Assembly: GCA_034089705.1 (NCBI GenBank)
Contig: JAXDTZ010000013.1
Coordinates: 9,522 to 73,521, forward strand
Length of the DNA: 64,000 nucleotides
Origin: Candidatus Enteromonas sp.
GTDB lineage: Bacteria; Bacillota_I; Bacilli_A; RFN20; CAG-826
Direction of reading: 5' to 3'
The notes under the pieces were generated by a model. It saw nothing but the letters and a program-made list of their open reading frames with translations. It did not search any database and was not told the origin of the DNA. Position 1 is the first letter of the stretch. Every line of letters begins with the position of its first letter. Positions 1 through 64,000 of the stretch are shown here, in pieces. The translations under genes were made by a program, and so were the position numbers.

Positions 1-11
1 TTGGGGTTTCG

Positions 12-716
12 GTGAATGGGTATCGGGCATCGTACTCCATCTTCACGATTTTGGAAGCCGTGGTCGGGGTCGTTTTGTTCGCCGCTTGGCTTCTCTATTT
101 CGTTCCCTTATTCCGGAATCTCCTTCCCATAACCTTGACGGATCTCCTCTTCCAGATATTGCCCTTCCTGTATCTCGGTTTAGGAGGCCTTTATCTCGTC
201 CACGCCTTTTTCTTGTTCTTTTATCCCTCGCTTCCCTGCATCAAATACAAGGAAATCTACGCGATGAAGAAGCAACGCCTCATCGACACCCACAAGGAAA
301 ACTACAAAGGCCCGACCCGCGGCCAAATCCGTCATGATTTCTACGTCTTTTACAAGAAAAAGAAATGGACCGAGATGCTCGATTTGCTCTATGGCCACGT
401 CTTTGCCAAAGCCAAGGTTGAACCCCTCGACGCGGGGGAATTCGATTATTACTGCGACGCACTATCCCGCTTAGACGCCTCGATCCGCAAGGCGGAAATG
501 ACTTTCCTCTCTTCCCGCTGCCAATTCCCGATGATGGGAAAGATCCATGAACGCCTCCTCGCCCAAAGCAAATCCCCAAGCATCGGGGAAATCAAAGCTT
601 CGGAAGACCGCGCGATGCTCGAATTCTTGGAAAAGAAAGCGCAAGCGGAACGCCCCGCCACCACCGCCCCCAAGCCCCAAGACAAACCCACTCCCATCGG
701 GGAAGCTTGGAAATAA
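12..716 (+). CDS. hypothetical membrane protein (N-terminal TM helices; GTG start at window edge, possibly 5'-partial)
   Basis: Long ORF with a hydrophobic N-terminus (ILEAVVGVVLFAAWLLYF, FLYLGLGGLYLVHAFFLFF). The frame stays open back to nt 3, so the true start may lie upstream of the window. A terminator follows at 733..758. No family recognised. Confidence 0.5.
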   Translation: MNGYRASYSIFTILEAVVGVVLFAAWLLYFVPLFRNLLPITLTDLLFQILPFLYLGLGGLYLVHAFFLFFYPSLPCIKYKEIYAMKKQRLIDTHKENYKGPTRGQIRHDFYVFYKKKKWTEMLDLLYGHVFAKAKVEPLDAGEFDYYCDALSRLDASIRKAEMTFLSSRCQFPMMGKIHERLLAQSKSPSIGEIKASEDRAMLEFLEKKAQAERPATTAPKPQDKPTPIGEAWK

Positions 717-732
717 CCGCTTCGGCCAATCC

Positions 733-758
733 GCCATCCTCAGGATGGCTTTTTTCTT
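733..758 (+). terminator. rho-independent terminator
   Basis: Stem gccatcc (733-739) pairs with ggatggc (743-749), followed by a T6 run (750-755). Confidence 0.7.
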
Positions 759-794
759 ATGAAAATGGCCCGGATTTCTCCAGGCCCAATCGGT

Positions 795-2576
795 TTATTC
801 GGCGAGTTCTTTCTCGAGCAAGTCGACGAGTTCCTTCATGCGATGGATGACCGCGAGGAAGGGCTCTTTGGTCGTGAGGTCCACGCCCGCCTCTTTGACT
901 TGGTCCACCGGGAACTTCGATCCTCCGGAACGGAGCAAGGAGAGATAGGAATCAAAGGCCCCGGGTTCTTGTTTCTTGACGCGCTCGTAGATGAGCATGG
1001 AGCTCGTGAAGCTCGTCGCGTATTGGTAAACGTAGAACGGGGTGTAGAAGAGGTGGGGGATATAGGCCCAAACCAAGGGCTTATACACTTCTTCGGTGAT
1101 GTCGATCCCGTAATAATCCTTGTAAAGGCGGACCATGATGGCGTTTAAGGCCTCGAAATGGATGGGTTCCCTCGCTTCGGCGAGTTTCGCGGCTTCGTAT
1201 TCGAAATGGCCGAAAAGGGTTTGACGGTAGAAGGTGGAGCAGATTTCGTCGATCGCTTTTTGCAAAAGGGCGATGCGGTCGTTCTTCGAAAGGGAATCGC
1301 TTTGAAGCAGGTAATCGAGGAGGTTGTGCTCATTGAAGGTCGAAGCGATCTCCGCGACGAAGATCGTGTAATCCTGCTTCAATGTCGGCTGGGATTCTTC
1401 GCTATAAAGGGTGTGGATGGAGTGGCCGGATTCGTGGGCGAGGGTGAAGACGTCGTCGAGTTCCCCTTGGAAGTTGAGCAAGATGAAGGGGTGGACGTCG
1501 TATCCCCCGTTGGAATAGGCGCCGGTCCGTTTTCCGGGCGCGCTTTCCACGTCGACGTATCCCGGGGCCAAAACTTCATGGGCTTTTTCTTGGAAGTCCG
1601 AAGGGAAGGATTGGATGGAAGCGAAGAACAAGTCTTTGGCTTCTTCGTAGGTGTAGGTTTTCTCCGAACGAGCGAGTTGGAGGAAGCGGTCGTAGGAACG
1701 GTGCTTCTCCAGGCCCAAGTATTTCCTGCGGAGCTCGTAATATTTCTTTAGCGGGGCGCTGCCTTCTTCTGAGGAAGCGACTTCAATCAAAGAAGTGAAG
1801 ACTTTTTCGGGGATCGCGTCTTTGAAGAGGTGGGTGTCCAAGATGGAGGAATACCCACGCACCTCCTTGAAGGCGAGTTGGGTTTGTAGGCCCAAGTTGT
1901 AGATTTCCCCATAGGTGCTCTTATGATCTTCGTAATAGGAATACAAGGAATCAAAGATGGCCTTTCGGTCTTCCGCTTTCTTTTCCTTTCCAATGAGCGA
2001 GGTCCAGTTCGCCGTGGAAACGACGACCTCCCGTCCATCGCTTAAGGTAACGGTCTTGGGCTTGTAATCGGCGACGGTCAAAATGGAATAGAGGTCCCCG
2101 GCCTCTCCCGAGAGGGGGGCGAAATGGCTGAGCATCTTTTCCTTTTCCGCGTCCAAAACGTGACGTTGCCCGCGGAAGAGCTTTTCAAAATAGAAGGAGT
2201 ATTCCTCGAATTCCGGATGCTTGGATAAGAAAGCCTTGACGTTTTCTTCCCCGTAGGCGAGGACTTCGGGTTCGAAATAGCTGCTCGCGGCAATCAGGCT
2301 TTGGACTGCGAGTTCTACCTTGCTCTCATCGCTTGTGAAGAGGGTGTTTTTGCGGTCGAGGTCCGCGCGCATCGAAGAGAAGAAGGCGAGCTTGATGTAG
2401 GCGAGGGTAATCTTCTTGTCGGTCGACAAGTACCCGGCGAGCCCTTCTTCGGTGGAGATTTTCCCGCTGAAGGCGGAAATGGATGGAATCAGGGCTTTGA
2501 AGGCTTCTAAGTCCGCGAGAAAGGCTTCTTCGCTGGGGTAGAAGACGCTTAAGTCCCATTGTTTGTTTTTGTTCAT
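795..2576 (-). CDS. pepF: oligoendopeptidase F (M3B metallopeptidase)
   Basis: 593-aa ORF with an HEXXH zinc motif (FTLAHESGHSIH) and PepF-like sequence throughout. ATG start, with an AGGAG about 11 nt upstream. Confidence 0.9.
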   Translation of the reverse strand: MNKNKQWDLSVFYPSEEAFLADLEAFKALIPSISAFSGKISTEEGLAGYLSTDKKITLAYIKLAFFSSMRADLDRKNTLFTSDESKVELAVQSLIAASSYFEPEVLAYGEENVKAFLSKHPEFEEYSFYFEKLFRGQRHVLDAEKEKMLSHFAPLSGEAGDLYSILTVADYKPKTVTLSDGREVVVSTANWTSLIGKEKKAEDRKAIFDSLYSYYEDHKSTYGEIYNLGLQTQLAFKEVRGYSSILDTHLFKDAIPEKVFTSLIEVASSEEGSAPLKKYYELRRKYLGLEKHRSYDRFLQLARSEKTYTYEEAKDLFFASIQSFPSDFQEKAHEVLAPGYVDVESAPGKRTGAYSNGGYDVHPFILLNFQGELDDVFTLAHESGHSIHTLYSEESQPTLKQDYTIFVAEIASTFNEHNLLDYLLQSDSLSKNDRIALLQKAIDEICSTFYRQTLFGHFEYEAAKLAEAREPIHFEALNAIMVRLYKDYYGIDITEEVYKPLVWAYIPHLFYTPFYVYQYATSFTSSMLIYERVKKQEPGAFDSYLSLLRSGGSKFPVDQVKEAGVDLTTKEPFLAVIHRMKELVDLLEKELAE

Positions 2577-2687
2577 GGCAGAATGTTCTCCTAATCGGAG
2601 AAAATTCTACTCAATTTGCCTTCCCTTTCCTAGCCAAACGCTTAAAAGGGCATAGGCCCCCTTGCTTTTTGCCTTCTACTAGCAATA

Positions 2688-3404
2688 ATGAAGGGCATGA
2701 AACACACCATTTTCCTTCTCTTGGCCATTTCCCTTTTGGCCTCTTGCTCTTCTTCCGAGCCCATTTCTTCCTCTTCCCAAGAAGAAAGCCCAAACGTTTC
2801 CCTTTCCGAAGAAGCCTCTTCCGCCCCTTCCGCGGAGACTTCCTCCTCTTTGGTAGAGACATCGGAACCTTCTTTAGAAGAAACCGAGCCTTCTTCCATC
2901 GAAACGGAATCCTCGATCGAGGAGACGGAGAAACCTTCCGTGGAAATCCCATCTTTAGGAACTATCGTCCTGACCCCCGAAGAATTCCCCGAGAAAGAAA
3001 ACAACGCCTATCCCGTGGATGCGGTCATGGAAAAAGAAGGCTACACCTTCCTTTGTAATGGAATCATGCAAGGGAACAAAAATAGCACCCCCACCTTCCA
3101 GATGAGAAACGGAACCAAAGGCGGGGCTTCTTTGGTCTGCCAAGTCATGGTGAACGCGATCGTGGAAGTCGAATACATGGAAAACATCGGCAACGGAAGC
3201 GATTATTCGGGAACACTCTCTTATGTCGTCGGGGATTCTTTGGCGGCCCTGGAAACGATGTCGACCGAACTCTCTTATGAAGCCTCTTCCATCCAAGGAA
3301 GGCGCGTCGTTTCGTTTGAGGTGCAAAACGCCTATTTCGCGTTATGCAACGAGTCCGCGAACGCTGTCCACGGCACTCGCTTGACCATTACTCCTAAAAA
3401 TTAA
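2688..3404 (+). CDS. lipoprotein of unknown function with a Ser/Glu-rich linker
   Basis: Signal peptide plus lipobox (FLLLAISLLAS|C), then a roughly 70-aa acidic Ser/Glu-rich low-complexity linker and a globular C-terminal half. Its 3' end overlaps the convergent giant lipoprotein gene by 11 nt. Confidence 0.65.
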   Translation: MKGMKHTIFLLLAISLLASCSSSEPISSSSQEESPNVSLSEEASSAPSAETSSSLVETSEPSLEETEPSSIETESSIEETEKPSVEIPSLGTIVLTPEEFPEKENNAYPVDAVMEKEGYTFLCNGIMQGNKNSTPTFQMRNGTKGGASLVCQVMVNAIVEVEYMENIGNGSDYSGTLSYVVGDSLAALETMSTELSYEASSIQGRRVVSFEVQNAYFALCNESANAVHGTRLTITPKN

Positions 3405-6400
3405 GGGGCGGTTTTTCGGTGAAAGGCATGTTTTTCACCGCGTCCAAATAATCCCCGTTTGCGAAGAAGAACTTCTCGAAAATTCCTTTGGAAGTCGAGG
3501 ATATCGCCGAATAGGAATTGTTGACCACCTGGTCGTAGGTTGCCCCGTTGAAGGAAGCGTCGTTCCAGGCGTCGCGATACCCATATCCCCCGGTTTCGGA
3601 GGCGAGGTTCGCCATGGTGATGTCGGGATTGACCACGATGACGCTCACGACGTCGAAACTCCCGGTCAATCGCCGGATGCTCGTTTTCGTTTTCGAACCC
3701 GAAACCACGCGGCATCCCGTGAGGGTGGGGGTGACGTTCATCGAAACGCTTAGTCCGGTCAATTCCTGGATGTCGAGCCCGATGGTCCAAGTCGGTTCGT
3801 CGCCGGTGCCGCCGGAAGAATAGGTGGTCAACGCGTCTTCCCCGTTGATCGGTCCTTTGGTGGTCTCCGCCATTTGGCCGTTTGGATAGACTTGGTCGTA
3901 GACGTCCTTGTCCATCGCCATCATGTAGAAAAGGATCCAATCGAGCATGTTCGCCGTAAAATCGCTGCCCGAAACCTTCAATTCCTGGATTTCATGGTAT
4001 GTTTTCTTGTTCCACAAAATCCCCGTGGTCCAAGTCTGGTAACGCCGGAGCAACAAAGTCCCCACCGTGTCTTTCCCGTCCGTATGGTAGAAGAATTCGG
4101 TGGTGGTTTTCCTAGGGATCGCGGTGAAGACGGCCAAATCGATCTTGGGAAGTTCCATTCGCCCGTACACATTGACTTCCGCCCCATCGAGGGTGATGAA
4201 CGCGTCGAGGGGGATGGAATTGATGGGGATGGAGAACCCGAGTTTGAAATTGAGTTTCAATTCGCCGTTTAAATGGTAGGTGGTAAGGGAATTCGATTCC
4301 GTCACTCCTAACTGCATGGTGTCGATCACGTGGGACAGAAGCGGGGTCAAGGAAGAGAAATCGGTGAAGGAAGAAAGGGAAGGGTTCGGCCCGAAGTTCG
4401 CGTGCAACGCATCGAAGCCCGAAGCGTTTTTCGCGGAAAGGTCGATGTCGAATTCCTCGATCGTCAAAGCGATGTAGATTTCGCTGAGGCTATCTTCATT
4501 CCCCGATTTGGTGAAAACCTCCACTTTGGTCAAGGCTTTTTCCATGACGAGGGGGTCTTGTCCGTCCCGATGGAACCTCTTTTCCCCGAAATGGAGTTTC
4601 ACCGTCAAATCCTCCGCAAGGCCAAACAAGGTCTTGGGGAAAACGACGGTCGTGACGTCGGGGGCGATGGAAAGGGAAGAAATGAGGTCGCTGGAGAGCG
4701 CGTGGAGGAAATGGCCCGAAGTGATGTCGGAAATTAGCGAGGCGGAACTCGCCCCCGAAAGCAGGCCGGTCAAGCGCTTGAACCGGGGATCGGCGTTCCC
4801 GCTTAAGGATTCCACGACCCCCAGCAGGGAATTGAGGGAATGGATGCTCATCCGCCCTTGGAGAGGGGAACTGCTCGCCCCTTCGCTATGGTATTTCAGG
4901 AACATTTGGTTATCGAGGGCGTCGTCTTCGCTCACTTCTGGACCAGAGACGTCCACCCCGACGTAATGCTTCTCGTAATAGGTGTCCATTTTGTTGGTGA
5001 TCGCTAGGCTCCCGCTTCCGAGTTGGTCTTGGAGGGAAAAGGCGAAGGATCCGGAGAATTCGGTTCCCTGTTCCACGCGGGAATAGGAGGACACCGATGT
5101 GGCGCTCTCAGTGCCAAGTTTCAGGATATAACCTTCGATGGAGGCGGAGGCTTCTAAAGAAGGAACGAACACGCCGAGCTGCTCCGTCAACGAGGGAAGA
5201 TGCGATAACTCCTGGTATTCTTCCTTTCCTTCGAGGCGGATCAAGGAAAAATCGGTGAGGTCGATGGTCCCCTCCAAAGTGAAGAAGGCGAATTGGGCTT
5301 CGTGGAAGGCGATGCGGGCCAAAGGCAAGGAAGGATCGCCCGAAAAGGCGATGTCCATGCTGCCGCTTAAACCGGCTTTTTCGAGATTCAATGAAAGAAG
5401 GACGGATTCGTTTTGGGAAGACAAAGTGTCCAAAGCCTCGAGGATGGATTCGTAATGCCCTTCGCTCAATCCCTTCCCAAATTCGCTTTTTTGGAGTTCT
5501 TCGATTTGACGGAGGATCGAATCGAGGGAGGACAAGAGGTTCGACATGACGCTGCCATCCCCCGAAGAAGAGGCGCTTCCCGGCAAGGAGAAACCATCGA
5601 ACTGCCCGATTAAGGAATCCAAGGTCACTTTGTTGGTTTGGATTTTCACCGCGTCGTTGAGGTTGACGTAGATGCCTTTGTCGTTCTCCGGCAAGTTCGC
5701 GACTTCTAAGCCGATGCGGTTTTGCTGCCCATTCGGCGCGAAAGACACGCTATCCCCTTCTTTGCTTGCCTCCAGGTAAGCGAGGGTGATGTCCATCCCA
5801 ATTTGGTCGAGAGCCCAAGAGCTCATGTCCACGGACAAACCCCCTTCGATGGTGAGGCCTTCGTTGACCTCTTCCCTTCCGAAGGTGGTGTCGGTTCCCG
5901 GGATCGCGTCCTCGTGATGGGTGATCGAAAGGTCCATGTCGAGGGAGAAATCCTGGTTCCCAAGGAACCGGGCAAGGCGTTTGATGAGCCCGATGGAATC
6001 GGTTAAGGGGAGATAAGAGCTGGCATCGCTGGGGGGATTCCATTCCAAGGGTCCCACTTTCGAAAAGCAAGAAGAACGGATCCGAAGTCGGCTTTCCGCG
6101 GAGAACTCCATCCGGGAGGCAGTCGATAAGACCGAAGGGGCGTCGATCCCCGCAAACGAGTAATCGGAGGTGGAACGGAGGCCGATCTCGTAGACGGTGC
6201 CCCCTTCTTGCAACTGCATTGGCCAGATGAAATAGGGTTTCCCGTCGACTCGGGTTTCAAACACGCGGTCCAAAGAAGAGGCAAGGACCCCCCAGTCCCA
6301 CTGGAAAGAAGAAGAACCGGAAAGGTTCACGTCTTCCTCGGACAAGACCCCCATGATGTTATCGATGATCCACGAGAGTTCGCCGTATTCGAAATTGACG

Positions 6401-6942
6401 TCCCCGTTCATTTCGTCGTCCCGGCCCCCCAAATACGGGGAGAGGTCCACTTGGTAACGGAGGGAATCCCCTTGGAATGCCTCGTCGAGGTTATCCTTGG
6501 GGAAAGCGACTTTGAAGAAGAACTGGTCGTCGTGGAGGAACAAGCCCAAGAAACGGGAGACCCCGTTGTAGGATATGGGCGCGTCCAAGGCCAAGGACAG
6601 GTTATGGACAGACAAACCATCCAGGCCGAAAGCCAAGGAAGAAGAAGAGAAGTCGATTTGGTTGGTAACCCTTTCGACGTTCCCGTCTACGTTCCCGTCT
6701 AGTTCGAAAATCCCCTCTTCGATTTGAAAGGTCACCCCTCCTTGCAAAGAGGCGGTGAAATCCCCCAGGAATTTCGATTTGGCTTCTTCCCCGTCGACAA
6801 ACGCGACGGAAGAGGAACTCTCCACGATCGGTTCCTTGCCCCCGTCGTTGATGAGGCGGCTTGGGGCGCAAGAAGAAAGCGCCAAAAAAAGGGAAGCAAA
6901 GGAGAAGAGGAATGGCGTCTTGGTTCTGCGGAAGCGTTTCAT
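3394..6942 (-). CDS. giant surface lipoprotein (1182 aa), paralog of 7888..11616
   Basis: Uninterrupted 3.5-kb ORF. The N-terminus MKRFRRTKTPFLFSFASLFLALSS|CAP is a signal peptide plus lipobox. It aligns collinearly with the 1242-aa neighbour (for example NFEYGELSWIIDNIMGVLSE vs SYEYGDLDFVIHDILEILSE). No enzymatic motif recognised. Confidence 0.8.
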   Translation of the reverse strand: MKRFRRTKTPFLFSFASLFLALSSCAPSRLINDGGKEPIVESSSSVAFVDGEEAKSKFLGDFTASLQGGVTFQIEEGIFELDGNVDGNVERVTNQIDFSSSSLAFGLDGLSVHNLSLALDAPISYNGVSRFLGLFLHDDQFFFKVAFPKDNLDEAFQGDSLRYQVDLSPYLGGRDDEMNGDVNFEYGELSWIIDNIMGVLSEEDVNLSGSSSFQWDWGVLASSLDRVFETRVDGKPYFIWPMQLQEGGTVYEIGLRSTSDYSFAGIDAPSVLSTASRMEFSAESRLRIRSSCFSKVGPLEWNPPSDASSYLPLTDSIGLIKRLARFLGNQDFSLDMDLSITHHEDAIPGTDTTFGREEVNEGLTIEGGLSVDMSSWALDQIGMDITLAYLEASKEGDSVSFAPNGQQNRIGLEVANLPENDKGIYVNLNDAVKIQTNKVTLDSLIGQFDGFSLPGSASSSGDGSVMSNLLSSLDSILRQIEELQKSEFGKGLSEGHYESILEALDTLSSQNESVLLSLNLEKAGLSGSMDIAFSGDPSLPLARIAFHEAQFAFFTLEGTIDLTDFSLIRLEGKEEYQELSHLPSLTEQLGVFVPSLEASASIEGYILKLGTESATSVSSYSRVEQGTEFSGSFAFSLQDQLGSGSLAITNKMDTYYEKHYVGVDVSGPEVSEDDALDNQMFLKYHSEGASSSPLQGRMSIHSLNSLLGVVESLSGNADPRFKRLTGLLSGASSASLISDITSGHFLHALSSDLISSLSIAPDVTTVVFPKTLFGLAEDLTVKLHFGEKRFHRDGQDPLVMEKALTKVEVFTKSGNEDSLSEIYIALTIEEFDIDLSAKNASGFDALHANFGPNPSLSSFTDFSSLTPLLSHVIDTMQLGVTESNSLTTYHLNGELKLNFKLGFSIPINSIPLDAFITLDGAEVNVYGRMELPKIDLAVFTAIPRKTTTEFFYHTDGKDTVGTLLLRRYQTWTTGILWNKKTYHEIQELKVSGSDFTANMLDWILFYMMAMDKDVYDQVYPNGQMAETTKGPINGEDALTTYSSGGTGDEPTWTIGLDIQELTGLSVSMNVTPTLTGCRVVSGSKTKTSIRRLTGSFDVVSVIVVNPDITMANLASETGGYGYRDAWNDASFNGATYDQVVNNSYSAISSTSKGIFEKFFFANGDYLDAVKNMPFTEKPPLNF

Positions 6943-6962
6943 AATGCGGGGTTACTCCCCCT

Positions 6963-6979
6963 TATGCATTATATGCATA
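6963..6979 (-). promoter_or_regulatory. perfect 7-3-7 palindrome (TATGCAT-ATA-ATGCATA) enclosing a TATAAT -10 box; candidate operator/promoter of the 1182-aa lipoprotein gene
   Basis: On the minus strand the site reads tatgcaTATAATgcata, with TATAAT at 6968-6973. It lies about 25 nt upstream of the ATG at 6942. A weak -35, GTGACT (6990-6995), sits at a 16-nt spacer. Confidence 0.5.
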
Positions 6980-7051
6980 CCTCCCTTGGAGTCACTCTCC
7001 GGAGAATCATCCCTGCTCTTTGAATCGGAGAATGGGAAGTCTAGGGCAAAG

Positions 7052-7089
7052 AAAAAGAGCGAATTCGACTACCTGTCCTCGCTCTTTTT
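7052..7089 (-). terminator. hairpin overlapping the stop codon of the XRE gene (terminator-like)
   Basis: 11-bp stem aaaaagagcga (7052-7062) pairs with tcgctcttttt (7079-7089) around a 16-nt loop that contains the stop codon (7069-7071). The 3' arm is U-rich on the minus strand. Confidence 0.4.
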
Positions 7090-7752
7090 GTTGGTTTTGG
7101 GTTTGATTGGCTTTTCTTTTTTGGGCTTGGGGCTCTTCCAGTTCATCAACAGGATGATGATGACTTGGATGGGGATGCCGATCGCGAGGATGTACCAAAT
7201 GTTCTCTTGGGAGGAGGCGAAGAAAGCGAAATGAAAGCAAAAGCAGAGGAGAAGGGACCAAACGAAGACCGATCCCATCACGAATTGTGCCTTGCGGTTA
7301 TGGAAGAAATATTTGATTTGCAAAATCAAGAGGAAAGAAGACACGGGGACGATCCAAGGGAAGATGCCGAAGAGTTGAACGGAAATAGCTTCCTTCTTGA
7401 AGAGGATTTGGCTGAGGAAGATGGAGATGGCGATCAAGACGATGACCATCACGGTCAAACCCATGATTGACGCCCGGTTGGCATCCACCGCCGGGTCCTT
7501 GGCTTGGTTTTTCTCCACGACAGCGAGGGCATCCCCTTCTTCGTGGGAGGTGACGAGGTATTCCAAAGGCACTTCGAAATAGGCGCTGAAATCCATTAGG
7601 ATGTCCACGCTCGGGCAGCTGTAGCCGAGTTCCCATTTGGAGATGGATTTGTCACTGTAATGGATTTCGTTCGCAAGCTCTTGTTGAGTCAGTCCTTTGG
7701 CTTTCCGCAAAGCGGCGATGTTGTTTCCGACGATGGCCGATAGGTTTTCCAT
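7069..7752 (-). CDS. XRE-family HTH transcriptional regulator fused to a multi-pass membrane domain
   Basis: N-terminal HTH_3-type motif (LRKAKGLTQQELANEIHYSDKSISKWELG) followed by about 4 predicted TM helices and a Lys-rich C-terminal tail. Confidence 0.8.
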   Translation of the reverse strand: MENLSAIVGNNIAALRKAKGLTQQELANEIHYSDKSISKWELGYSCPSVDILMDFSAYFEVPLEYLVTSHEEGDALAVVEKNQAKDPAVDANRASIMGLTVMVIVLIAISIFLSQILFKKEAISVQLFGIFPWIVPVSSFLLILQIKYFFHNRKAQFVMGSVFVWSLLLCFCFHFAFFASSQENIWYILAIGIPIQVIIILLMNWKSPKPKKEKPIKPKTNKKSEDR

Positions 7753-7850
7753 AGCGAAATGATTTTACCTTTGGAGCAAAAAAAATTAAAGTGAGGATTG
7801 TTCGCTCTTTTTGTTTTGCGACAAAGGGTTGCCGCGCCAAAAAGAGCAAG

Positions 7851-7880
7851 AAAAAGCCGTTACCATGGATCGGTAACGGC
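7851..7880 (-). terminator. rho-independent terminator after the 1242-aa gene
   Basis: Minus strand reads gccgttacc-gatccat-ggtaacggc followed by TTTTT. Stems are at 7856-7864 and 7872-7880, 8 nt past the stop at 7888. Confidence 0.8.
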
Positions 7881-7887
7881 GAAACGA

Positions 7888-10800
7888 TTACGCGGAGAGG
7901 CCGAGGTAGTAGTTCCGGTGGCCTTTGTTTTCCTCGTCGATGCCATGCCTCCAGGCTTTGCCGCCTTCCTTGTCGGTCGATTCTGCGTAGACGCCAACGG
8001 GGGAATAGGTGGCTTCGTCTTCGAAGTGGAGGAAGTTGCTTTCAAACGCGGCTTGCCCCTTTTCCCATCCGTCGAGGTATTGGCCCGCGACCAGGTTGTT
8101 GAGGCGAAGTTCGACTTTGGCGCGCAAGATGGACAAGCGGTTGCCTTGGTCCCCTTCCACCCCGACGCCGAGGTCGATGCGGACGAGGTTCAAAGCGTGG
8201 AAGGCCCCGAATTCCCCGCCTTCGATGTGGAGGACGATGTCATCGAGGATGTTCACACCCAAGAGGGAGTTGACGTTCAAGGTGAGGTCGAAGCTCACGA
8301 TTCCGTCTTCGGAAACGCTCTTTTCGAAGTTCTTGAAGAGGTCTTCGACGTGGATGGCTAGGGCCCGGGATGCCGGCTCGGTGTTCGAAGCGACTTCGAT
8401 GGAGTTCTCTTCCTTGGCGAAGAAGGATTCGTTCACCCCGAGGAAGTATTGGAGCATGTAGCTGAGCGCGTCGTCTTTGAAGGCGCCTTCGCGGTTGAGC
8501 TTGACCGAATCTTCGACGTTGGCAAGGCGGCCGTAATCGGAGTGGCGGGTCATGAGGAGCTCGCTGCGGATTTCCCCTTCGTCGTTTTCGATTCCGTCGG
8601 AATAATAATAGAAGGATGCGTCGCGTTGCCCGCCGATTTCCAGTTCGCGGAAGTAATGGGGGTCATCGGGGGCGTTCAACCCGCGGATGACGGGGATGTC
8701 GTTGAGCTCGCCATGGAGTTTGACTTGGGCCCCGCGGACGTAGGCTTGGAGGTTTGCTTCCGCGAGCTTGGCTTCGTAATCCCCCAGGGCGATCGAGGCC
8801 GCACCGGTCAGATCGTAGGTGCTATGGCCTTGGCCGTTTTCCATTCCGAGGGTCAGGGTGCTGACGAGGTAATCCCCAAGGCTCGCGATGCCCGTGAAAT
8901 CGATGTAGGAGGATTCGTGGTTGAGGAAGGAGAACTTCGTGTCCACGGTCACTTCTTCAAAGGAGAGGGAGAGGTCCACTTTCGTGGCTTGGCCTGGTTC
9001 CCCATTGACGAGGGACACGCCGATGTTTTGAAGTTTGGCTTCGTCGAAATGGAGGGAAAGAGCGATTTCCGCGTTCATTCCGAAGGGGCTTCCGTCGAGG
9101 ACGAAGCGATCGTTCGTCCCGTTGATGGTCGCTTCCTTCAAGAAGGAATAGTTCGCGATCGCGAAATAGTTCCCGGAAGTGAGGTCGGTGATGAGACTCG
9201 CTTCCGCGGGGGAAGAGAAGATGCGGGAGATGCGCTCGAAACGGCTATCGAAATTGCCAAACGAAGAGATGATCGGGGAAATCGCATCCACCGCGCTGGA
9301 GAGGTGGATTTTGCCGTTCAACCCGTTCAAATTCTCGGGATTGTCGCGGGCTTCGATGTCCGCGGAAGTGTCTTCGTTCAGCGAATCGTAATGGAAATAG
9401 ACGGCGTTGGAAGTCGAGGAGAAATCCTCTTCGCTATTGGCGATGTCGAGCACCACGTGGTGATCTTGGTAATACGTTGTCGTATGCTCTTGGAGGGTTA
9501 ACGAAACTCCCCCGTCGATCAAAGCGGGGTTGGTCGCCCCTTCTCCGGCAGCTTTGGAGAAGTCGAGGTTGATGGCTCCGGAGATGTCCATTCCGGTTTG
9601 CTTTTCAGGATCGTTGTAGACGTCCATCGTCCCTTCTTTGCGCACCGTCCCGGACAACGCGATGGAGGCTTGCTTGCCTTTCACGATCGAAGCGATCGGA
9701 TCGACCAAGGAAGGAAGTCGGTTCATCGAGGAATAGTTAGCCAAATCGCTCCGCGCTTCTTCGCTGAGGGGAGAATAGCCCTTGGTTTTGAGGGACAAAT
9801 CGAGGGTCAAAGTGTTGAGGGCAAGGTTTTCGAGGCGGAGGTTCAGCAAGGAATTGTCTTCGTTGCCGTTGAGTTCCAAAACGACGTTCGCCCCATCGAA
9901 TCCGAGGTTGTCCAAAGAAAGCACGATTTCGATGCGGTTATCTTCGATGGTGACCTTGGAAAGCATTTCCACGATGGCTTCGTAATGCTTTTCCTTGAGC
10001 CCGGCGATCAAAGCGGGTTCGTTGAAATCCTCTTGCCCTTTGAGGGTCTTGATGACTTGCGTCACTGTGTCCAAGACGCTTTCGAGTTGGGCGTCGGTGG
10101 TTTGCTCTTGCACGGTTTCCCCGGGGGTGAGGCTTTCGGCGGTGGAAGAGAATTTGCCGATCACTTCATCGAGGACCGTTTTGGTGGTGGAGGCTTTTAG
10201 CACATCCCCGAAATTGAGGTAGCAGGAGGCGTTGGAAGAATCGGAGTTATCGACGAAAGCGCTCAGCATTTGCTGGTTTTCGCCCAGTTGCCAGATTCCG
10301 TTTTCGTTCTTCTCGTATTGGGCGAAGCCGAGACTCGCCGCGGCGCTATTGAAGTTCACGCCTTTGATGTTGCCGTTATCGAATTGATAGGAGAGATCGA
10401 CGTCTCCGCTGAGGCTCAAACGGGCTTTTTCTTCCACTCCGGATTTAGAGAAGGCAGTCAAGGTTCCCGGTTTGGAATCTTCTTTATGGAGGAGGTCCAC
10501 GTCAAGTTCCAATCCGAACTTGGGGGTGGCGACAAGAGAAGCGACGCGACGGAACAAGGCGAGGGAGTCGTCGAGTTGAGGGTAGCTCGCCCAGGAATCG
10601 GGGACGGTCCAATCGTAGGTTTCCCCGCTCGCGGCGGTTTGGACGCTCGCAGAAAGGGAAAGCGTCATGCCGTTTCCGAATTCTTGGGAAGAGGCTTCGC
10701 TTAAGGCGCTGGGGATATCCACGCGGTTGCAATTCAAATTCTCATCCGCGCCAAGGCCGATGGACAAGGTGGTGGACCCCAAGGGCAGATCGAGGGTGAA

Positions 10801-11616
10801 GTATTTGCTGCCGTTAAAATCGGCTTCCGCGATCGTGTTGAGGGCGTTCATGATGTCGTCGGTCGAGATGGAAGAAGAGGAAGAAGCCTCCCCTCCTTCG
10901 GGAGCGGGGGTCGTTTGGTTCCCACTGCCGGTAATCAACGATTCGATTTTGCCATAGGTGTCGATGTTGATGCCGCCTTCGGACAAAATCTCGAGGATGT
11001 CGTGAATCACGAAGTCCAAATCCCCGTATTCGTAGGAGAGGTTGCCCCCGGTCACGGGATCGGTTTCCTCACTGACGTAACGCTTGACGTCGACTTGGTA
11101 CCCCGCGGTCCAATCCCCGTCGTCCCCATCGATGTCGCCGATGTTGAAATAGAGGTTCTTGGAAGTTTCCCCATCCCCGAGGAGCCCGAGGTTGAGTTCG
11201 CGCTTGAGCCCGTTGTATTCCAAAGGCAACTCGGCTTTGAGGTTAATCCCCGAAAGGGAGAGTTCCTCCAGGGACAAGGCGATCGAGGCTGGCTTGCTTT
11301 CGATGGAACGGATGTGGTTGTCGTAACGGACTTCTTGCCCGTCCACCGTCTTGGCGGCCCCGGGAATCATGAAATCCAGAGAATTCACTTCCAAGGTGAT
11401 GCCGCTGGTGGCGCTGCCGATGAGTTGGTTCACGAAGCGCTGGGGAATGCTGAGATCCCCGTTGCCGTTGGAAATCGGCCCCCCGACCTGATCGATGACG
11501 GTGCTTTGGGGAAGGAGGAGGAACACCCCTCCCGCGGACAAAGCGAAGGTCGCGGCGAAGCCCCCGCTTAACAGCAAGGCGCGTTGCCATTTGGATGATT
11601 TGACGTTCTTTTTCAT
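7888..11616 (-). CDS. giant N-terminally anchored envelope protein (1242 aa), paralog of 3394..6942
   Basis: 3.7-kb ORF. The preferred start is the ATG at 11616 (MKKNVKSSKWQRALLLSGGFAATFALSAGGVFLLL, a signal anchor), preceded by AGGGG. The ORF track's GTG at 11640 is the alternative. Collinear similarity to the 1182-aa lipoprotein. Confidence 0.8.
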   Translation of the reverse strand: MKKNVKSSKWQRALLLSGGFAATFALSAGGVFLLLPQSTVIDQVGGPISNGNGDLSIPQRFVNQLIGSATSGITLEVNSLDFMIPGAAKTVDGQEVRYDNHIRSIESKPASIALSLEELSLSGINLKAELPLEYNGLKRELNLGLLGDGETSKNLYFNIGDIDGDDGDWTAGYQVDVKRYVSEETDPVTGGNLSYEYGDLDFVIHDILEILSEGGINIDTYGKIESLITGSGNQTTPAPEGGEASSSSSISTDDIMNALNTIAEADFNGSKYFTLDLPLGSTTLSIGLGADENLNCNRVDIPSALSEASSQEFGNGMTLSLSASVQTAASGETYDWTVPDSWASYPQLDDSLALFRRVASLVATPKFGLELDVDLLHKEDSKPGTLTAFSKSGVEEKARLSLSGDVDLSYQFDNGNIKGVNFNSAAASLGFAQYEKNENGIWQLGENQQMLSAFVDNSDSSNASCYLNFGDVLKASTTKTVLDEVIGKFSSTAESLTPGETVQEQTTDAQLESVLDTVTQVIKTLKGQEDFNEPALIAGLKEKHYEAIVEMLSKVTIEDNRIEIVLSLDNLGFDGANVVLELNGNEDNSLLNLRLENLALNTLTLDLSLKTKGYSPLSEEARSDLANYSSMNRLPSLVDPIASIVKGKQASIALSGTVRKEGTMDVYNDPEKQTGMDISGAINLDFSKAAGEGATNPALIDGGVSLTLQEHTTTYYQDHHVVLDIANSEEDFSSTSNAVYFHYDSLNEDTSADIEARDNPENLNGLNGKIHLSSAVDAISPIISSFGNFDSRFERISRIFSSPAEASLITDLTSGNYFAIANYSFLKEATINGTNDRFVLDGSPFGMNAEIALSLHFDEAKLQNIGVSLVNGEPGQATKVDLSLSFEEVTVDTKFSFLNHESSYIDFTGIASLGDYLVSTLTLGMENGQGHSTYDLTGAASIALGDYEAKLAEANLQAYVRGAQVKLHGELNDIPVIRGLNAPDDPHYFRELEIGGQRDASFYYYSDGIENDEGEIRSELLMTRHSDYGRLANVEDSVKLNREGAFKDDALSYMLQYFLGVNESFFAKEENSIEVASNTEPASRALAIHVEDLFKNFEKSVSEDGIVSFDLTLNVNSLLGVNILDDIVLHIEGGEFGAFHALNLVRIDLGVGVEGDQGNRLSILRAKVELRLNNLVAGQYLDGWEKGQAAFESNFLHFEDEATYSPVGVYAESTDKEGGKAWRHGIDEENKGHRNYYLGLSA

Positions 11617-11636
11617 GTTGATACCCCTGTCAATGT

Positions 11637-12596
11637 TCACTGGTTATATCCGTAGGCTTTTAGCAAGGCCGCTTCGCTACTTGGATAGGCCGCGCTAGGA
11701 GAAGAAGGAGAAGGAATGGAGGCTAGGGAAGAATCCCCCGCGACGTAGACGGTCGTCATGCTGCCTTCGCAATCCGATCCGATTCCGTTGCTCAAGGTCG
11801 CGTGGTATTTCTCGTAACTCTTGAAGTAACGGAGGTCCAAGTCTTTGGTGAAACTCCATTGGAGATGGACGTATTCGAAGTTCGGGAAGTCCTTGAGGTC
11901 GCTGATGGTCTTCATCTGATGGATGTACCGCAGAGTCGATGTCTTCGGATCGGCTTCGAATTCCACCTGGATGTTCCCCAATTCGTCTTTGCTGACTTTG
12001 GTGAGGCCCCTGCCCGAACGGTCGACGGAAGAGTCCGTCTTGTCCGAGATGAGGTAGATGAGGGGCTCGCTGACCTTTCGCCCCATCGAGGAAGCGTATT
12101 CTTCATTGGTCACGTCCACGGGAGAATTCACCCCGTAGTTGGAGGATTTGCCCCAATACTTCGTCGTGGTTTCCCCTTTTTGGTACATGCGGTTGTAGAG
12201 GGCGACGAAGGAAGAGAAGGAATTGGATTCCTCAAAGTATTCCTCGCCGTTTTTGATGTTCCGGGATTGGATGGCTTGATCGACGAGGCCCATCGCCTTG
12301 GATGTCCCGACCCCTTCGGCGTAAGCGTATTCGTTTTGCCGGTATCTCTCGTAGGCGACGTAGACCATTTCGAAGGGTTTCATGTGGGCGGCGAAATCCC
12401 CGCCCATCTTCTTCGCGCTTTCGTAAGAGGCCAGCGCGGTCTTCCCATCGGGCACGTAGGCGCTCGCGTCCCCGGAAATGGAGAACAGGGTCGGTTTCAG
12501 TTTTTGGTGAACGGTCAACCCCGTCGCCGCGCCGCAAAAAAGGGCCATGGCGAGCAAGGTGGGAATCGTGAAGCTTTTGCTGACGAATTGACTCAT
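11637..12596 (-). CDS. membrane-anchored or secreted protein of unknown function (319 aa), first gene of the giant-protein operon
   Basis: N-terminal hydrophobic anchor (FTIPTLLAMALFCGAATGL), a GGAGAG RBS and an ATG at 12596. The stop lies 20 nt before the next gene's ATG. No family recognised. Confidence 0.7.
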   Translation of the reverse strand: MSQFVSKSFTIPTLLAMALFCGAATGLTVHQKLKPTLFSISGDASAYVPDGKTALASYESAKKMGGDFAAHMKPFEMVYVAYERYRQNEYAYAEGVGTSKAMGLVDQAIQSRNIKNGEEYFEESNSFSSFVALYNRMYQKGETTTKYWGKSSNYGVNSPVDVTNEEYASSMGRKVSEPLIYLISDKTDSSVDRSGRGLTKVSKDELGNIQVEFEADPKTSTLRYIHQMKTISDLKDFPNFEYVHLQWSFTKDLDLRYFKSYEKYHATLSNGIGSDCEGSMTTVYVAGDSSLASIPSPSSPSAAYPSSEAALLKAYGYNQ

Positions 12597-12914
12597 TGGA
12601 CTCTCTCCCCCATTTGGGCAATTTCATCATAATGGCTGCTTCCGTCAAGTCACTCTACTTCGCGCTTTTTTCGCCCGCGAATTCGTAAACTTCGCCCCTC
12701 CTGGCTCGAAAGAGGGGCTCTCGAATCCGGAGAAACGGAAAAAGAAGGGAGAACGGGGGTGGAATTCCCGTATGATTCCTAGAGAGCAATCGATTCGCGT
12801 TCTCGTTTTTCCGTGGGCTGGATTCGGTAAGAAGCGTGGTGGCAACTTTTGGTTGAGTTTCCGAAAAAGCAAAGCAAAATCGGTACAATGGGAGCCTAAA
12901 GAGAATATTGTCCC

Positions 12915-12943
12915 TTATAAAATTTTAATTTTTCGGGTATAAT
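12915..12943 (+). promoter_or_regulatory. sigma-70-like promoter for the CarD-like gene
   Basis: -35 TTATAA (12915-12920), 17-nt spacer and a consensus -10 TATAAT (12938-12943), in an AT-rich tract about 45 nt upstream of the ATG. Confidence 0.5.
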
Positions 12944-12985
12944 AAATATGATGCGAAGAATCGCGTCGCGGAATAGGAGGCGTTT

Positions 12986-13486
12986 ATGGATTATCAGGTT
13001 GGACAACACGTCTTTCACTCTCATTGTGGCGTTTGCTTGATCAGCGATATCGCTCCTCTTTCCCCCGCGGAAGAGACCCTTTATTACGTCTTGCGGCCTC
13101 TCTATGGGGAAGACAAAGGCAACATCGTCCGCGTCCCCGTCCTCAACTGCGGTTCCCTCCGCAAACCCGACACCAAGGAACGGGTCGGGGACATCATCGC
13201 TTCTTGGCCGGATATTCGCGAAGACCTTTACATCAAGGATTCCAAAGTCCGCAAAGCCGCCTACGACCGAAGCCTCAAATCCGGATTGATCGAGGATTTG
13301 GCCCCACTTCTAGAAGGCGCCTACCAACGCAAGAGACGCGATGGGCACCTCAATTCCATGGACGCCCTCTTCGTCTCCCGCGCGGCTCCTGTGGTATATG
13401 GGGAACTCGCCTTCGTCCTAGACATCCCCTTCGACATGGTTCCCCAATACATCATGGACCATTGCCTCGCCCTCAATTCCCTTTGA
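12986..13486 (+). CDS. CarD/CdnL-family RNA-polymerase-binding transcriptional regulator
   Basis: AGGAGG RBS at 12975-12980. The N-terminus (VGQHVFHSHCGVCLISDI...LYYVLRPL...IVRVPV...LRKP) follows the CarD_CdnL_TRCF pattern. Length 166 aa. Confidence 0.7.
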   Translation: MDYQVGQHVFHSHCGVCLISDIAPLSPAEETLYYVLRPLYGEDKGNIVRVPVLNCGSLRKPDTKERVGDIIASWPDIREDLYIKDSKVRKAAYDRSLKSGLIEDLAPLLEGAYQRKRRDGHLNSMDALFVSRAAPVVYGELAFVLDIPFDMVPQYIMDHCLALNSL

Positions 13487-13494
13487 TGAATCGG

Positions 13495-13525
13495 CCGCTT
13501 GAAAAACTCCAGGCGGCTTTTTTCT
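13495..13525 (+). terminator. rho-independent terminator
   Basis: gccgcttg (13495-13502) pairs with caggcggc (13511-13518), including one G.U pair, followed by T6. Confidence 0.7.
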
Positions 13526-13541
13526 TTGTTTTTCGCGCATG

Positions 13542-13567
13542 AAAAAAGCTCGGTCTTACGCCGAGCA
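13542..13567 (-). terminator. rho-independent terminator
   Basis: Minus strand reads gctcgg-cgtaaga-ccgagc followed by TTTTTT, 20 nt downstream of the stop at 13587. Confidence 0.7.
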
Positions 13568-13586
13568 TTTTCCGAATTGGAATGAA

Positions 13587-14063
13587 TTAGGCTTTGAAGG
13601 AGACGTAAGTCCCGTAGAGCCCGAGGACTCCGCCGAGCACGGCGAAGATCGCCGGAAGAAGGGAGCCAACGCCCAAAGCGAGATCCTTTTCGTCGTAGAT
13701 CGGAGCCCCGCCGGTCGTGGCGGCGCCCAAGAAGATCGATTTGGTCAAGAAGAGGATGATCGCCGCGGCGACAAGGAACAAGGTCGAAAGGCCGAGGATT
13801 CCTCCGCCGATGCGTCCCGGGAAGAAGGCGCCGATGAGGGCGAGGGAAGCGGCGACGATGAGGAAGGAGAAGGCGACGCTGAGCGCGGGCATTTCGTTGT
13901 AGCCGTATTTTTCCGCGTGGAACATCAAGGTGTAAACCGAACCGCGGGTATCGGGGATGCCGTTCACGTCGGCGAAAGCGTTCCCGAATAAGCCGAAGAT
14001 GGCGACGATGGAGCAGACCAGCATCACGATGCCGATCAATCTTTTCATGTGTTTGTTTCTCAT
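13587..14063 (-). CDS. hypothetical multi-pass membrane protein
   Basis: 158-aa ORF with 4 hydrophobic, Gly-rich segments. No family recognised. An alternative ATG lies at 14048. Confidence 0.6.
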   Translation of the reverse strand: MRNKHMKRLIGIVMLVCSIVAIFGLFGNAFADVNGIPDTRGSVYTLMFHAEKYGYNEMPALSVAFSFLIVAASLALIGAFFPGRIGGGILGLSTLFLVAAAIILFLTKSIFLGAATTGGAPIYDEKDLALGVGSLLPAIFAVLGGVLGLYGTYVSFKA

Positions 14064-14181
14064 ACTAAAAACCTACCGAGGGAAAGTATAAACTTCTCTT
14101 CCTTGAAGAGCAACCCAAAGAATTGGGAACCCCAAAGAGATGTTTTGCTAAGAAAATCAAGGCAATCCACCGCGAATTCGA

Positions 14182-15537
14182 CTACCGTTCTTCGCTGTTT
14201 TTCGCTTGTGAGGCTTTCTTTTTGCTTTGAAAGAGTAAGAAGAAGATGGGAATGAGGGAGAGTATCGCCGCGGCGAACACCACGATCCACATGCCGCGGT
14301 CGGGGGATTTCTCGACCTGCCCGAAGTCGTTGACGCGCGTGGAAGAGAAGACCAAACTCGAAATATTGCTGCCGATCACCATGGGGAGCATGACGGCGAA
14401 GACCATGCGCACGCTTTGGAAGGCCCCCACGTTTTCTTTGGGAGTGTGGTCGCGAAGGGATGCCCCAAGGCTCGAAGTGCCCATGAGGTAGCCCAGGATC
14501 AAGATGGTCCCAAAGACGATGCAAGGAACGAATTGACCTTGGACGAAATAAAGCCCGATCGCCCCGATCGAAAGCAAAATGGCGCTCGGGATCAAAACGG
14601 CGAACTTGCCAAATCTCGTCAAGAACGCCCCGGACAGCAACGTTAGCAAAGCCCCCAAGCCCATGATGATGCCGAAAGCGAGGTAGAAGTTCATCCCCGC
14701 GAAGGATTCCATCCCCTGGAAGTAAACGAGGAAATAAGGCAAGAAGGCGTCGACGGCGATGTTGAAACACAAAAACGCGAGGAGCGAAAGGTAGAACAAA
14801 GGGTTCTCCTTGACGGTTCGGGGCAAAAACCCAACGAACATTTGCTTCCAATAATGCCGGTCCCGGGTGGGAACGAGGCTGTCTTTGGGCAGCAAGAAGA
14901 AACTCGCGACCCCTATCGCGCTGGTAAGCGCCCCAAACACCAAGAAGAAGAGGAACCACGGGCCGGCGATTTCCCCGGGGGATTTGCTGGCATCGGGAAT
15001 TCCGAGGGCCATGCCAACGAGCATCATGAGGGCCAAGGCCAAAAGGGGCATGACGGAGAGGACGCTTTCCACAAACGGACGGTTTTTCTCGTTGGTTTTA
15101 TCGGTGACGAAGGCGCTAAAAGCCGCATCGTTGCCCATGCTCCCGAAGAAGGTCATGACGCAATCGACGATCAGGTTCATGATGCCGACGAACAATACGG
15201 CGTTCGTGCTTCCTACGCCGAATACCGTTTCCATGTTGGGCAAGGACATCACCCCGAAAAGGAAGACGAACAAGCCCCAAATGGTGTACCCAACGGAGAT
15301 GAAAATCTTCCGTTTGCCTTTGAGATCGCTCCAAGCTCCGACCAAGAAAGTCGTGATGGTCGCGACCACCGCGCTTCCGCTGGTCATCCAGTTGATGTGG
15401 TCGGTGTTGTGGGATTGGGAAAAGACCCAAAGATTGATGTAGTTGTTTTCAATCGCCCACGCGATTTGCCCGACCATCCCGATGAGGAGAAGGGAAACCC
15501 ATAACCGGGCGCCGAGCTTGTTGTTTTTCTGGTTCAT
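14182..15537 (-). CDS. MFS-type transporter
   Basis: 451 aa with about 12 TM segments and an MFS-like loop motif (GAWSDLKGKRK) after TM2. Substrate not inferable. Confidence 0.8.
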   Translation of the reverse strand: MNQKNNKLGARLWVSLLLIGMVGQIAWAIENNYINLWVFSQSHNTDHINWMTSGSAVVATITTFLVGAWSDLKGKRKIFISVGYTIWGLFVFLFGVMSLPNMETVFGVGSTNAVLFVGIMNLIVDCVMTFFGSMGNDAAFSAFVTDKTNEKNRPFVESVLSVMPLLALALMMLVGMALGIPDASKSPGEIAGPWFLFFLVFGALTSAIGVASFFLLPKDSLVPTRDRHYWKQMFVGFLPRTVKENPLFYLSLLAFLCFNIAVDAFLPYFLVYFQGMESFAGMNFYLAFGIIMGLGALLTLLSGAFLTRFGKFAVLIPSAILLSIGAIGLYFVQGQFVPCIVFGTILILGYLMGTSSLGASLRDHTPKENVGAFQSVRMVFAVMLPMVIGSNISSLVFSSTRVNDFGQVEKSPDRGMWIVVFAAAILSLIPIFFLLFQSKKKASQAKNSEER

Positions 15538-15597
15538 GCTGTTGATTATAGCCTTTTTCGCTTCGCTCAGTTATCCTATTTGAAACAGGAGCATCCC

Positions 15598-16257
15598 ATG
15601 AACCCACAAACGCTTTCCGTCCTCTTTTTGGTTCTTTTTGCATTTTCCACCTTGGGAGAACTCGTTTGTTGCTTCATGGAATGGGAAACCCCGAGGAAAG
15701 CCATCAAGCCTTTCTGCGTGGCTTTCTTGGCGGTTTCCTTCCTGCTTGTTCGTCCCGACCTCTACCTCGTGGGGATCGGCTTGATCCTCGGGGCCATCGG
15801 GGATTTGCTGCTCGTTTTTAAGCATAAAGTCTGGACTTTCGTGGTCGGCGCCTTTTCCTTTTTGCTCAATCACGTTTGCTTCATCCTCGCCTACATCTTT
15901 CTCCTTCCATCCCGCCCGATTGGCTTATGGATTTCCATGGCCGTTCTCGTGGTCGCCGTGTTCCTTTCGGGATTCTTCGCCCTTCGAAAAGTCATCAAAA
16001 CCCCGCCCCTTCGCGCGGGAGGGGTTCTCTATTTCGCCGCCATTCTTTGCGATTTGCTGCTCGCCATATTCGCCTTGGGGCTCACCCAAAACCCCGCGTT
16101 CATCAGCAGCATTGTCGGAATGGTTTTCTTCGTTGGATCGGATGTTTATCTCACGAAAACCCTGTTCGTCCGGGATGATCGGCGCAGGGATTTCTACATC
16201 ATGCTCACGTATTTGCTCGCCCAAGGCCTCGTGGCCCTCGGGTTTTTCCTTTGCTAA
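15598..16257 (+). CDS. YhhN-family (lysoplasmalogenase-like) membrane protein
   Basis: AGGAG lies 7 nt before the ATG at 15598 (the ORF track's TTG at 15580 is less likely). Multi-pass membrane protein with YhhN-like segments (ILGAIGDLLLV, FFVGSDVYL). Confidence 0.55.
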   Translation: MNPQTLSVLFLVLFAFSTLGELVCCFMEWETPRKAIKPFCVAFLAVSFLLVRPDLYLVGIGLILGAIGDLLLVFKHKVWTFVVGAFSFLLNHVCFILAYIFLLPSRPIGLWISMAVLVVAVFLSGFFALRKVIKTPPLRAGGVLYFAAILCDLLLAIFALGLTQNPAFISSIVGMVFFVGSDVYLTKTLFVRDDRRRDFYIMLTYLLAQGLVALGFFLC

Positions 16258-16847
16258 TAATCCAGAAGCAAGAACACCTTGAGTTTGGTAATCGCTTTCC
16301 CGCGATGGCTGTAGGCGTTTTTGATGTCTTCGCTGGCGACGCCGAAATCGATGTCGGCCTCTTCGCTATGGAAGATGGGGTCGTAACCAAACCCGGCTTC
16401 CCCATGGGGCGATAGCAAGATTTCCCCGGGGCATACCCCATCGAAATAGAGGGGCTTGCTGCTAGGAGAAGCCAAATAACAGATGCTGCAATGGAACGCG
16501 GCTTTGCGGTTGGTTTTCCCTTCGAGGCGGGACAACACCACGTCGAACACCTTCGGAAATCCCCCGTTTTCCTTCGCGTAACGCGCCGTATGGAGCCCCG
16601 GTTCGTTGCCCAAGGCTTCGATTTCGAGCCCCGAATCGTCCGCGATGACCGGAAAAGGAACCTTCTTGGCCAAATCCAAGGCCTTGATGTAGGCGTTCTC
16701 CCGATACGTCGTGCCGTTTTCTAGCGGAGAAGATTCCACGTTCAAATCCCCAGGGGAATAGACGAGGAACCCCATGGGGGCAAGAAGTTCCCGGAATTCC
16801 TGGAGTTTCCCCGCGTTGGAGGTGGCCAAACAGATTTCTTTGTTCAT
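16254..16847 (-). CDS. rdgB: dITP/XTP pyrophosphatase (RdgB/HAM1 family)
   Basis: Starts MNKEICLATSNAGKLQEFRELL, the family N-terminal motif, at the internal ATG 16847 of the longer ORF, 3 nt after the upstream gene's stop. The upstream extension is Arg/His-rich and implausible. Confidence 0.85.
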   Translation of the reverse strand: MNKEICLATSNAGKLQEFRELLAPMGFLVYSPGDLNVESSPLENGTTYRENAYIKALDLAKKVPFPVIADDSGLEIEALGNEPGLHTARYAKENGGFPKVFDVVLSRLEGKTNRKAAFHCSICYLASPSSKPLYFDGVCPGEILLSPHGEAGFGYDPIFHSEEADIDFGVASEDIKNAYSHRGKAITKLKVFLLLDY

Positions 16848-16849
16848 GG

Positions 16850-17818
16850 TTAAATAATCCCCAAACTCACGAGCACGACCAAAAGGATCGCCGGCGCCCC
16901 AATGAGGATGCCATTTCGCACCATGATGAATCGGAGGGCTTTCCATTTTTTGTCTTGGACCGGCGTGACCCGCGGAACCTGCAAGAAGCCCAAAACGATG
17001 GCCCCGGCGGCGAAGATGCAATAGACGTTGATGGTGAACAAAACGGCGGATCCCGCTAGCATCTCCCATTGCCCGTTGGCCAAGCTATAGCCCATGGTGC
17101 AAACCGGAGGCATGAGGGCCGTGGCGATGGCGACCCCCGGGACGACGTTGGAATATTTGGAACTGCGAGTTTGGGCGATCATTCCCGCCGCTCCGCCGCA
17201 TAAGGCGATCAAGATATCGAACAAGTTGGGCGCGGTCCGTTTCATAAGTTCCTCGGTGGCTTCCTTGACGGGGCAAATCAAGAAGAAAATCGTCGCAACC
17301 CCCAAGGAAACGAGGAATTGGAAGGAGAATCCGTAAATCGCGTCGCGGGTAAAGCGAACATCCGCGGAGATGGCGCCATAAGAAATCGCCATCAAGGAAC
17401 CCATCAACGGGGAAATGAGCATCGCCCCGATGACCACGGGGATGCTGTCGGTGATCAAACCGACGCAGGCGATCAAAATCGCGAAGATCAAAATCGAGGC
17501 GTTGGTCCCGGTCACTTTCCCGCCCGAGACGATGCGTTCTTTGATTTTCTCGTGGCTCGCCACGTCGTCCCGAATGGAAAAGAAGGAATGGAGGCGCCTA
17601 CGAAAGGAACGGTGGCGGACCTTCTTATCCGAGGGGGTGATGTCGATGATGACGTCGGAATCGTTGTCTTCCCCCGACACCGCGTCGATGGAATGGGGTT
17701 CGTCGGGGAACTCGTCGAACGGATCGACGGATTTCGGGGTATCGGTTTCCGTTTCCCCTTGGGGAACTTCCGGTTCTTTGGGTTGAGGATCTTCGTGCAT
17801 ATTCGAAATTTTATTCAT
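16850..17818 (-). CDS. DUF389-like integral membrane protein
   Basis: Acidic cytoplasmic N-terminus followed by multiple TM segments with the DUF389-like motif VIGAMLISPLMG. Assigned by recall only. Confidence 0.5.
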   Translation of the reverse strand: MNKISNMHEDPQPKEPEVPQGETETDTPKSVDPFDEFPDEPHSIDAVSGEDNDSDVIIDITPSDKKVRHRSFRRRLHSFFSIRDDVASHEKIKERIVSGGKVTGTNASILIFAILIACVGLITDSIPVVIGAMLISPLMGSLMAISYGAISADVRFTRDAIYGFSFQFLVSLGVATIFFLICPVKEATEELMKRTAPNLFDILIALCGGAAGMIAQTRSSKYSNVVPGVAIATALMPPVCTMGYSLANGQWEMLAGSAVLFTINVYCIFAAGAIVLGFLQVPRVTPVQDKKWKALRFIMVRNGILIGAPAILLVVLVSLGII

Positions 17819-17892
17819 CCCGGGATTCTTGAAAAGCCCCCAAATTCAAAGAATCCCCATTTCCGGTTTTCTGCGTTTTAAATCCGCGAATT

Positions 17893-17926
17893 CCAAAAAA
17901 GAAATAGGAGCCGCGAACGCGACCCC
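17893..17926 (-). terminator. rho-independent terminator of the DUF1349-like gene (copy A of a duplicated terminator)
   Basis: Minus strand reads ggggtcgc-gttc-gcggctcc followed by tatttctttttt. Confidence 0.65.
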
Positions 17927-17935
17927 ATTTTGCTC
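17906..17935. repeat. direct repeat copy A (27/30 identical to 18852..18881)
   Basis: aggagccgCgaacgcgacCccattttgCtc aligns with aggagccgAgaacgcgacTccattttgTtc. Confidence 0.8.
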
Positions 17936-18011
17936 AGCGTGGGCAAACCTATTTGGATACAATTTGCCCTAAAATGCGTACAGTTGGACTCCCCGATAAA
18001 TCGGGATTTGT

Positions 18012-18620
18012 TTATTCTTCGTCGGGCTTTTGACCATCGTGCGCAAGCCATTTGCATTCGGTGATTTCCATATCCGTGAATGTCGCTTTGAATGAGGAAT
18101 TTTCCGGACTGCAAGCATAAACACCAAACCGAATGGTATCTTTCACGTTGAACATGTGGCAAATCCGCATTTGCTTGAAATGGACGCCGTCTGTTGAACT
18201 CTCAATGCAAAAATCATCATCCCTGCGGCTTAATCGAAACCATACTGACTTGATTTTTGCATCAACATCAACAGAAGACCAATCCGAATATCCGTTGTTC
18301 GTTACCACGCTGCCAAGGCGCTGAATTTCTTCGTTTTCATATTCCATAGATGCCTTCAGCCAGTTTTCGCTATCGAGATACATCACGATTCCGCTTTGGT
18401 CATAACGTACTTTGGTATCAAATTCTGTTTTCACTATAAAAGAAAAGTATTTTTCGTCTGTTTCTATTTGCAAAACGGGTGCGTTGTCATTTCGAAAATG
18501 ATAATAAGTTCTTTGCCACAAATCGGTATGTGGCTCTGTGATCATTTCGATGCTGCCATCTGTGATCTTGTACCGCTTCGGAGCTCTTGTCCATTTCATA
18601 TTCGCTGTATTCATTTTCAT
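18012..18620 (-). CDS. DUF1349-like (concanavalin-A-like lectin/glucanase fold) protein
   Basis: GAGGTG RBS lies 6 nt before the ATG at 18620. The sequence (TDLWQRTYY...NAP...DQSGIVMYLDSENWLK...) matches my recollection of DUF1349. The gene sits in a visibly AT-rich segment. Confidence 0.55.
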   Translation of the reverse strand: MKMNTANMKWTRAPKRYKITDGSIEMITEPHTDLWQRTYYHFRNDNAPVLQIETDEKYFSFIVKTEFDTKVRYDQSGIVMYLDSENWLKASMEYENEEIQRLGSVVTNNGYSDWSSVDVDAKIKSVWFRLSRRDDDFCIESSTDGVHFKQMRICHMFNVKDTIRFGVYACSPENSSFKATFTDMEITECKWLAHDGQKPDEE

Positions 18621-18654
18621 TTTCAGCACCTCGTCCGATTCTTATCGTTGAGTT

Positions 18655-18682
18655 TATATAGCAAAAAAATCGCGTTTTTCAA
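18655..18682 (-). promoter_or_regulatory. candidate promoter of the DUF1349-like gene
   Basis: Minus strand: TTGAAA (18677-18682), 16-nt spacer, TATATA (18655-18660). Confidence 0.4.
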
Positions 18683-18843
18683 ACCATTCGCCTGCCTATA
18701 ATGAAAATATCTTCTCGTAGCAATATTTATCGTTCACCGATAGACCTTTCGCGTAGATAAGGGAAAGCCCTTCAAAAGCGCGGTTCACCATTCCTGCATG
18801 GCCTTGTCGTTTACTTCCAAAACGGAAAGAACTCCCTTGATGC

Positions 18844-18872
18844 AAAGAAAAAGGAGCCGAGAACGCGACTCC
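18844..18872 (-). terminator. terminator downstream of tRNA-Gly (copy B of the duplicated terminator)
   Basis: Minus strand reads ggagtcg-cgttct-cggctcc with one mismatch, followed by tttttcttt. Confidence 0.55.
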
Positions 18873-18881
18873 ATTTTGTTC
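18852..18881. repeat. direct repeat copy B (27/30 identical to 17906..17935)
   Basis: See copy A. It ends 3 nt from the 3' end of tRNA-Gly. Confidence 0.8.
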
Positions 18882-18883
18882 GG

Positions 18884-18957
18884 TGGAGCAGGTGACGGGA
18901 ATCGGACCCGCGTGACCAGCTTGGAAGGCTGGTGTTCTACCATTGAACTACACCTGC
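18884..18957 (-). tRNA. tRNA-Gly (anticodon UCC), CCA encoded
   Basis: Hand-folded cloverleaf: acceptor gcaggtg/cacctgc, D arm gttc-aatggta-gaac, anticodon arm ccagc-cTTCCaa-gctgg, T arm gcggg-tccgatt-cccgt, discriminator U, CCA. Length 74 nt. Confidence 0.85.
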
Positions 18958-18961
18958 GCGC

Positions 18962-19038
18962 TGGCGGACCATACGAGATTCGAACTCGTGATCTCTTCCG
19001 TGACAGGGAAGCATGTTGGGCCGCTACACCAATGGTCC
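18962..19038 (-). tRNA. tRNA-Asp (anticodon GUC), CCA encoded
   Basis: Hand-folded cloverleaf: acceptor ggaccat/atggtcc, anticodon arm cttcc-ctGTCac-ggaag, T arm acgag-ttcgaat-ctcgt, discriminator G, CCA. Length 77 nt. It lies 4 nt upstream of tRNA-Gly. Confidence 0.9.
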
Positions 19039-19048
19039 AGCGAGACAT

Positions 19049-19077
19049 ATCATATATGAAGGGAATGCTTTGGGCAA
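19049..19077 (-). promoter_or_regulatory. candidate promoter of the tRNA-Asp/tRNA-Gly unit
   Basis: Minus strand: TTGCCC (19072-19077), 17-nt spacer, TATGAT (19049-19054), about 10 nt upstream of the mature tRNA-Asp 5' end. Confidence 0.5.
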
Positions 19078-19115
19078 ATACTTTTTTCAATTTTTCGTGC
19101 AATGCAATTTCAATG

Positions 19116-19190
19116 AAAAAACCCGCCTTGGAAGGGAGGTTCCCCAGCGGAAGCCCGACTTGGGTCCTGCCAGTAAGGCGGGTTTGCTTT
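19116..19190. terminator. long structured hairpin with T-runs on both strands (trxA terminator, possibly bidirectional)
   Basis: Outer stem aaacccgcctt (19119-19129) pairs with aaggcgggttt (19175-19185) around a roughly 45-nt GC-rich insert. An A6 run precedes it and tttgcttttt follows. It begins immediately after the trxA stop. Confidence 0.5.
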
Positions 19191-19502
19191 TTATAGTCCG
19201 AATTTGGCAAGCAAGCTGCGTTTCGGCGCGTAGCCAAGATGGCTCGCGACCACTTTTTTGTTCTCGATCTTGAACAGGTTCGGGATGGAAGACACCCCGA
19301 ATTCCGCCGCGGCTTGGGGGACGAGGTCCACGTTGACGCGAAGGACGGTGATCTCCGGGTGCTCTTCGGCGATTTCGCTCAAAATCGGGCTCAGCATTTT
19401 GCAAGGGCCGCACCATTCCGCGTAGAAGTCCACGATGATGGGCTGGGTCGAGGTTTCCACGAGGGTGTGGAATTGTTCGTTATTTTGGATATCGATTTCC
19501 AT
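19191..19502 (-). CDS. trxA: thioredoxin
   Basis: 103 aa with a WCGPC active site (DFYAEWCGPCKML). An AAGGAG RBS lies 6 nt upstream. Confidence 0.9.
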   Translation of the reverse strand: MEIDIQNNEQFHTLVETSTQPIIVDFYAEWCGPCKMLSPILSEIAEEHPEITVLRVNVDLVPQAAAEFGVSSIPNLFKIENKKVVASHLGYAPKRSLLAKFGL

Positions 19503-19526
19503 GAAGTTCTCCTTTTTTCGTAAACA

Positions 19527-20423
19527 CTATATCGAAAAGATCAGGAAAAGGACAATCAAATGCACCGGGAAATACCAATAGGCGATGAATCGGTAGATTT
19601 TGGAGTCGTATCCCCGTTTCCCGTTATAGAAATAAAGAAAAGGCGTCGCGAACAGGCAATAGGTCTCCAGCGACATGTCGATCCCGCCCCCGAGTTCTCC
19701 TTTTGGAGTCAAATACGAGATTCCCCAAAGGAGGACGGTCACGAGGAAAAAGAGGGTGATGCTTACGATGTTCAACGCTTTTCGGCCCGATGAGGTTTCG
19801 ATGAACGCATTCACGCTGATACCGTTTTCATTCAATGGCTTACGGAGCAAAACCCCAAGGACCGCGGGAGCAAAATAAAACCCTAAGGCGATGAGGAGGC
19901 CGAAGATCCCATACCCCGCGCGAAGGTAAAAGGGGAACCAATGGTTCACGTTGCTGGGATGGAAGCAATCGTAAACGTCGCACCCATAGCTGAGGATCAC
20001 GACCCCCGCGGGGAGAAGGGCGAACAACTTCCATGCCCCTTTTTGCCGAAGGCACGCCAAGGTCAAGCCGATGAGCACCAAATCGGTGAACGGATGGGGA
20101 GAGAGGGAATTCGGGGTGTAGCCAATCACGTCGGAAAACCCATAGACCGCTATGGTTTCCACCAAAGTGATGGCCGCGTATACCCCAAATAGGCGCAACA
20201 CGTAACGGAAGGGACGGGAGGTATGGCGCATCCCTTCCGCGAGCAAAAAGATGAACAAGGGAAAGGACACACGCCCGATGATGCGGAAAAGGAGACCAAG
20301 GCTTTGGGTGGAGGAAGACGCGCTTAAGAAAATCCCGATATGGTCGATGGTCATCAAAACCATCGCGATGATCTTGAGCCAAAAGCCATCGAAGATGCCG
20401 AAACGCTTCGTTTCTTCCATCAT
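19527..20423 (-). CDS. TraX-family membrane (acyltransferase-like) protein
   Basis: N-terminal LKIIAMVLMTIDHIG motif typical of TraX-family proteins, with about 8 TM segments. The start overlaps the upstream gene's stop. Confidence 0.5.
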   Translation of the reverse strand: MMEETKRFGIFDGFWLKIIAMVLMTIDHIGIFLSASSSTQSLGLLFRIIGRVSFPLFIFLLAEGMRHTSRPFRYVLRLFGVYAAITLVETIAVYGFSDVIGYTPNSLSPHPFTDLVLIGLTLACLRQKGAWKLFALLPAGVVILSYGCDVYDCFHPSNVNHWFPFYLRAGYGIFGLLIALGFYFAPAVLGVLLRKPLNENGISVNAFIETSSGRKALNIVSITLFFLVTVLLWGISYLTPKGELGGGIDMSLETYCLFATPFLYFYNGKRGYDSKIYRFIAYWYFPVHLIVLFLIFSI

Positions 20424-21292
20424 TTGGCTCCTAAGGTCAACAAAACGGAGAGCACGTTGTTGAGGACGTGGGCGATTACCGACGCGGAGAAACCTCCCTT
20501 GTGGTAAGCGACGCTCAACAAGATTCCCGCGGCGAGGTAACTCGGCAGGTTATAAAGTTCGACCACCAAAGCGCTAGGGTCCCCAAACGACCCAAAATCG
20601 AAATGGATGAGGGCGAATACGAGGGCGCTTGCGAGGTAAGCGGCGACCTTGCCAAACCGCCCAAAGAAGGAAAAGAGGCCAACGCGGTAGGTGAGTTCTT
20701 CGCAGACGGGGCCCACAAGTCCAAACACGAGGAAACTGGCGAGCGGGAATCCCGCCACGATATCCTGAATCGTGTTCTCGTTTCCATTGGGCTCGTAATT
20801 TCCCCCGGCAGCCGCCAAAATCGCGTTGAGGATGATCGAATAAATCATCGAAAACGCGAGCAATCCCACGAAAATCCCCACCCCGATCAGTACTGAACGG
20901 ATCTGCAAAAAGGAACGGAGGTTCTTTTTCCATCCGTCCCAAACGATGAGGGAGAGGATCGCGAACAAAAGGGCGTAGGTAATGAAATGGACGGGGCCGA
21001 CGTGGGCGATGCTTTTGCCAAACTCGATGAGCTCGGCTTCTCCCCAAGAGGGGTGGTTGCCCATGGCGATGACGAAATCGATTTGGGAAACGACGAGGGC
21101 GAGGACTTGAAACCCAAGCCACCCCATCAAAAACAGGGCGATTTGCCGCGCGAAAGGAAGAATCGTCATCTCGCGGTACCCCTGGACGGCGTCTTCGCGG
21201 CTCTTGGTTCCGCAATTTGGGCAAGAGGGAAGTTCGGAGTCGTAACGTCCCCCGCATTGCTCGCAGTTCGTTTTGCCGAAGAATCGTTTCAT
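20420..21292 (-). CDS. CPBP-family intramembrane glutamic endopeptidase with an N-terminal zinc ribbon
   Basis: CxxC...CxxC ribbon (CEQCGGRYDSELPSCPNCG) followed by CPBP motifs EELTYR, FALIHFDF and HVLNN in a multi-pass membrane domain. Confidence 0.8.
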   Translation of the reverse strand: MKRFFGKTNCEQCGGRYDSELPSCPNCGTKSREDAVQGYREMTILPFARQIALFLMGWLGFQVLALVVSQIDFVIAMGNHPSWGEAELIEFGKSIAHVGPVHFITYALLFAILSLIVWDGWKKNLRSFLQIRSVLIGVGIFVGLLAFSMIYSIILNAILAAAGGNYEPNGNENTIQDIVAGFPLASFLVFGLVGPVCEELTYRVGLFSFFGRFGKVAAYLASALVFALIHFDFGSFGDPSALVVELYNLPSYLAAGILLSVAYHKGGFSASVIAHVLNNVLSVLLTLGAK

Positions 21293-21370
21293 GCGGGATA
21301 TCTTACCACGGAGGAAAAATCCTGTCTTCTCCTATTGGAGAGTTCCGAGTTTTTGTCCATAATTAGAACC

Positions 21371-21982
21371 ATGAAACGAGTCGTGGAAAAAGGAACGGGC
21401 AACGCGAGCATGAACAAATCCAAGTTCGTCGCTTATCTGTTTCCCTGCGCTTCCGAAGAAGCCATCCCCTCCCTCCTCGCCGAAATCAAGAAATCCTCCC
21501 CCAAGGCCGACCATTACCCCTACGCCTACGCAATAGGCGGCAAGAAGAAGTCCAGCGACGACGGGGAACCCGGGGGAACCGGAGGTCGCCCCTTGCTCCA
21601 ACTCTTGGAAGGGGAATGCCTCGACCAGGCTTTCTTGTGCGTCGCGAGATATTTCGGAGGCGCTAAACTCGGGACCGGGAATCTGCGGCGGTGCTTCGTC
21701 GAGGCGGGGGCGGATGCGATCGCTAACGCCCGCCTTGGGGAAGAAAAGGAGAGGTACGCGTATTCGTTTTCCGTCTCCTATTCGGATTACGAAGCCCTCA
21801 AGCGCCTCTCTTCCCGCGCGCATTTCGTCATCGAAAACGCCGTTTTTGGAGAAAACGTGGAAACAACGCTCTCCAGTGGTGATAAACTAGATGCGGTTTT
21901 CGAAACGCTGCGCATAACCCCCGCTCCGGAAGCAACCCGACAAATCGTCATCGTGGAGATCCCAAACAATGAACGTCACTGA
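21371..21982 (+). CDS. YigZ / IMPACT-family protein
   Basis: Signature DDGEPGGTGGRPLL preceded by KSKFVAY. The ATG at 21371 was chosen. The longer ORF-track start (20987) runs antisense through the CPBP gene. Confidence 0.75.
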   Translation: MKRVVEKGTGNASMNKSKFVAYLFPCASEEAIPSLLAEIKKSSPKADHYPYAYAIGGKKKSSDDGEPGGTGGRPLLQLLEGECLDQAFLCVARYFGGAKLGTGNLRRCFVEAGADAIANARLGEEKERYAYSFSVSYSDYEALKRLSSRAHFVIENAVFGENVETTLSSGDKLDAVFETLRITPAPEATRQIVIVEIPNNERH

Positions 21983-23234
21983 ACTTTCCGCCCGCAGGAA
22001 GCGGGTATTCAACGCCATGGAAGATGGCTCCGTGCTATTGCTCTTTTCCGGCGTCCCCAAGGTCAAAAGCGCCGACGAAGATTACCCCTTCGAAGTCAAT
22101 CACAATTTCTATTATCTGACCGGTATCGAACAAGAGGACTGCGTTCTCATGATGGTCGTCAACCAAGGGGAAAGGAAAGAATACCTTTTCGTGCCCCCGT
22201 TTGACCCCGTCAAAGCCAAATGGTACGGCAAGCGCCTCTCCTTGGAAGAAGCCAATTCCATCAGCGGAATCCGCAACGTCTTGGTCAACCATTCCCTCGA
22301 AGGCAGGGTCCGGGGCGAACTCTCCGGTTCCTTCAGCGATTTCGGCACCGTCGACAAACTCTACGTCGACCAAGACGCCGAACTGAAAATCGCGGAAGCC
22401 ACCACGACGTTGGACTACGCTCATCGCCTCGTGGAAGCCTTCCCCGGGCTCACCCTTCTTGACGCCCGATCCCTTCTCGTCCCGCTGCGCCTCAAGAAGT
22501 CGAAAGCGGAAATCGAGGAATTCGAAAAGGCCGCCGAAACCACGCGCCTTGGCATCCAAGCCATGATGGCCGCCGCCCGGCCCGGGAAAAAGGAATACGA
22601 AATCGCGAACGTATTCTTCCACGCGATCAACGATTACAACGGGAACAACGGCTTATCCTTCCCCTCCATCGTCGCTTCGGGCAAGAACGCCTGCACCCTC
22701 CATTACCCCCACCCCAACGGCACCTTAAAAGACGGGGATTTGCTCCTCGTCGACGTCGGGGCCAGGAGTTCGTATTACTGCGGGGACGTTTCCCGCACCT
22801 TCCCCGTCTCCGGGCGTTTCACCCCGATCCAAAGGACCATCTACGAAATCGTCCTCGGGGCCAACCGAGAAATCCAAAAGATGGCCCGTCCTGGGGTGAC
22901 CATCCCCGAACTCCAATCCCTCGCCATCCATTACATGGCCGCGGAATGCGTGGACAAAGGCCTCCTAGAAAACCCCGACCAGATCAAAGACGTGTATTAC
23001 CATTCCTGCTCCCACTTCATCGGCCTTGACACCCATGACGTCGGGGAACGGAACGCCCCCCTCCAAGAAGGGAACGTGATTTCGAACGAACCCGGGCTCT
23101 ATTTCGAGAACCTTGGCATCGGCGTCCGCATCGAGGACGATTTGCTCATCACCCGTAACGGCTGCGTCAACTTGACGGAATCGATCGTCAAGGATCCTGA
23201 CGCCCTCGAAGTCCTGCTCAATAGCGGGCGTTAA
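21969..23234 (+). CDS. pepP: Xaa-Pro aminopeptidase (M24B)
   Basis: N-terminal AMP_N-like region and M24 metal ligand blocks (LLLVDVGA..YCGDVSRT, HFIGLDTHD, SNEPGLY, VRIEDD). Overlaps the upstream gene by 14 nt. Confidence 0.85.
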   Translation: MNVTELSARRKRVFNAMEDGSVLLLFSGVPKVKSADEDYPFEVNHNFYYLTGIEQEDCVLMMVVNQGERKEYLFVPPFDPVKAKWYGKRLSLEEANSISGIRNVLVNHSLEGRVRGELSGSFSDFGTVDKLYVDQDAELKIAEATTTLDYAHRLVEAFPGLTLLDARSLLVPLRLKKSKAEIEEFEKAAETTRLGIQAMMAAARPGKKEYEIANVFFHAINDYNGNNGLSFPSIVASGKNACTLHYPHPNGTLKDGDLLLVDVGARSSYYCGDVSRTFPVSGRFTPIQRTIYEIVLGANREIQKMARPGVTIPELQSLAIHYMAAECVDKGLLENPDQIKDVYYHSCSHFIGLDTHDVGERNAPLQEGNVISNEPGLYFENLGIGVRIEDDLLITRNGCVNLTESIVKDPDALEVLLNSGR

Positions 23235-23247
23235 CTCAACAGCAAGG

Positions 23248-23276
23248 AACCGCCAAGCCCCTTGGCGGTTTTCTTT
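23248..23276 (+). terminator. rho-independent terminator
   Basis: aaccgccaag pairs with cttggcggtt around a short C-rich loop, followed by ttttcttt. Confidence 0.75.
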
Positions 23277-23334
23277 CTGGTTCCTTTTCGATTCCCCGTT
23301 TCTTTTTCGCCCCAGAATCACTAAAATAAGGCAA

Positions 23335-24825
23335 ATGAAGAAATACATCCTGTCCATTGACCAGGGCACCACGTCGACCCGTGCCATTTTGGTCAACAAG
23401 TATGGCGAAGAAGTCTGCAAAGCGCAGCGTCCGGTCGATTGCGTTTTCCCTCGGCCCGGCTGGGTCGAAGTCGATGCCGACCGCATCTGGATCTCGGTCA
23501 TCGACGTCCTCAACGAGTTATTGGTCTTGGGCAACGTCTCCATGGACGATATCGCGGGGATTGGCTTGACCAACCAACGGGAAACCACCGTCGTGTGGGA
23601 GAAATCCACGGGTAGGGCCGTCCATAACGCGATCGTCTGGCAATCCAAGCAAACCCAGGAACTTTGCGATGAACGCGCTTCTTATAGCGACTTCATCCAT
23701 AAGAAGACCGGCCTTCGGATGAACCCCTATTTCAGCGCCTCCAAAATCCGTTACATCCTCGACGCCATCCCCGACGGGCAAGCCCGCGCCGAACGCGGGG
23801 AGTTGCTCTTCGGCACCATCGATTCCTGGCTGATCTACAAGATGACCAAAGGTCAGGTGCACGCGACCGACGTCTCCAACGCCTCCCGTACCTTGCTGTT
23901 TGATATCTTCCGGATGGCCTACGACAAAGAACTCTGCGACATCTGGGGCATCCCCATGAACATGCTCCCCGAAGCCAAAGAGAACAGCACCGATTACGGA
24001 GAAGCTTCCTATTTCCCGGGGCACGTCCATATCTATGGGGTCGCCGGAGACCAGCAAGCCGCCTTGTTTGGGCAATGCTGCTACCGCAAAGGCGATTCCA
24101 AAAACACCTATGGCACCGGATGCTTCATGCTCATGAATATTGGCCATACCCCGATTCTCAGCAAAGAAGGATTGCTCACCACCGTCGCCTGGAAGGAAAA
24201 CGGGGAAACGACTTACGCCCTCGAAGGTTCCGTCTTCATCGGAGGGGCCATTGTCCAATGGCTCCGCGACCAAACGAGGTGGTTCGAGGATTCCCCCGAT
24301 TCGGAATTCTACGCGAACAAAGTCCCCGACACCGCGGGAGTCTATTTCGTCCCCGCTTTCGTCGGGCTTGGCACGCCTTGGTGGGATGATGATACCCGCG
24401 GGGCCATCTTCGGGTTGACCCGTGGGGCGGAACGCCACAACATCACCCGCGCCGGCCTCGAATCCATCGCCTACCAATCCAAAGACGTCATCGAAACCAT
24501 GAAACGGGAAGCGGGCCTTGACCTCCATTCCTTGCGCGTCGACGGAGGGGCTTCCGCCAACGATTTGCTGATGCAATTCCAAGCCGACATCCTCCAATGC
24601 CAAGTCCACTTGCCCGTCTGCCTGGAAACCACCGCGCTAGGAGCCGCCTATTTCGCGGGTCTTGCCTGCGGGTTCTACGATTCCAAGCGCGACATCGAAT
24701 CCAACCATGGTATCCGCAAGAGATTCCAACCCCGCATGAGCAAAGAAGAAGCGGAAGAACGTTACGATGGATGGCTCTGCGCCATCGCCGCCGCCCGCGC
24801 CTTCAAGCCAAAGAAGAAAGCTTAA
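23335..24825 (+). CDS. glpK: glycerol kinase
   Basis: 496 aa. The N-terminus YILSIDQGTTSTRAIL and full-length FGGY-kinase/GlpK-like sequence support the call. Confidence 0.95.
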   Translation: MKKYILSIDQGTTSTRAILVNKYGEEVCKAQRPVDCVFPRPGWVEVDADRIWISVIDVLNELLVLGNVSMDDIAGIGLTNQRETTVVWEKSTGRAVHNAIVWQSKQTQELCDERASYSDFIHKKTGLRMNPYFSASKIRYILDAIPDGQARAERGELLFGTIDSWLIYKMTKGQVHATDVSNASRTLLFDIFRMAYDKELCDIWGIPMNMLPEAKENSTDYGEASYFPGHVHIYGVAGDQQAALFGQCCYRKGDSKNTYGTGCFMLMNIGHTPILSKEGLLTTVAWKENGETTYALEGSVFIGGAIVQWLRDQTRWFEDSPDSEFYANKVPDTAGVYFVPAFVGLGTPWWDDDTRGAIFGLTRGAERHNITRAGLESIAYQSKDVIETMKREAGLDLHSLRVDGGASANDLLMQFQADILQCQVHLPVCLETTALGAAYFAGLACGFYDSKRDIESNHGIRKRFQPRMSKEEAEERYDGWLCAIAAARAFKPKKKA

Positions 24826-25065
24826 TCTCAAATTCGAATACACGTCCCCCTTGTTTTTGGTTATTTTCTGTTCTTCGCATAGCCAATAAAACGCCTCCCA
24901 GGCTTTCGGATTTCTTCGTTTTGGAACCATTCACCCTTCCGTTTCTTTCTTGCCCTCGCGCGATTTGTTTTCCTTTTTCCCGAAAAACAGGATAAACTTC
25001 CTTTCGTGAGACGCTTAGCTTTGTTAAACGGCGCGATCGTGCTTTGCCCAAAAGGGCTGAAAACG

Positions 25066-25590
25066 ATGTCGGATTACGTCAACGAATATCCCGACGCTTC
25101 TTTTTCGCATTTGAGTTTGGAAGAACTCGCCCGCCTCTTTTTCGTCCCTTTGTCTCCTAAGCTTTATTCGGAGGTCGCTTCGATCATCCCGTTGTCCCAA
25201 GATGGCGTTTCCCTGTTGCTTTCCCTTTTCCCGTCCCATCCGGTTTCCCCTCGCTTTCAATCCATCTCTTCTCTGTCCCTTCCCCCAAAACGCGTGGAAA
25301 AAGCTTTCTTTCAAAAGAAAAACGTGGTGATTCTCGGTTATCATCCCCTCGCGGGAAGGATCTTCGCGAGCATCCTCCAAGAAGTCCCCAATCTCTCTTG
25401 CTCTTGGGGGGTGGGCGATTTTGGAAAAGCGGAAGGCTTAGGCGTCCCCATGTTGGAAGAACTCTATGCCGCCTTAAATGATTCGGAGCTCGCCGAACTC
25501 TCTTTGCCGAGCAAATCGCGCTTTGAAGGCGCGAGAAAGGAGGAACGTCAATGGAACATGGCTCCCGCGACGGATTCGAGCAATTGCTGA
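25066..25590 (+). CDS. hypothetical protein (about 174 aa)
   Basis: ORF in a consistent frame. The ATG at 25066 (MSDYVNEYPD) has AAAGGG 9 nt upstream, and a GTG at 25006 is the alternative. The 3' end overlaps the next gene by 40 nt. No family recognised. Confidence 0.45.
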   Translation: MSDYVNEYPDASFSHLSLEELARLFFVPLSPKLYSEVASIIPLSQDGVSLLLSLFPSHPVSPRFQSISSLSLPPKRVEKAFFQKKNVVILGYHPLAGRIFASILQEVPNLSCSWGVGDFGKAEGLGVPMLEELYAALNDSELAELSLPSKSRFEGARKEERQWNMAPATDSSNC

Positions 25591-26663
25591 ATTCCCTTGC
25601 CGTCGACAAATCCTTCGACCGCGACTTCCTTTTCGAAGTCTACGAAACCTGCCTTCAAGGCGCCAAAGAGATGGGAGAGGGGGATTTCCATCTCGCCGAC
25701 CTCGGCATCAACGGGGTCCAACTCGTCCTTTACATCGTCAACGAGCACGCTTTTTACCTCCAAACCCATCCTCAAACCCCTCAGGAGGTTCTGATCGAAG
25801 ACGAGAACTATTTTTCCTTGCTCGCCTCCATTGCCCTCGACAAATATTTCACCAACGAGCGCCTCGCCTTCAAAACGGGATCCCGGGCATCCCGTTATAG
25901 CCCCTTGATGTCCACTTTGGACCTCTATTTGAATTTCATTCTGGGGATGCTTTCCCGTTATTCCCGAAACGACCCGGAACGCACCTTGGTGATCGACGTC
26001 ATGGCCAAGGGATTCTCCGTCGCTAAATGCGTCGCCGAACTCCTCGAAGGGGGATACGAAACGGAAGCCTTCTCCACCTGGCGCACCCTTCACGAGAACG
26101 AATGCATCCTCCATATTCTCGTGAAATACGGGGAACCGGCCATCCGCAGTTATTTGCGGCACATCCAATACGGAATCGCCTTCCGCGTGGGCCTTGGCAG
26201 CAAGGAAGCGACCGATGAGATGTTCGTGGAAATCAAAGACAAGATGCATGCGGTCGGGCTCAAATCCAAGGACACCAAACGCTTCATCGAATACGGCTGG
26301 TTGCTTGCCGTCCCCGGGGTCATGGATACCCCCAATTTCAAATTCAATTTCCGCGACGGCGTCGAATCCGTGGCGAACCTCTCCCATTATTCCAAGGTCT
26401 ACGAGATGTCGAGCGAGGTCACCCATTCGAGCCCCGTCCTCATCTATTCCAAGAAGAATTATTTCTTTTACCTGACGTTGCTTAGCCTCTACGAATCCTT
26501 CTTCCGGTTAGAAAAGATCTTCGCTTCCCTTTACACCTCTTCGGTTTCCCCTCAAGAAAAAGAAGGGTACTCCCGCATGAGAAAACTCTATTTCGGGGAA
26601 TTGATGGCCGCCTACCAAGAAGCCAAAAAATCCTTCTCCGAGATATCCAAGAAAAAGGAGTAG
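25551..26663 (+). CDS. hypothetical, predicted mostly helical protein (370 aa)
   Basis: Strong RBS GAAAGGAGG 7 nt upstream of the ATG. The central segment (AKCVAELLEGGYETEAFSTWRTLHENECILHIL) is reminiscent of DUF5677-type helical proteins, but this rests on recall only. Confidence 0.6.
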   Translation: MEHGSRDGFEQLLNSLAVDKSFDRDFLFEVYETCLQGAKEMGEGDFHLADLGINGVQLVLYIVNEHAFYLQTHPQTPQEVLIEDENYFSLLASIALDKYFTNERLAFKTGSRASRYSPLMSTLDLYLNFILGMLSRYSRNDPERTLVIDVMAKGFSVAKCVAELLEGGYETEAFSTWRTLHENECILHILVKYGEPAIRSYLRHIQYGIAFRVGLGSKEATDEMFVEIKDKMHAVGLKSKDTKRFIEYGWLLAVPGVMDTPNFKFNFRDGVESVANLSHYSKVYEMSSEVTHSSPVLIYSKKNYFFYLTLLSLYESFFRLEKIFASLYTSSVSPQEKEGYSRMRKLYFGELMAAYQEAKKSFSEISKKKE

Positions 26664-26667
26664 AACG

Positions 26668-26696
26668 AAAAAGGCGCGATCGATTCGCGCCTTTTA
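26668..26696. terminator. bidirectional rho-independent terminator
   Basis: aaaaaggcgcga-tcgat-tcgcgcctttt is a perfect hairpin with A/T runs on both sides. It lies between convergent genes ending at 26663 (+) and 26711 (-). Confidence 0.8.
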
Positions 26697-26710
26697 TGGT
26701 TCCTTTGCGA

Positions 26711-27160
26711 TTAAGCGAGGTAGCGAAGAAGTTTCTTCATGTCTTCTTCGTGGTCGTCGTCGACGAAGTCGTCGATGATTTCCATCGCGAGGGCCGCCAT
26801 GCACTCTTCGGTCGGCATGTATTGGACGGAGCGGCTCAAAACGAGGAAGTAACGGCCGTGTCCGCGGCGGGAAATGCAGGCCTTGACGAGGTCGTATTTG
26901 TCGTTGAAGGAGTTGACGGCGATGAGGGAATCGGCGGAAACCTTGTATTCGTCGAAGACGGCTTCGATGTTGGCGTAGCCGTGGTTGCCGATGGTGCCGT
27001 GGATGGCGACGGCGGCTTTGTCGAGGCTCTTGACGGTGATCGAGACGCTGTAACGGAAGAAGTCTCCGTCGATCTCGCTCTTATCGAGGTGGACGCCCAA
27101 GTTGTCGAAGCGGCCTTCGATGAGGCGCTTCATTTTGTTCAAATCGTAATTGACGCTCAT
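26711..27160 (-). CDS. small acidic-tailed protein, paralog 2 (possibly YbjN / secretion-chaperone-like)
   Basis: 149 aa with an AAGGAG RBS. It starts MSVNYDLNKMKRLIEGRFD and ends in an acidic tail, DDFVDDDHEEDMKKLLRYLA. It is collinear with the upstream paralog. The fold assignment is tentative. Confidence 0.65.
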   Translation of the reverse strand: MSVNYDLNKMKRLIEGRFDNLGVHLDKSEIDGDFFRYSVSITVKSLDKAAVAIHGTIGNHGYANIEAVFDEYKVSADSLIAVNSFNDKYDLVKACISRRGHGRYFLVLSRSVQYMPTEECMAALAMEIIDDFVDDDHEEDMKKLLRYLA

Positions 27161-27178
27161 GGTATTTCTCCTTTGAAA

Positions 27179-27625
27179 TTAGTCGAGAAGGTAGCCGAAG
27201 AGTTTCTTGACCGATTCTTCGTTATCGTCGTCAAGCAAGTCGTTGATGACGCCCATGGAGAAGCCGGCCATGGCTTCTTCGGTGGTCATGTATTGGGTTC
27301 CGCGGTTGAAGACCAAGCGGTAGGTGCCGTTTTGCCCGCGGCGGGAAATGGTGGCCTTGCAGAGGTTGCAGGCATCGTTGAAGGCATTGATGGCGATTAA
27401 GGAGTCCGCTTTGACGGCGATTTCGCCGAAGACGCACTCGAAGTTGCCGAATCCGTGGTTTCCGATGACCCCGCGGAAGGTGAAGTTCTTCTTCATGAGG
27501 GTCAAAGCCGCGCGATAACGGAGGAAGTCCCCGTCGATCTCGATGGATTCGAGCTTGAGGTTGAGTTCGTCGAAACGTCCTTGGATGAGACGTTTCATTT
27601 TGTTCATATCGTAATTAACACCCAT
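27179..27625 (-). CDS. small acidic-tailed protein, paralog 1 (possibly YbjN / secretion-chaperone-like)
   Basis: The internal ATG at 27625 (MGVNYDMNKMKRLIQGRFD) has an AAGGAG RBS 6 nt upstream and matches the paralog's N-terminus. The ORF-track start at 27718 has no RBS. Confidence 0.65.
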   Translation of the reverse strand: MGVNYDMNKMKRLIQGRFDELNLKLESIEIDGDFLRYRAALTLMKKNFTFRGVIGNHGFGNFECVFGEIAVKADSLIAINAFNDACNLCKATISRRGQNGTYRLVFNRGTQYMTTEEAMAGFSMGVINDLLDDDNEESVKKLFGYLLD

Positions 27626-27827
27626 AGTTAACTCCTTTTCAGTTAGTGAAATCATAAAGTCAAGAAGTGGATTTTGCAAATCAAAAGAAACCAAATAAGA
27701 TTCGATAAATGCTTTCATATCAAATTATTTGCATGTATTTTGGCGCTATTTTGGCACTTACATAGTAAATTTTCGCGTGCGCGAAGTCCTGTTTCGCGTC
27801 AAAATAGTACTCAGGAGGCATTTTTCT

Positions 27828-30800
27828 ATGGCCGAATTCCACATCAGCATCCGTTCGTCTTCCAAAGGGGAGGAGGAAACCGTCTCGCTTCTAAGCGAGA
27901 TTCTGGGCATCGATTCCATCGAAGCCCAAATGCTGCTTTCTTATATCCCCACTTCGGTGTATGTCGGGGAAGACCCCGAGGAAGCCAGAGACGTGCTCGA
28001 AGAGCTAATCTCCGCCGGATTCGACGCTTCTTGCGAAAACTTGCCCCCGGTTTCCGAACCTACCTCTTCCCCAGAGGTTGGGGGACTCAGCGACGATCCG
28101 GAAGGATCCCATCGCAATCCCATCGATTTTCACGGGGGAAAAATCGACATCCGCTTGACCGGATATTCCCAAGGGAAAGAACAGGCTCTCGATTCCCTGC
28201 AAACCGCCTTGTCTATTTCGGAAGACGCCGCGAAGGATTACCTTGACGGCATGCCCGTAGTGGTCGCGACCCACCTCGACCGGGAAACCGCCTCGAAGGT
28301 TTACCAAGACTTGGTGAAAGGGGGCATCGTCCTCGAAGTCCTCGGAGGGGCGATTCCCGAAATGATGACTTCTTCCCATTTGCTCATCCAAGGCACTGGC
28401 CCCGACGACACCGCCTCCTACGAAGCCATCGCTAGCATCAAGAAAATCTCCTTGATCGAAGCGATGGAACTCTTTTCCCACACCCCATTTGAACTCGAGA
28501 TGGAAACCCTCGACGAGTTCGAACTCATCGTGGCCTCGAAAACCGCATACGTCTTCGCCGATTCTTCTTCCGAACCCAAAAGCGAAGAACAAGGCGGGGA
28601 ACCCCGCATTTCCATCACTTCCATCGGCCCCGACGACGTGGCGAGCTACCTTGCCCTCGCCGAGGTCCTCGGCATCGACATGGTCGAAGCCATGGGCATG
28701 CTCTCCCGTTACCCCTTCGACATCCTGAAAGGGGAAACGGACGACGTCCTCAAAAAAGCCGCGGAAACCCTTAAAAAAGCCGGAATCACCTTCGATCTCG
28801 TTTTGTCGGAAGGCTCCGCTTTCGTCTCCCCGTCTACCCCGAAAACCTCCCAGACCGCGGAAGAACGCCTCCGCGAACTCGTGGGGTTATCCACGGTCAA
28901 GCGCCAAGTGGAGATGATCAAAGCCTACGTCAAGAAGAACGAAGGCATGAAGAAATCTTTGAATTTGAACATGGCCTTCCTCGGAAACCCCGGGACGGGC
29001 AAAACCATCGTCGCCCGCTTGATGGGGGAAATCCTCCATTCCATCGGGGCCCTGCCCTCCTCCCGCGTGGTCGAATGCTCCGCGAAGGATTTGATCGCCG
29101 GATACGTGGGGCAAACCGCCAAATTGACCGATGAAAAGATCGAAGAAGCGATGGGAGGGGTCCTCTACATCGACGAAACTTACGCGATCAACCCCAAGGA
29201 AAACCCCTATGGCAAAGAATGCGTCGACACTTTGCTCAAAGCCATGGAAGACCGCCGCGGGGAAATCGCCTTCATCTTCGCGGGCTATCCCGCCCAAATG
29301 CAGGAATTCCTCGAATGGAACCCCGGCCTCGAAAGCCGCGTCAAATTCCTCATCCCCTTTGAGGATTACAACAAAGAAGAACTCAAGAAAATCCTCCAAA
29401 TGCAATTGCGGAGCGACGATTACGAAATCACCCCCGAAGCCCTCGACGCCCTCACTTCCCTCGTGGACAGCAAGCGCTATTCCCCGCGCTTTGGCAACGG
29501 GCGGGAAGCGCGCACCGCGCTAGAGAAAGTCGAATTGATCCAAGCCTTGCGCACGAGCGAAGAGAAGGAAGACCGCTTGATCGGCATCGAAGACATCGCG
29601 GAATACGCCAAAGAAAACGGGCTCATGATGCTCGAAAGCGATGCCCCGGAAGGAGAAGCCTTTCAGGCCCTCCAATCCCTCATCGGCCTCGACGAAGTCA
29701 AGGAGAACGTCTCCGATTTGATTTCCTATTTCGCCCAAAACCGCGGGAAAACCCAAAAAGTCGATTTCCACATGGCCTTCCTCGGCAACCCCGGGACGGG
29801 CAAAACCATCGTCGCCCAATTGCTGGGCAAGATTCTGTTCCAAGAAGGCATCCTCCCCTCTTCCCGCTTCCTTGAAGTGAGCGCCCCCGACCTCATCGCC
29901 GGGTACGTTGGCCAAACCGCGATCAAAACCCGGGAAGCCATCCAAAAAGCCCTCGGGGGAGTCCTTTTCATCGACGAAGCCTATGCCCTCGCGACTTCCG
30001 GCAACGCTTCCTTTGGGGAAGAAGCGATCGCCGAACTCCTCAAAGCCATGGAGGACCACCGCGGGGAATTCGCGGTCTTCTTCGCCGGCTACCCCAAGGA
30101 GATGAACCAGTTCCTCGTCCGCAACCCCGGCCTCCAAAGCCGCGTTAAATTCACGATGAATTTCGCGGACTACACCTATTCCGAACTCCTCCAAATCGGG
30201 GAAGGCATCCTCAAAAAAGACGAATACGAAATGGCGGACGCCATCCTCCAATCCTTGACCCGTTACGTCTTCTCCCGCAAGAAAGAAAGGGGATACGCCA
30301 ACGCCAGGACTTTGCGGGAAGCCATTTCCAGCGTGGAAATCAAGCACGCCGGGCGCGTGGCCCACGGGGAAGAAGCGGACCGCCAAATCACGATGGCCGA
30401 CCTTTACGCGGCCTTTGGAAAAGAAAACATCCCCAGCGAATTTGATTCGAGCGACGCTTCCCCCGCCCCGAGGATGATCCCCTTGACCCGATTCTACGAA
30501 GATCAAGAAAAAATCCCTCCCCATAGCGTCGCGAGTTCCCTCGAAGAGATTTCGGAAGCCGTCGTCGCCATCTCCACGGAAGGGGAAGAAGGCGGAGGGG
30601 AATCTTCGGGCTTCCTCGTTTCCGAAGACGGCTACGTCGTCACCTGCGCCCACTGCGTCCGCGGGGCCTCGACCATCCGAGTCCGCCTCCGAATCGTCCA
30701 TCGCGGACGGACCGTGGACACCCATTACGAAGGAAAAGCCGTCGCCGTCGACGAAGAAAACGACGTCGCGATCCTCCACATCGAAGGCCAGGGCCCGTTC

Positions 30801-31151
30801 CCCTATCTTCGACTCGAACGGCAAGGCGCCCTCGATTTGCCCCCGTTATCGGAAGTTTATCTCTTAGGGTATCCGTTTGGGGTATCGCGCTTCGATTCCT
30901 TATCGGTCAACCAAGGCAAAATCGCCTCTTACCAACGGGGACATGAAGGCCGTCCCGACCAGATCAACTTAGATATCTCCGCCAAATCGGGGAATTCGGG
31001 TTCCGCGGTCCTCGACGCCACCTCGAGCTTCGTCATCGGCATCCTCTGCGGCTCCTCCACCTCCCAATCGGGTTCCTTGGTCGAAGAGATCAATTACTGC
31101 CGCCCCGTCTCTTACGTCTATTCCTTGATTCGGCAAAAGCAAACGGATTAA
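27828..31151 (+). CDS. multidomain protein: 4x ribosomal L7/L12-CTD-like repeats + 2x CbbX/SpoVK-type AAA+ ATPase modules + C-terminal trypsin-like serine protease (1107 aa)
   Basis: AGGAGG (27813-27818) lies 9 nt before the ATG. Walker A GNPGTGKT occurs twice (aa 386-393 and 653-660), with Walker B VLYIDE and VLFIDE. Protease triad context: TCAHC (His942), NDVAIL (Asp979), GNSGS (Ser1057). The N-terminal repeats (aa 1-70, 103-172, 183-245, 258-327) align to the L7/L12 C-terminal domain. Confidence 0.85.
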   Translation: MAEFHISIRSSSKGEEETVSLLSEILGIDSIEAQMLLSYIPTSVYVGEDPEEARDVLEELISAGFDASCENLPPVSEPTSSPEVGGLSDDPEGSHRNPIDFHGGKIDIRLTGYSQGKEQALDSLQTALSISEDAAKDYLDGMPVVVATHLDRETASKVYQDLVKGGIVLEVLGGAIPEMMTSSHLLIQGTGPDDTASYEAIASIKKISLIEAMELFSHTPFELEMETLDEFELIVASKTAYVFADSSSEPKSEEQGGEPRISITSIGPDDVASYLALAEVLGIDMVEAMGMLSRYPFDILKGETDDVLKKAAETLKKAGITFDLVLSEGSAFVSPSTPKTSQTAEERLRELVGLSTVKRQVEMIKAYVKKNEGMKKSLNLNMAFLGNPGTGKTIVARLMGEILHSIGALPSSRVVECSAKDLIAGYVGQTAKLTDEKIEEAMGGVLYIDETYAINPKENPYGKECVDTLLKAMEDRRGEIAFIFAGYPAQMQEFLEWNPGLESRVKFLIPFEDYNKEELKKILQMQLRSDDYEITPEALDALTSLVDSKRYSPRFGNGREARTALEKVELIQALRTSEEKEDRLIGIEDIAEYAKENGLMMLESDAPEGEAFQALQSLIGLDEVKENVSDLISYFAQNRGKTQKVDFHMAFLGNPGTGKTIVAQLLGKILFQEGILPSSRFLEVSAPDLIAGYVGQTAIKTREAIQKALGGVLFIDEAYALATSGNASFGEEAIAELLKAMEDHRGEFAVFFAGYPKEMNQFLVRNPGLQSRVKFTMNFADYTYSELLQIGEGILKKDEYEMADAILQSLTRYVFSRKKERGYANARTLREAISSVEIKHAGRVAHGEEADRQITMADLYAAFGKENIPSEFDSSDASPAPRMIPLTRFYEDQEKIPPHSVASSLEEISEAVVAISTEGEEGGGESSGFLVSEDGYVVTCAHCVRGASTIRVRLRIVHRGRTVDTHYEGKAVAVDEENDVAILHIEGQGPFPYLRLERQGALDLPPLSEVYLLGYPFGVSRFDSLSVNQGKIASYQRGHEGRPDQINLDISAKSGNSGSAVLDATSSFVIGILCGSSTSQSGSLVEEINYCRPVSYVYSLIRQKQTD
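28971..29016 (+). repeat. 46-nt segment 45/46 identical to 29772..29817 (P-loop region of AAA module 1)
   Basis: atggccttcctcggAaaccccgggacgggcaaaaccatcgtcgccc differs from the second copy only by C at the variable position. Confidence 0.9.
29772..29817 (+). repeat. 46-nt segment 45/46 identical to 28971..29016 (P-loop region of AAA module 2)
   Basis: See the partner copy. Confidence 0.9.
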
Positions 31152-31170
31152 CGGAAAGCGAAAATCCACC

Positions 31171-31207
31171 AAAAAAACGGAACCTCTCGCCGAAGTTCCG
31201 TTTTTGT
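31171..31207. terminator. bidirectional rho-independent terminator
   Basis: aaaaaaacggaac-ctctcgccgaa-gttccgttttt, between convergent genes ending at 31151 (+) and 31214 (-). Confidence 0.75.
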
Positions 31208-31213
31208 TCTTCC

Positions 31214-32863
31214 TTACACGTCCGCGTAGACGCTTCCGCCGATGAACTCTCGCATCAAGGAGTTGTTCGGAATCACCGAATCGTCGATGTCCACGAAGAA
31301 TTTGAGCATGCGCAGCAACCGCAGGACCATGGGATAGACGTCGCTTTCCGGTTGGATTTTCTTTAACAAGGGCACCGCGTATTTCTTGAGGACGGGAAGC
31401 TCGTAACTCAGCATCGAATTGAAGACGTAATCGCATCCTTCTTGGTAGGGGTAGATCCACTTGAATTCCCCAGCCCGGACGCTTGGCCACATGTGCAGCG
31501 TCTCTTCCGCGGGGGAGTTGCGGAACTGGTAATCCCGCACGATGCGGCGGATCAAACGCAAGTCGGTCAAGGAGAGGGGGTTGTGGTCGTCGAGGTTGAT
31601 TTGGGCTTGGGGGGCGATGAAGATCTTGAATTTCGCCGATTTGGGGATGTCCATGTGCAGGGCGTCGTTGAGCGCGTGGATGCCCTCGATGATGATGGGC
31701 TGCCCCGGCCCGATCTTCAAGGTCCTTCCTTCGACGCGGTGGCCGAGTTGGAAGTCGAATTTGGGGAGGGTCACTTCTTGCCCCGAGATGAGTTCCAGCA
31801 TGTTTTGGTTGAAAAGGGGGATGTCCAGACATTCGATGGATTCGTAATCCGGGTTCCCATCCTCGTCAATCGGCATTTCGCTTTTGGGGCGGTAATAATC
31901 GTCGATGGAAAGGCGAATCGGATGGAGGCCCCGGCTCATGAGCTCGATGCGGAGGCGGTTCGCGAAGGTCGTTTTCCCGCTGGAAGAAGGGCCGGCGATG
32001 CAGATGAGGCGGATCTGGTCGATGTCGTCGCAAATGAGCTCGCCGAGTTCGGTAAGCATGCGGTTGTGGCGCGCTTCGCAGAGGTTGATGTAGTCGATCG
32101 GCCCGAGGGCTTGGATCATGCGGTTGATGCCCGAGACATTGGAGGAGTGGACGATCTTCGCCCAGTCGTGGGATTCCTTGAGGGTGCGGTTGAAGGTCGG
32201 GGCGTCCTCGAATTCGGGGATGGTCCCCTTGGTTTCCGAACGGGGGTATTGAAGCAAAAGACCGGGGGCGTATAGGCGAATTTTGAAATCTTTGATGTAT
32301 CCGGTGGACGGAGTCATGTGGCTGTACATGTAGTCGACGTAGCCATCGCACCGATACAGGTGCACCGTCTTCTCGGGACGGAAGGAAAGGATGTCGAGTT
32401 TGTCGAGGTATCCGTTTTTCTCAAAGATTTCCTTGGCTTCCTCCACGGAGACCGTGCAACGTTCCAAGGGGTAGTCCGCTTCCGTGATTTTGGCGATCTC
32501 GTGTTTGACGCGCAACAGCATCGCCGTGGTCGCGGAAACGTGGGGCTCGATCAAATGGATGGAGACCGTGCGGGAGATGTCATAGGAAAAACGGATCTTT
32601 TGGTCCGGGTAAGCCCGGTGAAAGGCCATCGCGACGATGAAGCGGAGGGTCGCCTCGTAGATTTTCATGGCTTCCGGGTCCCGGCACGTGATGAAAACGA
32701 GGTTGCTGTCCTGGTGAAGTTCGTAGGTCAACGAGCGGATGCGGTTGTTCACGCGGCAGGCGAGGATTTTCTTTTCGGGGTCGCGGTCGCCGAGGATTTC
32801 GAGAAGCGAAACCTTCCGGTCGTAGGTCTTGGTTTCGCCGAATGCGGTGACGGTAAATTTCAT
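31214..32863 (-). CDS. uridine/nucleoside kinase-family protein with an N-terminal TGS / ThrRS-like region
   Basis: P-loop ICIAGPSSSGKTTFANRL and a uridine-kinase-like C-terminal half. The N-terminal region is beta-grasp-like. The ATG at 32863 (MKFTV) has GAAAGG about 8 nt upstream; alternatives are 32869 and 32884. Confidence 0.75.
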   Translation of the reverse strand: MKFTVTAFGETKTYDRKVSLLEILGDRDPEKKILACRVNNRIRSLTYELHQDSNLVFITCRDPEAMKIYEATLRFIVAMAFHRAYPDQKIRFSYDISRTVSIHLIEPHVSATTAMLLRVKHEIAKITEADYPLERCTVSVEEAKEIFEKNGYLDKLDILSFRPEKTVHLYRCDGYVDYMYSHMTPSTGYIKDFKIRLYAPGLLLQYPRSETKGTIPEFEDAPTFNRTLKESHDWAKIVHSSNVSGINRMIQALGPIDYINLCEARHNRMLTELGELICDDIDQIRLICIAGPSSSGKTTFANRLRIELMSRGLHPIRLSIDDYYRPKSEMPIDEDGNPDYESIECLDIPLFNQNMLELISGQEVTLPKFDFQLGHRVEGRTLKIGPGQPIIIEGIHALNDALHMDIPKSAKFKIFIAPQAQINLDDHNPLSLTDLRLIRRIVRDYQFRNSPAEETLHMWPSVRAGEFKWIYPYQEGCDYVFNSMLSYELPVLKKYAVPLLKKIQPESDVYPMVLRLLRMLKFFVDIDDSVIPNNSLMREFIGGSVYADV

Positions 32864-33038
32864 AGGCATACCTTTCTGTCGCAAGAACCGAAAACGAAGG
32901 CGATTCTTCCGAGTGGAATACTTTAGAATGTAAGGGCTTTCATTGCAAGATATATCGAATCTTTTTGTTCGAATCCACCGTTTTTCGTTGTTTTCGGTTT
33001 GTTCGGCCTATCAAGGCAATCGCAAAGGAGGAAAACCA

Positions 33039-33656
33039 ATGAAGGCACAAGAATTTCCCTCCTTTCTATGGCGAAAAACCACGAAAAGGAAAAAGCAAAA
33101 ACAAAACAATCGATATCCGTCCTTCCCGAAATCGGTAAACCCCCGTTTATGGTGCTTGCACTTAACGAGAATTGTTTTACAATATCTCGGAATCATGATG
33201 TCGTTTGCTACTCGTTATTGCTCCTGGTCGGAAGAAAAACAAAACCTGTTTCTTCTCGCCATGATCGGCCTTGCCGGTTGCCTCGTTTTGGCGTTTTCGG
33301 CTTTCATCGACAACATCGGCCTGCTCCTTGGCTGGATTTTGGGCACGCTCATCGAGATTTTCTGCTACATCACCATCGTCGCCGGATCCCGCTTCTTGCT
33401 CTCGGGGAACAAGGAAAGCGGAAGCGCGTTTGGCGTTTTGGGGGCGGCCATGGGAATGTTCCGTCTCCTCTTTTACGCGGGAGGCCTTCTCCTCGGGGGA
33501 TTCGCCACCTTCGTTTGGGGCTCCTTAAGCCATGGATATTGTAACGTGTTCACCGTCTTCGCCGGGTATATGCCATTGATGATCGTTTTGCTCATCGGCA
33601 CGGCCATCCGGTTGAAGAAGAACTCCTCTCCGAAGCAGGAGGAACCCCATGAATAG
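33039..33656 (+). CDS. atpI: putative ATP synthase protein I-like small membrane protein
   Basis: Sits immediately upstream of atpB and overlaps it. The C-terminal ~150 aa hold 4 TM segments. A strong RBS, AAAGGAGG, lies 7 nt before the ATG at 33039, giving a basic N-terminal extension. An alternative ATG at 33195 would give a canonical-size AtpI. Confidence 0.45.
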   Translation: MKAQEFPSFLWRKTTKRKKQKQNNRYPSFPKSVNPRLWCLHLTRIVLQYLGIMMSFATRYCSWSEEKQNLFLLAMIGLAGCLVLAFSAFIDNIGLLLGWILGTLIEIFCYITIVAGSRFLLSGNKESGSAFGVLGAAMGMFRLLFYAGGLLLGGFATFVWGSLSHGYCNVFTVFAGYMPLMIVLLIGTAIRLKKNSSPKQEEPHE

Positions 33657-34455
33657 TTGGTTTTTCGCCGGCGATCCCTTGGGGGACATGATTTCTTCCT
33701 TCCAAGATTGGTCGTTCCGCCTTTCCGGACCTGTCATCTGCTCGCTTATGATCATGGGCCTTGTCGCCTTGTTTTTCCTCATCGCCGGCATCCAAGCCCG
33801 CTTCCACGACCCCCTCAAACCCGCCAAAGGGCCCCTCTTCCTCGCGGAATGGCTCTATGAATACATGGAGAAGTGGTCCCGCGATTCGATGGGGAGGAAC
33901 CCCCGCGGATTCGTCGGGTATTTCATGGGCCTCTTCGTCTATCTCTTCCTCGCCTTCATTTGGTCGGTCACCGGCATGCCGTCGGTCATCGATTATTTCG
34001 TGGTCCCCCTCACGCTATCCACGGTGATGTTCTTCCTGATCCAAATCACCGCGATCCGTTACCAAAAATGGGGGTATTTCCACCGCTACATCGAACCGTT
34101 GAAGATTTGGTTGCCCATCAACTTGATCACGGTTTGGACCCCGATTATCTCGACTTCCCTCCGTATGTTCGGCAACGCCCTCGCCGGATCGGTTATCATC
34201 GGGCTCGTCAATTGGGCGACCCGTCAGCTTTCGGCCACGTTGTTCTCCTTTATGGGAGAAGCTGGCCAAATCGTCTTAGGACCCGCGATCATCGGGGTCT
34301 TCAATCTTTATTTCAGCCTTTTCTCCGGGTTTATCCAAACCTTGGTATTCGCTTCCCTCAACGCCGCCTGGATCGGGCAGGAAATGCCCGAAGACGACCC
34401 GATGGGAACCGATCGCCAAGTCACCCGCGGAAAAGATGAAGTGAAAGCCCAGTAG
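33649..34455 (+). CDS. atpB: F0F1 ATP synthase subunit a
   Basis: AGGAGG RBS and a conserved LRMFGNALAG motif with the essential Arg. Multi-pass membrane protein. Confidence 0.9.
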   Translation: MNSWFFAGDPLGDMISSFQDWSFRLSGPVICSLMIMGLVALFFLIAGIQARFHDPLKPAKGPLFLAEWLYEYMEKWSRDSMGRNPRGFVGYFMGLFVYLFLAFIWSVTGMPSVIDYFVVPLTLSTVMFFLIQITAIRYQKWGYFHRYIEPLKIWLPINLITVWTPIISTSLRMFGNALAGSVIIGLVNWATRQLSATLFSFMGEAGQIVLGPAIIGVFNLYFSLFSGFIQTLVFASLNAAWIGQEMPEDDPMGTDRQVTRGKDEVKAQ

Positions 34456-34466
34456 GAGGAATGAAT

Positions 34467-34751
34467 ATGGGAATCCTTTCGAGTTTGGCCGCTTTGGTGG
34501 AAACCGCGGCGAACAACAACCTTGGCCTGATCGCCATCGGCGCCGGCATCGCTATTTTGACCGGCGGCTTTTCGTCTCTTGGCGAATCCTGGATCTGCTG
34601 CCACGCCATTGATGGCATGTCCCGCAATCCGGAAAATCAAAAGAAACTGCAATCCACGATGATTCTTGCGGTCGCTTTGGATGAATCCTGCGCCATCTAC
34701 GCGCTCATCATCGCGATCCTCATCATCTTCATCCTCGGCGCCAAAGCCTAA
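34467..34751 (+). CDS. atpE: F0F1 ATP synthase subunit c
   Basis: Hairpin of two TM helices with the ion-binding carboxylate (ALDESCAIYALI). AGGAGG lies 7 nt before the ATG at 34467. The track's start at 34461 is too close to the RBS. Confidence 0.9.
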   Translation: MGILSSLAALVETAANNNLGLIAIGAGIAILTGGFSSLGESWICCHAIDGMSRNPENQKKLQSTMILAVALDESCAIYALIIAILIIFILGAKA

Positions 34752-35338
34752 TGAAAGCGGGTATCGAACCAATGGATATTCTCTTGTTCGATGCTCTTCG
34801 CTTCCTTGCCTCGGATGCGCCGTTTTCCGATAGTGATTTTATCAACAAAATCTTCCCCAACGGCCTTTGGGATTTGATCATCCAACTCCTGGCCTTCTTG
34901 GTGATGATGGGCGTCGTGATTTTCTTGGGGTATAAACCCATTAAGAAAATGGTGGCCAAGCGCCGCGAATACATCGCGAGCGAAATCTCTTCCGCCGAAG
35001 AGGCCAACCGGGTGGCCCAAAAAGCCGCCGCGTCCGCCGACGCCGTCATCGCGGAAGGAAAGGCTACGGCCCTCCGCATCGTCGAAGAAGCGAAGAAAGA
35101 AGGGGAAACCGCCCGTTCCGCCATCATCGCTGAGGCGGAAAAAGAAGCCGCGGAACGCAAAAAAGCCGCGGACGCCGACATCGCCCTTGCCCGGGAAAAA
35201 TCCCTGCAAGAGGTCCGAAGCGAAATCGTCGGGGTCGCCCTCGCCGCCAGCGAAGCCGTTCTTCGCCGCGAGGTGAACGAAAAAGACAACGACGCGCTCA
35301 TCGCCCAATTCGTCGACGGGCTAGGTGAAGGGAAATAA
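34751..35338 (+). CDS. atpF: F0F1 ATP synthase subunit b
   Basis: One TM helix followed by a long Ala/Glu/Lys-rich coiled coil. TAATG overlap with atpE. Confidence 0.85.
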   Translation: MKAGIEPMDILLFDALRFLASDAPFSDSDFINKIFPNGLWDLIIQLLAFLVMMGVVIFLGYKPIKKMVAKRREYIASEISSAEEANRVAQKAAASADAVIAEGKATALRIVEEAKKEGETARSAIIAEAEKEAAERKKAADADIALAREKSLQEVRSEIVGVALAASEAVLRREVNEKDNDALIAQFVDGLGEGK

Positions 35339-35343
35339 CGAAA

Positions 35344-35871
35344 ATGAATGAGCTGCACCGAGGATACGCGCAAGCCCTTTTTGAGCTGAGCGCCCCAAGC
35401 GACGCGGAAGTCATTGCGAACTGCATGAAAGACGTCCAAGAGGCCTTTGCCTCCTGCGAAGACCTGCGGCGCCTCCTTTGTTCGCCTTCTTTTTCGGTGC
35501 AGGAAAAAGACGAGGCCATCGCCTCGGTATTCCCCCAATTTGGGAAAATCCCCCATTTGCTCCCGTTCTTCCACCTCGTGGGGAAAAACGGGCGCTGGAA
35601 GGATTTGCCCGGGATTTGCGAAGCCTACCTCTCCCTTTATTACGAATGCAAAGGAATCAAAAACGGCATTCTCTATGGGGCGTTCCCGATGAACGATGGG
35701 CAGATCGCCGAAGTGGAAAAGGCCTTGGGAAAGAAACTCTCCTCCCAAGTCGTTCTCCGCTTCGTCCTCGATCCCTCTCTCATCGGCGGAATCAAAGTCG
35801 CCATCGATGGAAAGGTATTCGACGGATCCATCCAAAACAAACTCGCTGAGCTGCGCGCTCAGCTCCGCTAG
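35344..35871 (+). CDS. atpH: F0F1 ATP synthase subunit delta (OSCP)
   Basis: 175 aa with the OSCP-like C-terminal block LIGGIKVAIDGKVFDGSIQNKL, at the canonical operon position. Confidence 0.85.
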   Translation: MNELHRGYAQALFELSAPSDAEVIANCMKDVQEAFASCEDLRRLLCSPSFSVQEKDEAIASVFPQFGKIPHLLPFFHLVGKNGRWKDLPGICEAYLSLYYECKGIKNGILYGAFPMNDGQIAEVEKALGKKLSSQVVLRFVLDPSLIGGIKVAIDGKVFDGSIQNKLAELRAQLR

Positions 35872-35883
35872 GAGGAAAGACAC

Positions 35884-37389
35884 ATGAAAATCGACTCCAA
35901 AGAAATCTCCGCGGTCTTAAAAGCCCAAATCCGCGGCTTCGAGTCCCGCTTGGAAGAAGACGACGTCGGCACGGTCATCACCGTCGGCGACGGAATCGCG
36001 CTTTGCTATGGCTTAGACAAAGCGATGCTCGGCGAACTCTTGGTCTTTCCCCATGACATCATGGGCATGGTCATGAACCTCGACCGCGACGACGTGGGAG
36101 CCGTCCTCCTCGGCTCGGATCGCCTCATCGAAGAAGGCGACACCGTCAAACGCACCCACAAAGTCGTCGAAGTCCCCGTCGGGGATGGTTTGTTAGGCCG
36201 CGTGGTCAACGCCTTGGGCCAACCCATCGACGAAAAAGGCCCCATCTCTTTTACCAAAACCCGCCCCATTGAGCGCATCGCCCCCGGGGTCATGACCCGC
36301 AAATCGGTCGATACCCCCTTGGAAACCGGAATCAAAGCCATCGACGCCATGATCCCGATCGGACGGGGACAACGCGAACTCATCATCGGTGACCGCCAAA
36401 CCGGCAAAACGGCCATCGCCCTCGACACCATCATCAACCAAAAGGGCAAAGGCGTGAAATGCGTCTACGTGGCCATCGGGCAAAAGAATTCCTCCGTCGC
36501 CGTTTTGGTGGAGGAACTCCGCAAGAGGGGATGCCTCGATTACGTCACGATCGTTTCCTCGAGCGCCTCTGAAAGCGCCCCGCTCCAATACATCGCCCCC
36601 TTCGCCGGCATGGCCATGGCGGAAGAATGGATGGAGCAAGGGCAAGACGTCCTCATCGTGTTCGACGATTTGTCGAAGCACGCGGTCGCTTACCGCACCC
36701 TTTCCCTCTTGCTCAAACGCGCCCCGGGCCGGGAAGCCTACCCGGGAGACATTTTCTACCTCCATTCCCGCCTCCTCGAACGCGCTTGCCGGCTTTCGAA
36801 GGATTTCGGAGGGGGTTCCATCACCGCTCTCCCGATCGTGGAAACCCAAGCCGGGGACATCTCCGCTTACATCCCCACCAACGTCATTTCCATCACCGAC
36901 GGGCAAATCTTCTTGCTCACCGATTATTTCGCGGAAGGCCAACGCCCCGCGATCGACTCCGGCTTCTCCGTGAGCCGCGTCGGTTCGGCCGCCCAAATCA
37001 AGGCCATGAAGCAAGTGGCCGGATCGCTTAAAATCGAACTCGCGAGCTATCGCGAAATGCTTTCCTTCTCCCAATTCGGCAGCGATCTCGACGCTTCGAC
37101 GAAGAAGATCCTCGCCCATGGGGCCGTGTTAATGGAAACCTTGAAGCAAAAACAATACGCCCCCTATTCCATGACGCGCCAAATCGTCGAGCTTTTCGCG
37201 GTCAAGCACCGTTTCCTCGACGCCCTTCCCCGCAAAGAAGTCCATCCCTTCCTCGAAGCCATGTACGACTATCTTTCTTCGACCGCCGCTCCTTTGTTAA
37301 GGAAACTCGAAGAAGAAAAGAAATTCAGCCCGGAGTTGGAAGAAGAACTCAAGAAGGCCATTGAGGAGTTCGTCTCCGCGAGGAAATAA
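35884..37389 (+). CDS. atpA: F0F1 ATP synthase subunit alpha
   Basis: P-loop GDRQTGKT and full-length alpha-subunit similarity. Confidence 0.97.
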
Positions 37390-37391
37390 CC

Positions 37392-40080
<2,689 letters not shown>

Positions 40081-40081
40081 A

Positions 40082-40104
40082 ATCGCTACCAAAGCGAATT
40101 TTTT
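40082..40104 (+). terminator. weak terminator-like hairpin after the atp operon
   Basis: A 5-bp stem (tcgct/agcga) followed by a T5 run. This is marginal. Confidence 0.3.
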
Positions 40105-40156
40105 GCTTTTCTTTCCCTTCGATTCGGATACATTATCCCTCGGAGGGTTTTTTCTC

Positions 40157-41386
40157 ATGAATTTCATCTTCGTTTCCCCCAATTTCCCCGAACGTTATTA
40201 CCTTTGGTGCGAAGCGCTCCGCCGACGCGGAGTCAATGTCCTCGGCATCGGGGACACCCCTTATCCCTGCCTGCATGACCGCTGCAAAGCCGCCCTCACG
40301 GAATATTATTACGTCCCCGACATGAACAATTTCACCCTCATGGCCCGGGCGGTGGATTATTTCCAAAAGAAATACGGCCACATCGACGCCCTCGAATCCA
40401 TGAATGAATGGTGGCTCCGGAACGACGCAAAGCTTCGGGCCACGTTTGGGATCGATGGCCTCCATCCCGAAGACATGAACGCCATTCAAGCCAAAAGCGA
40501 CATGAAGGAATACTTCGCCCGCGGAGGGGCCAAAACCATCCGTTACCTCCTGGTGAACGGGAAAGAAGACGAAGGAAAAGCCCGCGAATTCATTCGTAAT
40601 GTCGGCTATCCCGTCTTCGTCAAGCCCAACGTCGGGGTCGGCGCTTCGTCTTCTTACAAAATCCAAGACGAAGAAAGCCTCCGCGCGTTTTTCTCTCGCC
40701 CCTTCTTTGAACCCTACATCATGGAGGAATACATCTCCGGATCCATCGTTTCCTTCGACGGCATCTGCGACGATTCCTCTTCCGTCGTCTTCGCGACCAC
40801 CGACCACTTCCCGACTCCCATCGCCGAAGTCGTGAACGACCGCTTGGATTATTACTATTACGACGCCCCATTCGCCCTCCCCATGGAGGATTTGGATGCC
40901 CAAGAGTTCTATCGCGTTGGGAGCCAAGTCGTGAAGGCGTTTGGAATCCGCAAACGCTTCTTCCACATCGAGTTCTTCGTGCTGAACGAAGACAAAGAAG
41001 GTTTGGGCAAAAAAGGCGACTTCATCGCCTTAGAATGCAATATGCGCGCCCCGGGAGGAGACACCCCCGATCTCATCAATTACGGCAACTCCTGCTCGGT
41101 TTATGACATTTACGCGGACGTTATTTGCTACAACGAAAACCGCCAAAGCGATTACCCGAAGAAGTATTACGCCTTCGCGACCCATCGCCGGGACACCTTG
41201 GCCTACGAACATCCCGAAAGCGAAATCTTCGCCCGCTTTGGCGACCATATCGTTCAACACGGCCGCTACCCCGCCCACCTCGCGGAAGCGATGGCCGATC
41301 GGTATTTTGACGCGCGCTTCGAAACCTTGGAAGAAGGCCTCGCTTTCGACGCCTTCGTCCGCGAAAAAGTCCATTACGACAGATAA
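40157..41386 (+). CDS. ATP-grasp domain protein of unknown substrate
   Basis: GGAGGG RBS 9 nt before the ATG at 40157. ATP-grasp-like blocks are present (GYPVFVKPNVGVGASSSYKI, EEYISG, HIEFF...ALECNMRAPGG). Confidence 0.7.
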   Translation: MNFIFVSPNFPERYYLWCEALRRRGVNVLGIGDTPYPCLHDRCKAALTEYYYVPDMNNFTLMARAVDYFQKKYGHIDALESMNEWWLRNDAKLRATFGIDGLHPEDMNAIQAKSDMKEYFARGGAKTIRYLLVNGKEDEGKAREFIRNVGYPVFVKPNVGVGASSSYKIQDEESLRAFFSRPFFEPYIMEEYISGSIVSFDGICDDSSSVVFATTDHFPTPIAEVVNDRLDYYYYDAPFALPMEDLDAQEFYRVGSQVVKAFGIRKRFFHIEFFVLNEDKEGLGKKGDFIALECNMRAPGGDTPDLINYGNSCSVYDIYADVICYNENRQSDYPKKYYAFATHRRDTLAYEHPESEIFARFGDHIVQHGRYPAHLAEAMADRYFDARFETLEEGLAFDAFVREKVHYDR

Positions 41387-42153
41387 TCTTTTAGCATTTC
41401 TTGCCCTTCCATGGACTCGTAAGGGGCTTTTTCTTCCCCGAAAAACAACGCGCCTTCCTGAAATTCGCCGTAATTCTCTTCAAACCGTTCGTGATCTTCC
41501 TTGCTCCAGTTCGAGGCGTCGAGCACTCCGAATGGCTTTTTCGTTTGGAAGATTCCGGAATTCTGGTAAAAGGAAGGATAAGAGGGATCTTGGCTCGTCG
41601 TGCAATACACCATCTCCCCCTTGGAATGGAATTCGGCAAACGAAGTGAGGGTCGTATACCGGCTCACCGGGGTGTAGTTGACTTTCTCGAATATGGCCTT
41701 GGCGATCTCTTTTTGGTTGAGTCCCGAAAGGGGGATGGGGGAATAGTTTTCCTTGGTCAAAGCCACCGCGCAAGGGGTGCCGTAACGCGGCAACAGGGAA
41801 GAAAGGAAGGGATAATCCTTCTGAAGCGCGAAGATTTCGGTGCGAATACCCTGATCTTGGAGGCAATGGATTTCGAGTTTCGTTTCTTTTACGAACCCCT
41901 TCATGGCCTCTTCGAGGTCCAAACAATGGGAACAAGAGGTAGAAGTCAGGAACAAGAGCGCGGTTTCCCCTCGCTCAAGCAAAGAGGAGATCGTTTCGCT
42001 TTTCCCTTCTAGAAGAAGCGTAGAATAGGAATCCCCATGCGAAGAGGGGTTCCGGTAGATATTCCCCAAATTCGGGGAATAAGAATAGGAAATACCAGAA
42101 GAACAACCTGAGAGAAGGAGCAAGAAAGACAAGGCGAAAGGGCGAAATTTCAT
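41374..42153 (-). CDS. lipoprotein with a thioredoxin-like CxxC motif
   Basis: The internal ATG at 42153 gives MKFRPFALSFLLLLSG|C (signal peptide plus lipobox). A CSHC motif sits in the context LFLTSTSCSHCLD. The upstream extension of the ORF has no signal-peptide logic. Confidence 0.6.
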   Translation of the reverse strand: MKFRPFALSFLLLLSGCSSGISYSYSPNLGNIYRNPSSHGDSYSTLLLEGKSETISSLLERGETALLFLTSTSCSHCLDLEEAMKGFVKETKLEIHCLQDQGIRTEIFALQKDYPFLSSLLPRYGTPCAVALTKENYSPIPLSGLNQKEIAKAIFEKVNYTPVSRYTTLTSFAEFHSKGEMVYCTTSQDPSYPSFYQNSGIFQTKKPFGVLDASNWSKEDHERFEENYGEFQEGALFFGEEKAPYESMEGQEMLKDYLS

Positions 42154-42332
42154 GCCTCCATTATCCGAGGCGCCACTCAATTTGCAAGAAGGGAACGCCG
42201 CGATCCAACAAGGAATGCCCAAAACGCCCCCATTCTTGCCTGGATTCCGGAGAAAAGGAAGCCCTCCGCAAGAAAAGATTGTCGGAGAAGGGCAAGAAGA
42301 GGAAAATATAGGCATATCTTGAGGAACGTCCC

Positions 42333-42869
42333 ATGAATATTCTTCACGCCATTGACCGCACTCGCGTCACTCCCGAGCATTTTATCGCTTGCATCGAAAT
42401 TCCCGCGGGATGCAAAAACAAGTACGAGCTCGACGTCGAAACCGGCGCCCTAATGCTCGACCGCGTCTTGTACACTTCCACCCATTATCCCCAAAACTAC
42501 GGCTTCATCCCGCGCACCTGGTCATTGGATGAAGACCCTTTGGACGTGCTCGTCTTGACCAGCGAATCCATCGTCCCGATGTCCTTGGTCCGTTGCTACC
42601 CGATCGGCATCCTCAAAATGGTCGATTCCGGGGAAGTCGACGAAAAGATCCTCGCCATCTGCGAGAACGACCCCTTTTACAATACCTTCAAATCCCTCGA
42701 GGACGTCCCTCCCCACATTCTGGAGGAAATCACCCATTTCTTCCAACATTACAAAGAACTCGAACACGGGAAAGACACCAAAATCGAGGGGTTCTTTGGG
42801 AAACAGGAAGCGGAACGCGCCATCGCGGAAGCCCGCGCCCGTTACGATGCGAAATTCCCAACCCGTTAA
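42333..42869 (+). CDS. ppa: inorganic pyrophosphatase (family I)
   Basis: 178 aa with family I blocks: IEIPAGCKNKYELD, YPQNYGFIP, DPLDVLVL. Confidence 0.92.
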   Translation: MNILHAIDRTRVTPEHFIACIEIPAGCKNKYELDVETGALMLDRVLYTSTHYPQNYGFIPRTWSLDEDPLDVLVLTSESIVPMSLVRCYPIGILKMVDSGEVDEKILAICENDPFYNTFKSLEDVPPHILEEITHFFQHYKELEHGKDTKIEGFFGKQEAERAIAEARARYDAKFPTR

Positions 42870-43365
42870 TCGAGCCTTCCGCGTCGTTTCCTGGGTTTTG
42901 TTTGGCTTAGGCGCCACGCTCATCATCGTATTCGCGGCGACCCCCGGAGGCATCAGTTCCCAAGAAAGCGGAATCTTCTCTTCCTTCGTGAAGTCCGTTT
43001 TAAATTTCTTTTCTCCGGGAATGATCAACGAATCCAACGAAGATCTCTTCCACGCGATATTACGAAAACTCATCGGGCATTTTGGCTTATTCGGCTTTAC
43101 GGGATTCTTCGGATATTTCGCCTTTTCTTCCACGGTCGCCCATCCCCGTCATGCGTTTTGGTTCCATTTATTGGAAGACCTTTCCGCCGGATTATTGCTG
43201 GGATTTGGCTCCGAAGCCATCCAACTCATCCCCGGATTGTCCCGAAGCGGAGAGTTCGCGGACGTCGGGATCGATCTGTCCGGTTATCTCTTGGGGCTTT
43301 TGCTCGCCGCTCTTATCTGGTATCTCGTCGAAAATGCCAAAAAGAAGAAGCTAACGGCGGAATGA
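42847..43365 (+). CDS. VanZ-like membrane protein
   Basis: TM-rich protein with a VanZ-like block (LRKLIGHFGLFGFTGFF). The ATG at 42847 was chosen. The longer track ORF starts inside ppa. Confidence 0.5.
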   Translation: MRNSQPVNRAFRVVSWVLFGLGATLIIVFAATPGGISSQESGIFSSFVKSVLNFFSPGMINESNEDLFHAILRKLIGHFGLFGFTGFFGYFAFSSTVAHPRHAFWFHLLEDLSAGLLLGFGSEAIQLIPGLSRSGEFADVGIDLSGYLLGLLLAALIWYLVENAKKKKLTAE

Positions 43366-44769
43366 AATCTTCTTCGCGTTTGCGAACGCTTCTTTGATTC
43401 GGCTGGGAATCTCGCGGATGAAGGCGCTTTGATAGGGGCCTAAGACCGCTTGCCCGGGGACATTGCCCCGTTTGACGTATTTATGCGGGGTGTATTGCAC
43501 TTCCCCGTCTTCTTTTTTGCTGGCGAGCAAGGTCAAGCAACAGGCGGTGAACACCTCTTCGTTGCTGGGGTTATCCTTTTGGAGGATGAGATGGGCCCCA
43601 TGGGCGTTTTTGACGTGGAACCATAACCGTTCTTTTTTGGTGGCGTACAAAAAGGAGAGGCAATCGTTTTGAATCGCGTTTTTCCCAAACCAATAGGAGG
43701 TGCCGTCAATCTCCACTTTAAAAGGCAAAGACGCCTTGTCCCCTAGAGGAGACTTCTGGATGATATCGTTTTCTTTTCCCTGCAATTGGAATTCCCCGGC
43801 GAGCTGTTCGAGGGCGGATTCCTCGGAATGGGACAGCGCGTCGAGCAATAACGCATACCGTTCTCGCTCTTTTTCCGCCAAAGCGAGGAATTCTTGGCTT
43901 CGTGCGATCGTGGTTTTGGCTTTCTTGGCCCGCGCGAAAAAAGCTTCCGCGTTCTGAACGAGCGATTTCTTGGGATCGAGGGCCACTTTCGTCCCATAAT
44001 AGTCCATCTCCCCGGTTTCGGGATGCAGGGAATCGAGGTAAGTGAAAATGAACTGGCCGTATTCCCCGTCTTGGAGATGGGCGCTGGCGGCATCGATGTC
44101 TTTGAGGATGTTGCCGATTTTCCGTTCCACCGCCTTCTGCTTGGTCTTCAACGTTTTGACGAGGCTTTGGAAACGGAAATTCTTCCTCGCTTCAAACAAA
44201 GCGCGTTCCTTTTCCTTGGCTTCCAAAAAATAAGCCTCGATATCGAGTTCGGAGGGAATCTCTTTCTTAGCGACGAACGGCGCAGGCAATTCGTATCTCC
44301 CGCCTTTGAGCAAAATCCTCGAATCCGACAGGGAGGAATACCGTTTGGCGATCAAGATGGTATCCGTTTCATCCAGTAGTAAAAGGTTCGCGTGATGGGG
44401 GATGAGCTCTACAATCAAAAAGACGGTTTGCTCTTCGAAAATCTCGTTCGTGGTCCGAAGGGAGAAACGGACGATCCGTTCTCCGGGATACGTCGAAACC
44501 CCCAGGATTCTCGCGTGAGACAATTTGCTGCGGAAATAACTCGAAATCGGGGTGGGCAGGCCCGTGAGGGTCAACGGGGTGTCTAGCAGGGCGACGTAAG
44601 GGTCTCCGCTATCGACGTTGATCAGCAATCGGCCGCTTTTGGAGGTGGCAAAACTCCACGCGTTCTCGGAAATCTGCACGCATTTGGATAGGTATTGCCC
44701 CGCCAAGATCTCATCGAGGCGGTTGGCTAGCAAAGCCAATTGGATGGAAGATAAGGCCATGGGTATCAT
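43351..44769 (-). CDS. rqcH: RqcH / FbpA (NFACT-family ribosome quality control protein), short form
   Basis: NFACT-N-like N-terminus, a central coiled coil and a DUF814/NFACT-R block (WFGKNAIQND...WFHVKNAHGAHLIL). The start is taken at ATG 44769, with 44760 as the alternative. The track's extension to 45537 is antisense to the HD gene. Confidence 0.75.
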   Translation of the reverse strand: MIPMALSSIQLALLANRLDEILAGQYLSKCVQISENAWSFATSKSGRLLINVDSGDPYVALLDTPLTLTGLPTPISSYFRSKLSHARILGVSTYPGERIVRFSLRTTNEIFEEQTVFLIVELIPHHANLLLLDETDTILIAKRYSSLSDSRILLKGGRYELPAPFVAKKEIPSELDIEAYFLEAKEKERALFEARKNFRFQSLVKTLKTKQKAVERKIGNILKDIDAASAHLQDGEYGQFIFTYLDSLHPETGEMDYYGTKVALDPKKSLVQNAEAFFARAKKAKTTIARSQEFLALAEKERERYALLLDALSHSEESALEQLAGEFQLQGKENDIIQKSPLGDKASLPFKVEIDGTSYWFGKNAIQNDCLSFLYATKKERLWFHVKNAHGAHLILQKDNPSNEEVFTACCLTLLASKKEDGEVQYTPHKYVKRGNVPGQAVLGPYQSAFIREIPSRIKEAFANAKKISFRR

Positions 44770-44838
44770 TATGGGGATTGGGGGAACGAATGCAAGTTCC
44801 CTCTTTTCAAACAAGGCCTCCTTTCCTAAAATGGCCTC

Positions 44839-45861
44839 ATGCACAAACCCTATTATTGGAAAGAGCCCATCCCGGATTTCTTGGAAGAAGCGAGGTACCA
44901 ATCTTCCCTTCTTCGCCTGGATGAAGTCGGGATGCATTGCGGTTTGGAATACACCCTGTTCGATTATTTTTCTTCCGTCGCCCCCTATTCCCGTTACGAG
45001 CATTCCTTCGGGGTAGCCCTTTTGGCCTACCATTTCACCCACGACAAGAAGCAGGCGATCGCGGGGCTCTACCACGATTTGGCCACCCCCGTCTTTTCCC
45101 ATGTCGTCGATTTCGTGATGGGGGACCACCTGAAGCAAGAAGCGACAGAACAACCGACCCGTTACCTTATGACCCACGACGCCGAAATCATGGAGTATCT
45201 CAAGAAACAGGGCGTCGAAGTCGAAGAGGTCGTCAATTACCACCTCTACCCCATCTGCGATTGCCCCGCCCCTAAACTCTCCTGCGATCGCCTCGAATAC
45301 ACCTTGTCGAACATTCTGAAATTCCAACTCGGCGATTGCTTTGAGGTCCGCAAATGCCTTCAGGACCTCGAAGTGGGCAAAAACGAATTCGGGGAGGACG
45401 AAATCGTTTTCAACACCCCCGAACTCGCCTCCTATTTCGGCCAACGAATGCTCATCCTCGCCCATCAATACACCCGCAAGGAAGACCGTTACGCGATGGA
45501 AGCCCTCTCCCGATTGCTCAAAGAATGCATTCTCCACGACGTCTTCACCTTCAACGATCTCTACTATTGGGGCGAACCCGACCTCATCGACGCGATCGAA
45601 TGCAGTTCATTCCATTACTCTTGGGCGGTGTACCGTTCCCTCTACCGCGTGGAGGACGTTCGCCTCGAGGATCCCCAAGCCCTGTTCACCCAAGCGATCC
45701 CCACGAAGAAGCGTTACATCGATCCCTACGTGAAAGGGAAGGGGAGATTGTCCCAAATCGATCCCGAGTTCGGAAAGAAACTCCAGGAATTCCTCCAACA
45801 GGATTTCCAAGAAGAACTCACCGGTTATTCCTCTTCTTTGCGCCCCTCCATTTACCGGTAA
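44839..45861 (+). CDS. HD-domain phosphohydrolase
   Basis: HD motif context YEHSFGVALLAY...AGLYHDLATPVFSH. Length 340 aa. Confidence 0.7.
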   Translation: MHKPYYWKEPIPDFLEEARYQSSLLRLDEVGMHCGLEYTLFDYFSSVAPYSRYEHSFGVALLAYHFTHDKKQAIAGLYHDLATPVFSHVVDFVMGDHLKQEATEQPTRYLMTHDAEIMEYLKKQGVEVEEVVNYHLYPICDCPAPKLSCDRLEYTLSNILKFQLGDCFEVRKCLQDLEVGKNEFGEDEIVFNTPELASYFGQRMLILAHQYTRKEDRYAMEALSRLLKECILHDVFTFNDLYYWGEPDLIDAIECSSFHYSWAVYRSLYRVEDVRLEDPQALFTQAIPTKKRYIDPYVKGKGRLSQIDPEFGKKLQEFLQQDFQEELTGYSSSLRPSIYR

Positions 45862-45941
45862 AGTAACGGAAACGCGAAATAAAGTAAGCCCGAAGGAAAG
45901 ATTATTCCCACGCTTTTCCATTGTTCGATAATATTTGTCGA

Positions 45942-47174
45942 ATGCGGAACAAGATTAAAGCCTTCTTTCGAAAAGTCTGGTTCGGGGCCTTCACCCCGGA
46001 GACCTATACGCTTTGCCATGACGCGATCGCCGAAAACAACATCGCGCGCCTTCGCGCCCTTTCCATTGGATTCATCGCCTTTTCGCTGCTTGGGACGGGG
46101 TTATTCTTGCTTTTCTTGAACGATTACAATTCTCCCTTGCCCTATTTGTTGAACGCGGCGATTCTCGTCGTTGGGGTCATCGGGCTCTTCTTTCGCCCTG
46201 CCTTCCTCCGACGCCACGATGGACTCGTCGCCGCGCTCGCCTTCTCCTATCTCGTCTTGACCTTCGCCTATGGCTTTGGCCTCGCCCACCTCGAACAAGG
46301 AAGGGTGGTCACTGTTCATATATTCTTTATCTTGATTCCATTGATTTTCACTTCCAAAACCTATCAGAAGTTCATCGTCCCCACCGCCATGTTGGCCCTC
46401 TATATCGCGATGTGCCTGTTTTGCCCCGTCATTGACAACAAGGCCCCGAACATCGTCAACGGCATCACCTTTTACTTCGTTGGCGTTGCCTTCGCGAGCA
46501 TCATTTCCTATTACGATTCCCTCCAACTCGTGAACGCCCTCCGCTTGAAGGAAACGGGAAGGAAGGTCGCCGGGGCCATGTCCACGATCATCGAATCCCG
46601 GGACGAAGAAACCGGAGCCCATACCCTTCGGACCGCCATGTTTGTCGACCAAATCCTCGAGGAACTCCTCGCCCGGGGAGAACTCGAATCCCTTTTGACC
46701 CCGAGCTACATCCAAAACGTCAAACAAGCCGCCCCGCTTCATGACGTTGGCAAAATCCGGGTCCCCGACGCCATCCTCAACAAACCGGCCCGTTTGACCA
46801 AAGAGGAATTCGAAATCATCAAACTCCACACCACCGAAGGGGAAAAGCTCCTCCGCACCTGCCTTGCTGGACTCGAAGATCCCGAATTCATCCGCATCGC
46901 CTGCAACATCGCCCTTTACCACCACGAACGCATAGACGGGACGGGCTATCCCAAAGGCCTGCGAGGGGAAGATATCCCCTTCGAAGCCCGCGTGATGGCC
47001 GTCGCCGACGTCTACGAAGCCTTGATTTCGCCCCGTTGCTACAAAAGCGCCTATTCGGTGGAAGAAGCCATCGAAATCATGAAAGAAGGACGAGGGAGCC
47101 AGTTCGACCCCGTCATCCTCGACGCCTTCCTCGCCACCGTCGATTCGTCGGCCGATCGCGATCCTATGGATTGA
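45942..47174 (+). CDS. HD-GYP domain protein (putative c-di-GMP phosphodiesterase) with an N-terminal membrane domain
   Basis: About 6 TM helices followed by HD (PLHDVGKIRVP) and an intact HHERIDGTGYP motif. The ATG at 45942 was chosen over the TTG at 45921. Confidence 0.85.
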   Translation: MRNKIKAFFRKVWFGAFTPETYTLCHDAIAENNIARLRALSIGFIAFSLLGTGLFLLFLNDYNSPLPYLLNAAILVVGVIGLFFRPAFLRRHDGLVAALAFSYLVLTFAYGFGLAHLEQGRVVTVHIFFILIPLIFTSKTYQKFIVPTAMLALYIAMCLFCPVIDNKAPNIVNGITFYFVGVAFASIISYYDSLQLVNALRLKETGRKVAGAMSTIIESRDEETGAHTLRTAMFVDQILEELLARGELESLLTPSYIQNVKQAAPLHDVGKIRVPDAILNKPARLTKEEFEIIKLHTTEGEKLLRTCLAGLEDPEFIRIACNIALYHHERIDGTGYPKGLRGEDIPFEARVMAVADVYEALISPRCYKSAYSVEEAIEIMKEGRGSQFDPVILDAFLATVDSSADRDPMD

Positions 47175-47246
47175 TTGCTCCAAATTGTCAATAAACGTCG
47201 ATTCGCGCTTTCTTTTCCATGCCTAGGTGGATAGAATAGGACCAAT

Positions 47247-47810
47247 ATGAATTCCAAAGGCCATTTGATCATTCTCTCCGGTCCCTCGGGAGTGGGAAAA
47301 GGGACGGTTCGGAAAGCTCTCATGGAAGATGCGTCCCTCCATTTGTATTACAGCGTTTCGATGACGACCCGCCATCCCCGCCCCGGGGAAGTCGACGGCA
47401 GGGAATATTATTTCGTGACCCCGGAAGAATTCCAGCGCAACATCGATTCGGGCAATTTGCTCGAATGGGCCGAATTCGTCGGCAACCGTTATGGCACCCC
47501 CAAGGACAAAGTGGACGCGATGTTAGAAAGCGGGAAAAACGTCCTGCTCGAAATCGAAGTCAACGGAACCCTCACCGTTTTGCAAAAAGTCCCCGAAGCC
47601 ATCTCGATTTATTTGATTCCCCCTTCCTTTGACGCCCTCGAATCCCGGATCCGCGGACGCAGCACCGAAAGCGAGGAAGTCATCCAAGAACGCCTCCAAA
47701 AGGCGCGCCGGGAGATGGAGATGAAAGGGCATTACCGGCACCTCGTCCTCAACGACGACGTGAATCGGGCCGCGAAGGAGATCGCCGAAATCATCCATCG
47801 CGCGGCCTAG
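47247..47810 (+). CDS. gmk: guanylate kinase
   Basis: P-loop GPSGVGKGTV and the TTRHPRPGE block. Confidence 0.95.
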   Translation: MNSKGHLIILSGPSGVGKGTVRKALMEDASLHLYYSVSMTTRHPRPGEVDGREYYFVTPEEFQRNIDSGNLLEWAEFVGNRYGTPKDKVDAMLESGKNVLLEIEVNGTLTVLQKVPEAISIYLIPPSFDALESRIRGRSTESEEVIQERLQKARREMEMKGHYRHLVLNDDVNRAAKEIAEIIHRAA

Positions 47811-47831
47811 GCTCTTCGGAGCCATTTTTTC
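47810..47831 (+). terminator. short terminator/attenuator hairpin after gmk
   Basis: ggctc-ttcg-gagcc followed by aTTTTTT. The stem is only 5 bp. Confidence 0.45.
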
Positions 47832-47866
47832 TTCCTCCCTTCGGAGAAATCGATATACTTAAGAAG

Positions 47867-50062
47867 ATGTGGATTCTCGAAGTATTGACCCAATACCGTT
47901 CCTATAGCCTCGACCGCCCTTTTTCCTACCTTTACGATGGAGAAAGCCAAATCCAACCCTTTTGCCGCGTTTTGGTTCCCTTCGCGAACCGTTCCATCGT
48001 CGGATTCGTGACCCGCGTGGAACTCACGGACCAAACCCCCGAAGAGATTGCGCAACGGCTGGGGTTTCGCCTCGGCTTCATCCAAGGGGTGATCGACGAA
48101 CATCCCCTGTTCCACGAAGAACTCTGGGATTTGGCCCAAGAAGTGGCTTCCTATTGCCTTTCCCCGTTGATCCACGTCCTCAATGCGATGCTGCCCCCTT
48201 CGTTAAAACCGAGCAAAGGAGGCCTCAAAGGGCCCAAAATCGCCTACGAAGATTACCTTACCGTCGTCGATCCTTCTCTGGACGAGTTGACCCCAAAACA
48301 AAGGGAAATCCTTCTTTTGATTCAACGAAACGAAGAAATCAAAAAGAAAGAAGCGGGTTCCCCTTCCATCGTGAAGAAACTCCTAGAACTGGGAAAAATC
48401 CGTTTGGTGAAGAAGGAAAAGGTCCGTTTTGAGATCCCCGAATACCAAAAAGAGCAACCCCATCCCCTCACATTGGAGCAAGAAAAGGCGATGGAAGAGA
48501 TCCTCCAATCCCCCCAGGACGTGGTTTTGCTTCAAGGGGTGACGGGATCGGGCAAAACCGAAGTCTACCTCCACCTCAGCGAACGTTACCTCCAAAACGG
48601 GAAGAACATCTTGATGCTCGTCCCCGAAATCTCCCTCACCCCCGTGATGGTGGAATATTTCTCGCGCCGCTTCGGCAAAGCCATCGCGATCCTCCATAGC
48701 GGACTGACCCCCGCGGAAAAATACGACGAATACCGCCGCATCGCTTCCGGGGCGGCCCGCATCGTCGTGGGGGCCCGCAGCGCGGTGTTCGCCCCGCTTC
48801 GCAACATCGGCCTGATCATCCTCGATGAGGAACACGTCGAATCCTATAAGCAGGATTCTCCTCCCTTTTACCACGCGCGAACCGTGGCCATTCTTCGAGC
48901 GAAGCACTTTGGCGCCAAGGTGGTTTTGGGTTCGGCGACCCCGTCTTTGGAAACCAAGGCCAGAGCGCAAAAACGAGTATATGGGTACGCTGTTTTGCCC
49001 CATCGGGTCAATTCCTTGCCCCTTCCCAAAACCGAAATCATCGACCTTCGGGACCGTTCGATCATGGTGGCCGGGGATCGGATTTTCTCCAAAATCCTCC
49101 TCGACGCCATCCGCGATCGGTTAGCCAAAGGGGAGCAAGTCATGCTCCTCGTAAACCGAAGGGGCTACAGTTCTTATCTTTCCTGCGCTCGTTGCGGCCA
49201 CACCGTCGTCTGCCCCTCTTGCGGAGGTAACTTGACTTACCACAAAGAAGACGAATTGCTCAAATGCCACCATTGCGGCCACGTGGAACTCTATCCCGAA
49301 GTCTGCCCCGAATGCGGGTCGGGCAAATTGCAGCGCGTGGGCTTTGGCACCGAACGCGCGGTGAAGCTCCTTTTGGAATACCTTCCCGAAGCCCGAATCG
49401 CCCGGTTAGACACCGATGTTTCTAAAGTCCGCGCCTCGATGGAACGGACCCTTCGCGATTTCAAAGAAGGAAAATACGACATCTTGATCGGCACCCAGAT
49501 GATCGCCAAGGGGCACGACTTCCCCAAAGTCACCCTCGTGGGGGTCGTCGTTGCCGACGCGGGATTGATGCTCGAATCGTACCGGGCGAGCGAACGGACC
49601 TTCGGGCTCATCGCCCAAGCGCTAGGCCGAAGCGGAAGAGGGGATATCCCGGGATGCGCCCTCATCCAGACGAGCAATCCGAACCATTACGCGATCACCT
49701 TGGGGGCGAAACAGGATTACGAATCTTTCTACCGCCGGGAAATGCAAGAACGCCGCCTGGGGAAATATCCCCCATACACCTACATGGTTTCCCTGATTTT
49801 CCTTTCCAAAGACGAAACGAAAGCCACCGAAGCCGCCCTTTCTTTCCAACAAGCCATCCTCCAAAAGAAGTTGCCCGACGTCGATTCCCTGGGTCCTTTG
49901 ACCCCTTATTATGGCAAGATGGGCGAATATTTCCGGAAAACCCTTTTGATTCGCTTCAAAAACCCCGAGCCCATCAAATCCGAAATCCGGGAATTGCTCC
50001 ATGTCATCTCGGGAAAAGGGGGAGTGGATATCCTCGCCGACGTCGACCCATTCGATTACTGA
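47867..50062 (+). CDS. priA: primosomal replication-restart helicase PriA
   Basis: Walker A GVTGSGKTEVY, a DEEH box and a Cys-rich zinc-binding insert (CARCGH..CPSCGG..CHHCGH..CPECGS). Confidence 0.95.
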   Translation: MWILEVLTQYRSYSLDRPFSYLYDGESQIQPFCRVLVPFANRSIVGFVTRVELTDQTPEEIAQRLGFRLGFIQGVIDEHPLFHEELWDLAQEVASYCLSPLIHVLNAMLPPSLKPSKGGLKGPKIAYEDYLTVVDPSLDELTPKQREILLLIQRNEEIKKKEAGSPSIVKKLLELGKIRLVKKEKVRFEIPEYQKEQPHPLTLEQEKAMEEILQSPQDVVLLQGVTGSGKTEVYLHLSERYLQNGKNILMLVPEISLTPVMVEYFSRRFGKAIAILHSGLTPAEKYDEYRRIASGAARIVVGARSAVFAPLRNIGLIILDEEHVESYKQDSPPFYHARTVAILRAKHFGAKVVLGSATPSLETKARAQKRVYGYAVLPHRVNSLPLPKTEIIDLRDRSIMVAGDRIFSKILLDAIRDRLAKGEQVMLLVNRRGYSSYLSCARCGHTVVCPSCGGNLTYHKEDELLKCHHCGHVELYPEVCPECGSGKLQRVGFGTERAVKLLLEYLPEARIARLDTDVSKVRASMERTLRDFKEGKYDILIGTQMIAKGHDFPKVTLVGVVVADAGLMLESYRASERTFGLIAQALGRSGRGDIPGCALIQTSNPNHYAITLGAKQDYESFYRREMQERRLGKYPPYTYMVSLIFLSKDETKATEAALSFQQAILQKKLPDVDSLGPLTPYYGKMGEYFRKTLLIRFKNPEPIKSEIRELLHVISGKGGVDILADVDPFDY

Positions 50063-50164
50063 TTTTCCCTTTAGGAAAAATCCTCCAACATTTTCCTCGT
50101 TTCGTACACACAATGCGCACATGCACGTGCTATAATAGTGGGCACTTACGAGGAGCGTTTTGTT

Positions 50165-50671
50165 ATGATTACCATCCACATTTATGGTTTAGACCACTTC
50201 GTTGTCGGCCAATATTCCCGCGAACATACCCCCAACATCGCCCAATTGCTCGAAACCCCGGAAGATGAAGTCTCCTTCCTTTCGAGCGATTCCGTGCTCT
50301 TGCATAACGGGGTCGAGCAAATCAGTTGGAACGCCTTAGTGGTCGTTCACGCCCCGCACCGCTACGAGGCTTTTGAGGCAGTCGTTGCCGAATACTTCCT
50401 CAAAACCCTTTCTCCGTTTGCCATCCACGTGAGCGTGGAATTCGAATATTTCCACGACCATTCCCATTACGAATCCATCAACCCCAATTACCCGCGCTTC
50501 ATCGCCGCGAGCCAAATCCACGACATCACCACGGATGAGGAAGAAGAGGAATGCGACTGCGGCCATGACCACCCTGAAGAAGAAGAGGCTTCCGAAGAGG
50601 AAATCTACACCGGAAACGCCTTTGAAGGCTTCGAAGAACGCCTCGCGAAAGCCCGCGGGGACGAGGAATAA
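50165..50671 (+). CDS. DUF1904-like (tautomerase-fold-like) protein with an acidic Cys/His-containing tail
   Basis: The ATG at 50165 (MITIHIYGL) has GAGGAG 11 nt upstream. The C-terminus is TDEEEEECDCGHDHPEEEE. Family assigned by recall only. Confidence 0.4.
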   Translation: MITIHIYGLDHFVVGQYSREHTPNIAQLLETPEDEVSFLSSDSVLLHNGVEQISWNALVVVHAPHRYEAFEAVVAEYFLKTLSPFAIHVSVEFEYFHDHSHYESINPNYPRFIAASQIHDITTDEEEEECDCGHDHPEEEEASEEEIYTGNAFEGFEERLAKARGDEE

Positions 50672-50687
50672 TCCCGGAGGGATTCCC

Positions 50688-51980
50688 ATGAAAGAAATCC
50701 AACTCGCTTTAGCCACCTTGGCGGATGTCTTCGACGAAGGCATTCCTTTCGGCGATTCGCTGAAGAACCGTTTCCAATCCAACTTGGAAATCCGCCCGTA
50801 CCGCGTCCCCGTCGCGGCCCTCGTCGGCTGCGCCCTGCGCCACCACCTCCTGTTCCGCTTCGCCATGAAGGATCAGGAATTCAACGAATACGAATGCCGG
50901 GTCCTCTCCTTGTATTTCGCCAACCACTTTTTCTACAAACGCCTCGAAGAAGGAGCATTGAAGGCCTATCTTGCCACGATCATCCCCGCCGAGACGCTGG
51001 CTTTTGGGGAAGAATTCTGCGCTTCCCACACCGCCGAATCCTTGATTCCGGAAGACGTATCCCGGGGCTCCAACCTCTTTTTGTCCCTTCGGTACAACTT
51101 CCCCGAATGGACCTTGAAGATTTTCCAGCATTTCGGATTCGGCCCCACGTATCGGGCCGTCAAGATGCTCTCCCGCCCCGCCCGGCGCTATTACGCCTTG
51201 AATCCCGGGGTCAAGATGGAGCAAGTCATCGCCGATAAGGATTTCGCCCCCGCCCCTTTCTTCCCCGAATCCATCGTGGAATACGTCGGGAAGACAAGCA
51301 TCGTGAAAAATACCCTTTACCGCAATGGCGCCCTCTATCCCGTCAAACCCTTTGGCCGCGCCTTGATTCAGAAATTCGCCGTGGAGCACCCCAAGCAAAT
51401 CTTGATTTACGACGGCAACAAAAACGCGGTCATGGCCCGCGATTTGGTGGGGGTTTATGGCAGTTCCATCGGCCTCAACGTCGCTTTGTCTTCTTCGAGC
51501 AATGGCCCCGAACTCCAACGTTTGATCAAAACCCGCCACTATTCCAACGTGAACCTCTTCGTCTCCCCCAACGCCGAAAGCATGGGCAGCGCCATCTCGG
51601 TTCCCCAAGATCTCGTCTTCTGCTGCCCGGAATCGACGATGTTCGATGACATCCCCTATTCCCCGGATTATTTGCTCGGGTTCGACAAAACCCGCATGGA
51701 TTCCTTGATCGAAGGGGAATCGATTGCCTTGGAAGCCTGCTCCAAATACGTGGAGGTCGGCGGTTTGCTCGTTTACCTCGTCTTCACCATTTCCAAAAAA
51801 GAAGGCGTGTTCCAAGCCCAACATTTCCTCGCCGAACACCCCGAGTTCGAACGCGTCGAATACAAACAGCATTTCCCCTATGAAGAGGCCTCTTGCCAAA
51901 GCGCCGCGTTCTATTGCGTCTTCCGCAAGAAAGATCCTTCCCAAAAAGGGACGGAGCCTAGTCCCGCCGAAGGAGAATAG
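50688..51980 (+). CDS. RsmB/Sun-like protein with degenerate methyltransferase motifs
   Basis: GGAGGG RBS 6 nt before the ATG at 50688. It occupies the rsmB position upstream of rlmN-stp-prkC. I could not find the CAAPGGK SAM motif or the TCS catalytic Cys (it has LVYLVFTIS). Confidence 0.55.
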   Translation: MKEIQLALATLADVFDEGIPFGDSLKNRFQSNLEIRPYRVPVAALVGCALRHHLLFRFAMKDQEFNEYECRVLSLYFANHFFYKRLEEGALKAYLATIIPAETLAFGEEFCASHTAESLIPEDVSRGSNLFLSLRYNFPEWTLKIFQHFGFGPTYRAVKMLSRPARRYYALNPGVKMEQVIADKDFAPAPFFPESIVEYVGKTSIVKNTLYRNGALYPVKPFGRALIQKFAVEHPKQILIYDGNKNAVMARDLVGVYGSSIGLNVALSSSSNGPELQRLIKTRHYSNVNLFVSPNAESMGSAISVPQDLVFCCPESTMFDDIPYSPDYLLGFDKTRMDSLIEGESIALEACSKYVEVGGLLVYLVFTISKKEGVFQAQHFLAEHPEFERVEYKQHFPYEEASCQSAAFYCVFRKKDPSQKGTEPSPAEGE

Positions 51981-51982
51981 CG

Positions 51983-53032
51983 ATGAAGAACCTCCTTGGG
52001 TTGCCTCTTTCCGAGCTGACCGAAGAATTCCTCGCCCGCGGCCAAACCAAATTCCGCGGCAAGCAAGTTTTCTCGTGGCTGTACCAAAAAGGCGTGCTCG
52101 ACTTTTCGAAGATGAGCGACGTTTCCCTTGCTTTCCGGCAGACCCTTGCCGAGAGTTATTGCCTCGATTTGCCCACGATTTTCACGAAGCAGATCGCAAG
52201 CGACGGCACCATCAAACTCCTCCTTCAAATGGAAGACGGAGCCAAGGTCGAAACCGTCCTCATGCCCTATAACTATGGCAACGCCATCTGCGTTTCAAGC
52301 GAAGTCGGCTGTTCCATGGGCTGCGCCTTCTGCGCTTCTGGGCTCCATAAGAAAGAACGGAATCTGACCGCCGCCGAAATGATGGGCGAATTGCTCGTCA
52401 TGAATTCCATTCTTTTGGAACGCGGGGAACGGGTTTCCCACATCGTCGTGATGGGAACCGGCGAACCCTTCGACAATTACGACAACGTGCTTTCGTTCTT
52501 AAAGTGCGCCAACGACCAAAACGGCCTGGCCATCGGGGCCCGCCACATCACCGTCTCCACCTGCGGCCTTCCCGAAGGAATCCGCCGGTTTGGCAAAGAG
52601 GGATTGCAGTTCAACCTCGCCATCTCCCTCCACGCCCCCAGCCAAGAAATCCGCGAAAGGCTCATGCCCATCTCGCGGAAATACGACATGGACGAACTCT
52701 TTGAGGCCATCGCCGAGTACGAAAAGGATTCTTCCCGCCGCGTCACCCTCGAATACATCCTGCTTCAGGGAATCAACGATTCGCTCGAACACGCCGACGC
52801 CCTCGCTTCCTTGATTCGCGGGCATGGGGTTTTCGCTTACGTCAACCTGATTCCCTATAACGAAGTCAAGGAGAAGCCCTTCCGCAGAACCTCGAAACAC
52901 GCCATCCACGCCTTCGCCGATCGCTTGCTCAGCAAAGGCATCACCACGACGGTCCGCAAGGAATTCGGCGGGGACATCGACGCCGCCTGCGGGCAGCTTC
53001 GCGCCAAAGTCTTGGGGGAAAAGAAAAAATGA
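51983..53032 (+). CDS. rlmN: 23S rRNA/tRNA (adenine-C2)-methyltransferase RlmN (radical SAM)
   Basis: Radical-SAM cluster CSMGCAFC, the N-terminal FRGKQVFSWLY block and the C-terminal GGDIDAACGQL block. Confidence 0.95.
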   Translation: MKNLLGLPLSELTEEFLARGQTKFRGKQVFSWLYQKGVLDFSKMSDVSLAFRQTLAESYCLDLPTIFTKQIASDGTIKLLLQMEDGAKVETVLMPYNYGNAICVSSEVGCSMGCAFCASGLHKKERNLTAAEMMGELLVMNSILLERGERVSHIVVMGTGEPFDNYDNVLSFLKCANDQNGLAIGARHITVSTCGLPEGIRRFGKEGLQFNLAISLHAPSQEIRERLMPISRKYDMDELFEAIAEYEKDSSRRVTLEYILLQGINDSLEHADALASLIRGHGVFAYVNLIPYNEVKEKPFRRTSKHAIHAFADRLLSKGITTTVRKEFGGDIDAACGQLRAKVLGEKKK

Positions 53033-53772
53033 AGCGCTATCGGGGGAACTACGCCGCCTTCACCGATCGGGGGAGGGTCCGCGTCAACAACGAAGACCAA
53101 TCCGGGGTCGCCACCAACGAAAACGGCGACGTTTTGCTCGTCGTATGCGATGGGATGGGTGGCCAAAACAAGGGGGATTTCGCCTCCAAAATGGCCATTG
53201 ACACCATGATGGAAGCCTTCGAACAACGTTCCCGCATCCTCTTCCCCAAACGCTTTTTGACTCACGCGGTCCGCTTGGCCAACGCCCGAATCTTCGAAGC
53301 CGCGGAAGGCAATCCCCATTACGAAAAGATGGGGACCACTCTCGTGGCCGCCTTGCTCCTGGGGAAGAAACTCTATGTCGTCAACGTCGGGGATTCCCGT
53401 TGCTATTCCTATTCTCGCTTTCAGGGGTTAAAGCGCCTCACCTGCGATCAAACTTACGTCGATTACCTCGTTCGCGCGGGGAAAATCAAGCAAGAAGAAA
53501 CATCCACGCACCCCGACCGCCACGTTTTGATGAATGCCCTCGGCACTTATCCTAGCGCTTCGATGGACCTTTTCGTCTACCCCTACGCTGGCGAATCCCT
53601 TTTGCTTTGCAGCGATGGGCTTTACAACAATTTGAGCGAAACCGAAATCCGCGCCGTCCTTGGCAGCGACGAACGCCCCGAAAAGAAAGCCAGGGCCCTC
53701 ATCATCGACGCCAACGGCAACGGGGGAAGCGACAACATCGCCGTTTCCTATTGGGAGGTCGCCCATGATTAA
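53029..53772 (+). CDS. stp: PP2C-family Ser/Thr phosphatase
   Basis: Motifs NEDQ, VCDGMGG and GDSRCY, with DNIAV near the C-terminus. ATGA overlap with rlmN. Confidence 0.9.
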   Translation: MKRYRGNYAAFTDRGRVRVNNEDQSGVATNENGDVLLVVCDGMGGQNKGDFASKMAIDTMMEAFEQRSRILFPKRFLTHAVRLANARIFEAAEGNPHYEKMGTTLVAALLLGKKLYVVNVGDSRCYSYSRFQGLKRLTCDQTYVDYLVRAGKIKQEETSTHPDRHVLMNALGTYPSASMDLFVYPYAGESLLLCSDGLYNNLSETEIRAVLGSDERPEKKARALIIDANGNGGSDNIAVSYWEVAHD

Positions 53773-54637
53773 AATCGGAGATCGGGTGGACGAGCGTTAC
53801 CGCATCGTCTCTCGCATCGCCACCGGGGGAATGGCCGATGTTTACGAAGCGAACGACTTGATCATGAAGCGCATCGTTTGCCTCAAAATCATGAAAGAAG
53901 GACTGCTTCGCGATTCGCGCAACGTCGAGCGCTTCGCCAATGAAACCGCGGTCGCGGCCTCTTTTAACCATCCCAACATCGTCCGCGTCTATGGCCGGGG
54001 ATTCGTCGAAGGCCGCCCTTACATGGCCACCGAATACGTCAAAGGCCAAACTCTCCGCGACAAACTCAATTTCGCCGGCACCTTGTCCTTGTCCGATGCC
54101 TGCGAAGTCATGCTCCAACTAACCAGCGCCATCGCCTATATCCACGGGCATGGGCTCGTCCATCGGGACATCAAGCCCGACAATCTCTTCTATTTAAGCG
54201 ATGGCACGCTCAAAGTCAGCGATTTTGGGATTTCGATTCCGATCGGGACGATGCCGATGGGGGACGCCATCCAAGGGACGATTTATTATTGCGCCCCTGA
54301 AGTTCTGATGGGCAAGCCCGCGGAAATCGCCAACGACATTTATTCCATGGGGGTCGTCTTCTTCGAGATGATCACCGGGCAAGTCCCTTTTGACGGGGCC
54401 TCCCCCGAAGAAGTGGCGAGCAAGCAGATCCGTTCTCGCTTCCCCGAGCCTTCTCGCCTCATGCCTTCCATTCCCAAATCGATCGACCACTTGATCGCGA
54501 CCGCCTGCCGCAAATCCCCCAGCGAACGCTTCATCAACTGCGATTCCTTCCACGAAGCGATGGAAGCGGCGATGCAAGACCGCGGAAATTTCAAAGAAAG
54601 GCGGGGGTTCTTCTCCCGGATATTCGGGTTCAAATGA
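53765..54637 (+). CDS. prkC: Hanks-type Ser/Thr protein kinase, kinase domain only (no TM/PASTA)
   Basis: The ATG at 53765 overlaps the stp stop by 8 nt. Motifs: GGMADVY...CLKIM, HRDIKPDN, DFGIS, APE. The protein ends about 290 aa in, right after the catalytic domain. Confidence 0.9.
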   Translation: MIKIGDRVDERYRIVSRIATGGMADVYEANDLIMKRIVCLKIMKEGLLRDSRNVERFANETAVAASFNHPNIVRVYGRGFVEGRPYMATEYVKGQTLRDKLNFAGTLSLSDACEVMLQLTSAIAYIHGHGLVHRDIKPDNLFYLSDGTLKVSDFGISIPIGTMPMGDAIQGTIYYCAPEVLMGKPAEIANDIYSMGVVFFEMITGQVPFDGASPEEVASKQIRSRFPEPSRLMPSIPKSIDHLIATACRKSPSERFINCDSFHEAMEAAMQDRGNFKERRGFFSRIFGFK

Positions 54638-54638
54638 T

Positions 54639-55283
54639 ATGATTGTTTCTCCTTCTTTGTTGGGTTTTCCCGTTTCTTCCTTCCCTGAGCTGGCGAAAGA
54701 CTTGCATCTCGCCGGAGCGGAGTGGATCCACCTCGACGTGATGGATGGCAAATTCGTCCCCCGTGTCACCTTTTTCGAAGAAGCGTTGAAAGATTTGCCG
54801 GAATCCATGGAAAAAGACGTCCACTTGATGGTGGAACGCCCCTTGGAACTCGCTCCAAGGTTTTTGGAAAAAGGCGCGGACACCGTCACTTTCCACGTGG
54901 AAGCGGTGAAGGAAGAAGAAGGGCTCCGTTTGATTTCCTTGATTCATCGCTATTCCGCCAAAGCCGGGATTTCCTTGCGTCCTGGCACCCCGATAGAAGC
55001 CTTGAAGCCTTATTTGCCTTTGATTGACCTCGTCCTCGTGATGTCGGTAGAACCCGGGAAAGGAGGCCAAGCCTTTTTGCCTTCTTCTTGCCACCGCATC
55101 GCCGAACTTGCTAAGCTCCGGGAAAGCCTAGGGGCGACTTACCTGATTGAAGTAGATGGGGGAATTAACGCCCAAACCGGAAAAGAAGCCGCCTCTTCTG
55201 GGGCCGATGTTCTGGTTTCGGGCAGCTATCTGGTCGGACAAAGCGACTACGCCGAACGTTTGAAAGGACTTTTGTTATGCTAA
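54639..55283 (+). CDS. rpe: ribulose-phosphate 3-epimerase
   Basis: Blocks HLDVMDGKFVP, MSVEPGKGGQ and VDGGIN. Confidence 0.95.
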   Translation: MIVSPSLLGFPVSSFPELAKDLHLAGAEWIHLDVMDGKFVPRVTFFEEALKDLPESMEKDVHLMVERPLELAPRFLEKGADTVTFHVEAVKEEEGLRLISLIHRYSAKAGISLRPGTPIEALKPYLPLIDLVLVMSVEPGKGGQAFLPSSCHRIAELAKLRESLGATYLIEVDGGINAQTGKEAASSGADVLVSGSYLVGQSDYAERLKGLLLC

Positions 55284-56005
55284 ATCCCGCGCTCATCCCT
55301 TGCCTTGCGATCTTCGTTAGCGCCTATCTTCTTGGGGCCGTGCTTTCCCTTTTGGGGGTCATCATGGCGAAGAAAGGCTTCTCTACGAAACAAAAGGAAG
55401 GCTATTCCTTGCTCCGGAATTTCCCTTTCGAAGCCTTTGAAAGCAAAAGTCAACCAAGCCATACCGGCCATTTCCTCTTCGTTTTCGGCCTCGTGCTTTC
55501 CTTCCTTTCTTCCCTTCTCCCCTTGGCTTTGACCGCCTTCCCCGATTTCTCGTTCTTGCTCCCCTTGGCCATTTTGCTCGCGATCCTTTCTTTGGCCGAG
55601 CATGGCTTATTCGTGGCGTTAACCTATATCCCCGCCTACGATTTCAAGCGCCACCTCACCGTGTTCACCTTCTTCGCGGGGGCTTCGGTCCTCTTCCTCG
55701 TCCTTTCGGGCCTTGCCTTCCAAAACTTGGGAAAAGCCTACGTCGAATTCCAAGGGCTTGGGCTTGGGATCATGGGATTCTTCTTGCTTCTCGCCCTAGG
55801 GGAAATGCTTTGCCTCCTCACCCCCAAGATGGCTTCTTGGACCAAGATGGAAAGCACGATGAACGAAGACGGGAGCACCTACACCACCCGTCCCAAGATC
55901 TTCCTCCTCGCCTTCTTCCAATGGGGGATCTTCCTCTTAGGGGAACTCGCGATTGGGGTGGGTATCGTAGGCTACCTCGTCTTCGCCAACGCGATGATCG
56001 CTTAA
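55277..56005 (+). CDS. hypothetical multi-pass membrane protein
   Basis: 242 aa with about 6 TM segments. Overlaps the rpe stop and is followed by a terminator. No family recognised. Confidence 0.6.
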   Translation: MLNPALIPCLAIFVSAYLLGAVLSLLGVIMAKKGFSTKQKEGYSLLRNFPFEAFESKSQPSHTGHFLFVFGLVLSFLSSLLPLALTAFPDFSFLLPLAILLAILSLAEHGLFVALTYIPAYDFKRHLTVFTFFAGASVLFLVLSGLAFQNLGKAYVEFQGLGLGIMGFFLLLALGEMLCLLTPKMASWTKMESTMNEDGSTYTTRPKIFLLAFFQWGIFLLGELAIGVGIVGYLVFANAMIA

Positions 56006-56008
56006 TTC

Positions 56009-56032
56009 AGGGGGAATCCCCCTTCTTTTTTT
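56009..56032 (+). terminator. rho-independent terminator
   Basis: aggggg-aat-ccccct followed by a T-rich run (ttcttttttt). Confidence 0.65.
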
Positions 56033-56042
56033 ATTTATAGGC

Positions 56043-56068
56043 AAAAGAAAATCCCCCGAAACGGGGGA
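56043..56068 (-). terminator. rho-independent terminator of rpmB
   Basis: Minus strand reads tcccccg-ttt-cggggga followed by ttttctttt. Confidence 0.7.
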
Positions 56069-56085
56069 AGCCAATCAAGGGAACC

Positions 56086-56283
56086 TTATTCTGCGGCCTT
56101 GATGGTTTTGTTCAAGGTACGATAGGCACGGTTGGACATGCGGATGACGACGACTTTCCCGTCGATCATGACTTTCCGCTTTTGAAGATTGACGTTCCAA
56201 CGACGGCGGGTAGCACGCAAGGAGTGGCTGCGGGCGTTTCCGGACATCGGTCCTTTACCGGTAATGGGGCAATATTTGGACAT
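56086..56283 (-). CDS. rpmB: 50S ribosomal protein L28
   Basis: 65 aa. MSKYCPITGKGPMSGNARSHSLRATRRRWNVNLQ is a typical L28 sequence. Confidence 0.95.
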   Translation of the reverse strand: MSKYCPITGKGPMSGNARSHSLRATRRRWNVNLQKRKVMIDGKVVVIRMSNRAYRTLNKTIKAAE

Positions 56284-56493
56284 GGTGTTACCTCTCTTTT
56301 CTACACGACTTGCTTAAGCGCGTCTAGGAATATACCATAGGTATAAGGAATTGTGAAGAACTTTAAGAGATTTCCCTCCCAATTGGCTACTTTTTCTTCC
56401 GGAATTTTTCTTTCTCGTCCCAAACTCTCGATTTCTCCTAATCCCCGAAAGGTAATAAAAGCAAACAATGCTATCGTTTCTCGCGATATTCCC

Positions 56494-56522
56494 TACAAAA
56501 GAAGAAGGAATTCCCTTATAAT
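56494..56522 (+). promoter_or_regulatory. candidate promoter of glgCDA
   Basis: Consensus -10 TATAAT (56517-56522) with a weak -35, TACAAA, at a 17-nt spacer. An AAAGGAG RBS precedes the ATG at 56558. Confidence 0.35.
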
Positions 56523-56557
56523 TGTTATGAATTTCATTCCATATAAAGGAGTATCTC

Positions 56558-57703
56558 ATGTCCATACAAATCGCGGCCATGATTCTCGCCGGAGGCAAGG
56601 GGACCCGTCTCCAGTCTTTGACGCGGAAAACGGCCAAACCCGCGGTATCCTATGGGGGGAAGTACCGCATCATCGATTTCCCCTTGTCCAACTGCGCCAA
56701 CAGCGGCATCAACCACGTCGGCGTCCTCACCCAATACGAATCCAGCGCCCTCAACACCTATATCGGCTCCGGAAAGCATTGGGGCATCAACGGGGTCGGG
56801 GCCCTCACGAGCGTCTTAACCCCCAAGCAGACCGAGGAAGGCTCTTCCTGGTATCGGGGAACCGCGGATGCCATCTACGAAAACCTCGATTGGCTCGACG
56901 AACTCGATCCCGAATACGTGCTCATCCTATCTGGAGACCACATTTATTCCTGCACCTACAACGAAATGTTGGAGCAGACCATCGAGATGAACGCGGATTG
57001 CACCATCGCGGTCTACGAAGTCCCCATGGAAGAAGCTTCCCGTTTCGGCATCCTCGAAACCGACGAAAAGAAGAACATCGTCGCCTTTAAGGAAAAACCG
57101 AAGCAACCGAAATCCAACCTCGCCTCGATGGGGATTTACATCTTCAAATACAAATCCCTCCGCGCGGCCCTTCTGGCCGATGCCAAAGACGAAACGAGCG
57201 ACCACGATTTTGGCAAGAACATCATCCCCACGATGCTCGAGCAAGGCAAAAAACTCGTCGCCTACACCTACCAAGGGTATTGGAAAGACGTCGGAACGAT
57301 CGCCAGCCTCCATCAAGCCAACATGGACCTCCTCCTTTCGGGCGATCCCGAAATCAACCTCTTCTCCGCGATGGGAGGCCACCATATCTACAGCGAAGAC
57401 AACCACGCCACCCCGCAATTCATCGGTCCCAAAGCCAGCGTCCGCGATTCGCTCATCAACCAAGGGGCCTGCGTCCTTGGCAGCGTCGACCATTGCGTCA
57501 TCTCGAGCGACGTCGTCATCGCCGAAGGGGCCAGCGTAGTCAACTCCGTCATCATGGGCGGAGCCTACATCGCCAAAGGGGCGAAGGTCTATGACGCGAT
57601 GATTGGGCCCAACACCCTGATTGAAGAAGACGAAACGGTCAACGCCGAACGAAACGGCATCGCCCTCGTCTGCAATTCCAAAGCCGAAAGGAAATCCGCA
57701 TGA
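56558..57703 (+). CDS. glgC: glucose-1-phosphate adenylyltransferase
   Basis: N-terminus ILAGGKGTRLQSLT, plus the left-handed beta-helix C-terminal domain. Confidence 0.95.
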   Translation: MSIQIAAMILAGGKGTRLQSLTRKTAKPAVSYGGKYRIIDFPLSNCANSGINHVGVLTQYESSALNTYIGSGKHWGINGVGALTSVLTPKQTEEGSSWYRGTADAIYENLDWLDELDPEYVLILSGDHIYSCTYNEMLEQTIEMNADCTIAVYEVPMEEASRFGILETDEKKNIVAFKEKPKQPKSNLASMGIYIFKYKSLRAALLADAKDETSDHDFGKNIIPTMLEQGKKLVAYTYQGYWKDVGTIASLHQANMDLLLSGDPEINLFSAMGGHHIYSEDNHATPQFIGPKASVRDSLINQGACVLGSVDHCVISSDVVIAEGASVVNSVIMGGAYIAKGAKVYDAMIGPNTLIEEDETVNAERNGIALVCNSKAERKSA

Positions 57704-58821
57704 AAAACGTCATTGGTTTAGTCAATTTCCATTCCTCCCCGGAAGTGTCCCCCATCACGGATTCCCGTCCCTTGGGCTCCACTTCCTTCTTAGGCCGTTA
57801 CGCGCTTTGCGATTTCGCCCTTAGCAATTTCTGTAACTCCGGAATCGACACCGTCGGCCTTCTGGTCAAAGACCACCAACGCTCCATCCTCAAGCACCTT
57901 GGTTCGATGGACGCCTGGGTCCGAAACACCAAAACGAGCAAAGAAATCATCATGTACAATGAGCCGGGACACGCCCACCCCGAACTCAACACCGACCTCC
58001 AGAACGTGAAGGAGAACGACTGGGCGCTCTACGATTCCAACGCGAATTACATCGTGATCGCCCCCGCTCACATCGTCGCCCCGGTGGATTTCCGCCCCAT
58101 CATCGCCGAACACATCGCCCGGCATGAAAAGATCACCGTGGTCGCCACCAAGGTCAAAGACGCCTCGAAGGAATTCTTAAGCGAGAACATCCTCCGCCTC
58201 ACCAAAGACGGTTACGTCGCCGACACCTACCGCAACGGAGGGGAAGAAAGCGGACCCGCCGTCGTATCGATGGCCACCTACATCATCAACCGCACCGTCC
58301 TCGCGGACATGATCCACCGCTTCCTCCCCGCCAATCCGACCTTGGACATCCGCACCCTCATCTACCAAGCCGCGGAAGAAGGCGGCTACCAATGCCACGC
58401 CTACCTTTACGAAGGCTATGCCCGTTGCTTCGATTCCTTCCCCCATTATATGGAATATTGTTTCGAGCTCCTCGAACCGAAAGTCGCCGCCAAGCTTTTC
58501 TTGCCGGATTGGCCGATTTACACCAAATCCCACGACACGCCCCCGGCGCTTTATGGAGAAACCGCGACGATTTCCGATTCGATTATCGCGAACGGCGCCA
58601 TCATCGAAGGGACCGTCGAGCACTCAATCATCGGCCGCGGCGTCAAGATCGCCAAAGGGGCCCATATCAAGAACTCGATCATCTTCTCTTCTTCCCGCAT
58701 CGGGGAAGGGGCTTTCATCGAGGATTCCCTCGTGGACAAATATTCGATGATCACCCGTTCGAAGAAGATCGGCGGAACCAAAGACGCGCCCCTCTACCTC
58801 CACCAAGGAGCGATTCTATGA
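57700..58821 (+). CDS. glgD: glucose-1-phosphate adenylyltransferase subunit GlgD
   Basis: ATGA overlap with glgC. GlgC-like fold but without the GGxGxRL motif, as in Firmicutes GlgD. Confidence 0.8.
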   Translation: MKNVIGLVNFHSSPEVSPITDSRPLGSTSFLGRYALCDFALSNFCNSGIDTVGLLVKDHQRSILKHLGSMDAWVRNTKTSKEIIMYNEPGHAHPELNTDLQNVKENDWALYDSNANYIVIAPAHIVAPVDFRPIIAEHIARHEKITVVATKVKDASKEFLSENILRLTKDGYVADTYRNGGEESGPAVVSMATYIINRTVLADMIHRFLPANPTLDIRTLIYQAAEEGGYQCHAYLYEGYARCFDSFPHYMEYCFELLEPKVAAKLFLPDWPIYTKSHDTPPALYGETATISDSIIANGAIIEGTVEHSIIGRGVKIAKGAHIKNSIIFSSSRIGEGAFIEDSLVDKYSMITRSKKIGGTKDAPLYLHQGAIL

Positions 58822-60251
58822 AAATTGCGATGCTCGGAAGCGAAGCGAACCCCTTGGCGAAGACCGGCGGCCTTGCCGATGTTATCCACGCTTTGAGCCG
58901 AGAACTCGTCAAAAAAGGGGAAGAAGTCCTGATAATCCTCCCCTATTATCGGAGCATCGCTTGGTCGAATCGTTGCCCCAAACTCACGGATTTGCCTCCT
59001 TTTTCGGTGAAGATGGGCTGGCGGAACGCCGTCTGCGACCCCCACGTCTGCGAAATCGACGGGGTGAAGTACTACCTCCTAGGAAACGGGAATTACTTTG
59101 ACCGCGATCGCCTCTATGGCTACGACGATGACGGGGAACGTTTCGCCTTCTTTTCTCTGGCCGCGATGGAATTCCTCGCCCGCCTAGGAACGGAAGTCGA
59201 TTTGATCCACATCCACGACTGGCAAGTCGGGATGGTCCCCTGCATCGGGAAGGTCCTCTACCGCAATTGCCCCGTTTTTGACAAAACCCGTTACGTCTTA
59301 ACCATCCATAACCCCGCCTTCAAAGGCTACCTCGATCCCTATTCTTTGGGCGACCTCTATAACCTCCCGAGTTACCTTTACGAAAACGGGACGGTTCGCT
59401 TCGAAGGCATGGTTTCCACCTTGAAAGCCGGGATCGCGACTTGCGATAAAATCACCACGGTTTCGCCCACCCACCGCGAAGAATTGCTTCAACCCTCTAC
59501 CTCCCAAGGCCTCGATGGGGTGCTCCGCACCCGCGAATACGATTTCTGCGGATTCGTCAACGGCATCGACGTTGAGGAATGGAATTCCCGAACCGATCCC
59601 CACATCTTCGCCAATTACGGAATCCGCGACCTAAGAAGCGGAAAACGGAAAAACAAAGAAGCTCTCGCCGCGATGCATGGCATCGATGTCTCTTCCGGCC
59701 CCTTGTTTGGGTTAGTCTCCCGGCTAACCTACCAAAAAGGAATCGATTTGGTCCTTTCTTCCATCCGCCCCTTCCTCGAAAGAGGAGCTTGCCTTGAAGT
59801 CCTTGGCAACGGGGAATATGAATTGGAACAAGGCTTCCTCGCCTTGCAAAGGGATTTCCCAAACCGCGTCCACGTCCACGTGGGTTATAGCAACGAACTC
59901 GCCCATCAGATCTACGCCGCGAGCGATTTCTTCTTGATGCCTTCCTTGTTTGAGCCCTGCGGCATCGGCCAATTGCTCGCCGAACGTTATGGCTCCTTGC
60001 CCGTGGCCCGCGACACCGGGGGAATCCACGACACCGTCGTTTCCTATAACGGGGAAAACGAATCGGTCGCCGATGGGATCCTCTTCACCCATTACCTCTC
60101 CGACGCGATGGCCTATGGATTCCAAAAAGCCATGGAAATCTACCAAAACAAGGCCCTCTTCTTAAAAATGGGCAAAAACGCCATGAAGGCGGACCATTCC
60201 TGGAGCAGCAGCGCCGAGCTCTACGCCGGGCTCTACCGCAGCCTTTTCTAA
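58818..60251 (+). CDS. glgA: glycogen synthase (ADP-glucose type)
   Basis: ATGA overlap with glgD. The N-terminus MKIAMLGSEANPLAKTGGLADV carries the KTGGL motif. The track's upstream extension is an Arg/Pro-rich out-of-context frame inside glgD. Confidence 0.95.
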   Translation: MKIAMLGSEANPLAKTGGLADVIHALSRELVKKGEEVLIILPYYRSIAWSNRCPKLTDLPPFSVKMGWRNAVCDPHVCEIDGVKYYLLGNGNYFDRDRLYGYDDDGERFAFFSLAAMEFLARLGTEVDLIHIHDWQVGMVPCIGKVLYRNCPVFDKTRYVLTIHNPAFKGYLDPYSLGDLYNLPSYLYENGTVRFEGMVSTLKAGIATCDKITTVSPTHREELLQPSTSQGLDGVLRTREYDFCGFVNGIDVEEWNSRTDPHIFANYGIRDLRSGKRKNKEALAAMHGIDVSSGPLFGLVSRLTYQKGIDLVLSSIRPFLERGACLEVLGNGEYELEQGFLALQRDFPNRVHVHVGYSNELAHQIYAASDFFLMPSLFEPCGIGQLLAERYGSLPVARDTGGIHDTVVSYNGENESVADGILFTHYLSDAMAYGFQKAMEIYQNKALFLKMGKNAMKADHSWSSSAELYAGLYRSLF

Positions 60252-60272
60252 GGGTATCGCCCCTGGATCATG

Positions 60273-60303
60273 AAAAATAGGAACCGACCCGGTTCCTATT
60301 TTT
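60273..60303. terminator. bidirectional rho-independent terminator
   Basis: aaaaataggaacc-gaccc-ggttcctattttt. The stop codon of the minus-strand gene (60296-60298) lies inside the 3' arm. Confidence 0.75.
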
Positions 60304-63300
60304 GGTAATTCAAGTACGTCGCGAGTTCGCTTGCTTCCATCCGTTCCCCAAAATAAGGGCCGTGGTAGAAAGGAATCTTCAAACCTTGGACGAACTTCTT
60401 GCCATCTTCGTTTTCGATGCCGCTTGCGAACTCGATGAGGCCGAAGTTCTTCGCGTCTTTGACGTAACTCCCGTAAAGCAAGCGGTCGGATTCGCTCGAC
60501 AAGGCTTCTTGGAGGAAGTAAGGGGAAGCGATAATGCCGTCGACCCCGAGTTCGGAAAGCCGCTTCAAGGGGAAGGAATCGGGGGAATAACGGTCCGCGA
60601 GGATCTCGATTCCGCCTTGATGGAGGAAAGAAGAGGCTTCCGCGAAGGATTCGGGCGCCCGGGCGATCGAAGGAGTGCCGAAGCAAAGCAACAAGAAGTG
60701 GTCGGGGATGTGGAATTCCTTCTTGAGGGCGAGCAGCTTCTCTTTGCCCCCTTGGACGCAGATGGTCTCGGGGGACAAGGGAAGGAGGAGATAGGAGACC
60801 GACACCTTCCCTTCAAGATGCTCTTGGTAATAAGTTAAGAAAGAACGGGCGAAGGAAAGGTCGAGCATTTCCTGCATCCGGAACAATTTGGCGATTTTTA
60901 AGAATTCCGCGTCGCGGATTTGCTTCCGCCCTTCTTCGTAAAGGATGGGGCTCGCTTTCAAAATCGCGAGTTTGCCATTCGAAGAATTCAAAATCGGGGT
61001 GAAGAGCAAATCGATCTTGTTTTGCTTCAAAGTGCTTTCGAGGATCGAGTGGATGTAGTCTTGGCGCAAGGCCTTGCGCGCCTTGGCCTTCCCCACTTCC
61101 GCGACGAGGCCGTTGCCGAGTTTGGAAGAACGCCTCAGTTCGCTAGCAAGCAAAGAAGTCAAATCCCCTGGGGTGGTCGCGTCGCTAGGATAGCCAACGA
61201 GAGCGAAGGAGAATATCGGGGTGAAGGAATCTTCCCCGCAGTACAAAGGACGGCAGATCGCGTCGGCGATGGTTTCGATCGCGACGAACAAGAGGGTCCG
61301 GTTGCTAAGCCCGGGGAAGTGGATGGCGAATGTCTCCGCGTCGAAGCGATAGGCGGATTCGTCATAGCCAACCGCCGCGATTTCCCGGGAGATGGCGGCC
61401 ATCAAGGAGTTGATGCTTTGGCTAGGGAGTTCGCGCAAAAGGGTTTCGCGGTTGTTCAAATGGATGCCAAGGTAATACCCCTGGGTCAAGGAAAGGCGCA
61501 TCTCGCGGTTCAAATCGATTTGGAAAGCCCGCGAGGTCTTGATGTTGAGCGATTTGTCGATCAAGGAGGCCCCAAAGGCACGTTCGTCCTCTTTTTCCAC
61601 CATAATGGTCGCGATTCCTTCTTCTCCCTCCTGGAAGGCGAGCACCGACTGGGTGAAGGGTTTGGAACCAAGGAAGGGGATGTTTCGCGATCCCGCCCCA
61701 TTCAAAAGGGGGCAATTCTCGCAAGGAGACTCGAGCCCATAAAGGGTTTGGTGGCAAGGAACCCCAAAGGAGATCCCTTTCTTCTTTTGGAGGAGGTTGT
61801 CGCTGCAAGAGAGCAAACGGAAGGAATTCCGGTCGATGGAATAGGAATAGATTTCCTTTCGCGAAGACAAGGAGTTGTACGCGGAAAGGATGTAGGCGCT
61901 GGCCATCTTTTGGGAAGAGGAAAGCGCCTCGCTCTTCAAATAGGGGAGATAGGTTTGCAGGCGTTCCCGAGCGAACAACCGGAGTTCGAAGAAACGGGAA
62001 GAGGAGAAGAAGAGGAGCCCTCGGGTCTGGTTGTTTTCCACGATGGGGAAGAGGTAGAAGGAAGCGACCCCCAAGGAAGAAAGGGTCGAAGAGACGTTAG
62101 GAGGCAAAGAGGCGATGTCCCCGGAAAATAACGGGGCTTCCTTCTTGGATAGTTCCAAGAATCCCTCGAAAACGGATTCTTCCACGACTTTGCCAAGGCG
62201 CAAGAAGAAAGAAGGGGAATTTTCTTCCTGGCTAGAAAGGAAGAGGCTATAGCGGCGGAGGGTCGGGGAATAGAGGTAGAGCGCCCCTTCTTCAAACCCG
62301 CAGATCTGGCGCATCGAATCGAAGGTTTGCTCCAAAATGTTCTTTTGTTGGCCCGCGTCGGAGCATCTGGAAGTCAAACGGAGGAATTCCTCCTCCAAAG
62401 CCAAGGCCTCCACGCGCTCGGAAGTTTCGGAGAGGTTGTTGCCGCTCCAAGGGGAAAGAAAGGAGATTTCCTTTCCGGAATCCATGAGGACCCCTTGGGA
62501 CCGGTTGCAGGCCCGATTGGCCGCGAAAGGCAGGCTCGTCGCGTCCATCCCGGGGTAATACGCCCCGCCCACGCGAATCCCAAACGCGGAAAGATCCCCG
62601 GTTTGGGAAGAGGTTTCGCAATAGGAGAAATCGGCGACGATATGGGCGAGCCGCCCTTCAAACGAGGTTTTCGATTCGACGCAATAGACGAAGAGGGCGA
62701 ATCCCCCGTTTTCCGCGCTGGCCATCAAATCGTTGGGGAATTCCTTTCGCAAAGCTTCCTTCAAGACTTCTTTCGCCTTCGGGGTTGGACTCGCCTCCCC
62801 ATAGAGGCGGAAGATGAGCACGGCGCTTTGATGGGAGGGGTTCCACGAGACTTCCTCGGGGATTTTGGAGAGGAATTCGTGCCAAGGGATGACTTCTTTG
62901 GTGCCCGCCCGCTTCCCTTCTTGGGATTTGGAGGAAGAAATCAGGGAAGAATAGTAGGCGATGACTTCGTTGAGTTTGGCCTGGATGTGGTTATAGCTCT
63001 CTAAGGGCCAACGGGTGTTCACCGTCCGGATTTCCCCATAACGGAAGGACTCCATTTGGTCGATCAAGGAAGTCGCGATTTTGTTTCGGGAACTCACGAT
63101 TTTGGCAAAAGAGAACGGGATGAGGACGAGAAGAACAATCACGTAAAGGAAGCATGCCGCGCCGGTTACGTAATACCAAGGGGACAAGGAAAAAGAATAC
63201 AACACGAGGGTCGCGGCGGAAAGCAGCAAGAAAAGAACCAGTGAAAAAATGAGGAAGAGGAGCTGTCTCCGCGCGATGGCTCCCGCGCGAAGGGTTTCGC

Positions 63301-63361
63301 GCAACGTTTCCAGCCGAGAATGCTTATTCCCGGCAAACCGTTCGATTTTGTGTTTGGCCAT
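60296..63361 (-). CDS. large membrane-anchored signalling protein with degenerate GGDEF-like (x2), GAF-like and degenerate EAL-like domains
   Basis: AGGAGG lies 4 nt before the ATG at 63361. The protein has 2 N-terminal TM helices. The GGDEF positions read NGGFA and DAETF. The EAL domain is recognisable from FTPI...LKASPIL, LADRYSPD, SGIEN and HGPYFG, but the catalytic residues are substituted. Confidence 0.7.
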   Translation of the reverse strand: MAKHKIERFAGNKHSRLETLRETLRAGAIARRQLLFLIFSLVLFLLLSAATLVLYSFSLSPWYYVTGAACFLYVIVLLVLIPFSFAKIVSSRNKIATSLIDQMESFRYGEIRTVNTRWPLESYNHIQAKLNEVIAYYSSLISSSKSQEGKRAGTKEVIPWHEFLSKIPEEVSWNPSHQSAVLIFRLYGEASPTPKAKEVLKEALRKEFPNDLMASAENGGFALFVYCVESKTSFEGRLAHIVADFSYCETSSQTGDLSAFGIRVGGAYYPGMDATSLPFAANRACNRSQGVLMDSGKEISFLSPWSGNNLSETSERVEALALEEEFLRLTSRCSDAGQQKNILEQTFDSMRQICGFEEGALYLYSPTLRRYSLFLSSQEENSPSFFLRLGKVVEESVFEGFLELSKKEAPLFSGDIASLPPNVSSTLSSLGVASFYLFPIVENNQTRGLLFFSSSRFFELRLFARERLQTYLPYLKSEALSSSQKMASAYILSAYNSLSSRKEIYSYSIDRNSFRLLSCSDNLLQKKKGISFGVPCHQTLYGLESPCENCPLLNGAGSRNIPFLGSKPFTQSVLAFQEGEEGIATIMVEKEDERAFGASLIDKSLNIKTSRAFQIDLNREMRLSLTQGYYLGIHLNNRETLLRELPSQSINSLMAAISREIAAVGYDESAYRFDAETFAIHFPGLSNRTLLFVAIETIADAICRPLYCGEDSFTPIFSFALVGYPSDATTPGDLTSLLASELRRSSKLGNGLVAEVGKAKARKALRQDYIHSILESTLKQNKIDLLFTPILNSSNGKLAILKASPILYEEGRKQIRDAEFLKIAKLFRMQEMLDLSFARSFLTYYQEHLEGKVSVSYLLLPLSPETICVQGGKEKLLALKKEFHIPDHFLLLCFGTPSIARAPESFAEASSFLHQGGIEILADRYSPDSFPLKRLSELGVDGIIASPYFLQEALSSESDRLLYGSYVKDAKNFGLIEFASGIENEDGKKFVQGLKIPFYHGPYFGERMEASELATYLNYQK

Positions 63362-63369
63362 AGATCCTC

Positions 63370-64000
63370 CTAGATGGTTTCGCGGTTCCGAACGAGCATC
63401 GCGATGACGATTTCCCCAATTTTGGGGGAGGCTTCGAGGGCCTTCCGCTTCCGCGTCAGCCATTGCTCCGGATGGGAAGGCTCGTAAGAAATGGTTTTGA
63501 TGGAAAGGAGGGCGACGCTGTGGAGATGGCAGGCATAGGCCACCCCCGCAGAGAAGGTGTCGTAGGCGATCAAGCGGTCATTGCCCGCGAAATGGGCGGA
63601 AAGGAGGGAAGAAAAATCCTCCGCCTTTTGAAGCAAGCGGTCCCCGCTTAACAAGAACCCGCGCTCGACGTAGACCCCGCCCACCGAGTAGGCCGCGGCT
63701 TCGGCTTGGTTGTTGAGCGAGGCGTCCGCGGTCAAGAATTCCGGATACCCCGGGAATTGGCCGTATTTGGTCTTCCCGTCGAGGGAAAAATCCACCCCGG
63801 CGCAGTAATAACGGTCCGCGATGAGAAGGTCCCCTTGATGGAATTCCTTCTTCATCGAGGTGGCGGCCCCCACGGAAATCACGAGGTAGGGCTTGAAGCG
63901 TTCGAGCAAGGTCGCGGTCGCGATGCCCGTGAAGAGCATGCAGTTGCCGATGCTTGCGACGACCGCCTCTTCGCTCCCAAGCCTCCCGATGACCGCGGAG
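63370..64000 (-). CDS. mtnN: 5'-methylthioadenosine/S-adenosylhomocysteine nucleosidase, 5'-partial (runs off the window)
   Basis: PNP_UDP_1-like sequence (VISVGAATS...). The reading frame stays open upstream of the track's ATG (…AVVASIGNCMLFTGIATA) to nt 64000. Confidence 0.8.
   Translation of the reverse strand, partial: SAVIGRLGSEEAVVASIGNCMLFTGIATATLLERFKPYLVISVGAATSMKKEFHQGDLLIADRYYCAGVDFSLDGKTKYGQFPGYPEFLTADASLNNQAEAAAYSVGGVYVERGFLLSGDRLLQKAEDFSSLLSAHFAGNDRLIAYDTFSAGVAYACHLHSVALLSIKTISYEPSHPEQWLTRKRKALEASPKIGEIVIAMLVRNRETI

Follow-up and report, generated by a model that had tools for sequence, protein, structure and literature searches.

The minus strand of this DNA carries a chromosomal, vertically inherited module of four genes that belongs to reduced-genome gut Bacilli related to Candidatus Enteromonas. 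It encodes two giant envelope proteins (giant A and giant B), a 319-aa membrane protein (p319), and an XRE-type regulator (XRE-TM). The window, that is, the whole stretch of DNA that was analysed, comprises 64,000 nucleotides. p319, giant A, and giant B are tethered by their N-termini on the outside of the cell membrane, the first two through TM anchors and giant B through a lipid anchor. We tentatively favour the reading that the module is a surface apparatus for lipids or other hydrophobic ligands, under the control of a membrane-embedded one-component regulator with BcrR-like architecture. The features of the locus are listed by position.

2688..3404, plus strand: ORF for a 238-aa lipoprotein, overlapping giant B by 11 nt.
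3394..6942, minus strand: ORF for giant B (1182 aa, 129 kDa, pI 4.5), a lipoprotein and paralog of giant A.
6963..6995, minus strand: giant-B promoter-like site, GTGACT-16-TATAAT, with 10/12 matches.
6995..7031, minus strand: candidate operator region 5' of giant B, with TCTCCGATTCAAAGA and TTCTCCGGAGAG.
7069..7752, minus strand: ORF for XRE-TM (227 aa), a one-component transmembrane transcription regulator.
7856..7880, minus strand: terminator-like hairpin, GCCGTTACCGATCCATGGTAACGGC and TTTTTCTT, a 10-bp stem (6 G-C pairs) and then TTTTTCTT, ending the p319-giant A unit.
7888..11616, minus strand: ORF for giant A (1242 aa, 134 kDa, pI 4.4), a signal-anchored, beta-rich, extracytoplasmic protein.
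11637..12596, minus strand: ORF for p319 (319 aa), a bitopic membrane protein whose gene opens the upstream transcription unit.
12626..12653, minus strand: p319-giant A promoter-like site, GTGACT-16-TATGAT.
12719..12733, minus strand: candidate operator 5' of p319, TCTCCGGATTCGAGA, with one mismatch to TCTCC-N5-GGAGA.

Every ORF of the first-pass annotation was recovered at its coordinates, and the terminator that it had placed between giant A and the regulator corresponds to the hairpin listed above. p319 and giant A form one tightly coupled transcription unit; their spacing is 20 nt in the window, and 30 of 32 loci have 5-32 nt. The longest mechanical ORF of giant A reaches a GTG at 11640, and the start was assigned to the ATG at 11616 (MKKN...) because 31 orthologs back it. 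Depending on the locus, giant B lies directly after giant A or under its own promoter. The converging 238-aa lipoprotein gene falls outside the conserved module, with a homolog at only one of the 38 related loci. An MFS gene (14182..15537) is also found near the module, with two opposite-strand genes between them and a generally syntenic surrounding neighbourhood.

The module, consisting of XRE-TM, p319, and either one giant or both, lies on the chromosome in conserved synteny in 38 species-level genomes; these come from uncultured Bacilli of gut and rumen and include Ca. Enteromonas (order RFN20, family CAG-826). The conserved p319-plus-giant gene pair, which had been proposed as something to seek in other genomes, was found among these loci and in distant relatives, and the same range of genomes upholds the earlier view of a dedicated membrane-tethered extracytoplasmic block with its own XRE regulator. 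Synteny is nearly strictly single-copy, both giants are intact, with few exceptions, wherever the contig permits, and the genomes bearing the module span 30-56% GC. At the RFN20-type loci (n=38), the flanking genes tracked by marker search were PepF, CarD-like, and MFS genes, not lipid genes. All four module genes are under strong purifying selection, with dN/dS of 0.02-0.14 in 29 of 30 comparisons (giant A, 0.05-0.13; giant B, 0.06-0.14); the exception is p319 in L001/L002, with 0.23. For CAG-826, the absence of both peptidoglycan and sortases is predicted (PMC10868615; PMC8035907), Ca. Enteromonas genomes are reported at 1.2 Mbp (PMC8035907), and no sign of an outer membrane was found.

The first-pass annotation had described the giants as acidic, whole-length paralogs of no recognisable family, and this description stands, as regards the family at the level of sequence. 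BLASTP aligned them collinearly over ~1070 residues (E=5e-66, 24% identity), and all motif blocks quoted earlier lie within the alignment. Their computed pI is 4.4-4.5, Ser, Leu, Gly, Asp, and Glu are abundant, and Cys is almost absent. Giant A has one N-terminal TM segment by hydropathy (residues 14-35), whose F-F-L-L-P-Q motif is kept in most orthologs, whereas giant B bears the lipobox LALSS|C that had been noticed before, with the Cys kept in nearly all of its orthologs. As also claimed, a motif search found no LPXTG in the giants, and their sole tandem array is a trivial 12-nt x 2.5. Neither the giants nor p319 matched a family in Pfam or NCBIfam at E<=1, in PDB by phmmer and hmmsearch, or in PHROG and PADLOC, and no known adhesin or S-layer domain was matched. 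The AlphaFold2 model of giant A is only moderately confident (pLDDT 65.8, pTM 0.42) and predicts a beta-rich protein with strands of up to ~20 residues. Foldseek gave no convincing structural match for the giants' fold (TM<=0.08).

For p319, hydropathy places a TM helix at ~residues 9-29 in N-in/C-out orientation, preceded in the orthologs by Lys/Arg-rich tails. Its extracytoplasmic domain is predicted with high confidence to be a LolA/LprG-like open beta-barrel (AlphaFold2 pLDDT 89.5, pTM 0.83). Against PDB, the best Foldseek match of the model was LprG (E=7e-5, prob 1.0, TM 0.47), accompanied by the ependymin-like EPD-BCP1 (TM 0.54) and the LolA-superfamily proteins NE2245, LolA3, and LolB; across these matches prob was 0.9-1.0 and target-normalised TM about 0.3-0.54. 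The TM-scores are borderline, 0.33 when query-normalised and at most 0.54 when target-normalised, and even at E<=10 the sequence of p319 matched neither the LolA nor the LprG Pfam family. LprG, LolA, LolB, and ependymin are carriers of hydrophobic ligands. A LolA-like fold alone does not prove lipid binding, as the analogy with GerS of C. difficile illustrates, a LolA-like protein that activates an amidase instead (bioRxiv 10.1101/2025.01.13.632879). By hmmsearch (E=1e-63 to 1e-84), homologs of p319 were detected at 31 RFN20-type loci and at 3 distant ones. Weak Foldseek matches common to p319 and giant A were SAOUHSC_02783 (prob 0.90) and microsomal triglyceride transfer protein.

XRE-TM agrees with its earlier description as an XRE-HTH protein with about four TM helices: an N-terminal HTH_3 domain (E=3.8e-14) is followed by an acidic linker, four hydrophobic segments within residues 89-207, and a Lys-rich C-terminal tail. 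An alignment of 22 orthologs, distant ones included, retains both the HTH and the TM region, with S161, W165, and P194 invariant; the TM region is kept in every lineage examined. The gene is present at 33 of 38 loci, adjoins the module at 5 of 7 distant loci, and in some loci is a separate transcription unit beside its presumed targets. We infer that XRE-TM is a one-component sensor in the membrane whose domain architecture is BcrR-like; the likeness is one of layout and generic HTH, and tblastn against plasmids returned only generic HTH regulators.

Ribosome-binding sites accompany the promoter-like sites and the terminator, and the string AGAGTGACT is common to both window promoters (p319-giant A and giant B). 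The 17-nt palindrome TATGCATATAATGCATA sits exactly at 6963..6979 and had been proposed as the operator; it overlaps the TATAAT -10 box and is present, in the same or a variant form, in only a subset of relatives (L003, L004, L020, L028, L037). TCTCC-N5-GGAGA is the better candidate operator and the best conserved. In at least 24 of 31 related loci this palindrome lies 5' of p319, about 60-150 nt (mostly 60-111) from its start, whereas the background rate of those loci predicts about 0.02 matches per 200-nt window. It has 113 matches in 693 kb; 40 of them precede module genes by no more than 200 nt, and their distance from the gene is roughly constant. It precedes giant B at about 12 of 15 loci where giant B has its own promoter, whereas it is absent before giant B in related loci where the giants are adjacent. 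The conserved position is at or 5' of the -35 hexamer of each module transcription unit, and distant lineages have the related half-sites TTCTCY/GTAGAA. Within the window, TCTCCGATTCAAAGA (7031..7017), 5' of giant B, has two mismatches to the consensus; the core TCTCCGGAGA of the neighbouring 12-bp TTCTCCGGAGAG (7006..6995) is a perfect palindrome, and the last base of TTCTCCGGAGAG overlaps the giant-B -35 hexamer.

Distant relatives (30-46% GC) retain the same set, in which XRE-TM is accompanied by a gene resembling p319 and by a single giant or a pair. Genes of lipid metabolism adjoin some of these copies: LPG_synthase_TM and a GT4 glycosyltransferase in L042, L043, and L045, PAP2, GT2, and an acyltransferase in L044, and Lipase_3 in L039, which amount to only about three independent distant contexts. 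In the distant relative P0089 (4042 aa), the central module is repeated, and eight CBM_5_12 carbohydrate-binding modules are inserted between its copies; the giant scaffold can therefore display binding domains.

According to the favoured reading, XRE-TM would respond to a signal sensed within the membrane and, as comparative genomics suggests, bind TCTCC-N5-GGAGA-type palindromes; it probably activates both units because the palindromes lie at or upstream of the -35. The predicted half-barrel of p319 (LolA/LprG-like) may receive or pass a hydrophobic ligand at the membrane surface, with a lipid, a sterol, lipoprotein acyl chains, or a bile-type amphiphile as candidates. The giants, probably paired, would make up the long extracellular portion, where the ligand is captured, stored, or handed on. 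The module operon contains no membrane transporter gene. The lipid- or ligand-transfer idea of the first-pass annotation gains real, though indirect, backing from the carrier-like predicted fold of p319 and the lipid genes beside distant copies. Wall-less bacteria need surface lipid extractors such as P116 (PMC10023570).

The main rival is a surface coat or adhesin scaffold, a possible and somewhat less probable reading in which the giants form the main protein surface layer or bind host, mucus, or particles, and p319 is their assembly, anchoring, or chaperone partner. Giants that are very large, acidic, Ser/Thr/Gly-rich, beta-rich, nearly Cys-free, and N-terminally membrane-anchored would suit this role, as would the eight carbohydrate-binding modules of the relative P0089. 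Moreover, a membrane tether is obligatory for surface proteins without peptidoglycan or sortases (PMC10868615), and LolA-like folds can regulate proteins, as in GerS. However, the dN/dS of the giants (0.05-0.14) is low for exposed adhesins or antigens, and they have no tandem repeats, known adhesin or S-layer domains, or LPXTG. The near-strict single-copy synteny is also unlike mollicute surface proteins, which typically vary as multigene families. A dedicated membrane sensor together with conserved operators points to conditional expression and not to a constitutive coat. Given the strong purifying selection and the absence of repeats, neither a classical adhesin nor a variable surface antigen is a good fit.

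A stress or detoxification shield is less probable still: the regulator would sense a membrane-active compound (bile acids, antimicrobial peptides, or lipid-II-type antibiotics) and induce sequestering surface proteins, with p319 as the binding module. The hosts come from gut or rumen, and their family, where identified, is predicted to be wall-free (PMC10868615). The HTH and four-TM layout beside presumed targets recalls BcrR-type regulators, and the predicted p319 fold resembles hydrophobic-ligand carriers. Nevertheless, the module has no transporter, the usual effector in BcrR-type resistance modules, and none of the searches linked its proteins to known resistance proteins; ~9 kb strongly conserved in ~1.2-Mbp genomes suggests a core function rather than accessory resistance. 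We regard as very improbable a bridge that carries lipids between two membranes in the manner of AsmA/TamB/YhdP, Lpt, or VPS13. The giant-A model does have long antiparallel strands and weak Foldseek matches to LptD-LptE and microsomal triglyceride transfer protein (E of roughly 3e-4 to 8e-4), but at TM 0.06-0.08 and prob 0.13-0.23, and Pfam AsmA, DUF490, and Chorein were not matched even at E<=1. The envelope-spanning machine suggested earlier would have no second membrane to span because the host lineage is predicted to be monoderm and CAG-826 to be wall-free (PMC10868615), without peptidoglycan or any outer-membrane sign. Finally, that the genes are decaying, unexpressed, or mis-assembled, with nothing functional, is effectively refuted by the conservation of the module across 30-56% GC genomes and by dN/dS well under 1; the giants are intact nearly throughout, and promoter-like sites, ribosome-binding sites, and terminator are all present.

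Among known systems, AsmA/TamB/YhdP and LptC-A-D are, like the giants, very large, beta-rich, N-terminally anchored envelope proteins, whereas the giants differ in the absent Pfam match, the TM of 0.06-0.08, and the lack of a second membrane. BcrR of Enterococcus faecalis, reportedly described by Gauntlett and colleagues in 2008, is said to have an N-terminal XRE-type HTH and four C-terminal TM helices. XRE-TM resembles it in this layout, in a gene beside the presumed targets, and in palindromic sites 5' of the target promoters, but its presumed targets are surface proteins, whereas the BcrR target is an ABC transporter. BcrR is a one-component transmembrane regulator (PMC3968067, PMC10269533). 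The LolA, LolB, LprG (LppX-LprAFG), and ependymin proteins would share with the modelled p319 an unclosed antiparallel beta-barrel with helices, and LprG and LolB are likewise membrane-tethered and outward-facing. p319 differs from that superfamily in its TM-helix anchor instead of a lipid and in the absence of sequence-profile similarity, and from the Lol and LprG systems in having no LolCDE or MFS partner in its operon and in being coupled to giants. Mycobacterial LprG, the top structural match of p319, is a membrane-tethered LolA-like carrier in a conserved lipid-moving operon at the cell surface (PMC6519032, PMC10576003). Its partner Rv1410 is an MFS exporter, whereas the partner of p319 is not a transporter; the MFS gene near p319 is set apart by the two opposite-strand genes and belongs to generally syntenic surroundings. 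The closest functional analogy to the favoured ligand-handling reading is P116 of the wall-less Mycoplasma pneumoniae, a large surface protein that extracts essential environmental lipids without ATP (PMC10023570, PMC12487902). The fold of P116 is particular to it and was described as not seen before (PMC10023570); P116 gave no sequence match in the PDB searches and was absent from the top 50 Foldseek matches of the giant-A model, and the giants differ from it in being beta-rich and accompanied by a separate LolA-like partner, p319. The module may represent a new lipid-handling or surface apparatus of a lineage predicted to have no cell wall, one that would act like P116, LprG-Rv1410, and the Lol devices but be built from unrelated proteins.

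The locus carries a conserved, selected and chromosomal module, in which three outward-facing, membrane-tethered proteins are combined with a dedicated transmembrane XRE regulator and with a conserved palindrome ahead of each transcription unit. From the open reading frames (ORFs) and their translations, all elements of the locus were found at the coordinates given in the first-pass annotation, and they are arranged as follows.

11637..12596, minus strand: p319 gene, encoding a 319-aa protein (ORF and translation)
7888..11616, minus strand: giant A gene, 1242 aa (ORF and translation)
7856..7880: terminator-like hairpin
7069..7752, minus strand: XRE-TM gene, encoding the regulator (ORF and translation)
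3394..6942, minus strand: giant B gene, 1182 aa (ORF and translation)
2688..3404, plus strand: 238-aa lipoprotein gene, converging on giant B with an 11-nt overlap

The mechanical ORF of giant A extends to a GTG at 11640, and the ATG at 11616 agrees with the N-termini of 31 orthologs. The 238-aa lipoprotein has a Ser/Glu-rich linker and was placed outside the conserved module because a homolog at the same position occurs in a single related locus (L005). A 474-aa Ser-rich lipoprotein that looks unrelated to it follows the second giant of a distant locus, L040.

For the distribution of the module, a pattern scan with one genome per GTDB species resulted in 38 loci, all from MAGs of uncultured gut or rumen Bacilli, with labels that include Mollicutes, Erysipelotrichaceae, Ca. 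Enteromonas and Ca. Alloenteromonas. The set of p319, giant A, giant B and XRE-TM was kept in these loci wherever the contig permits; the module, including the p319-giant pair that had been proposed as a search target in other genomes, is syntenic in 38 species-level loci. Of the two gene orders, A-XRE-B was seen in 14 loci and the other, A-B-XRE, in 21, and the gap between p319 and giant A measured 5-32 nt in 30 of 32. The flanking genes are conserved as well: MFS and CarD-like genes lie at one end and PepF at the other, and pepF is a conserved neighbour in most related loci. Ca. Enteromonas belongs to the order RFN20 and the family CAG-826, and the genome of one species comprises 1.2 Mbp (PMC8035907); the family is predicted to be peptidoglycan-free and the order to lack srtA/B sortases (PMC10868615).

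The giant family was extended to 242 members (E<=1e-3) when 1.84 billion representative proteins were searched exhaustively by HMM, and a second word-indexed homolog search, run with the alignment, added nothing new. Ten of these members were looked up, and all are named only 'hypothetical protein'. Contigs were identified for seven distant members (GC content 30-46%, computed for four). In five of the seven loci, one or two giants occur together with a p319 homolog (hmmsearch E=1e-63 to 1e-84 where tested) and a divergently transcribed XRE-TM gene. Two distant loci (L040 and L041) already show the split into a TM-anchored and a lipoprotein giant. In a relative with 30% GC (L042, 13418..17452), the second giant begins with a textbook prepilin-type leader, MKKRSGFTVIELIIVIAIMG..., which indicates that the family can use a pseudopilin-like anchor; another gene at the end of that locus has a weak N_methyl match. 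Another relative, P0089 (L039, 8001..21597), comprises 4042 aa, with a central module repeated many times and eight CBM_5_12 domains. Its contig belongs to a highly fragmented NCBI assembly (GCA_024712465.1), with no p319 or XRE-TM gene adjoining. Among 11 distant or oversized family members submitted to Pfam scans, it alone harbors an informative fused domain (CBM_5_12), and the GntR, intein and folate-carrier matches were sub-threshold and dismissed as chance.

Selection on the module was estimated by the Nei-Gojobori method in eight closely related locus pairs. The dN/dS values ranged from 0.04 to 0.23 for p319, 0.05 to 0.13 for giant A, 0.06 to 0.14 for giant B and 0.02 to 0.12 for XRE-TM, and they are housekeeping-like. 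These low values refute decay of the paralogs, which the first-pass annotation had named as an outcome contrary to its description, and leave non-functional genes with a negligible probability; they also argue against diversifying surface antigens. Searches for a link to anti-phage defence or prophages were negative. Giant A had no tblastn match in plasmids and phages and, as a whole chain, nothing in the Foldseek viral library at E<=1e-3, and PADLOC and PHROG gave no significant match for the giants or p319 (p319 reached only a sub-threshold KwaB match in PADLOC, E=0.0078). The sole real matches in these two collections were generic HTH ones of XRE-TM, whose tblastn against plasmids, aimed at annotated bcrR relatives, returned only generic 'helix-turn-helix transcriptional regulator' genes with 25-36% identity.

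The window is ordinary chromosome, as indicated by an ATP synthase operon (~33.6-40.1 kb), glgC/glgA-like genes (56.5-60.3 kb), a Ser/Thr kinase and priA. The GC skew is positive to ~22 kb, negative from ~22 to 60 kb and then positive, and it tracks the dominant coding strand. Near the module lies a cluster of small membrane-protein genes, at 15580..16257 (plus), 16850..17818 (minus) and 19527..21292 (minus), with a YhhN family member, DUF389, a TraX-like protein and an Rce1-like CAAX protease. Additionally, a 1140-aa ORF (27729..31151, plus) joins two AAA+ ATPase modules (AAA, AAA_lid_6) to a trypsin-like peptidase domain at its C-terminus, an unusual fusion, and the sole assigned domain of a 1055-aa protein (60296..63463, minus) is a C-terminal EAL domain (residues 808-1040), with no assignment for the first 800 residues.

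The two giants are collinear paralogs, with 24% identity across ~1070 residues (BLASTP E=5e-66), and the motif blocks quoted in the first-pass annotation all fall inside this alignment. Both are acidic, as previously described, with a computed pI of 4.4-4.5, and almost Cys-free. The reported lack of LPXTG motifs and real tandem repeats held in our searches of both giants; the only internal repeat is a weak duplication in giant B (residues 218-336 versus 498-602, hhalign prob 87%). The A-type giants are anchored by a conserved N-terminal TM segment, and most of them carry F-F-L-L-P-Q; the B-type giants have a conserved lipobox. The absence of a recognisable family was likewise borne out, as Pfam and NCBIfam (E<=1) and PDB sequence searches returned no match for the giants or p319. 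The Pfam scan thus gave no SLH, cell-wall-binding or known adhesin domain in the giants, and no profile match to an adhesin or S-layer family of the kind that would have spoken against the first-pass description. Pfam and NCBIfam at E<=1 also gave no AsmA, DUF490, LptC/LptA or Chorein-type domain in the giants. When both family alignments were run as profiles against the PDB, nothing was matched, P116 included, which had no sequence match either; beta-amylase matches at E=1.3 were regarded as noise. By profile-profile comparison, p319 is unrelated to the giants (prob 0.8%).

The structure check proposed in the first-pass annotation was carried out on p319 and giant A. The giant A model (residues 46-1242) reached moderate confidence (mean pLDDT 65.8, pTM 0.42), since the alignment held 16 sequences only, and it predicts mostly antiparallel strands of up to ~20 residues with helices between. 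Foldseek of the whole chain against the PDB found no convincing match, only generic beta-sheet or barrel proteins with TM<=0.08-0.10 (TbpB, LptD, porins and microsomal triglyceride transfer protein). LptD-LptE was matched with TM 0.06 and prob 0.13, and P116 was absent from the top 50 matches. A TbpB-like surface lipoprotein was rejected for the giants, as the top E-value of 7e-5 came with TM 0.06-0.10 and rmsd >30 A. Local matches of higher probability were the S. aureus protein SAOUHSC_02783 (prob 0.90), for which a literature search found nothing, and a haemophore (prob 0.80). The giants may have a new protein fold.

The AlphaFold2 model of p319, built on a 25-sequence alignment, was confident (pLDDT 89.5, pTM 0.83). 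It shows an antiparallel sheet of ~11 strands besides a TM helix and a short helical region, and the predicted structure has the unclosed antiparallel beta-barrel with flanking helices of the LolA/LolB/LprG fold. The best PDB match by Foldseek was LprG of M. tuberculosis (E=7e-5, prob 1.0, TM 0.47). The sponge ependymin-like EPD-BCP1 was matched with TM 0.54, and further matches included the LolA-superfamily protein NE2245, SAOUHSC_02783, LolA3, LolB and Csa1B. LprG, NE2245, LolA3, LolB and EPD-BCP1 all had a probability of 0.9-1.0, with borderline target-normalised TM scores of ~0.3-0.54. The predicted fold of p319 thus resembles that of the LolA/LprG class of hydrophobic-ligand carriers, with the TM scores at the border. 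None of 25 p319 family members matched LolA, LolB, LppX_LprAFG or related Pfam families at E<=10, and the NCBIfam scan and PDB profile searches were empty for p319. LolA-like folds can also serve non-carrier roles, for instance in GerS (bioRxiv 10.1101/2025.01.13.632879). The invariant aromatic and hydrophobic residues of p319 (F121, Y224, M228, F240 and Y264 among many) appear compatible with a lipid-binding cavity. Lys/Arg-rich tails precede the TM helix in the orthologs and therefore indicate an N-in/C-out topology.

The regulator agrees with its earlier description as an XRE-type HTH joined to about four TM helices: Pfam assigned an N-terminal XRE-family HTH (HTH_3 E=3.8e-14, HTH_19 E=1.2e-9), and hydropathy located four hydrophobic segments within residues 89-207. 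Both the HTH (Y-S-D-K-S-I-S-K-W-E) and the TM region (S161, W165 and P194 invariant) are conserved across all lineages examined, the latter as judged from 22 orthologs. In layout, XRE-TM resembles BcrR, with an XRE HTH, four TM helices, a gene beside its presumed targets and inverted repeats as candidate sites; the four-helix architecture was reportedly described by Gauntlett et al. in 2008. BcrR is a one-component transmembrane regulator (PMC3968067, PMC10269533).

The motif TCTCC-N5-GGAGA, scanned with one mismatch allowed, had 113 matches in 693 kb of related loci, and 40 of them fall in the 200 nt ahead of a module gene, against a background expectation of ~0.02 per 200-nt window. At least 24 of 31 loci have it before p319, at a distance of mostly 60-111 nt to the gene start, and it precedes giant B in about 12 of the 15 loci where the regulator gene sits between the giants; before giant B it is absent where the giants adjoin. 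In distant loci, TTCTCY...GTAGAA repeats lie between the XRE and p319 genes. The candidate sites in the window are listed below.

12733..12719: candidate operator copy, one mismatch to TCTCC-N5-GGAGA
7031..7017: candidate operator copy, two mismatches to TCTCC-N5-GGAGA
7006..6995: TTCTCCGGAGAG, whose core TCTCCGGAGA is a perfect palindrome, overlapping the -35 hexamer by one base

AGAGTGACT is common to both module promoters of the window, which also agree in their spacing. We infer that XRE-TM binds the TCTCC-N5-GGAGA palindromes, and the position of the sites at or upstream of the -35 suggests activation by the regulator. The palindrome at 6963..6979, earlier proposed as the place to test regulator binding, does exist. 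It was demoted as main operator: it overlaps the -10 box and is shared by some lineages only, whereas TCTCC-N5-GGAGA precedes both units across the clade. A perfect candidate-operator copy, TCTCCGATTAGGAGA, also lies at 2601..2587 (minus), ~10 nt before the start codon of pepF (795..2576). It overlaps the GGAGA ribosome-binding site of pepF and was for that reason not adopted as a third operator; the copy could have arisen by chance or could place pepF under the same control as the module.

Lipid genes accompany several of the distant copies. LPG_synthase_TM and a GT4 glycosyltransferase lie beside the module in L042, L043 and L045; PAP2, a GT2 glycosyltransferase and an acyltransferase are encoded directly downstream of it in L044; and a Lipase_3 lipoprotein gene follows the 4042-aa giant in L039. 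These contexts, about three of them independent, are suggestive of a lipid link, not conclusive; among the tracked flanking genes of the 38 RFN20-type loci there are no lipid genes. We tentatively favour, at somewhat less than even confidence, a lipid-scavenging or membrane-maintenance apparatus of a wall-less cell. In such an apparatus, p319 would carry a hydrophobic ligand, the giants would be extended extracellular partners that capture the ligand or hand it on, and XRE-TM would sense a signal carried in the membrane. It would be analogous, but unrelated, to P116 (PMC10023570) and to LprG-Rv1410 (PMC10576003).

A conserved surface coat or adhesin scaffold is a possible, somewhat less likely alternative, for which the composition of the giants and the CBM-bearing P0089 can be cited; the low dN/dS and the lack of repeats count against it. 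A stress or detoxification shield under BcrR-like control seems improbable. We consider a bridge transporter of the AsmA/TamB/Lpt kind very improbable, because it would span two membranes and RFN20/CAG-826 cells are monoderm, with no second membrane, and predicted to be peptidoglycan-free (PMC8035907, PMC10868615), and because no family match was found. The non-functional alternative is opposed by the same low dN/dS.

As far as sequence goes, the giants, p319 and the XRE-TM subfamily are undescribed, the members looked up being 'hypothetical protein' or unnamed, and the databases searched hold no annotation of the module. The fold class of p319 and the architectural class of XRE-TM are already known; the gene combination is new, as the fold of the giants may be. 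RFN20-type bacteria are common in the guts of humans, livestock and poultry; to our knowledge, none has been brought into culture, and their cell surface is uncharted. The module takes ~9 kb of genomes reported down to 1.2 Mbp and is under strong purifying selection clade-wide. A lipid-scavenging or membrane-maintenance role would explain how wall-less organisms build and protect their sole barrier, and could indicate growth requirements useful for culturing. Besides Mycoplasma P116, it would be a second, independent route for minimal bacteria to obtain lipids. The candidate regulator-operator pair offers a clean, testable case of a transcription factor acting from within the membrane.

It is conceivable, if on balance unlikely, that the module represents a categorically new, unrecognised machine for lipid acquisition or membrane homeostasis, characteristic of wall-less, reduced-genome Bacilli. 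Such a machine would consist of two paralogs with a new giant beta-rich fold, one TM-anchored and one lipid-anchored, of a LolA-like shuttle and of a transcription factor that is embedded in the membrane and directly reads out its lipid state. In function it would be an analogue of Mycoplasma P116, evolutionarily unrelated. LolA/LprG systems encode a transporter alongside the carrier (LolCDE, or the MFS protein Rv1410), whereas the p319 operon is made up of p319 and the giants alone; the MFS gene at 14182..15537 stands apart from this operon, in a generally syntenic region.

Follow-up and report, generated by a model that had tools for sequence, protein, structure and literature searches.

A 64,000-nucleotide stretch of DNA from the gut bacterium Candidatus Enteromonas sp. 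(the window) encodes a protein of 1107 aa in which four domains derived from the C-terminal domain (CTD) of the ribosomal protein L7/L12 (bL12) are followed by two AAA+ modules and an S1 serine protease, and which is accompanied on the opposite strand by two genes for a small, putatively chaperone-like partner. The reading that we favour, with a probability of roughly 0.45, is that of a rare, self-contained two-gene module in which a single-chain AAA+ serine protease would dock the partner by means of its L12-derived array and would serve an accessory role. Its architecture suggests a novel type of self-contained ATP-dependent protease and not a ribosome mimic. All three structural claims of the first-pass annotation hold: the protein does have repeats of the L12-CTD type, a tandem AAA+ unit of the CbbX/SpoVK type and an S1 protease whose catalytic triad aligns, and a self-contained cytoplasmic AAA+ protease is what this architecture most naturally reads as. 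The start codon chosen from its ribosome-binding site is likewise retained, as the AGGAGG lies 9 nt before the ATG at 27828 and the frame is open throughout to the stop at 31149-31151. A MAG protein (P0001) with 99% identity to the window protein is named 'AAA family ATPase [Candidatus Enteromonas sp.]'. Kyte-Doolittle hydropathy reaches a maximum of 1.43 over all 19-residue windows of the protein, so that no transmembrane helix is indicated, in line with the initial reading. The features of the locus are collected in Table 1.

Table 1. Features of the two-gene locus, in window coordinates.
Feature	Position	Strand	Details
Partner copy A, more canonical	26711..27160	-	149 aa; 57% identity to copy B
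Partner copy B, more diverged paralogue	27179..27625	-	148 aa; divergent from large gene
Divergent intergenic region	27626..27827		possible shared control region
Shine-Dalgarno AGGAGG	27813..27818	+	9-nt spacer to ATG; read from sequence
Large ORF, L12-CTD x4 + AAA+ x2 + S1 protease	27828..31151	+	1107 aa
L12-CTD-like repeat 1, diverged	27834..28037	+	aa 3-70; repeat HMM iE 5e-20
L12-CTD-like repeat 2, diverged	28140..28352	+	aa 105-175; repeat with PF00542 match
L12-CTD-like repeat 3, canonical family type	28371..28568	+	aa 182-247; repeat HMM
L12-CTD-like repeat 4, canonical family type	28599..28811	+	aa 258-328; AF2-modelled
AAA+ module D1	28860..29627	+	aa ~345-600; Pfam, NCBIfam, motifs
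AAA+ module D2	29661..30437	+	aa ~612-870; Pfam, NCBIfam, motifs
S1 (chymotrypsin-fold) serine protease	30540..31148	+	Trypsin_2 E=3e-23; His942, Asp979, Ser1057

To delineate the N-terminal repeats, an HMM was built by iteration from the N-terminal regions of six homologues together with that of the window protein. It placed four envelopes at aa 5-66, 107-171, 184-243 and 260-324, each with an iE of about 1e-19 to 1e-25 and in agreement with the boundaries first proposed. When the N-terminus was searched alone, Pfam PF00542 (Ribosomal_L12) matched aa 109-169 with E=1.7e-5 and 25.5 bits, slightly below the gathering score of 25.9 bits; across the family, 12 of the 21 repeats are matched by it, the best with E=3.2e-8. 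The repeat profile in turn matches solved bL12 CTDs end to end (E=1.2e-8). The AF2 model of repeat 4, with a pLDDT of 95.4 and the topology b-a-a-b-a-b, has bL12 CTDs as all of its top Foldseek matches and superposes on 1CTF with TM 0.87/0.90 and an rmsd of 1.4 Å over 68 columns. Profile and model together confirm the four repeats as true homologues of the bL12 CTD. They are connected by flexible linkers that are acidic or Ser/Pro-rich and, when scored against an HMM of the repeats of other lineages, repeats 1 and 2 reach 5.9 and 5.7 bits and repeats 3 and 4 reach 29.1 and 34.5 bits.

Downstream of the array, both AAA+ modules match PF00004 together with AAA_lid_6, their best NCBIfam models are SpoVK, CbbX and EccA, and the closest solved structure is CbbX 3ZUH (D2, E=1.5e-44). 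D1 contains Walker A GNPGTGKT at 386, the pore loop GYVG at 425, Walker B VLYIDE at 445, AGY at 485, NPGLESR at 498 and the sensor-2 motif GNGREAR, while in D2 the same series reads GNPGTGKT at 653, GYVG at 692, VLFIDE at 712, AGY at 753, NPGLQSR at 766 and ANARTLR. In one departure from CbbX that counts against the favoured reading, the Asn+4 arginine (NPGFRSR in CbbX) is E or Q in the window protein. Walker A/B, the pore-loop Tyr, the GY, the SR arginine and the sensor-2 Arg are kept in both modules of all L12-type members of the family. In the C-terminal domain, TCAHC (H942), NDVAIL (D979) and GNSGS (S1057) fall at the same alignment positions as the His/Asp/Ser motifs of Deg1 and HTRA1; TCAHC and GNSGS are present in nearly all checked relatives with the core AAA x2-protease layout and in every L12-type member. 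By homology to CbbX, the large protein would form a double ring, a hexamer assembled through its two AAA+ modules; the pore-loop tyrosines would thread the polypeptide and pass it on to the S1 domains at the C-terminus. Recruitment would fall to the array of four L12-CTD-derived domains, a part that the N-domains of Lon, ClpA and Cdc48 play in those proteins.

The same parts might instead form a remodelling chaperone coupled to a processing protease, whereby one target is remodelled undegraded and receives a single activating or self-processing cut. Indeed, characterised CbbX/SpoVK/EccA members are remodelling chaperones with narrow targets and not degradation motors (PMC11513918), and trypsin-like proteases recur beside pro-enzymes in immune systems (PMC12799240; bioRxiv 10.1101/2025.09.03.673762). 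Trypsin-like domains also activate pro-nucleases in defence systems, and a PADLOC comparison indicates that the window protease resembles those of RT-Protease_XI, LmuA and Avs1b at the domain level. However, the pore-loop tyrosines of both AAA modules are consistent with processive threading, and the window neighbourhood contains no gene for a nuclease or MBL pro-enzyme, so that we regard this alternative as very unlikely. It would overlap with the favoured reading if the partner were a pro-effector.

As for what the array recruits, the first-pass annotation had suggested a stalk-mimicking decoy, with the repeats binding EF-Tu, EF-G, IF2 and RF3 and feeding them to the unfoldase-protease, thus stopping translation in stress or phage infection. 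The proposal draws on the true homology of the repeats to the factor-binding domain, on the retention of E82 in three and of A83 in all four of the window repeats, and on the helix 4/5 face, which is the most conserved repeat surface. It also has a precedent in the Lit protease, which cleaves EF-Tu as a phage-exclusion mechanism. The residues that matter for binding tell against it. In bL12, the contact with EF-G involves K70 with V66-V68, L80 and E82 (PMC5887453). In E. coli bL12 numbering, window repeats 1-4 have D/E/Q/D at K65, L/S/D/E at K70, A/S/Q/A at R73 and M/Q/K/M at K84; the basic face has therefore lost K65, K70 and R73 in 4/4 repeats and K84 in 3/4, mostly to acidic or neutral residues. 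The loss is specific, for the canonical residues persist in other non-ribosomal L12 arrays: among 273 control repeats from 141 such arrays, K65 is retained in 78%, K70 in 77%, R73 in 55% (with K in a further 29%) and K84 in 74%. Family-wide, the I69 position is Tyr and the K84 position is Met, and the same helix 4/5 face carries the family's own conserved signature, [DN]-[DE]-x3-Y ... S-x2-E-A-M ... P. More favourable to factor binding are the more distant lineages, where K/R occupies the K70 equivalent in 14 of 21 repeats and the R73 equivalent in 13 of 21. All in all, the comparison of sequences weakens the decoy mechanism, which also leaves the strict pairing with a YbjN-like protein unexplained and appears quite unlikely.

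The partner in this pairing, a divergent gene of about 150 aa, had been missed by the first-pass annotation. The partner lies directly upstream and divergent in 8/8 lineages with an L12-type N-terminus (the window with 2 copies, the P0002 loci with 2 copies, L006, L007, L011, L014, L015 and L016; hmmsearch E 1e-63 to 1e-79) and is missing from two relatives whose N-termini are of other types (L008/L009 and L010), so that the pairing rests on eight related lineages and only two independent negative loci. The presence of the partner follows the type of N-terminal domain and not the AAA-protease core. Two strongly diverged repeats (r1, r2) are additional in the window/P0002 lineage, and there they come with one extra, more diverged partner paralogue; against a partner HMM of other lineages, copy A scores 196 bits and copy B 160 bits. 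Searches with the partner gave no Pfam match, including YbjN, HTH and other DNA-binding families, and no sequence-level match to any PDB chain. The AF2 model of copy B (pLDDT 87.5) has the predicted fold a-b-b-b-b-a-b-b-a, whose best structural match in Foldseek is YbjN/T3SS-chaperone-like (YbjN 6VU7, E=2.7e-4; also AmyR, DR_1245, SycH, CesT and SycE, all protein-binding modules), with a model built on 4 sequences and TM-scores of just 0.5-0.59. Judged from these patterns, the adjacent YbjN/type-III-chaperone-like protein is the likeliest dedicated ligand of the repeats, ahead of the translational GTPases. Its part could be that of an adaptor that presents a client, that of a pseudo-substrate with an inhibitory effect, or that of a pro-effector which cleavage releases or activates.

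A divergent small gene is, against the two-gene reading, also compatible with a regulator instead of a ligand, which would control only the transcription of the large gene, leaving the array to recruit some other client or to promote multimerisation. The intergenic region contains a palindrome (TTCGCG-TG-CGCGAA at 27772-27785) and is possibly a shared control region, and a promoter scan across it was not above chance. In addition, the PDB describes YbjN (6VU7) as a putative transcription regulator and AmyR as a repressor, the weaker fold matches include the DNA-binding domain of T4 MotA, and the Aravind group described inserted L12/ClpS domains as 'multimerizing' in vWA-MoxR systems (PMC7159879). 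However, DNA binding is hard to reconcile with the acidity of the partner (pI 4.65-5.5, net charge -2 to -9); the lack of an HTH or other DNA-binding Pfam match, its resemblance to chaperone-like modules, its duplication in the lineage with extra repeats and its association with the N-terminal type also make a purely regulatory role unlikely.

The module is rare and, on the favoured reading, mobile. The partner occurs in only 1 of 185,579 GTDB species representatives, and the protein clusters, drawn from 15 billion sequences, comprise 1-4 members each. Flanking genes vary by lineage (ATP synthase/glpK, DUF1846, glycolysis genes, CotH), relatives have the N-terminal region swapped for other ~340-aa regions, and two relatives have a C-terminal Macro domain. 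This patchy occurrence, together with the changing location and the swappable N-terminus, suggests that the module is accessory and probably has a role in conflict or stress, which could be, for instance, triggered proteolysis during phage infection. On the other side, no defence or mobile-element genes are evident near the module. In a housekeeping role in quality control, it would serve small-genome gut Bacilli as a general protease in the manner of Lon, with the YbjN-like protein as a general co-chaperone and the array recognising misfolded or ribosome-associated proteins. The module is chromosomal and among housekeeping genes, its GC content is not deviant, all of its catalytic motifs are conserved, and Lon and FtsH are precedents for single-chain AAA+ proteases; against an accessory role, its synteny between two species with 70% identical proteins is compatible with a stable chromosomal function. 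Nevertheless, its rarity, the different location in every lineage, the exchange of N-termini and the narrow targets of known clade members (PMC11513918) render a housekeeping protease less likely, and we consider it unlikely.

The repeats share with bL12 a homologous CTD in several copies on flexible linkers, as in the 4-6 tethered CTDs of the stalk, whereas the window protein has no N-terminal dimerisation/L10-binding domain, has its basic factor-binding residues replaced and carries the domain in an enzyme instead of the ribosome. ClpS, the substrate-selecting module of the AAA+ protease ClpAP, has a related fold and is a lower-ranked Foldseek match to repeat 4 (TM ~0.66), and Aravind-group papers unite it with L12 as the 'L12/ClpS' domain (PMC7159879, PMC12419801); the window repeats are clearly of the L12 type (TM 0.87 vs 0.66), and in the family they are fused in cis in 2-4 copies. 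Non-ribosomal L12-type domains in NTPase-centred or conflict contexts are also known from vWA-MoxR conflict systems (PMC7159879) and Lipocone neighbourhoods (PMC12419801), but in those cases the domain is inserted singly into vWA proteins or fused to an HTH, and neither paper describes an AAA+-protease fusion or a YbjN-like partner. The partner is small and acidic, as are YbjN, AmyR, DR_1245 and the type III secretion chaperones, whereas the window partner genes have no secretion system nearby.

An AAA-type ATPase is likewise combined with a serine protease in IetAS, Lamassu LmuA, Avs1 and class XI RT-protease, and similarity to these anti-phage modules is found at the domain level (IetA E=4.5e-10, RT-Protease_XI E=4e-16, LmuA E=1e-13), whereas no PADLOC system is matched over its full length and the window locus has no nuclease/MBL partner. 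The IetS protease is subtilisin-like, unlike the window S1 domain. CbbX, SpoVK and EccA are the best sequence and structure matches and have in common with the window family the GY sensor-1, the sensor-2 Arg, the AAA_lid_6 lid and a variable N-terminal recruitment domain; the differences are the protease fusion, the tandem instead of single modules and the change of the Asn+4 Arg to E/Q. The present fusion runs counter to a 2024 survey (PMC11513918), which for this clade reported neither fusion to a peptidase nor association with one. Finally, Lon and FtsH also place a recruiting N-domain, an AAA+ unfoldase and a peptidase on one chain, with the same predicted logic of recognising, unfolding and degrading. 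In the window protein, an S1 peptidase (His/Asp/Ser, with a TAAHC-like TCAHC) takes the place of the S16 domain of Lon and the M41 domain of FtsH, the membrane anchor is absent, and the chain is built from an L12-CTD array as N-domain and, in tandem, two AAA+ modules that belong to the SpoVK/CbbX/EccA clade.

The large gene of the window opens with an ATG that has an AGGAGG nine bases upstream, and its product was described in the first-pass annotation as a chain of four L7/L12-type repeats, tandem AAA+ modules of the CbbX/SpoVK/EccA type and a chymotrypsin-fold protease with no transmembrane helix. As an observation this description was confirmed, while the interpretation built on it found partial support. 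The triad residues H942, D979 and S1057 are exactly where the annotation placed them, Walker A lies at residues 386 and 653 and Walker B at 445 and 712, and no transmembrane segment is indicated. The domain architecture is not described in any paper that we found in the open-access literature.

Two AAA modules (PF00004), D1 and D2, are recognized by Pfam, each with an AAA_lid_6, and SpoVK, CbbX and EccA rank first among the NCBIfam matches of the whole protein (TIGR02881, 428.9 bits; TIGR02880, 384.7; TIGR03922, 319.9). Among solved structures, D2 is closest to CbbX (3ZUH, E=1.5e-44), with EccA1 next. Walker A and B, the GYVG pore loop, the AGY sensor-1, the SR arginine and the sensor-2 arginine are present in both modules. 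In particular, the sensor-1 GY signature of the clade occurs as AGY at residues 485 and 753, aligned with the AGY of CbbX, and the sensor-2 segments GNGREAR and ANARTLR align with ANARSIR of CbbX with the second arginine retained. NPGLESR and NPGLQSR keep the Asn and the Arg at Asn+6, whereas Asn+4 is E or Q instead of the R of CbbX NPGFRSR. Judged by sequence, the protein is assigned to the SpoVK-EccA-like clade.

The C-terminal domain matches Trypsin_2 (E=3e-23; 83.5 bits against a threshold of 27.6) and Trypsin (42.7 bits against 20.6), and its proposed triad holds, since His, Asp and Ser fall in register with TNYHV, KDVAVL and GNSGG of Deg1 and with HTRA1. Membership of the HtrA/DegP family was considered and rejected because no PDZ family is among the 25 best Pfam matches listed, the protease domain ending at the C-terminus of the protein, and because the degP_htrA_DO score is 60.5 bits, far under the cut-off of 416. 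TCAHC is similar to the TAAHC motif of S1A peptidases. It places a Cys on either side of the catalytic His and is present in nearly all relatives checked. Among the sequences read, other conserved cysteines lie near residues 1075 and 1090, within LCGSS in L12-type members and within INYCRP in most (INFCRP in one, FCRP in another). Conserved cysteines in a cytoplasmic protease could mean redox or metal regulation.

The four repeats (r1 to r4, from N- to C-terminus) begin at residue 3, are connected by flexible linkers, either acidic or rich in Ser/Pro, and are followed by the AAA+ modules. Iterating a repeat HMM over the window protein together with six homologues yields 21 repeats, four from the window protein and two to four from each relative, and the repeat profile aligns end to end (positions 2-69) with solved bL12 C-terminal domains (CTDs) at E=1.2e-8. 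PF00542 is matched individually by 12 of the 21 (best E=3.2e-8); the best match in the window protein, with the N-terminus searched alone, covers residues 109-169 and is weak (E=1.7e-5), its 25.5 bits falling short of the gathering score of 25.9. The AF2 model of r4 (pLDDT 95.4) has a b-a-a-b-a-b topology and superimposes on 1CTF with TM-scores of 0.87/0.90 and an rmsd of 1.4 Å. In a Foldseek search of the PDB, CTDs of bL12 or bL12m take the first 11 ranks for this model, and ClpS is found at a lower rank (TM about 0.66). Pfam, the comparison with solved bL12 CTDs, and AF2 with Foldseek agree, and the repeats are confirmed as true homologues of the bL12 CTD. A search of the repeat alignment against 5.8 billion sequences gave nothing at E<=1e-3, the domain being too short for a database of that size. 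Ribosomal stalk bL12 also has an N-terminal dimerisation/L10-binding domain and a hinge, whereas the large protein has no such domain: no credible PF16320 match was obtained among the repeats, a single one reaching E=0.055.

Directly upstream of the large gene and divergent from it lies a gene for an acidic protein of about 142-151 aa (pI 4.65-5.5), here called the partner and absent from the first-pass annotation. It occurs at every L12-type locus, namely the window (two copies), the loci of P0002, a 70%-identical relative (two copies), and L006, L007, L011, L014, L015 and L016 (hmmsearch E from 1e-63 to 1e-79), and is absent at both independent non-L12 loci examined. The surroundings of the gene pair differ between lineages, except that the window and P0002 loci are syntenic, while the pair is constant, and the two genes therefore form a cassette. 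The partner has no Pfam match at E<=1, Pfam YbjN included, and its profile has none among PDB sequences at E<=10. Its AF2 model, built from only 4 sequences (pLDDT 87.5), finds YbjN 6VU7 as the best Foldseek match (E=2.7e-4, TM 0.55-0.59), followed by AmyR, DR_1245, SycH, CesT and SycE at TM 0.5-0.59, and no significant match among viral structures; the predicted fold is best matched by the YbjN/T3SS-chaperone-like a/b type. A scan of GTDB genomes for the partner returned only the known L007 contig and scans of JGI metagenomes and IMG/VR returned none, while a word-indexed protein search gave two close relatives only. PHROGs hold no match to the partner or to the N-terminal region of the large protein.

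Against models of the other lineages, r1 and r2 of the window/P0002 lineage score 6-13 bits and r3 and r4 29-42 bits, and the extra partner paralogue of the same lineage scores 160 bits against 196 for the other copy. Two extra diverged repeats thus coincide with one extra diverged partner paralogue, although as a single event this is suggestive only. The intergenic region between the divergent genes contains a perfect palindrome and possible operator, TTCGCG-TG-CGCGAA, about 40 nt upstream of the start of the large gene; a promoter/terminator scan gave nothing above chance.

Other genes around the cassette were also recorded. Next to the partner genes, a 194-aa ORF of no known family overlaps a DUF5677 gene; this pair occurs there only in the window and at the P0002 loci, and the DUF5677 protein has one weak match (E=4e-5) to a PHROG without function. 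The P0002 loci L002 and L013 carry two extra genes without Pfam match between the large gene and a PRK-like gene, both missing from the window. Flanking large ORFs on the minus strand were considered as rpoB/rpoC next to a true rplL; Pfam gives no match for them, and no other L12-type ORF is present in the window, so this assignment was rejected. For three consecutive large ORFs of the window, nothing in Pfam reaches E<=1e-5. A protein with an NFACT_N domain, an RqcH-like ribosome quality control factor, is encoded about 12 kb from the large gene, with no evident link. The sole recognisable domain of a further protein is a C-terminal EAL of the c-di-GMP phosphodiesterase type, its N-terminal region of about 800 aa having no assigned domain.

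Coordinates of the features, in window positions unless a relative's locus is named
Feature	Position	Strand	Description
Three consecutive large ORFs	3394-6942, 7888-11640, 11637-12596	-	1181, 1249 and 318 aa
ORF of no known family	25006-25590	+	194 aa
DUF5677 gene	25551-26663	+	370 aa
Partner copy A	26711-27160	-	
Partner copy B	27179-27625	-	
Palindrome	27772-27785		
Large gene	27828-31151	+	1107 aa; ATG at 27828, stop 31149-31151
TCAHC motif	30642-30656	+	aa 939-943
NFACT_N gene	43351-45537	-	727 aa
EAL gene	60296-63463	-	1054 aa
Extra genes, L002	12333-13998		241 aa and 274-284 aa (L002/L013)
Extra genes, L013	4614-6279		241 aa and 274-284 aa (L002/L013)
P0007 locus, L016	5368-8493		open frame with L12-type repeats

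The organism belongs to a gut MAG lineage, and a 99%-identical relative (P0001, assembly GCA_034180695.1) carries the name 'AAA family ATPase [Candidatus Enteromonas sp.]'. The protease domain is present in 42 of the best 120 homologues. L12-type N-termini form eight clusters (P0001-P0008) of 1-4 sequences each out of about 15 billion, and about two dozen protease-bearing relatives carry instead an unrelated N-terminal region of about 340 aa, which matches no Pfam family apart from one weak MORN hit. Every catalytic motif is kept in both AAA modules of all L12-type members. D1 is degenerate in most non-L12 members (P0019, P0034, P0049, P0066, P0074 and others), where Walker A is unmatched and Walker B reads DD or YD instead of DE; their D2 and protease triad are still intact. 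TCAHC and GNSGS occur together in nearly all core-architecture members checked and were not found in the variants with a C-terminal Macro domain, a feature of two relatives; eight others have four AAA modules. The variants noted, with a Macro domain or four AAA modules among them, include P0083, P0095 (1288 aa) and P0009/P0016/P0017 (1689 aa), and the P0016 cluster has 84 members. Several accessory domains are thus joined to the core in the family. P0007 (831 aa) was considered as a natural repeat-less variant and rejected, because an N-run in the scaffold has shortened its gene call; this locus has an open frame with L12-type repeats and also carries the partner gene. Phage and plasmid collections hold relatives of the AAA modules only and not the full architecture.

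The first-pass annotation had further proposed that the repeats act as stalk-mimicking decoys recruiting translational GTPases to the unfoldase-protease. Besides the residues contacted by EF-G, the factor-binding face of bL12 has conserved basic residues at K65, R73 and K84. The EF-G contacts themselves are V66-V68, K70, L80 and E82 (PMC5887453). Factor-binding residues are kept at 55-84% in a control set of 273 repeats from 141 other non-ribosomal L12 arrays, and the conserved bL12 set does not occur in the window repeats. In particular, K65, K70 and R73 are replaced in all four, whereas the other arrays keep them, which speaks against the decoy proposal.

Residues at factor-binding positions of bL12 in the window repeats and in the control arrays
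bL12 residue	r4	r1	r2	r3	Control
K65	D	E	Q	D	K 78%
K70	L	S	D	E	K 77%
R73	A	S	Q	A	R 55%, K 29%
L80	M	S	E	L	L 84%
E82	E	E	A	E	E 71%
K84	M	Q	K	M	K 74%

The helix 4/5 face of the repeats carries a family-wide signature of its own (Tyr at 69, S-x2-E-A-M and an invariant Pro91). Because the control arrays keep the canonical residues and this face has its own signature, the loss appears specific to the family of the window protein. We infer that the face is conserved for a ligand other than translational GTPases, the co-occurring partner being the obvious candidate. A bolder reading takes the stalk-derived 'fishing-line' array as the substrate-capture domain of a new class of single-chain AAA+ serine proteases, gated by a YbjN-like chaperone or inhibitor and destroying a translation-associated target (a translational GTPase or another L12-CTD ligand) upon phage attack or stress. 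We regard it as improbable; if true, it would represent a new abortive-infection or growth-arrest mechanism, and the CbbX/SpoVK/EccA clade would have its first degradative member.

The search also exposed hundreds of non-ribosomal proteins with tandem L12-CTD arrays. An exhaustive profile search recovered 982 proteins at E<=1e-3, of which 70 reach E<=1e-10; the array proteins (listed representatives P0123-P0271) are 127-3776 aa long with 2-11 tandem repeats. PF00542 is strongly matched by all 97 arrays scanned, among which fusions to TIR (six match TIR_2, four match TIR), LRR, zinc ribbons, a dynamin-like GTPase and SPOR were found. The other 149 representatives listed all lack an AAA or protease domain. 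This class is apparently undescribed and, since it keeps the canonical factor-binding residues, provides better candidates for true stalk mimicry. Some of its members are fused to TIR; the class may comprise true stalk mimics in immunity and deserves a study of its own.

For the window protein, the reading that we prefer is that of an AAA+ serine protease contained in a single chain. The analogy with CbbX suggests that it would form a hexameric double ring whose pore-loop tyrosines would thread substrate into the fused S1 domains. Such a hexamer would bear up to 24 L12-derived domains, and the array could serve for capture in the way that the tethered CTDs do in the stalk. The array would dock the YbjN-like partner, which could be an adaptor, an inhibitory pseudo-substrate or a pro-effector. 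We give the composite of single-chain AAA+ protease, partner docking on the array and an accessory conflict or stress role a probability of roughly 0.45, slightly under even odds; within it, the ATP-dependent protease is much more secure than either the docking or the conflict role.

On genomic pattern and domain content, we favour an accessory role in conflict or stress over a housekeeping one, because the family is sparse, its location shifts, its N-termini are swappable and its protease is defence-like at the domain level. Counting against a defence role are the lack of a PADLOC system match, a normal GC content and the synteny that is stable between two species. PADLOC 2.0 gave domain-level matches only for the large protein (RT-Protease_XI, LmuA, IetA, Avs1b) and none for the partner and neighbours. 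Membership of a known anti-phage system was rejected, as there is neither a full-length PADLOC match nor a system gene set nearby.

A survey of AAA+ proteins found that the SpoVK/CbbX/EccA clade, unlike other classical AAA+, has no peptidase association (PMC11513918). The family of the large protein is an exception, and its fusion of this clade to an S1 protease is a counter-example to the generalisation; it therefore adds a further ATP-dependent protease architecture beside Lon, FtsH, Clp, HslUV and the proteasome. The bL12 CTD, best known as the site where GTPases dock on the ribosome, would here be reused for recognition, as an array at the N-terminus of an unfoldase. Through the strictly linked gene, the poorly understood YbjN family becomes open to concrete tests, be it as ligand, inhibitor or pro-effector. 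A parallel is found in ClpS, which has a related fold and serves ClpAP. Non-ribosomal L12/ClpS domains have been described in vWA-MoxR conflict systems (PMC7159879) and Lipocone neighbourhoods (PMC12419801), where neither an AAA+ protease nor a YbjN-like partner was noted with them. Lon and FtsH likewise join an N-domain, AAA+ and peptidase in one chain, and the large protein, with intact catalytic motifs, stands outside both families because it combines an S1 peptidase with tandem AAA+ modules of the CbbX clade. Thus, the single-chain AAA+ protease is a kind already known, while the domain combination is without precedent and the partner is newly recognised.
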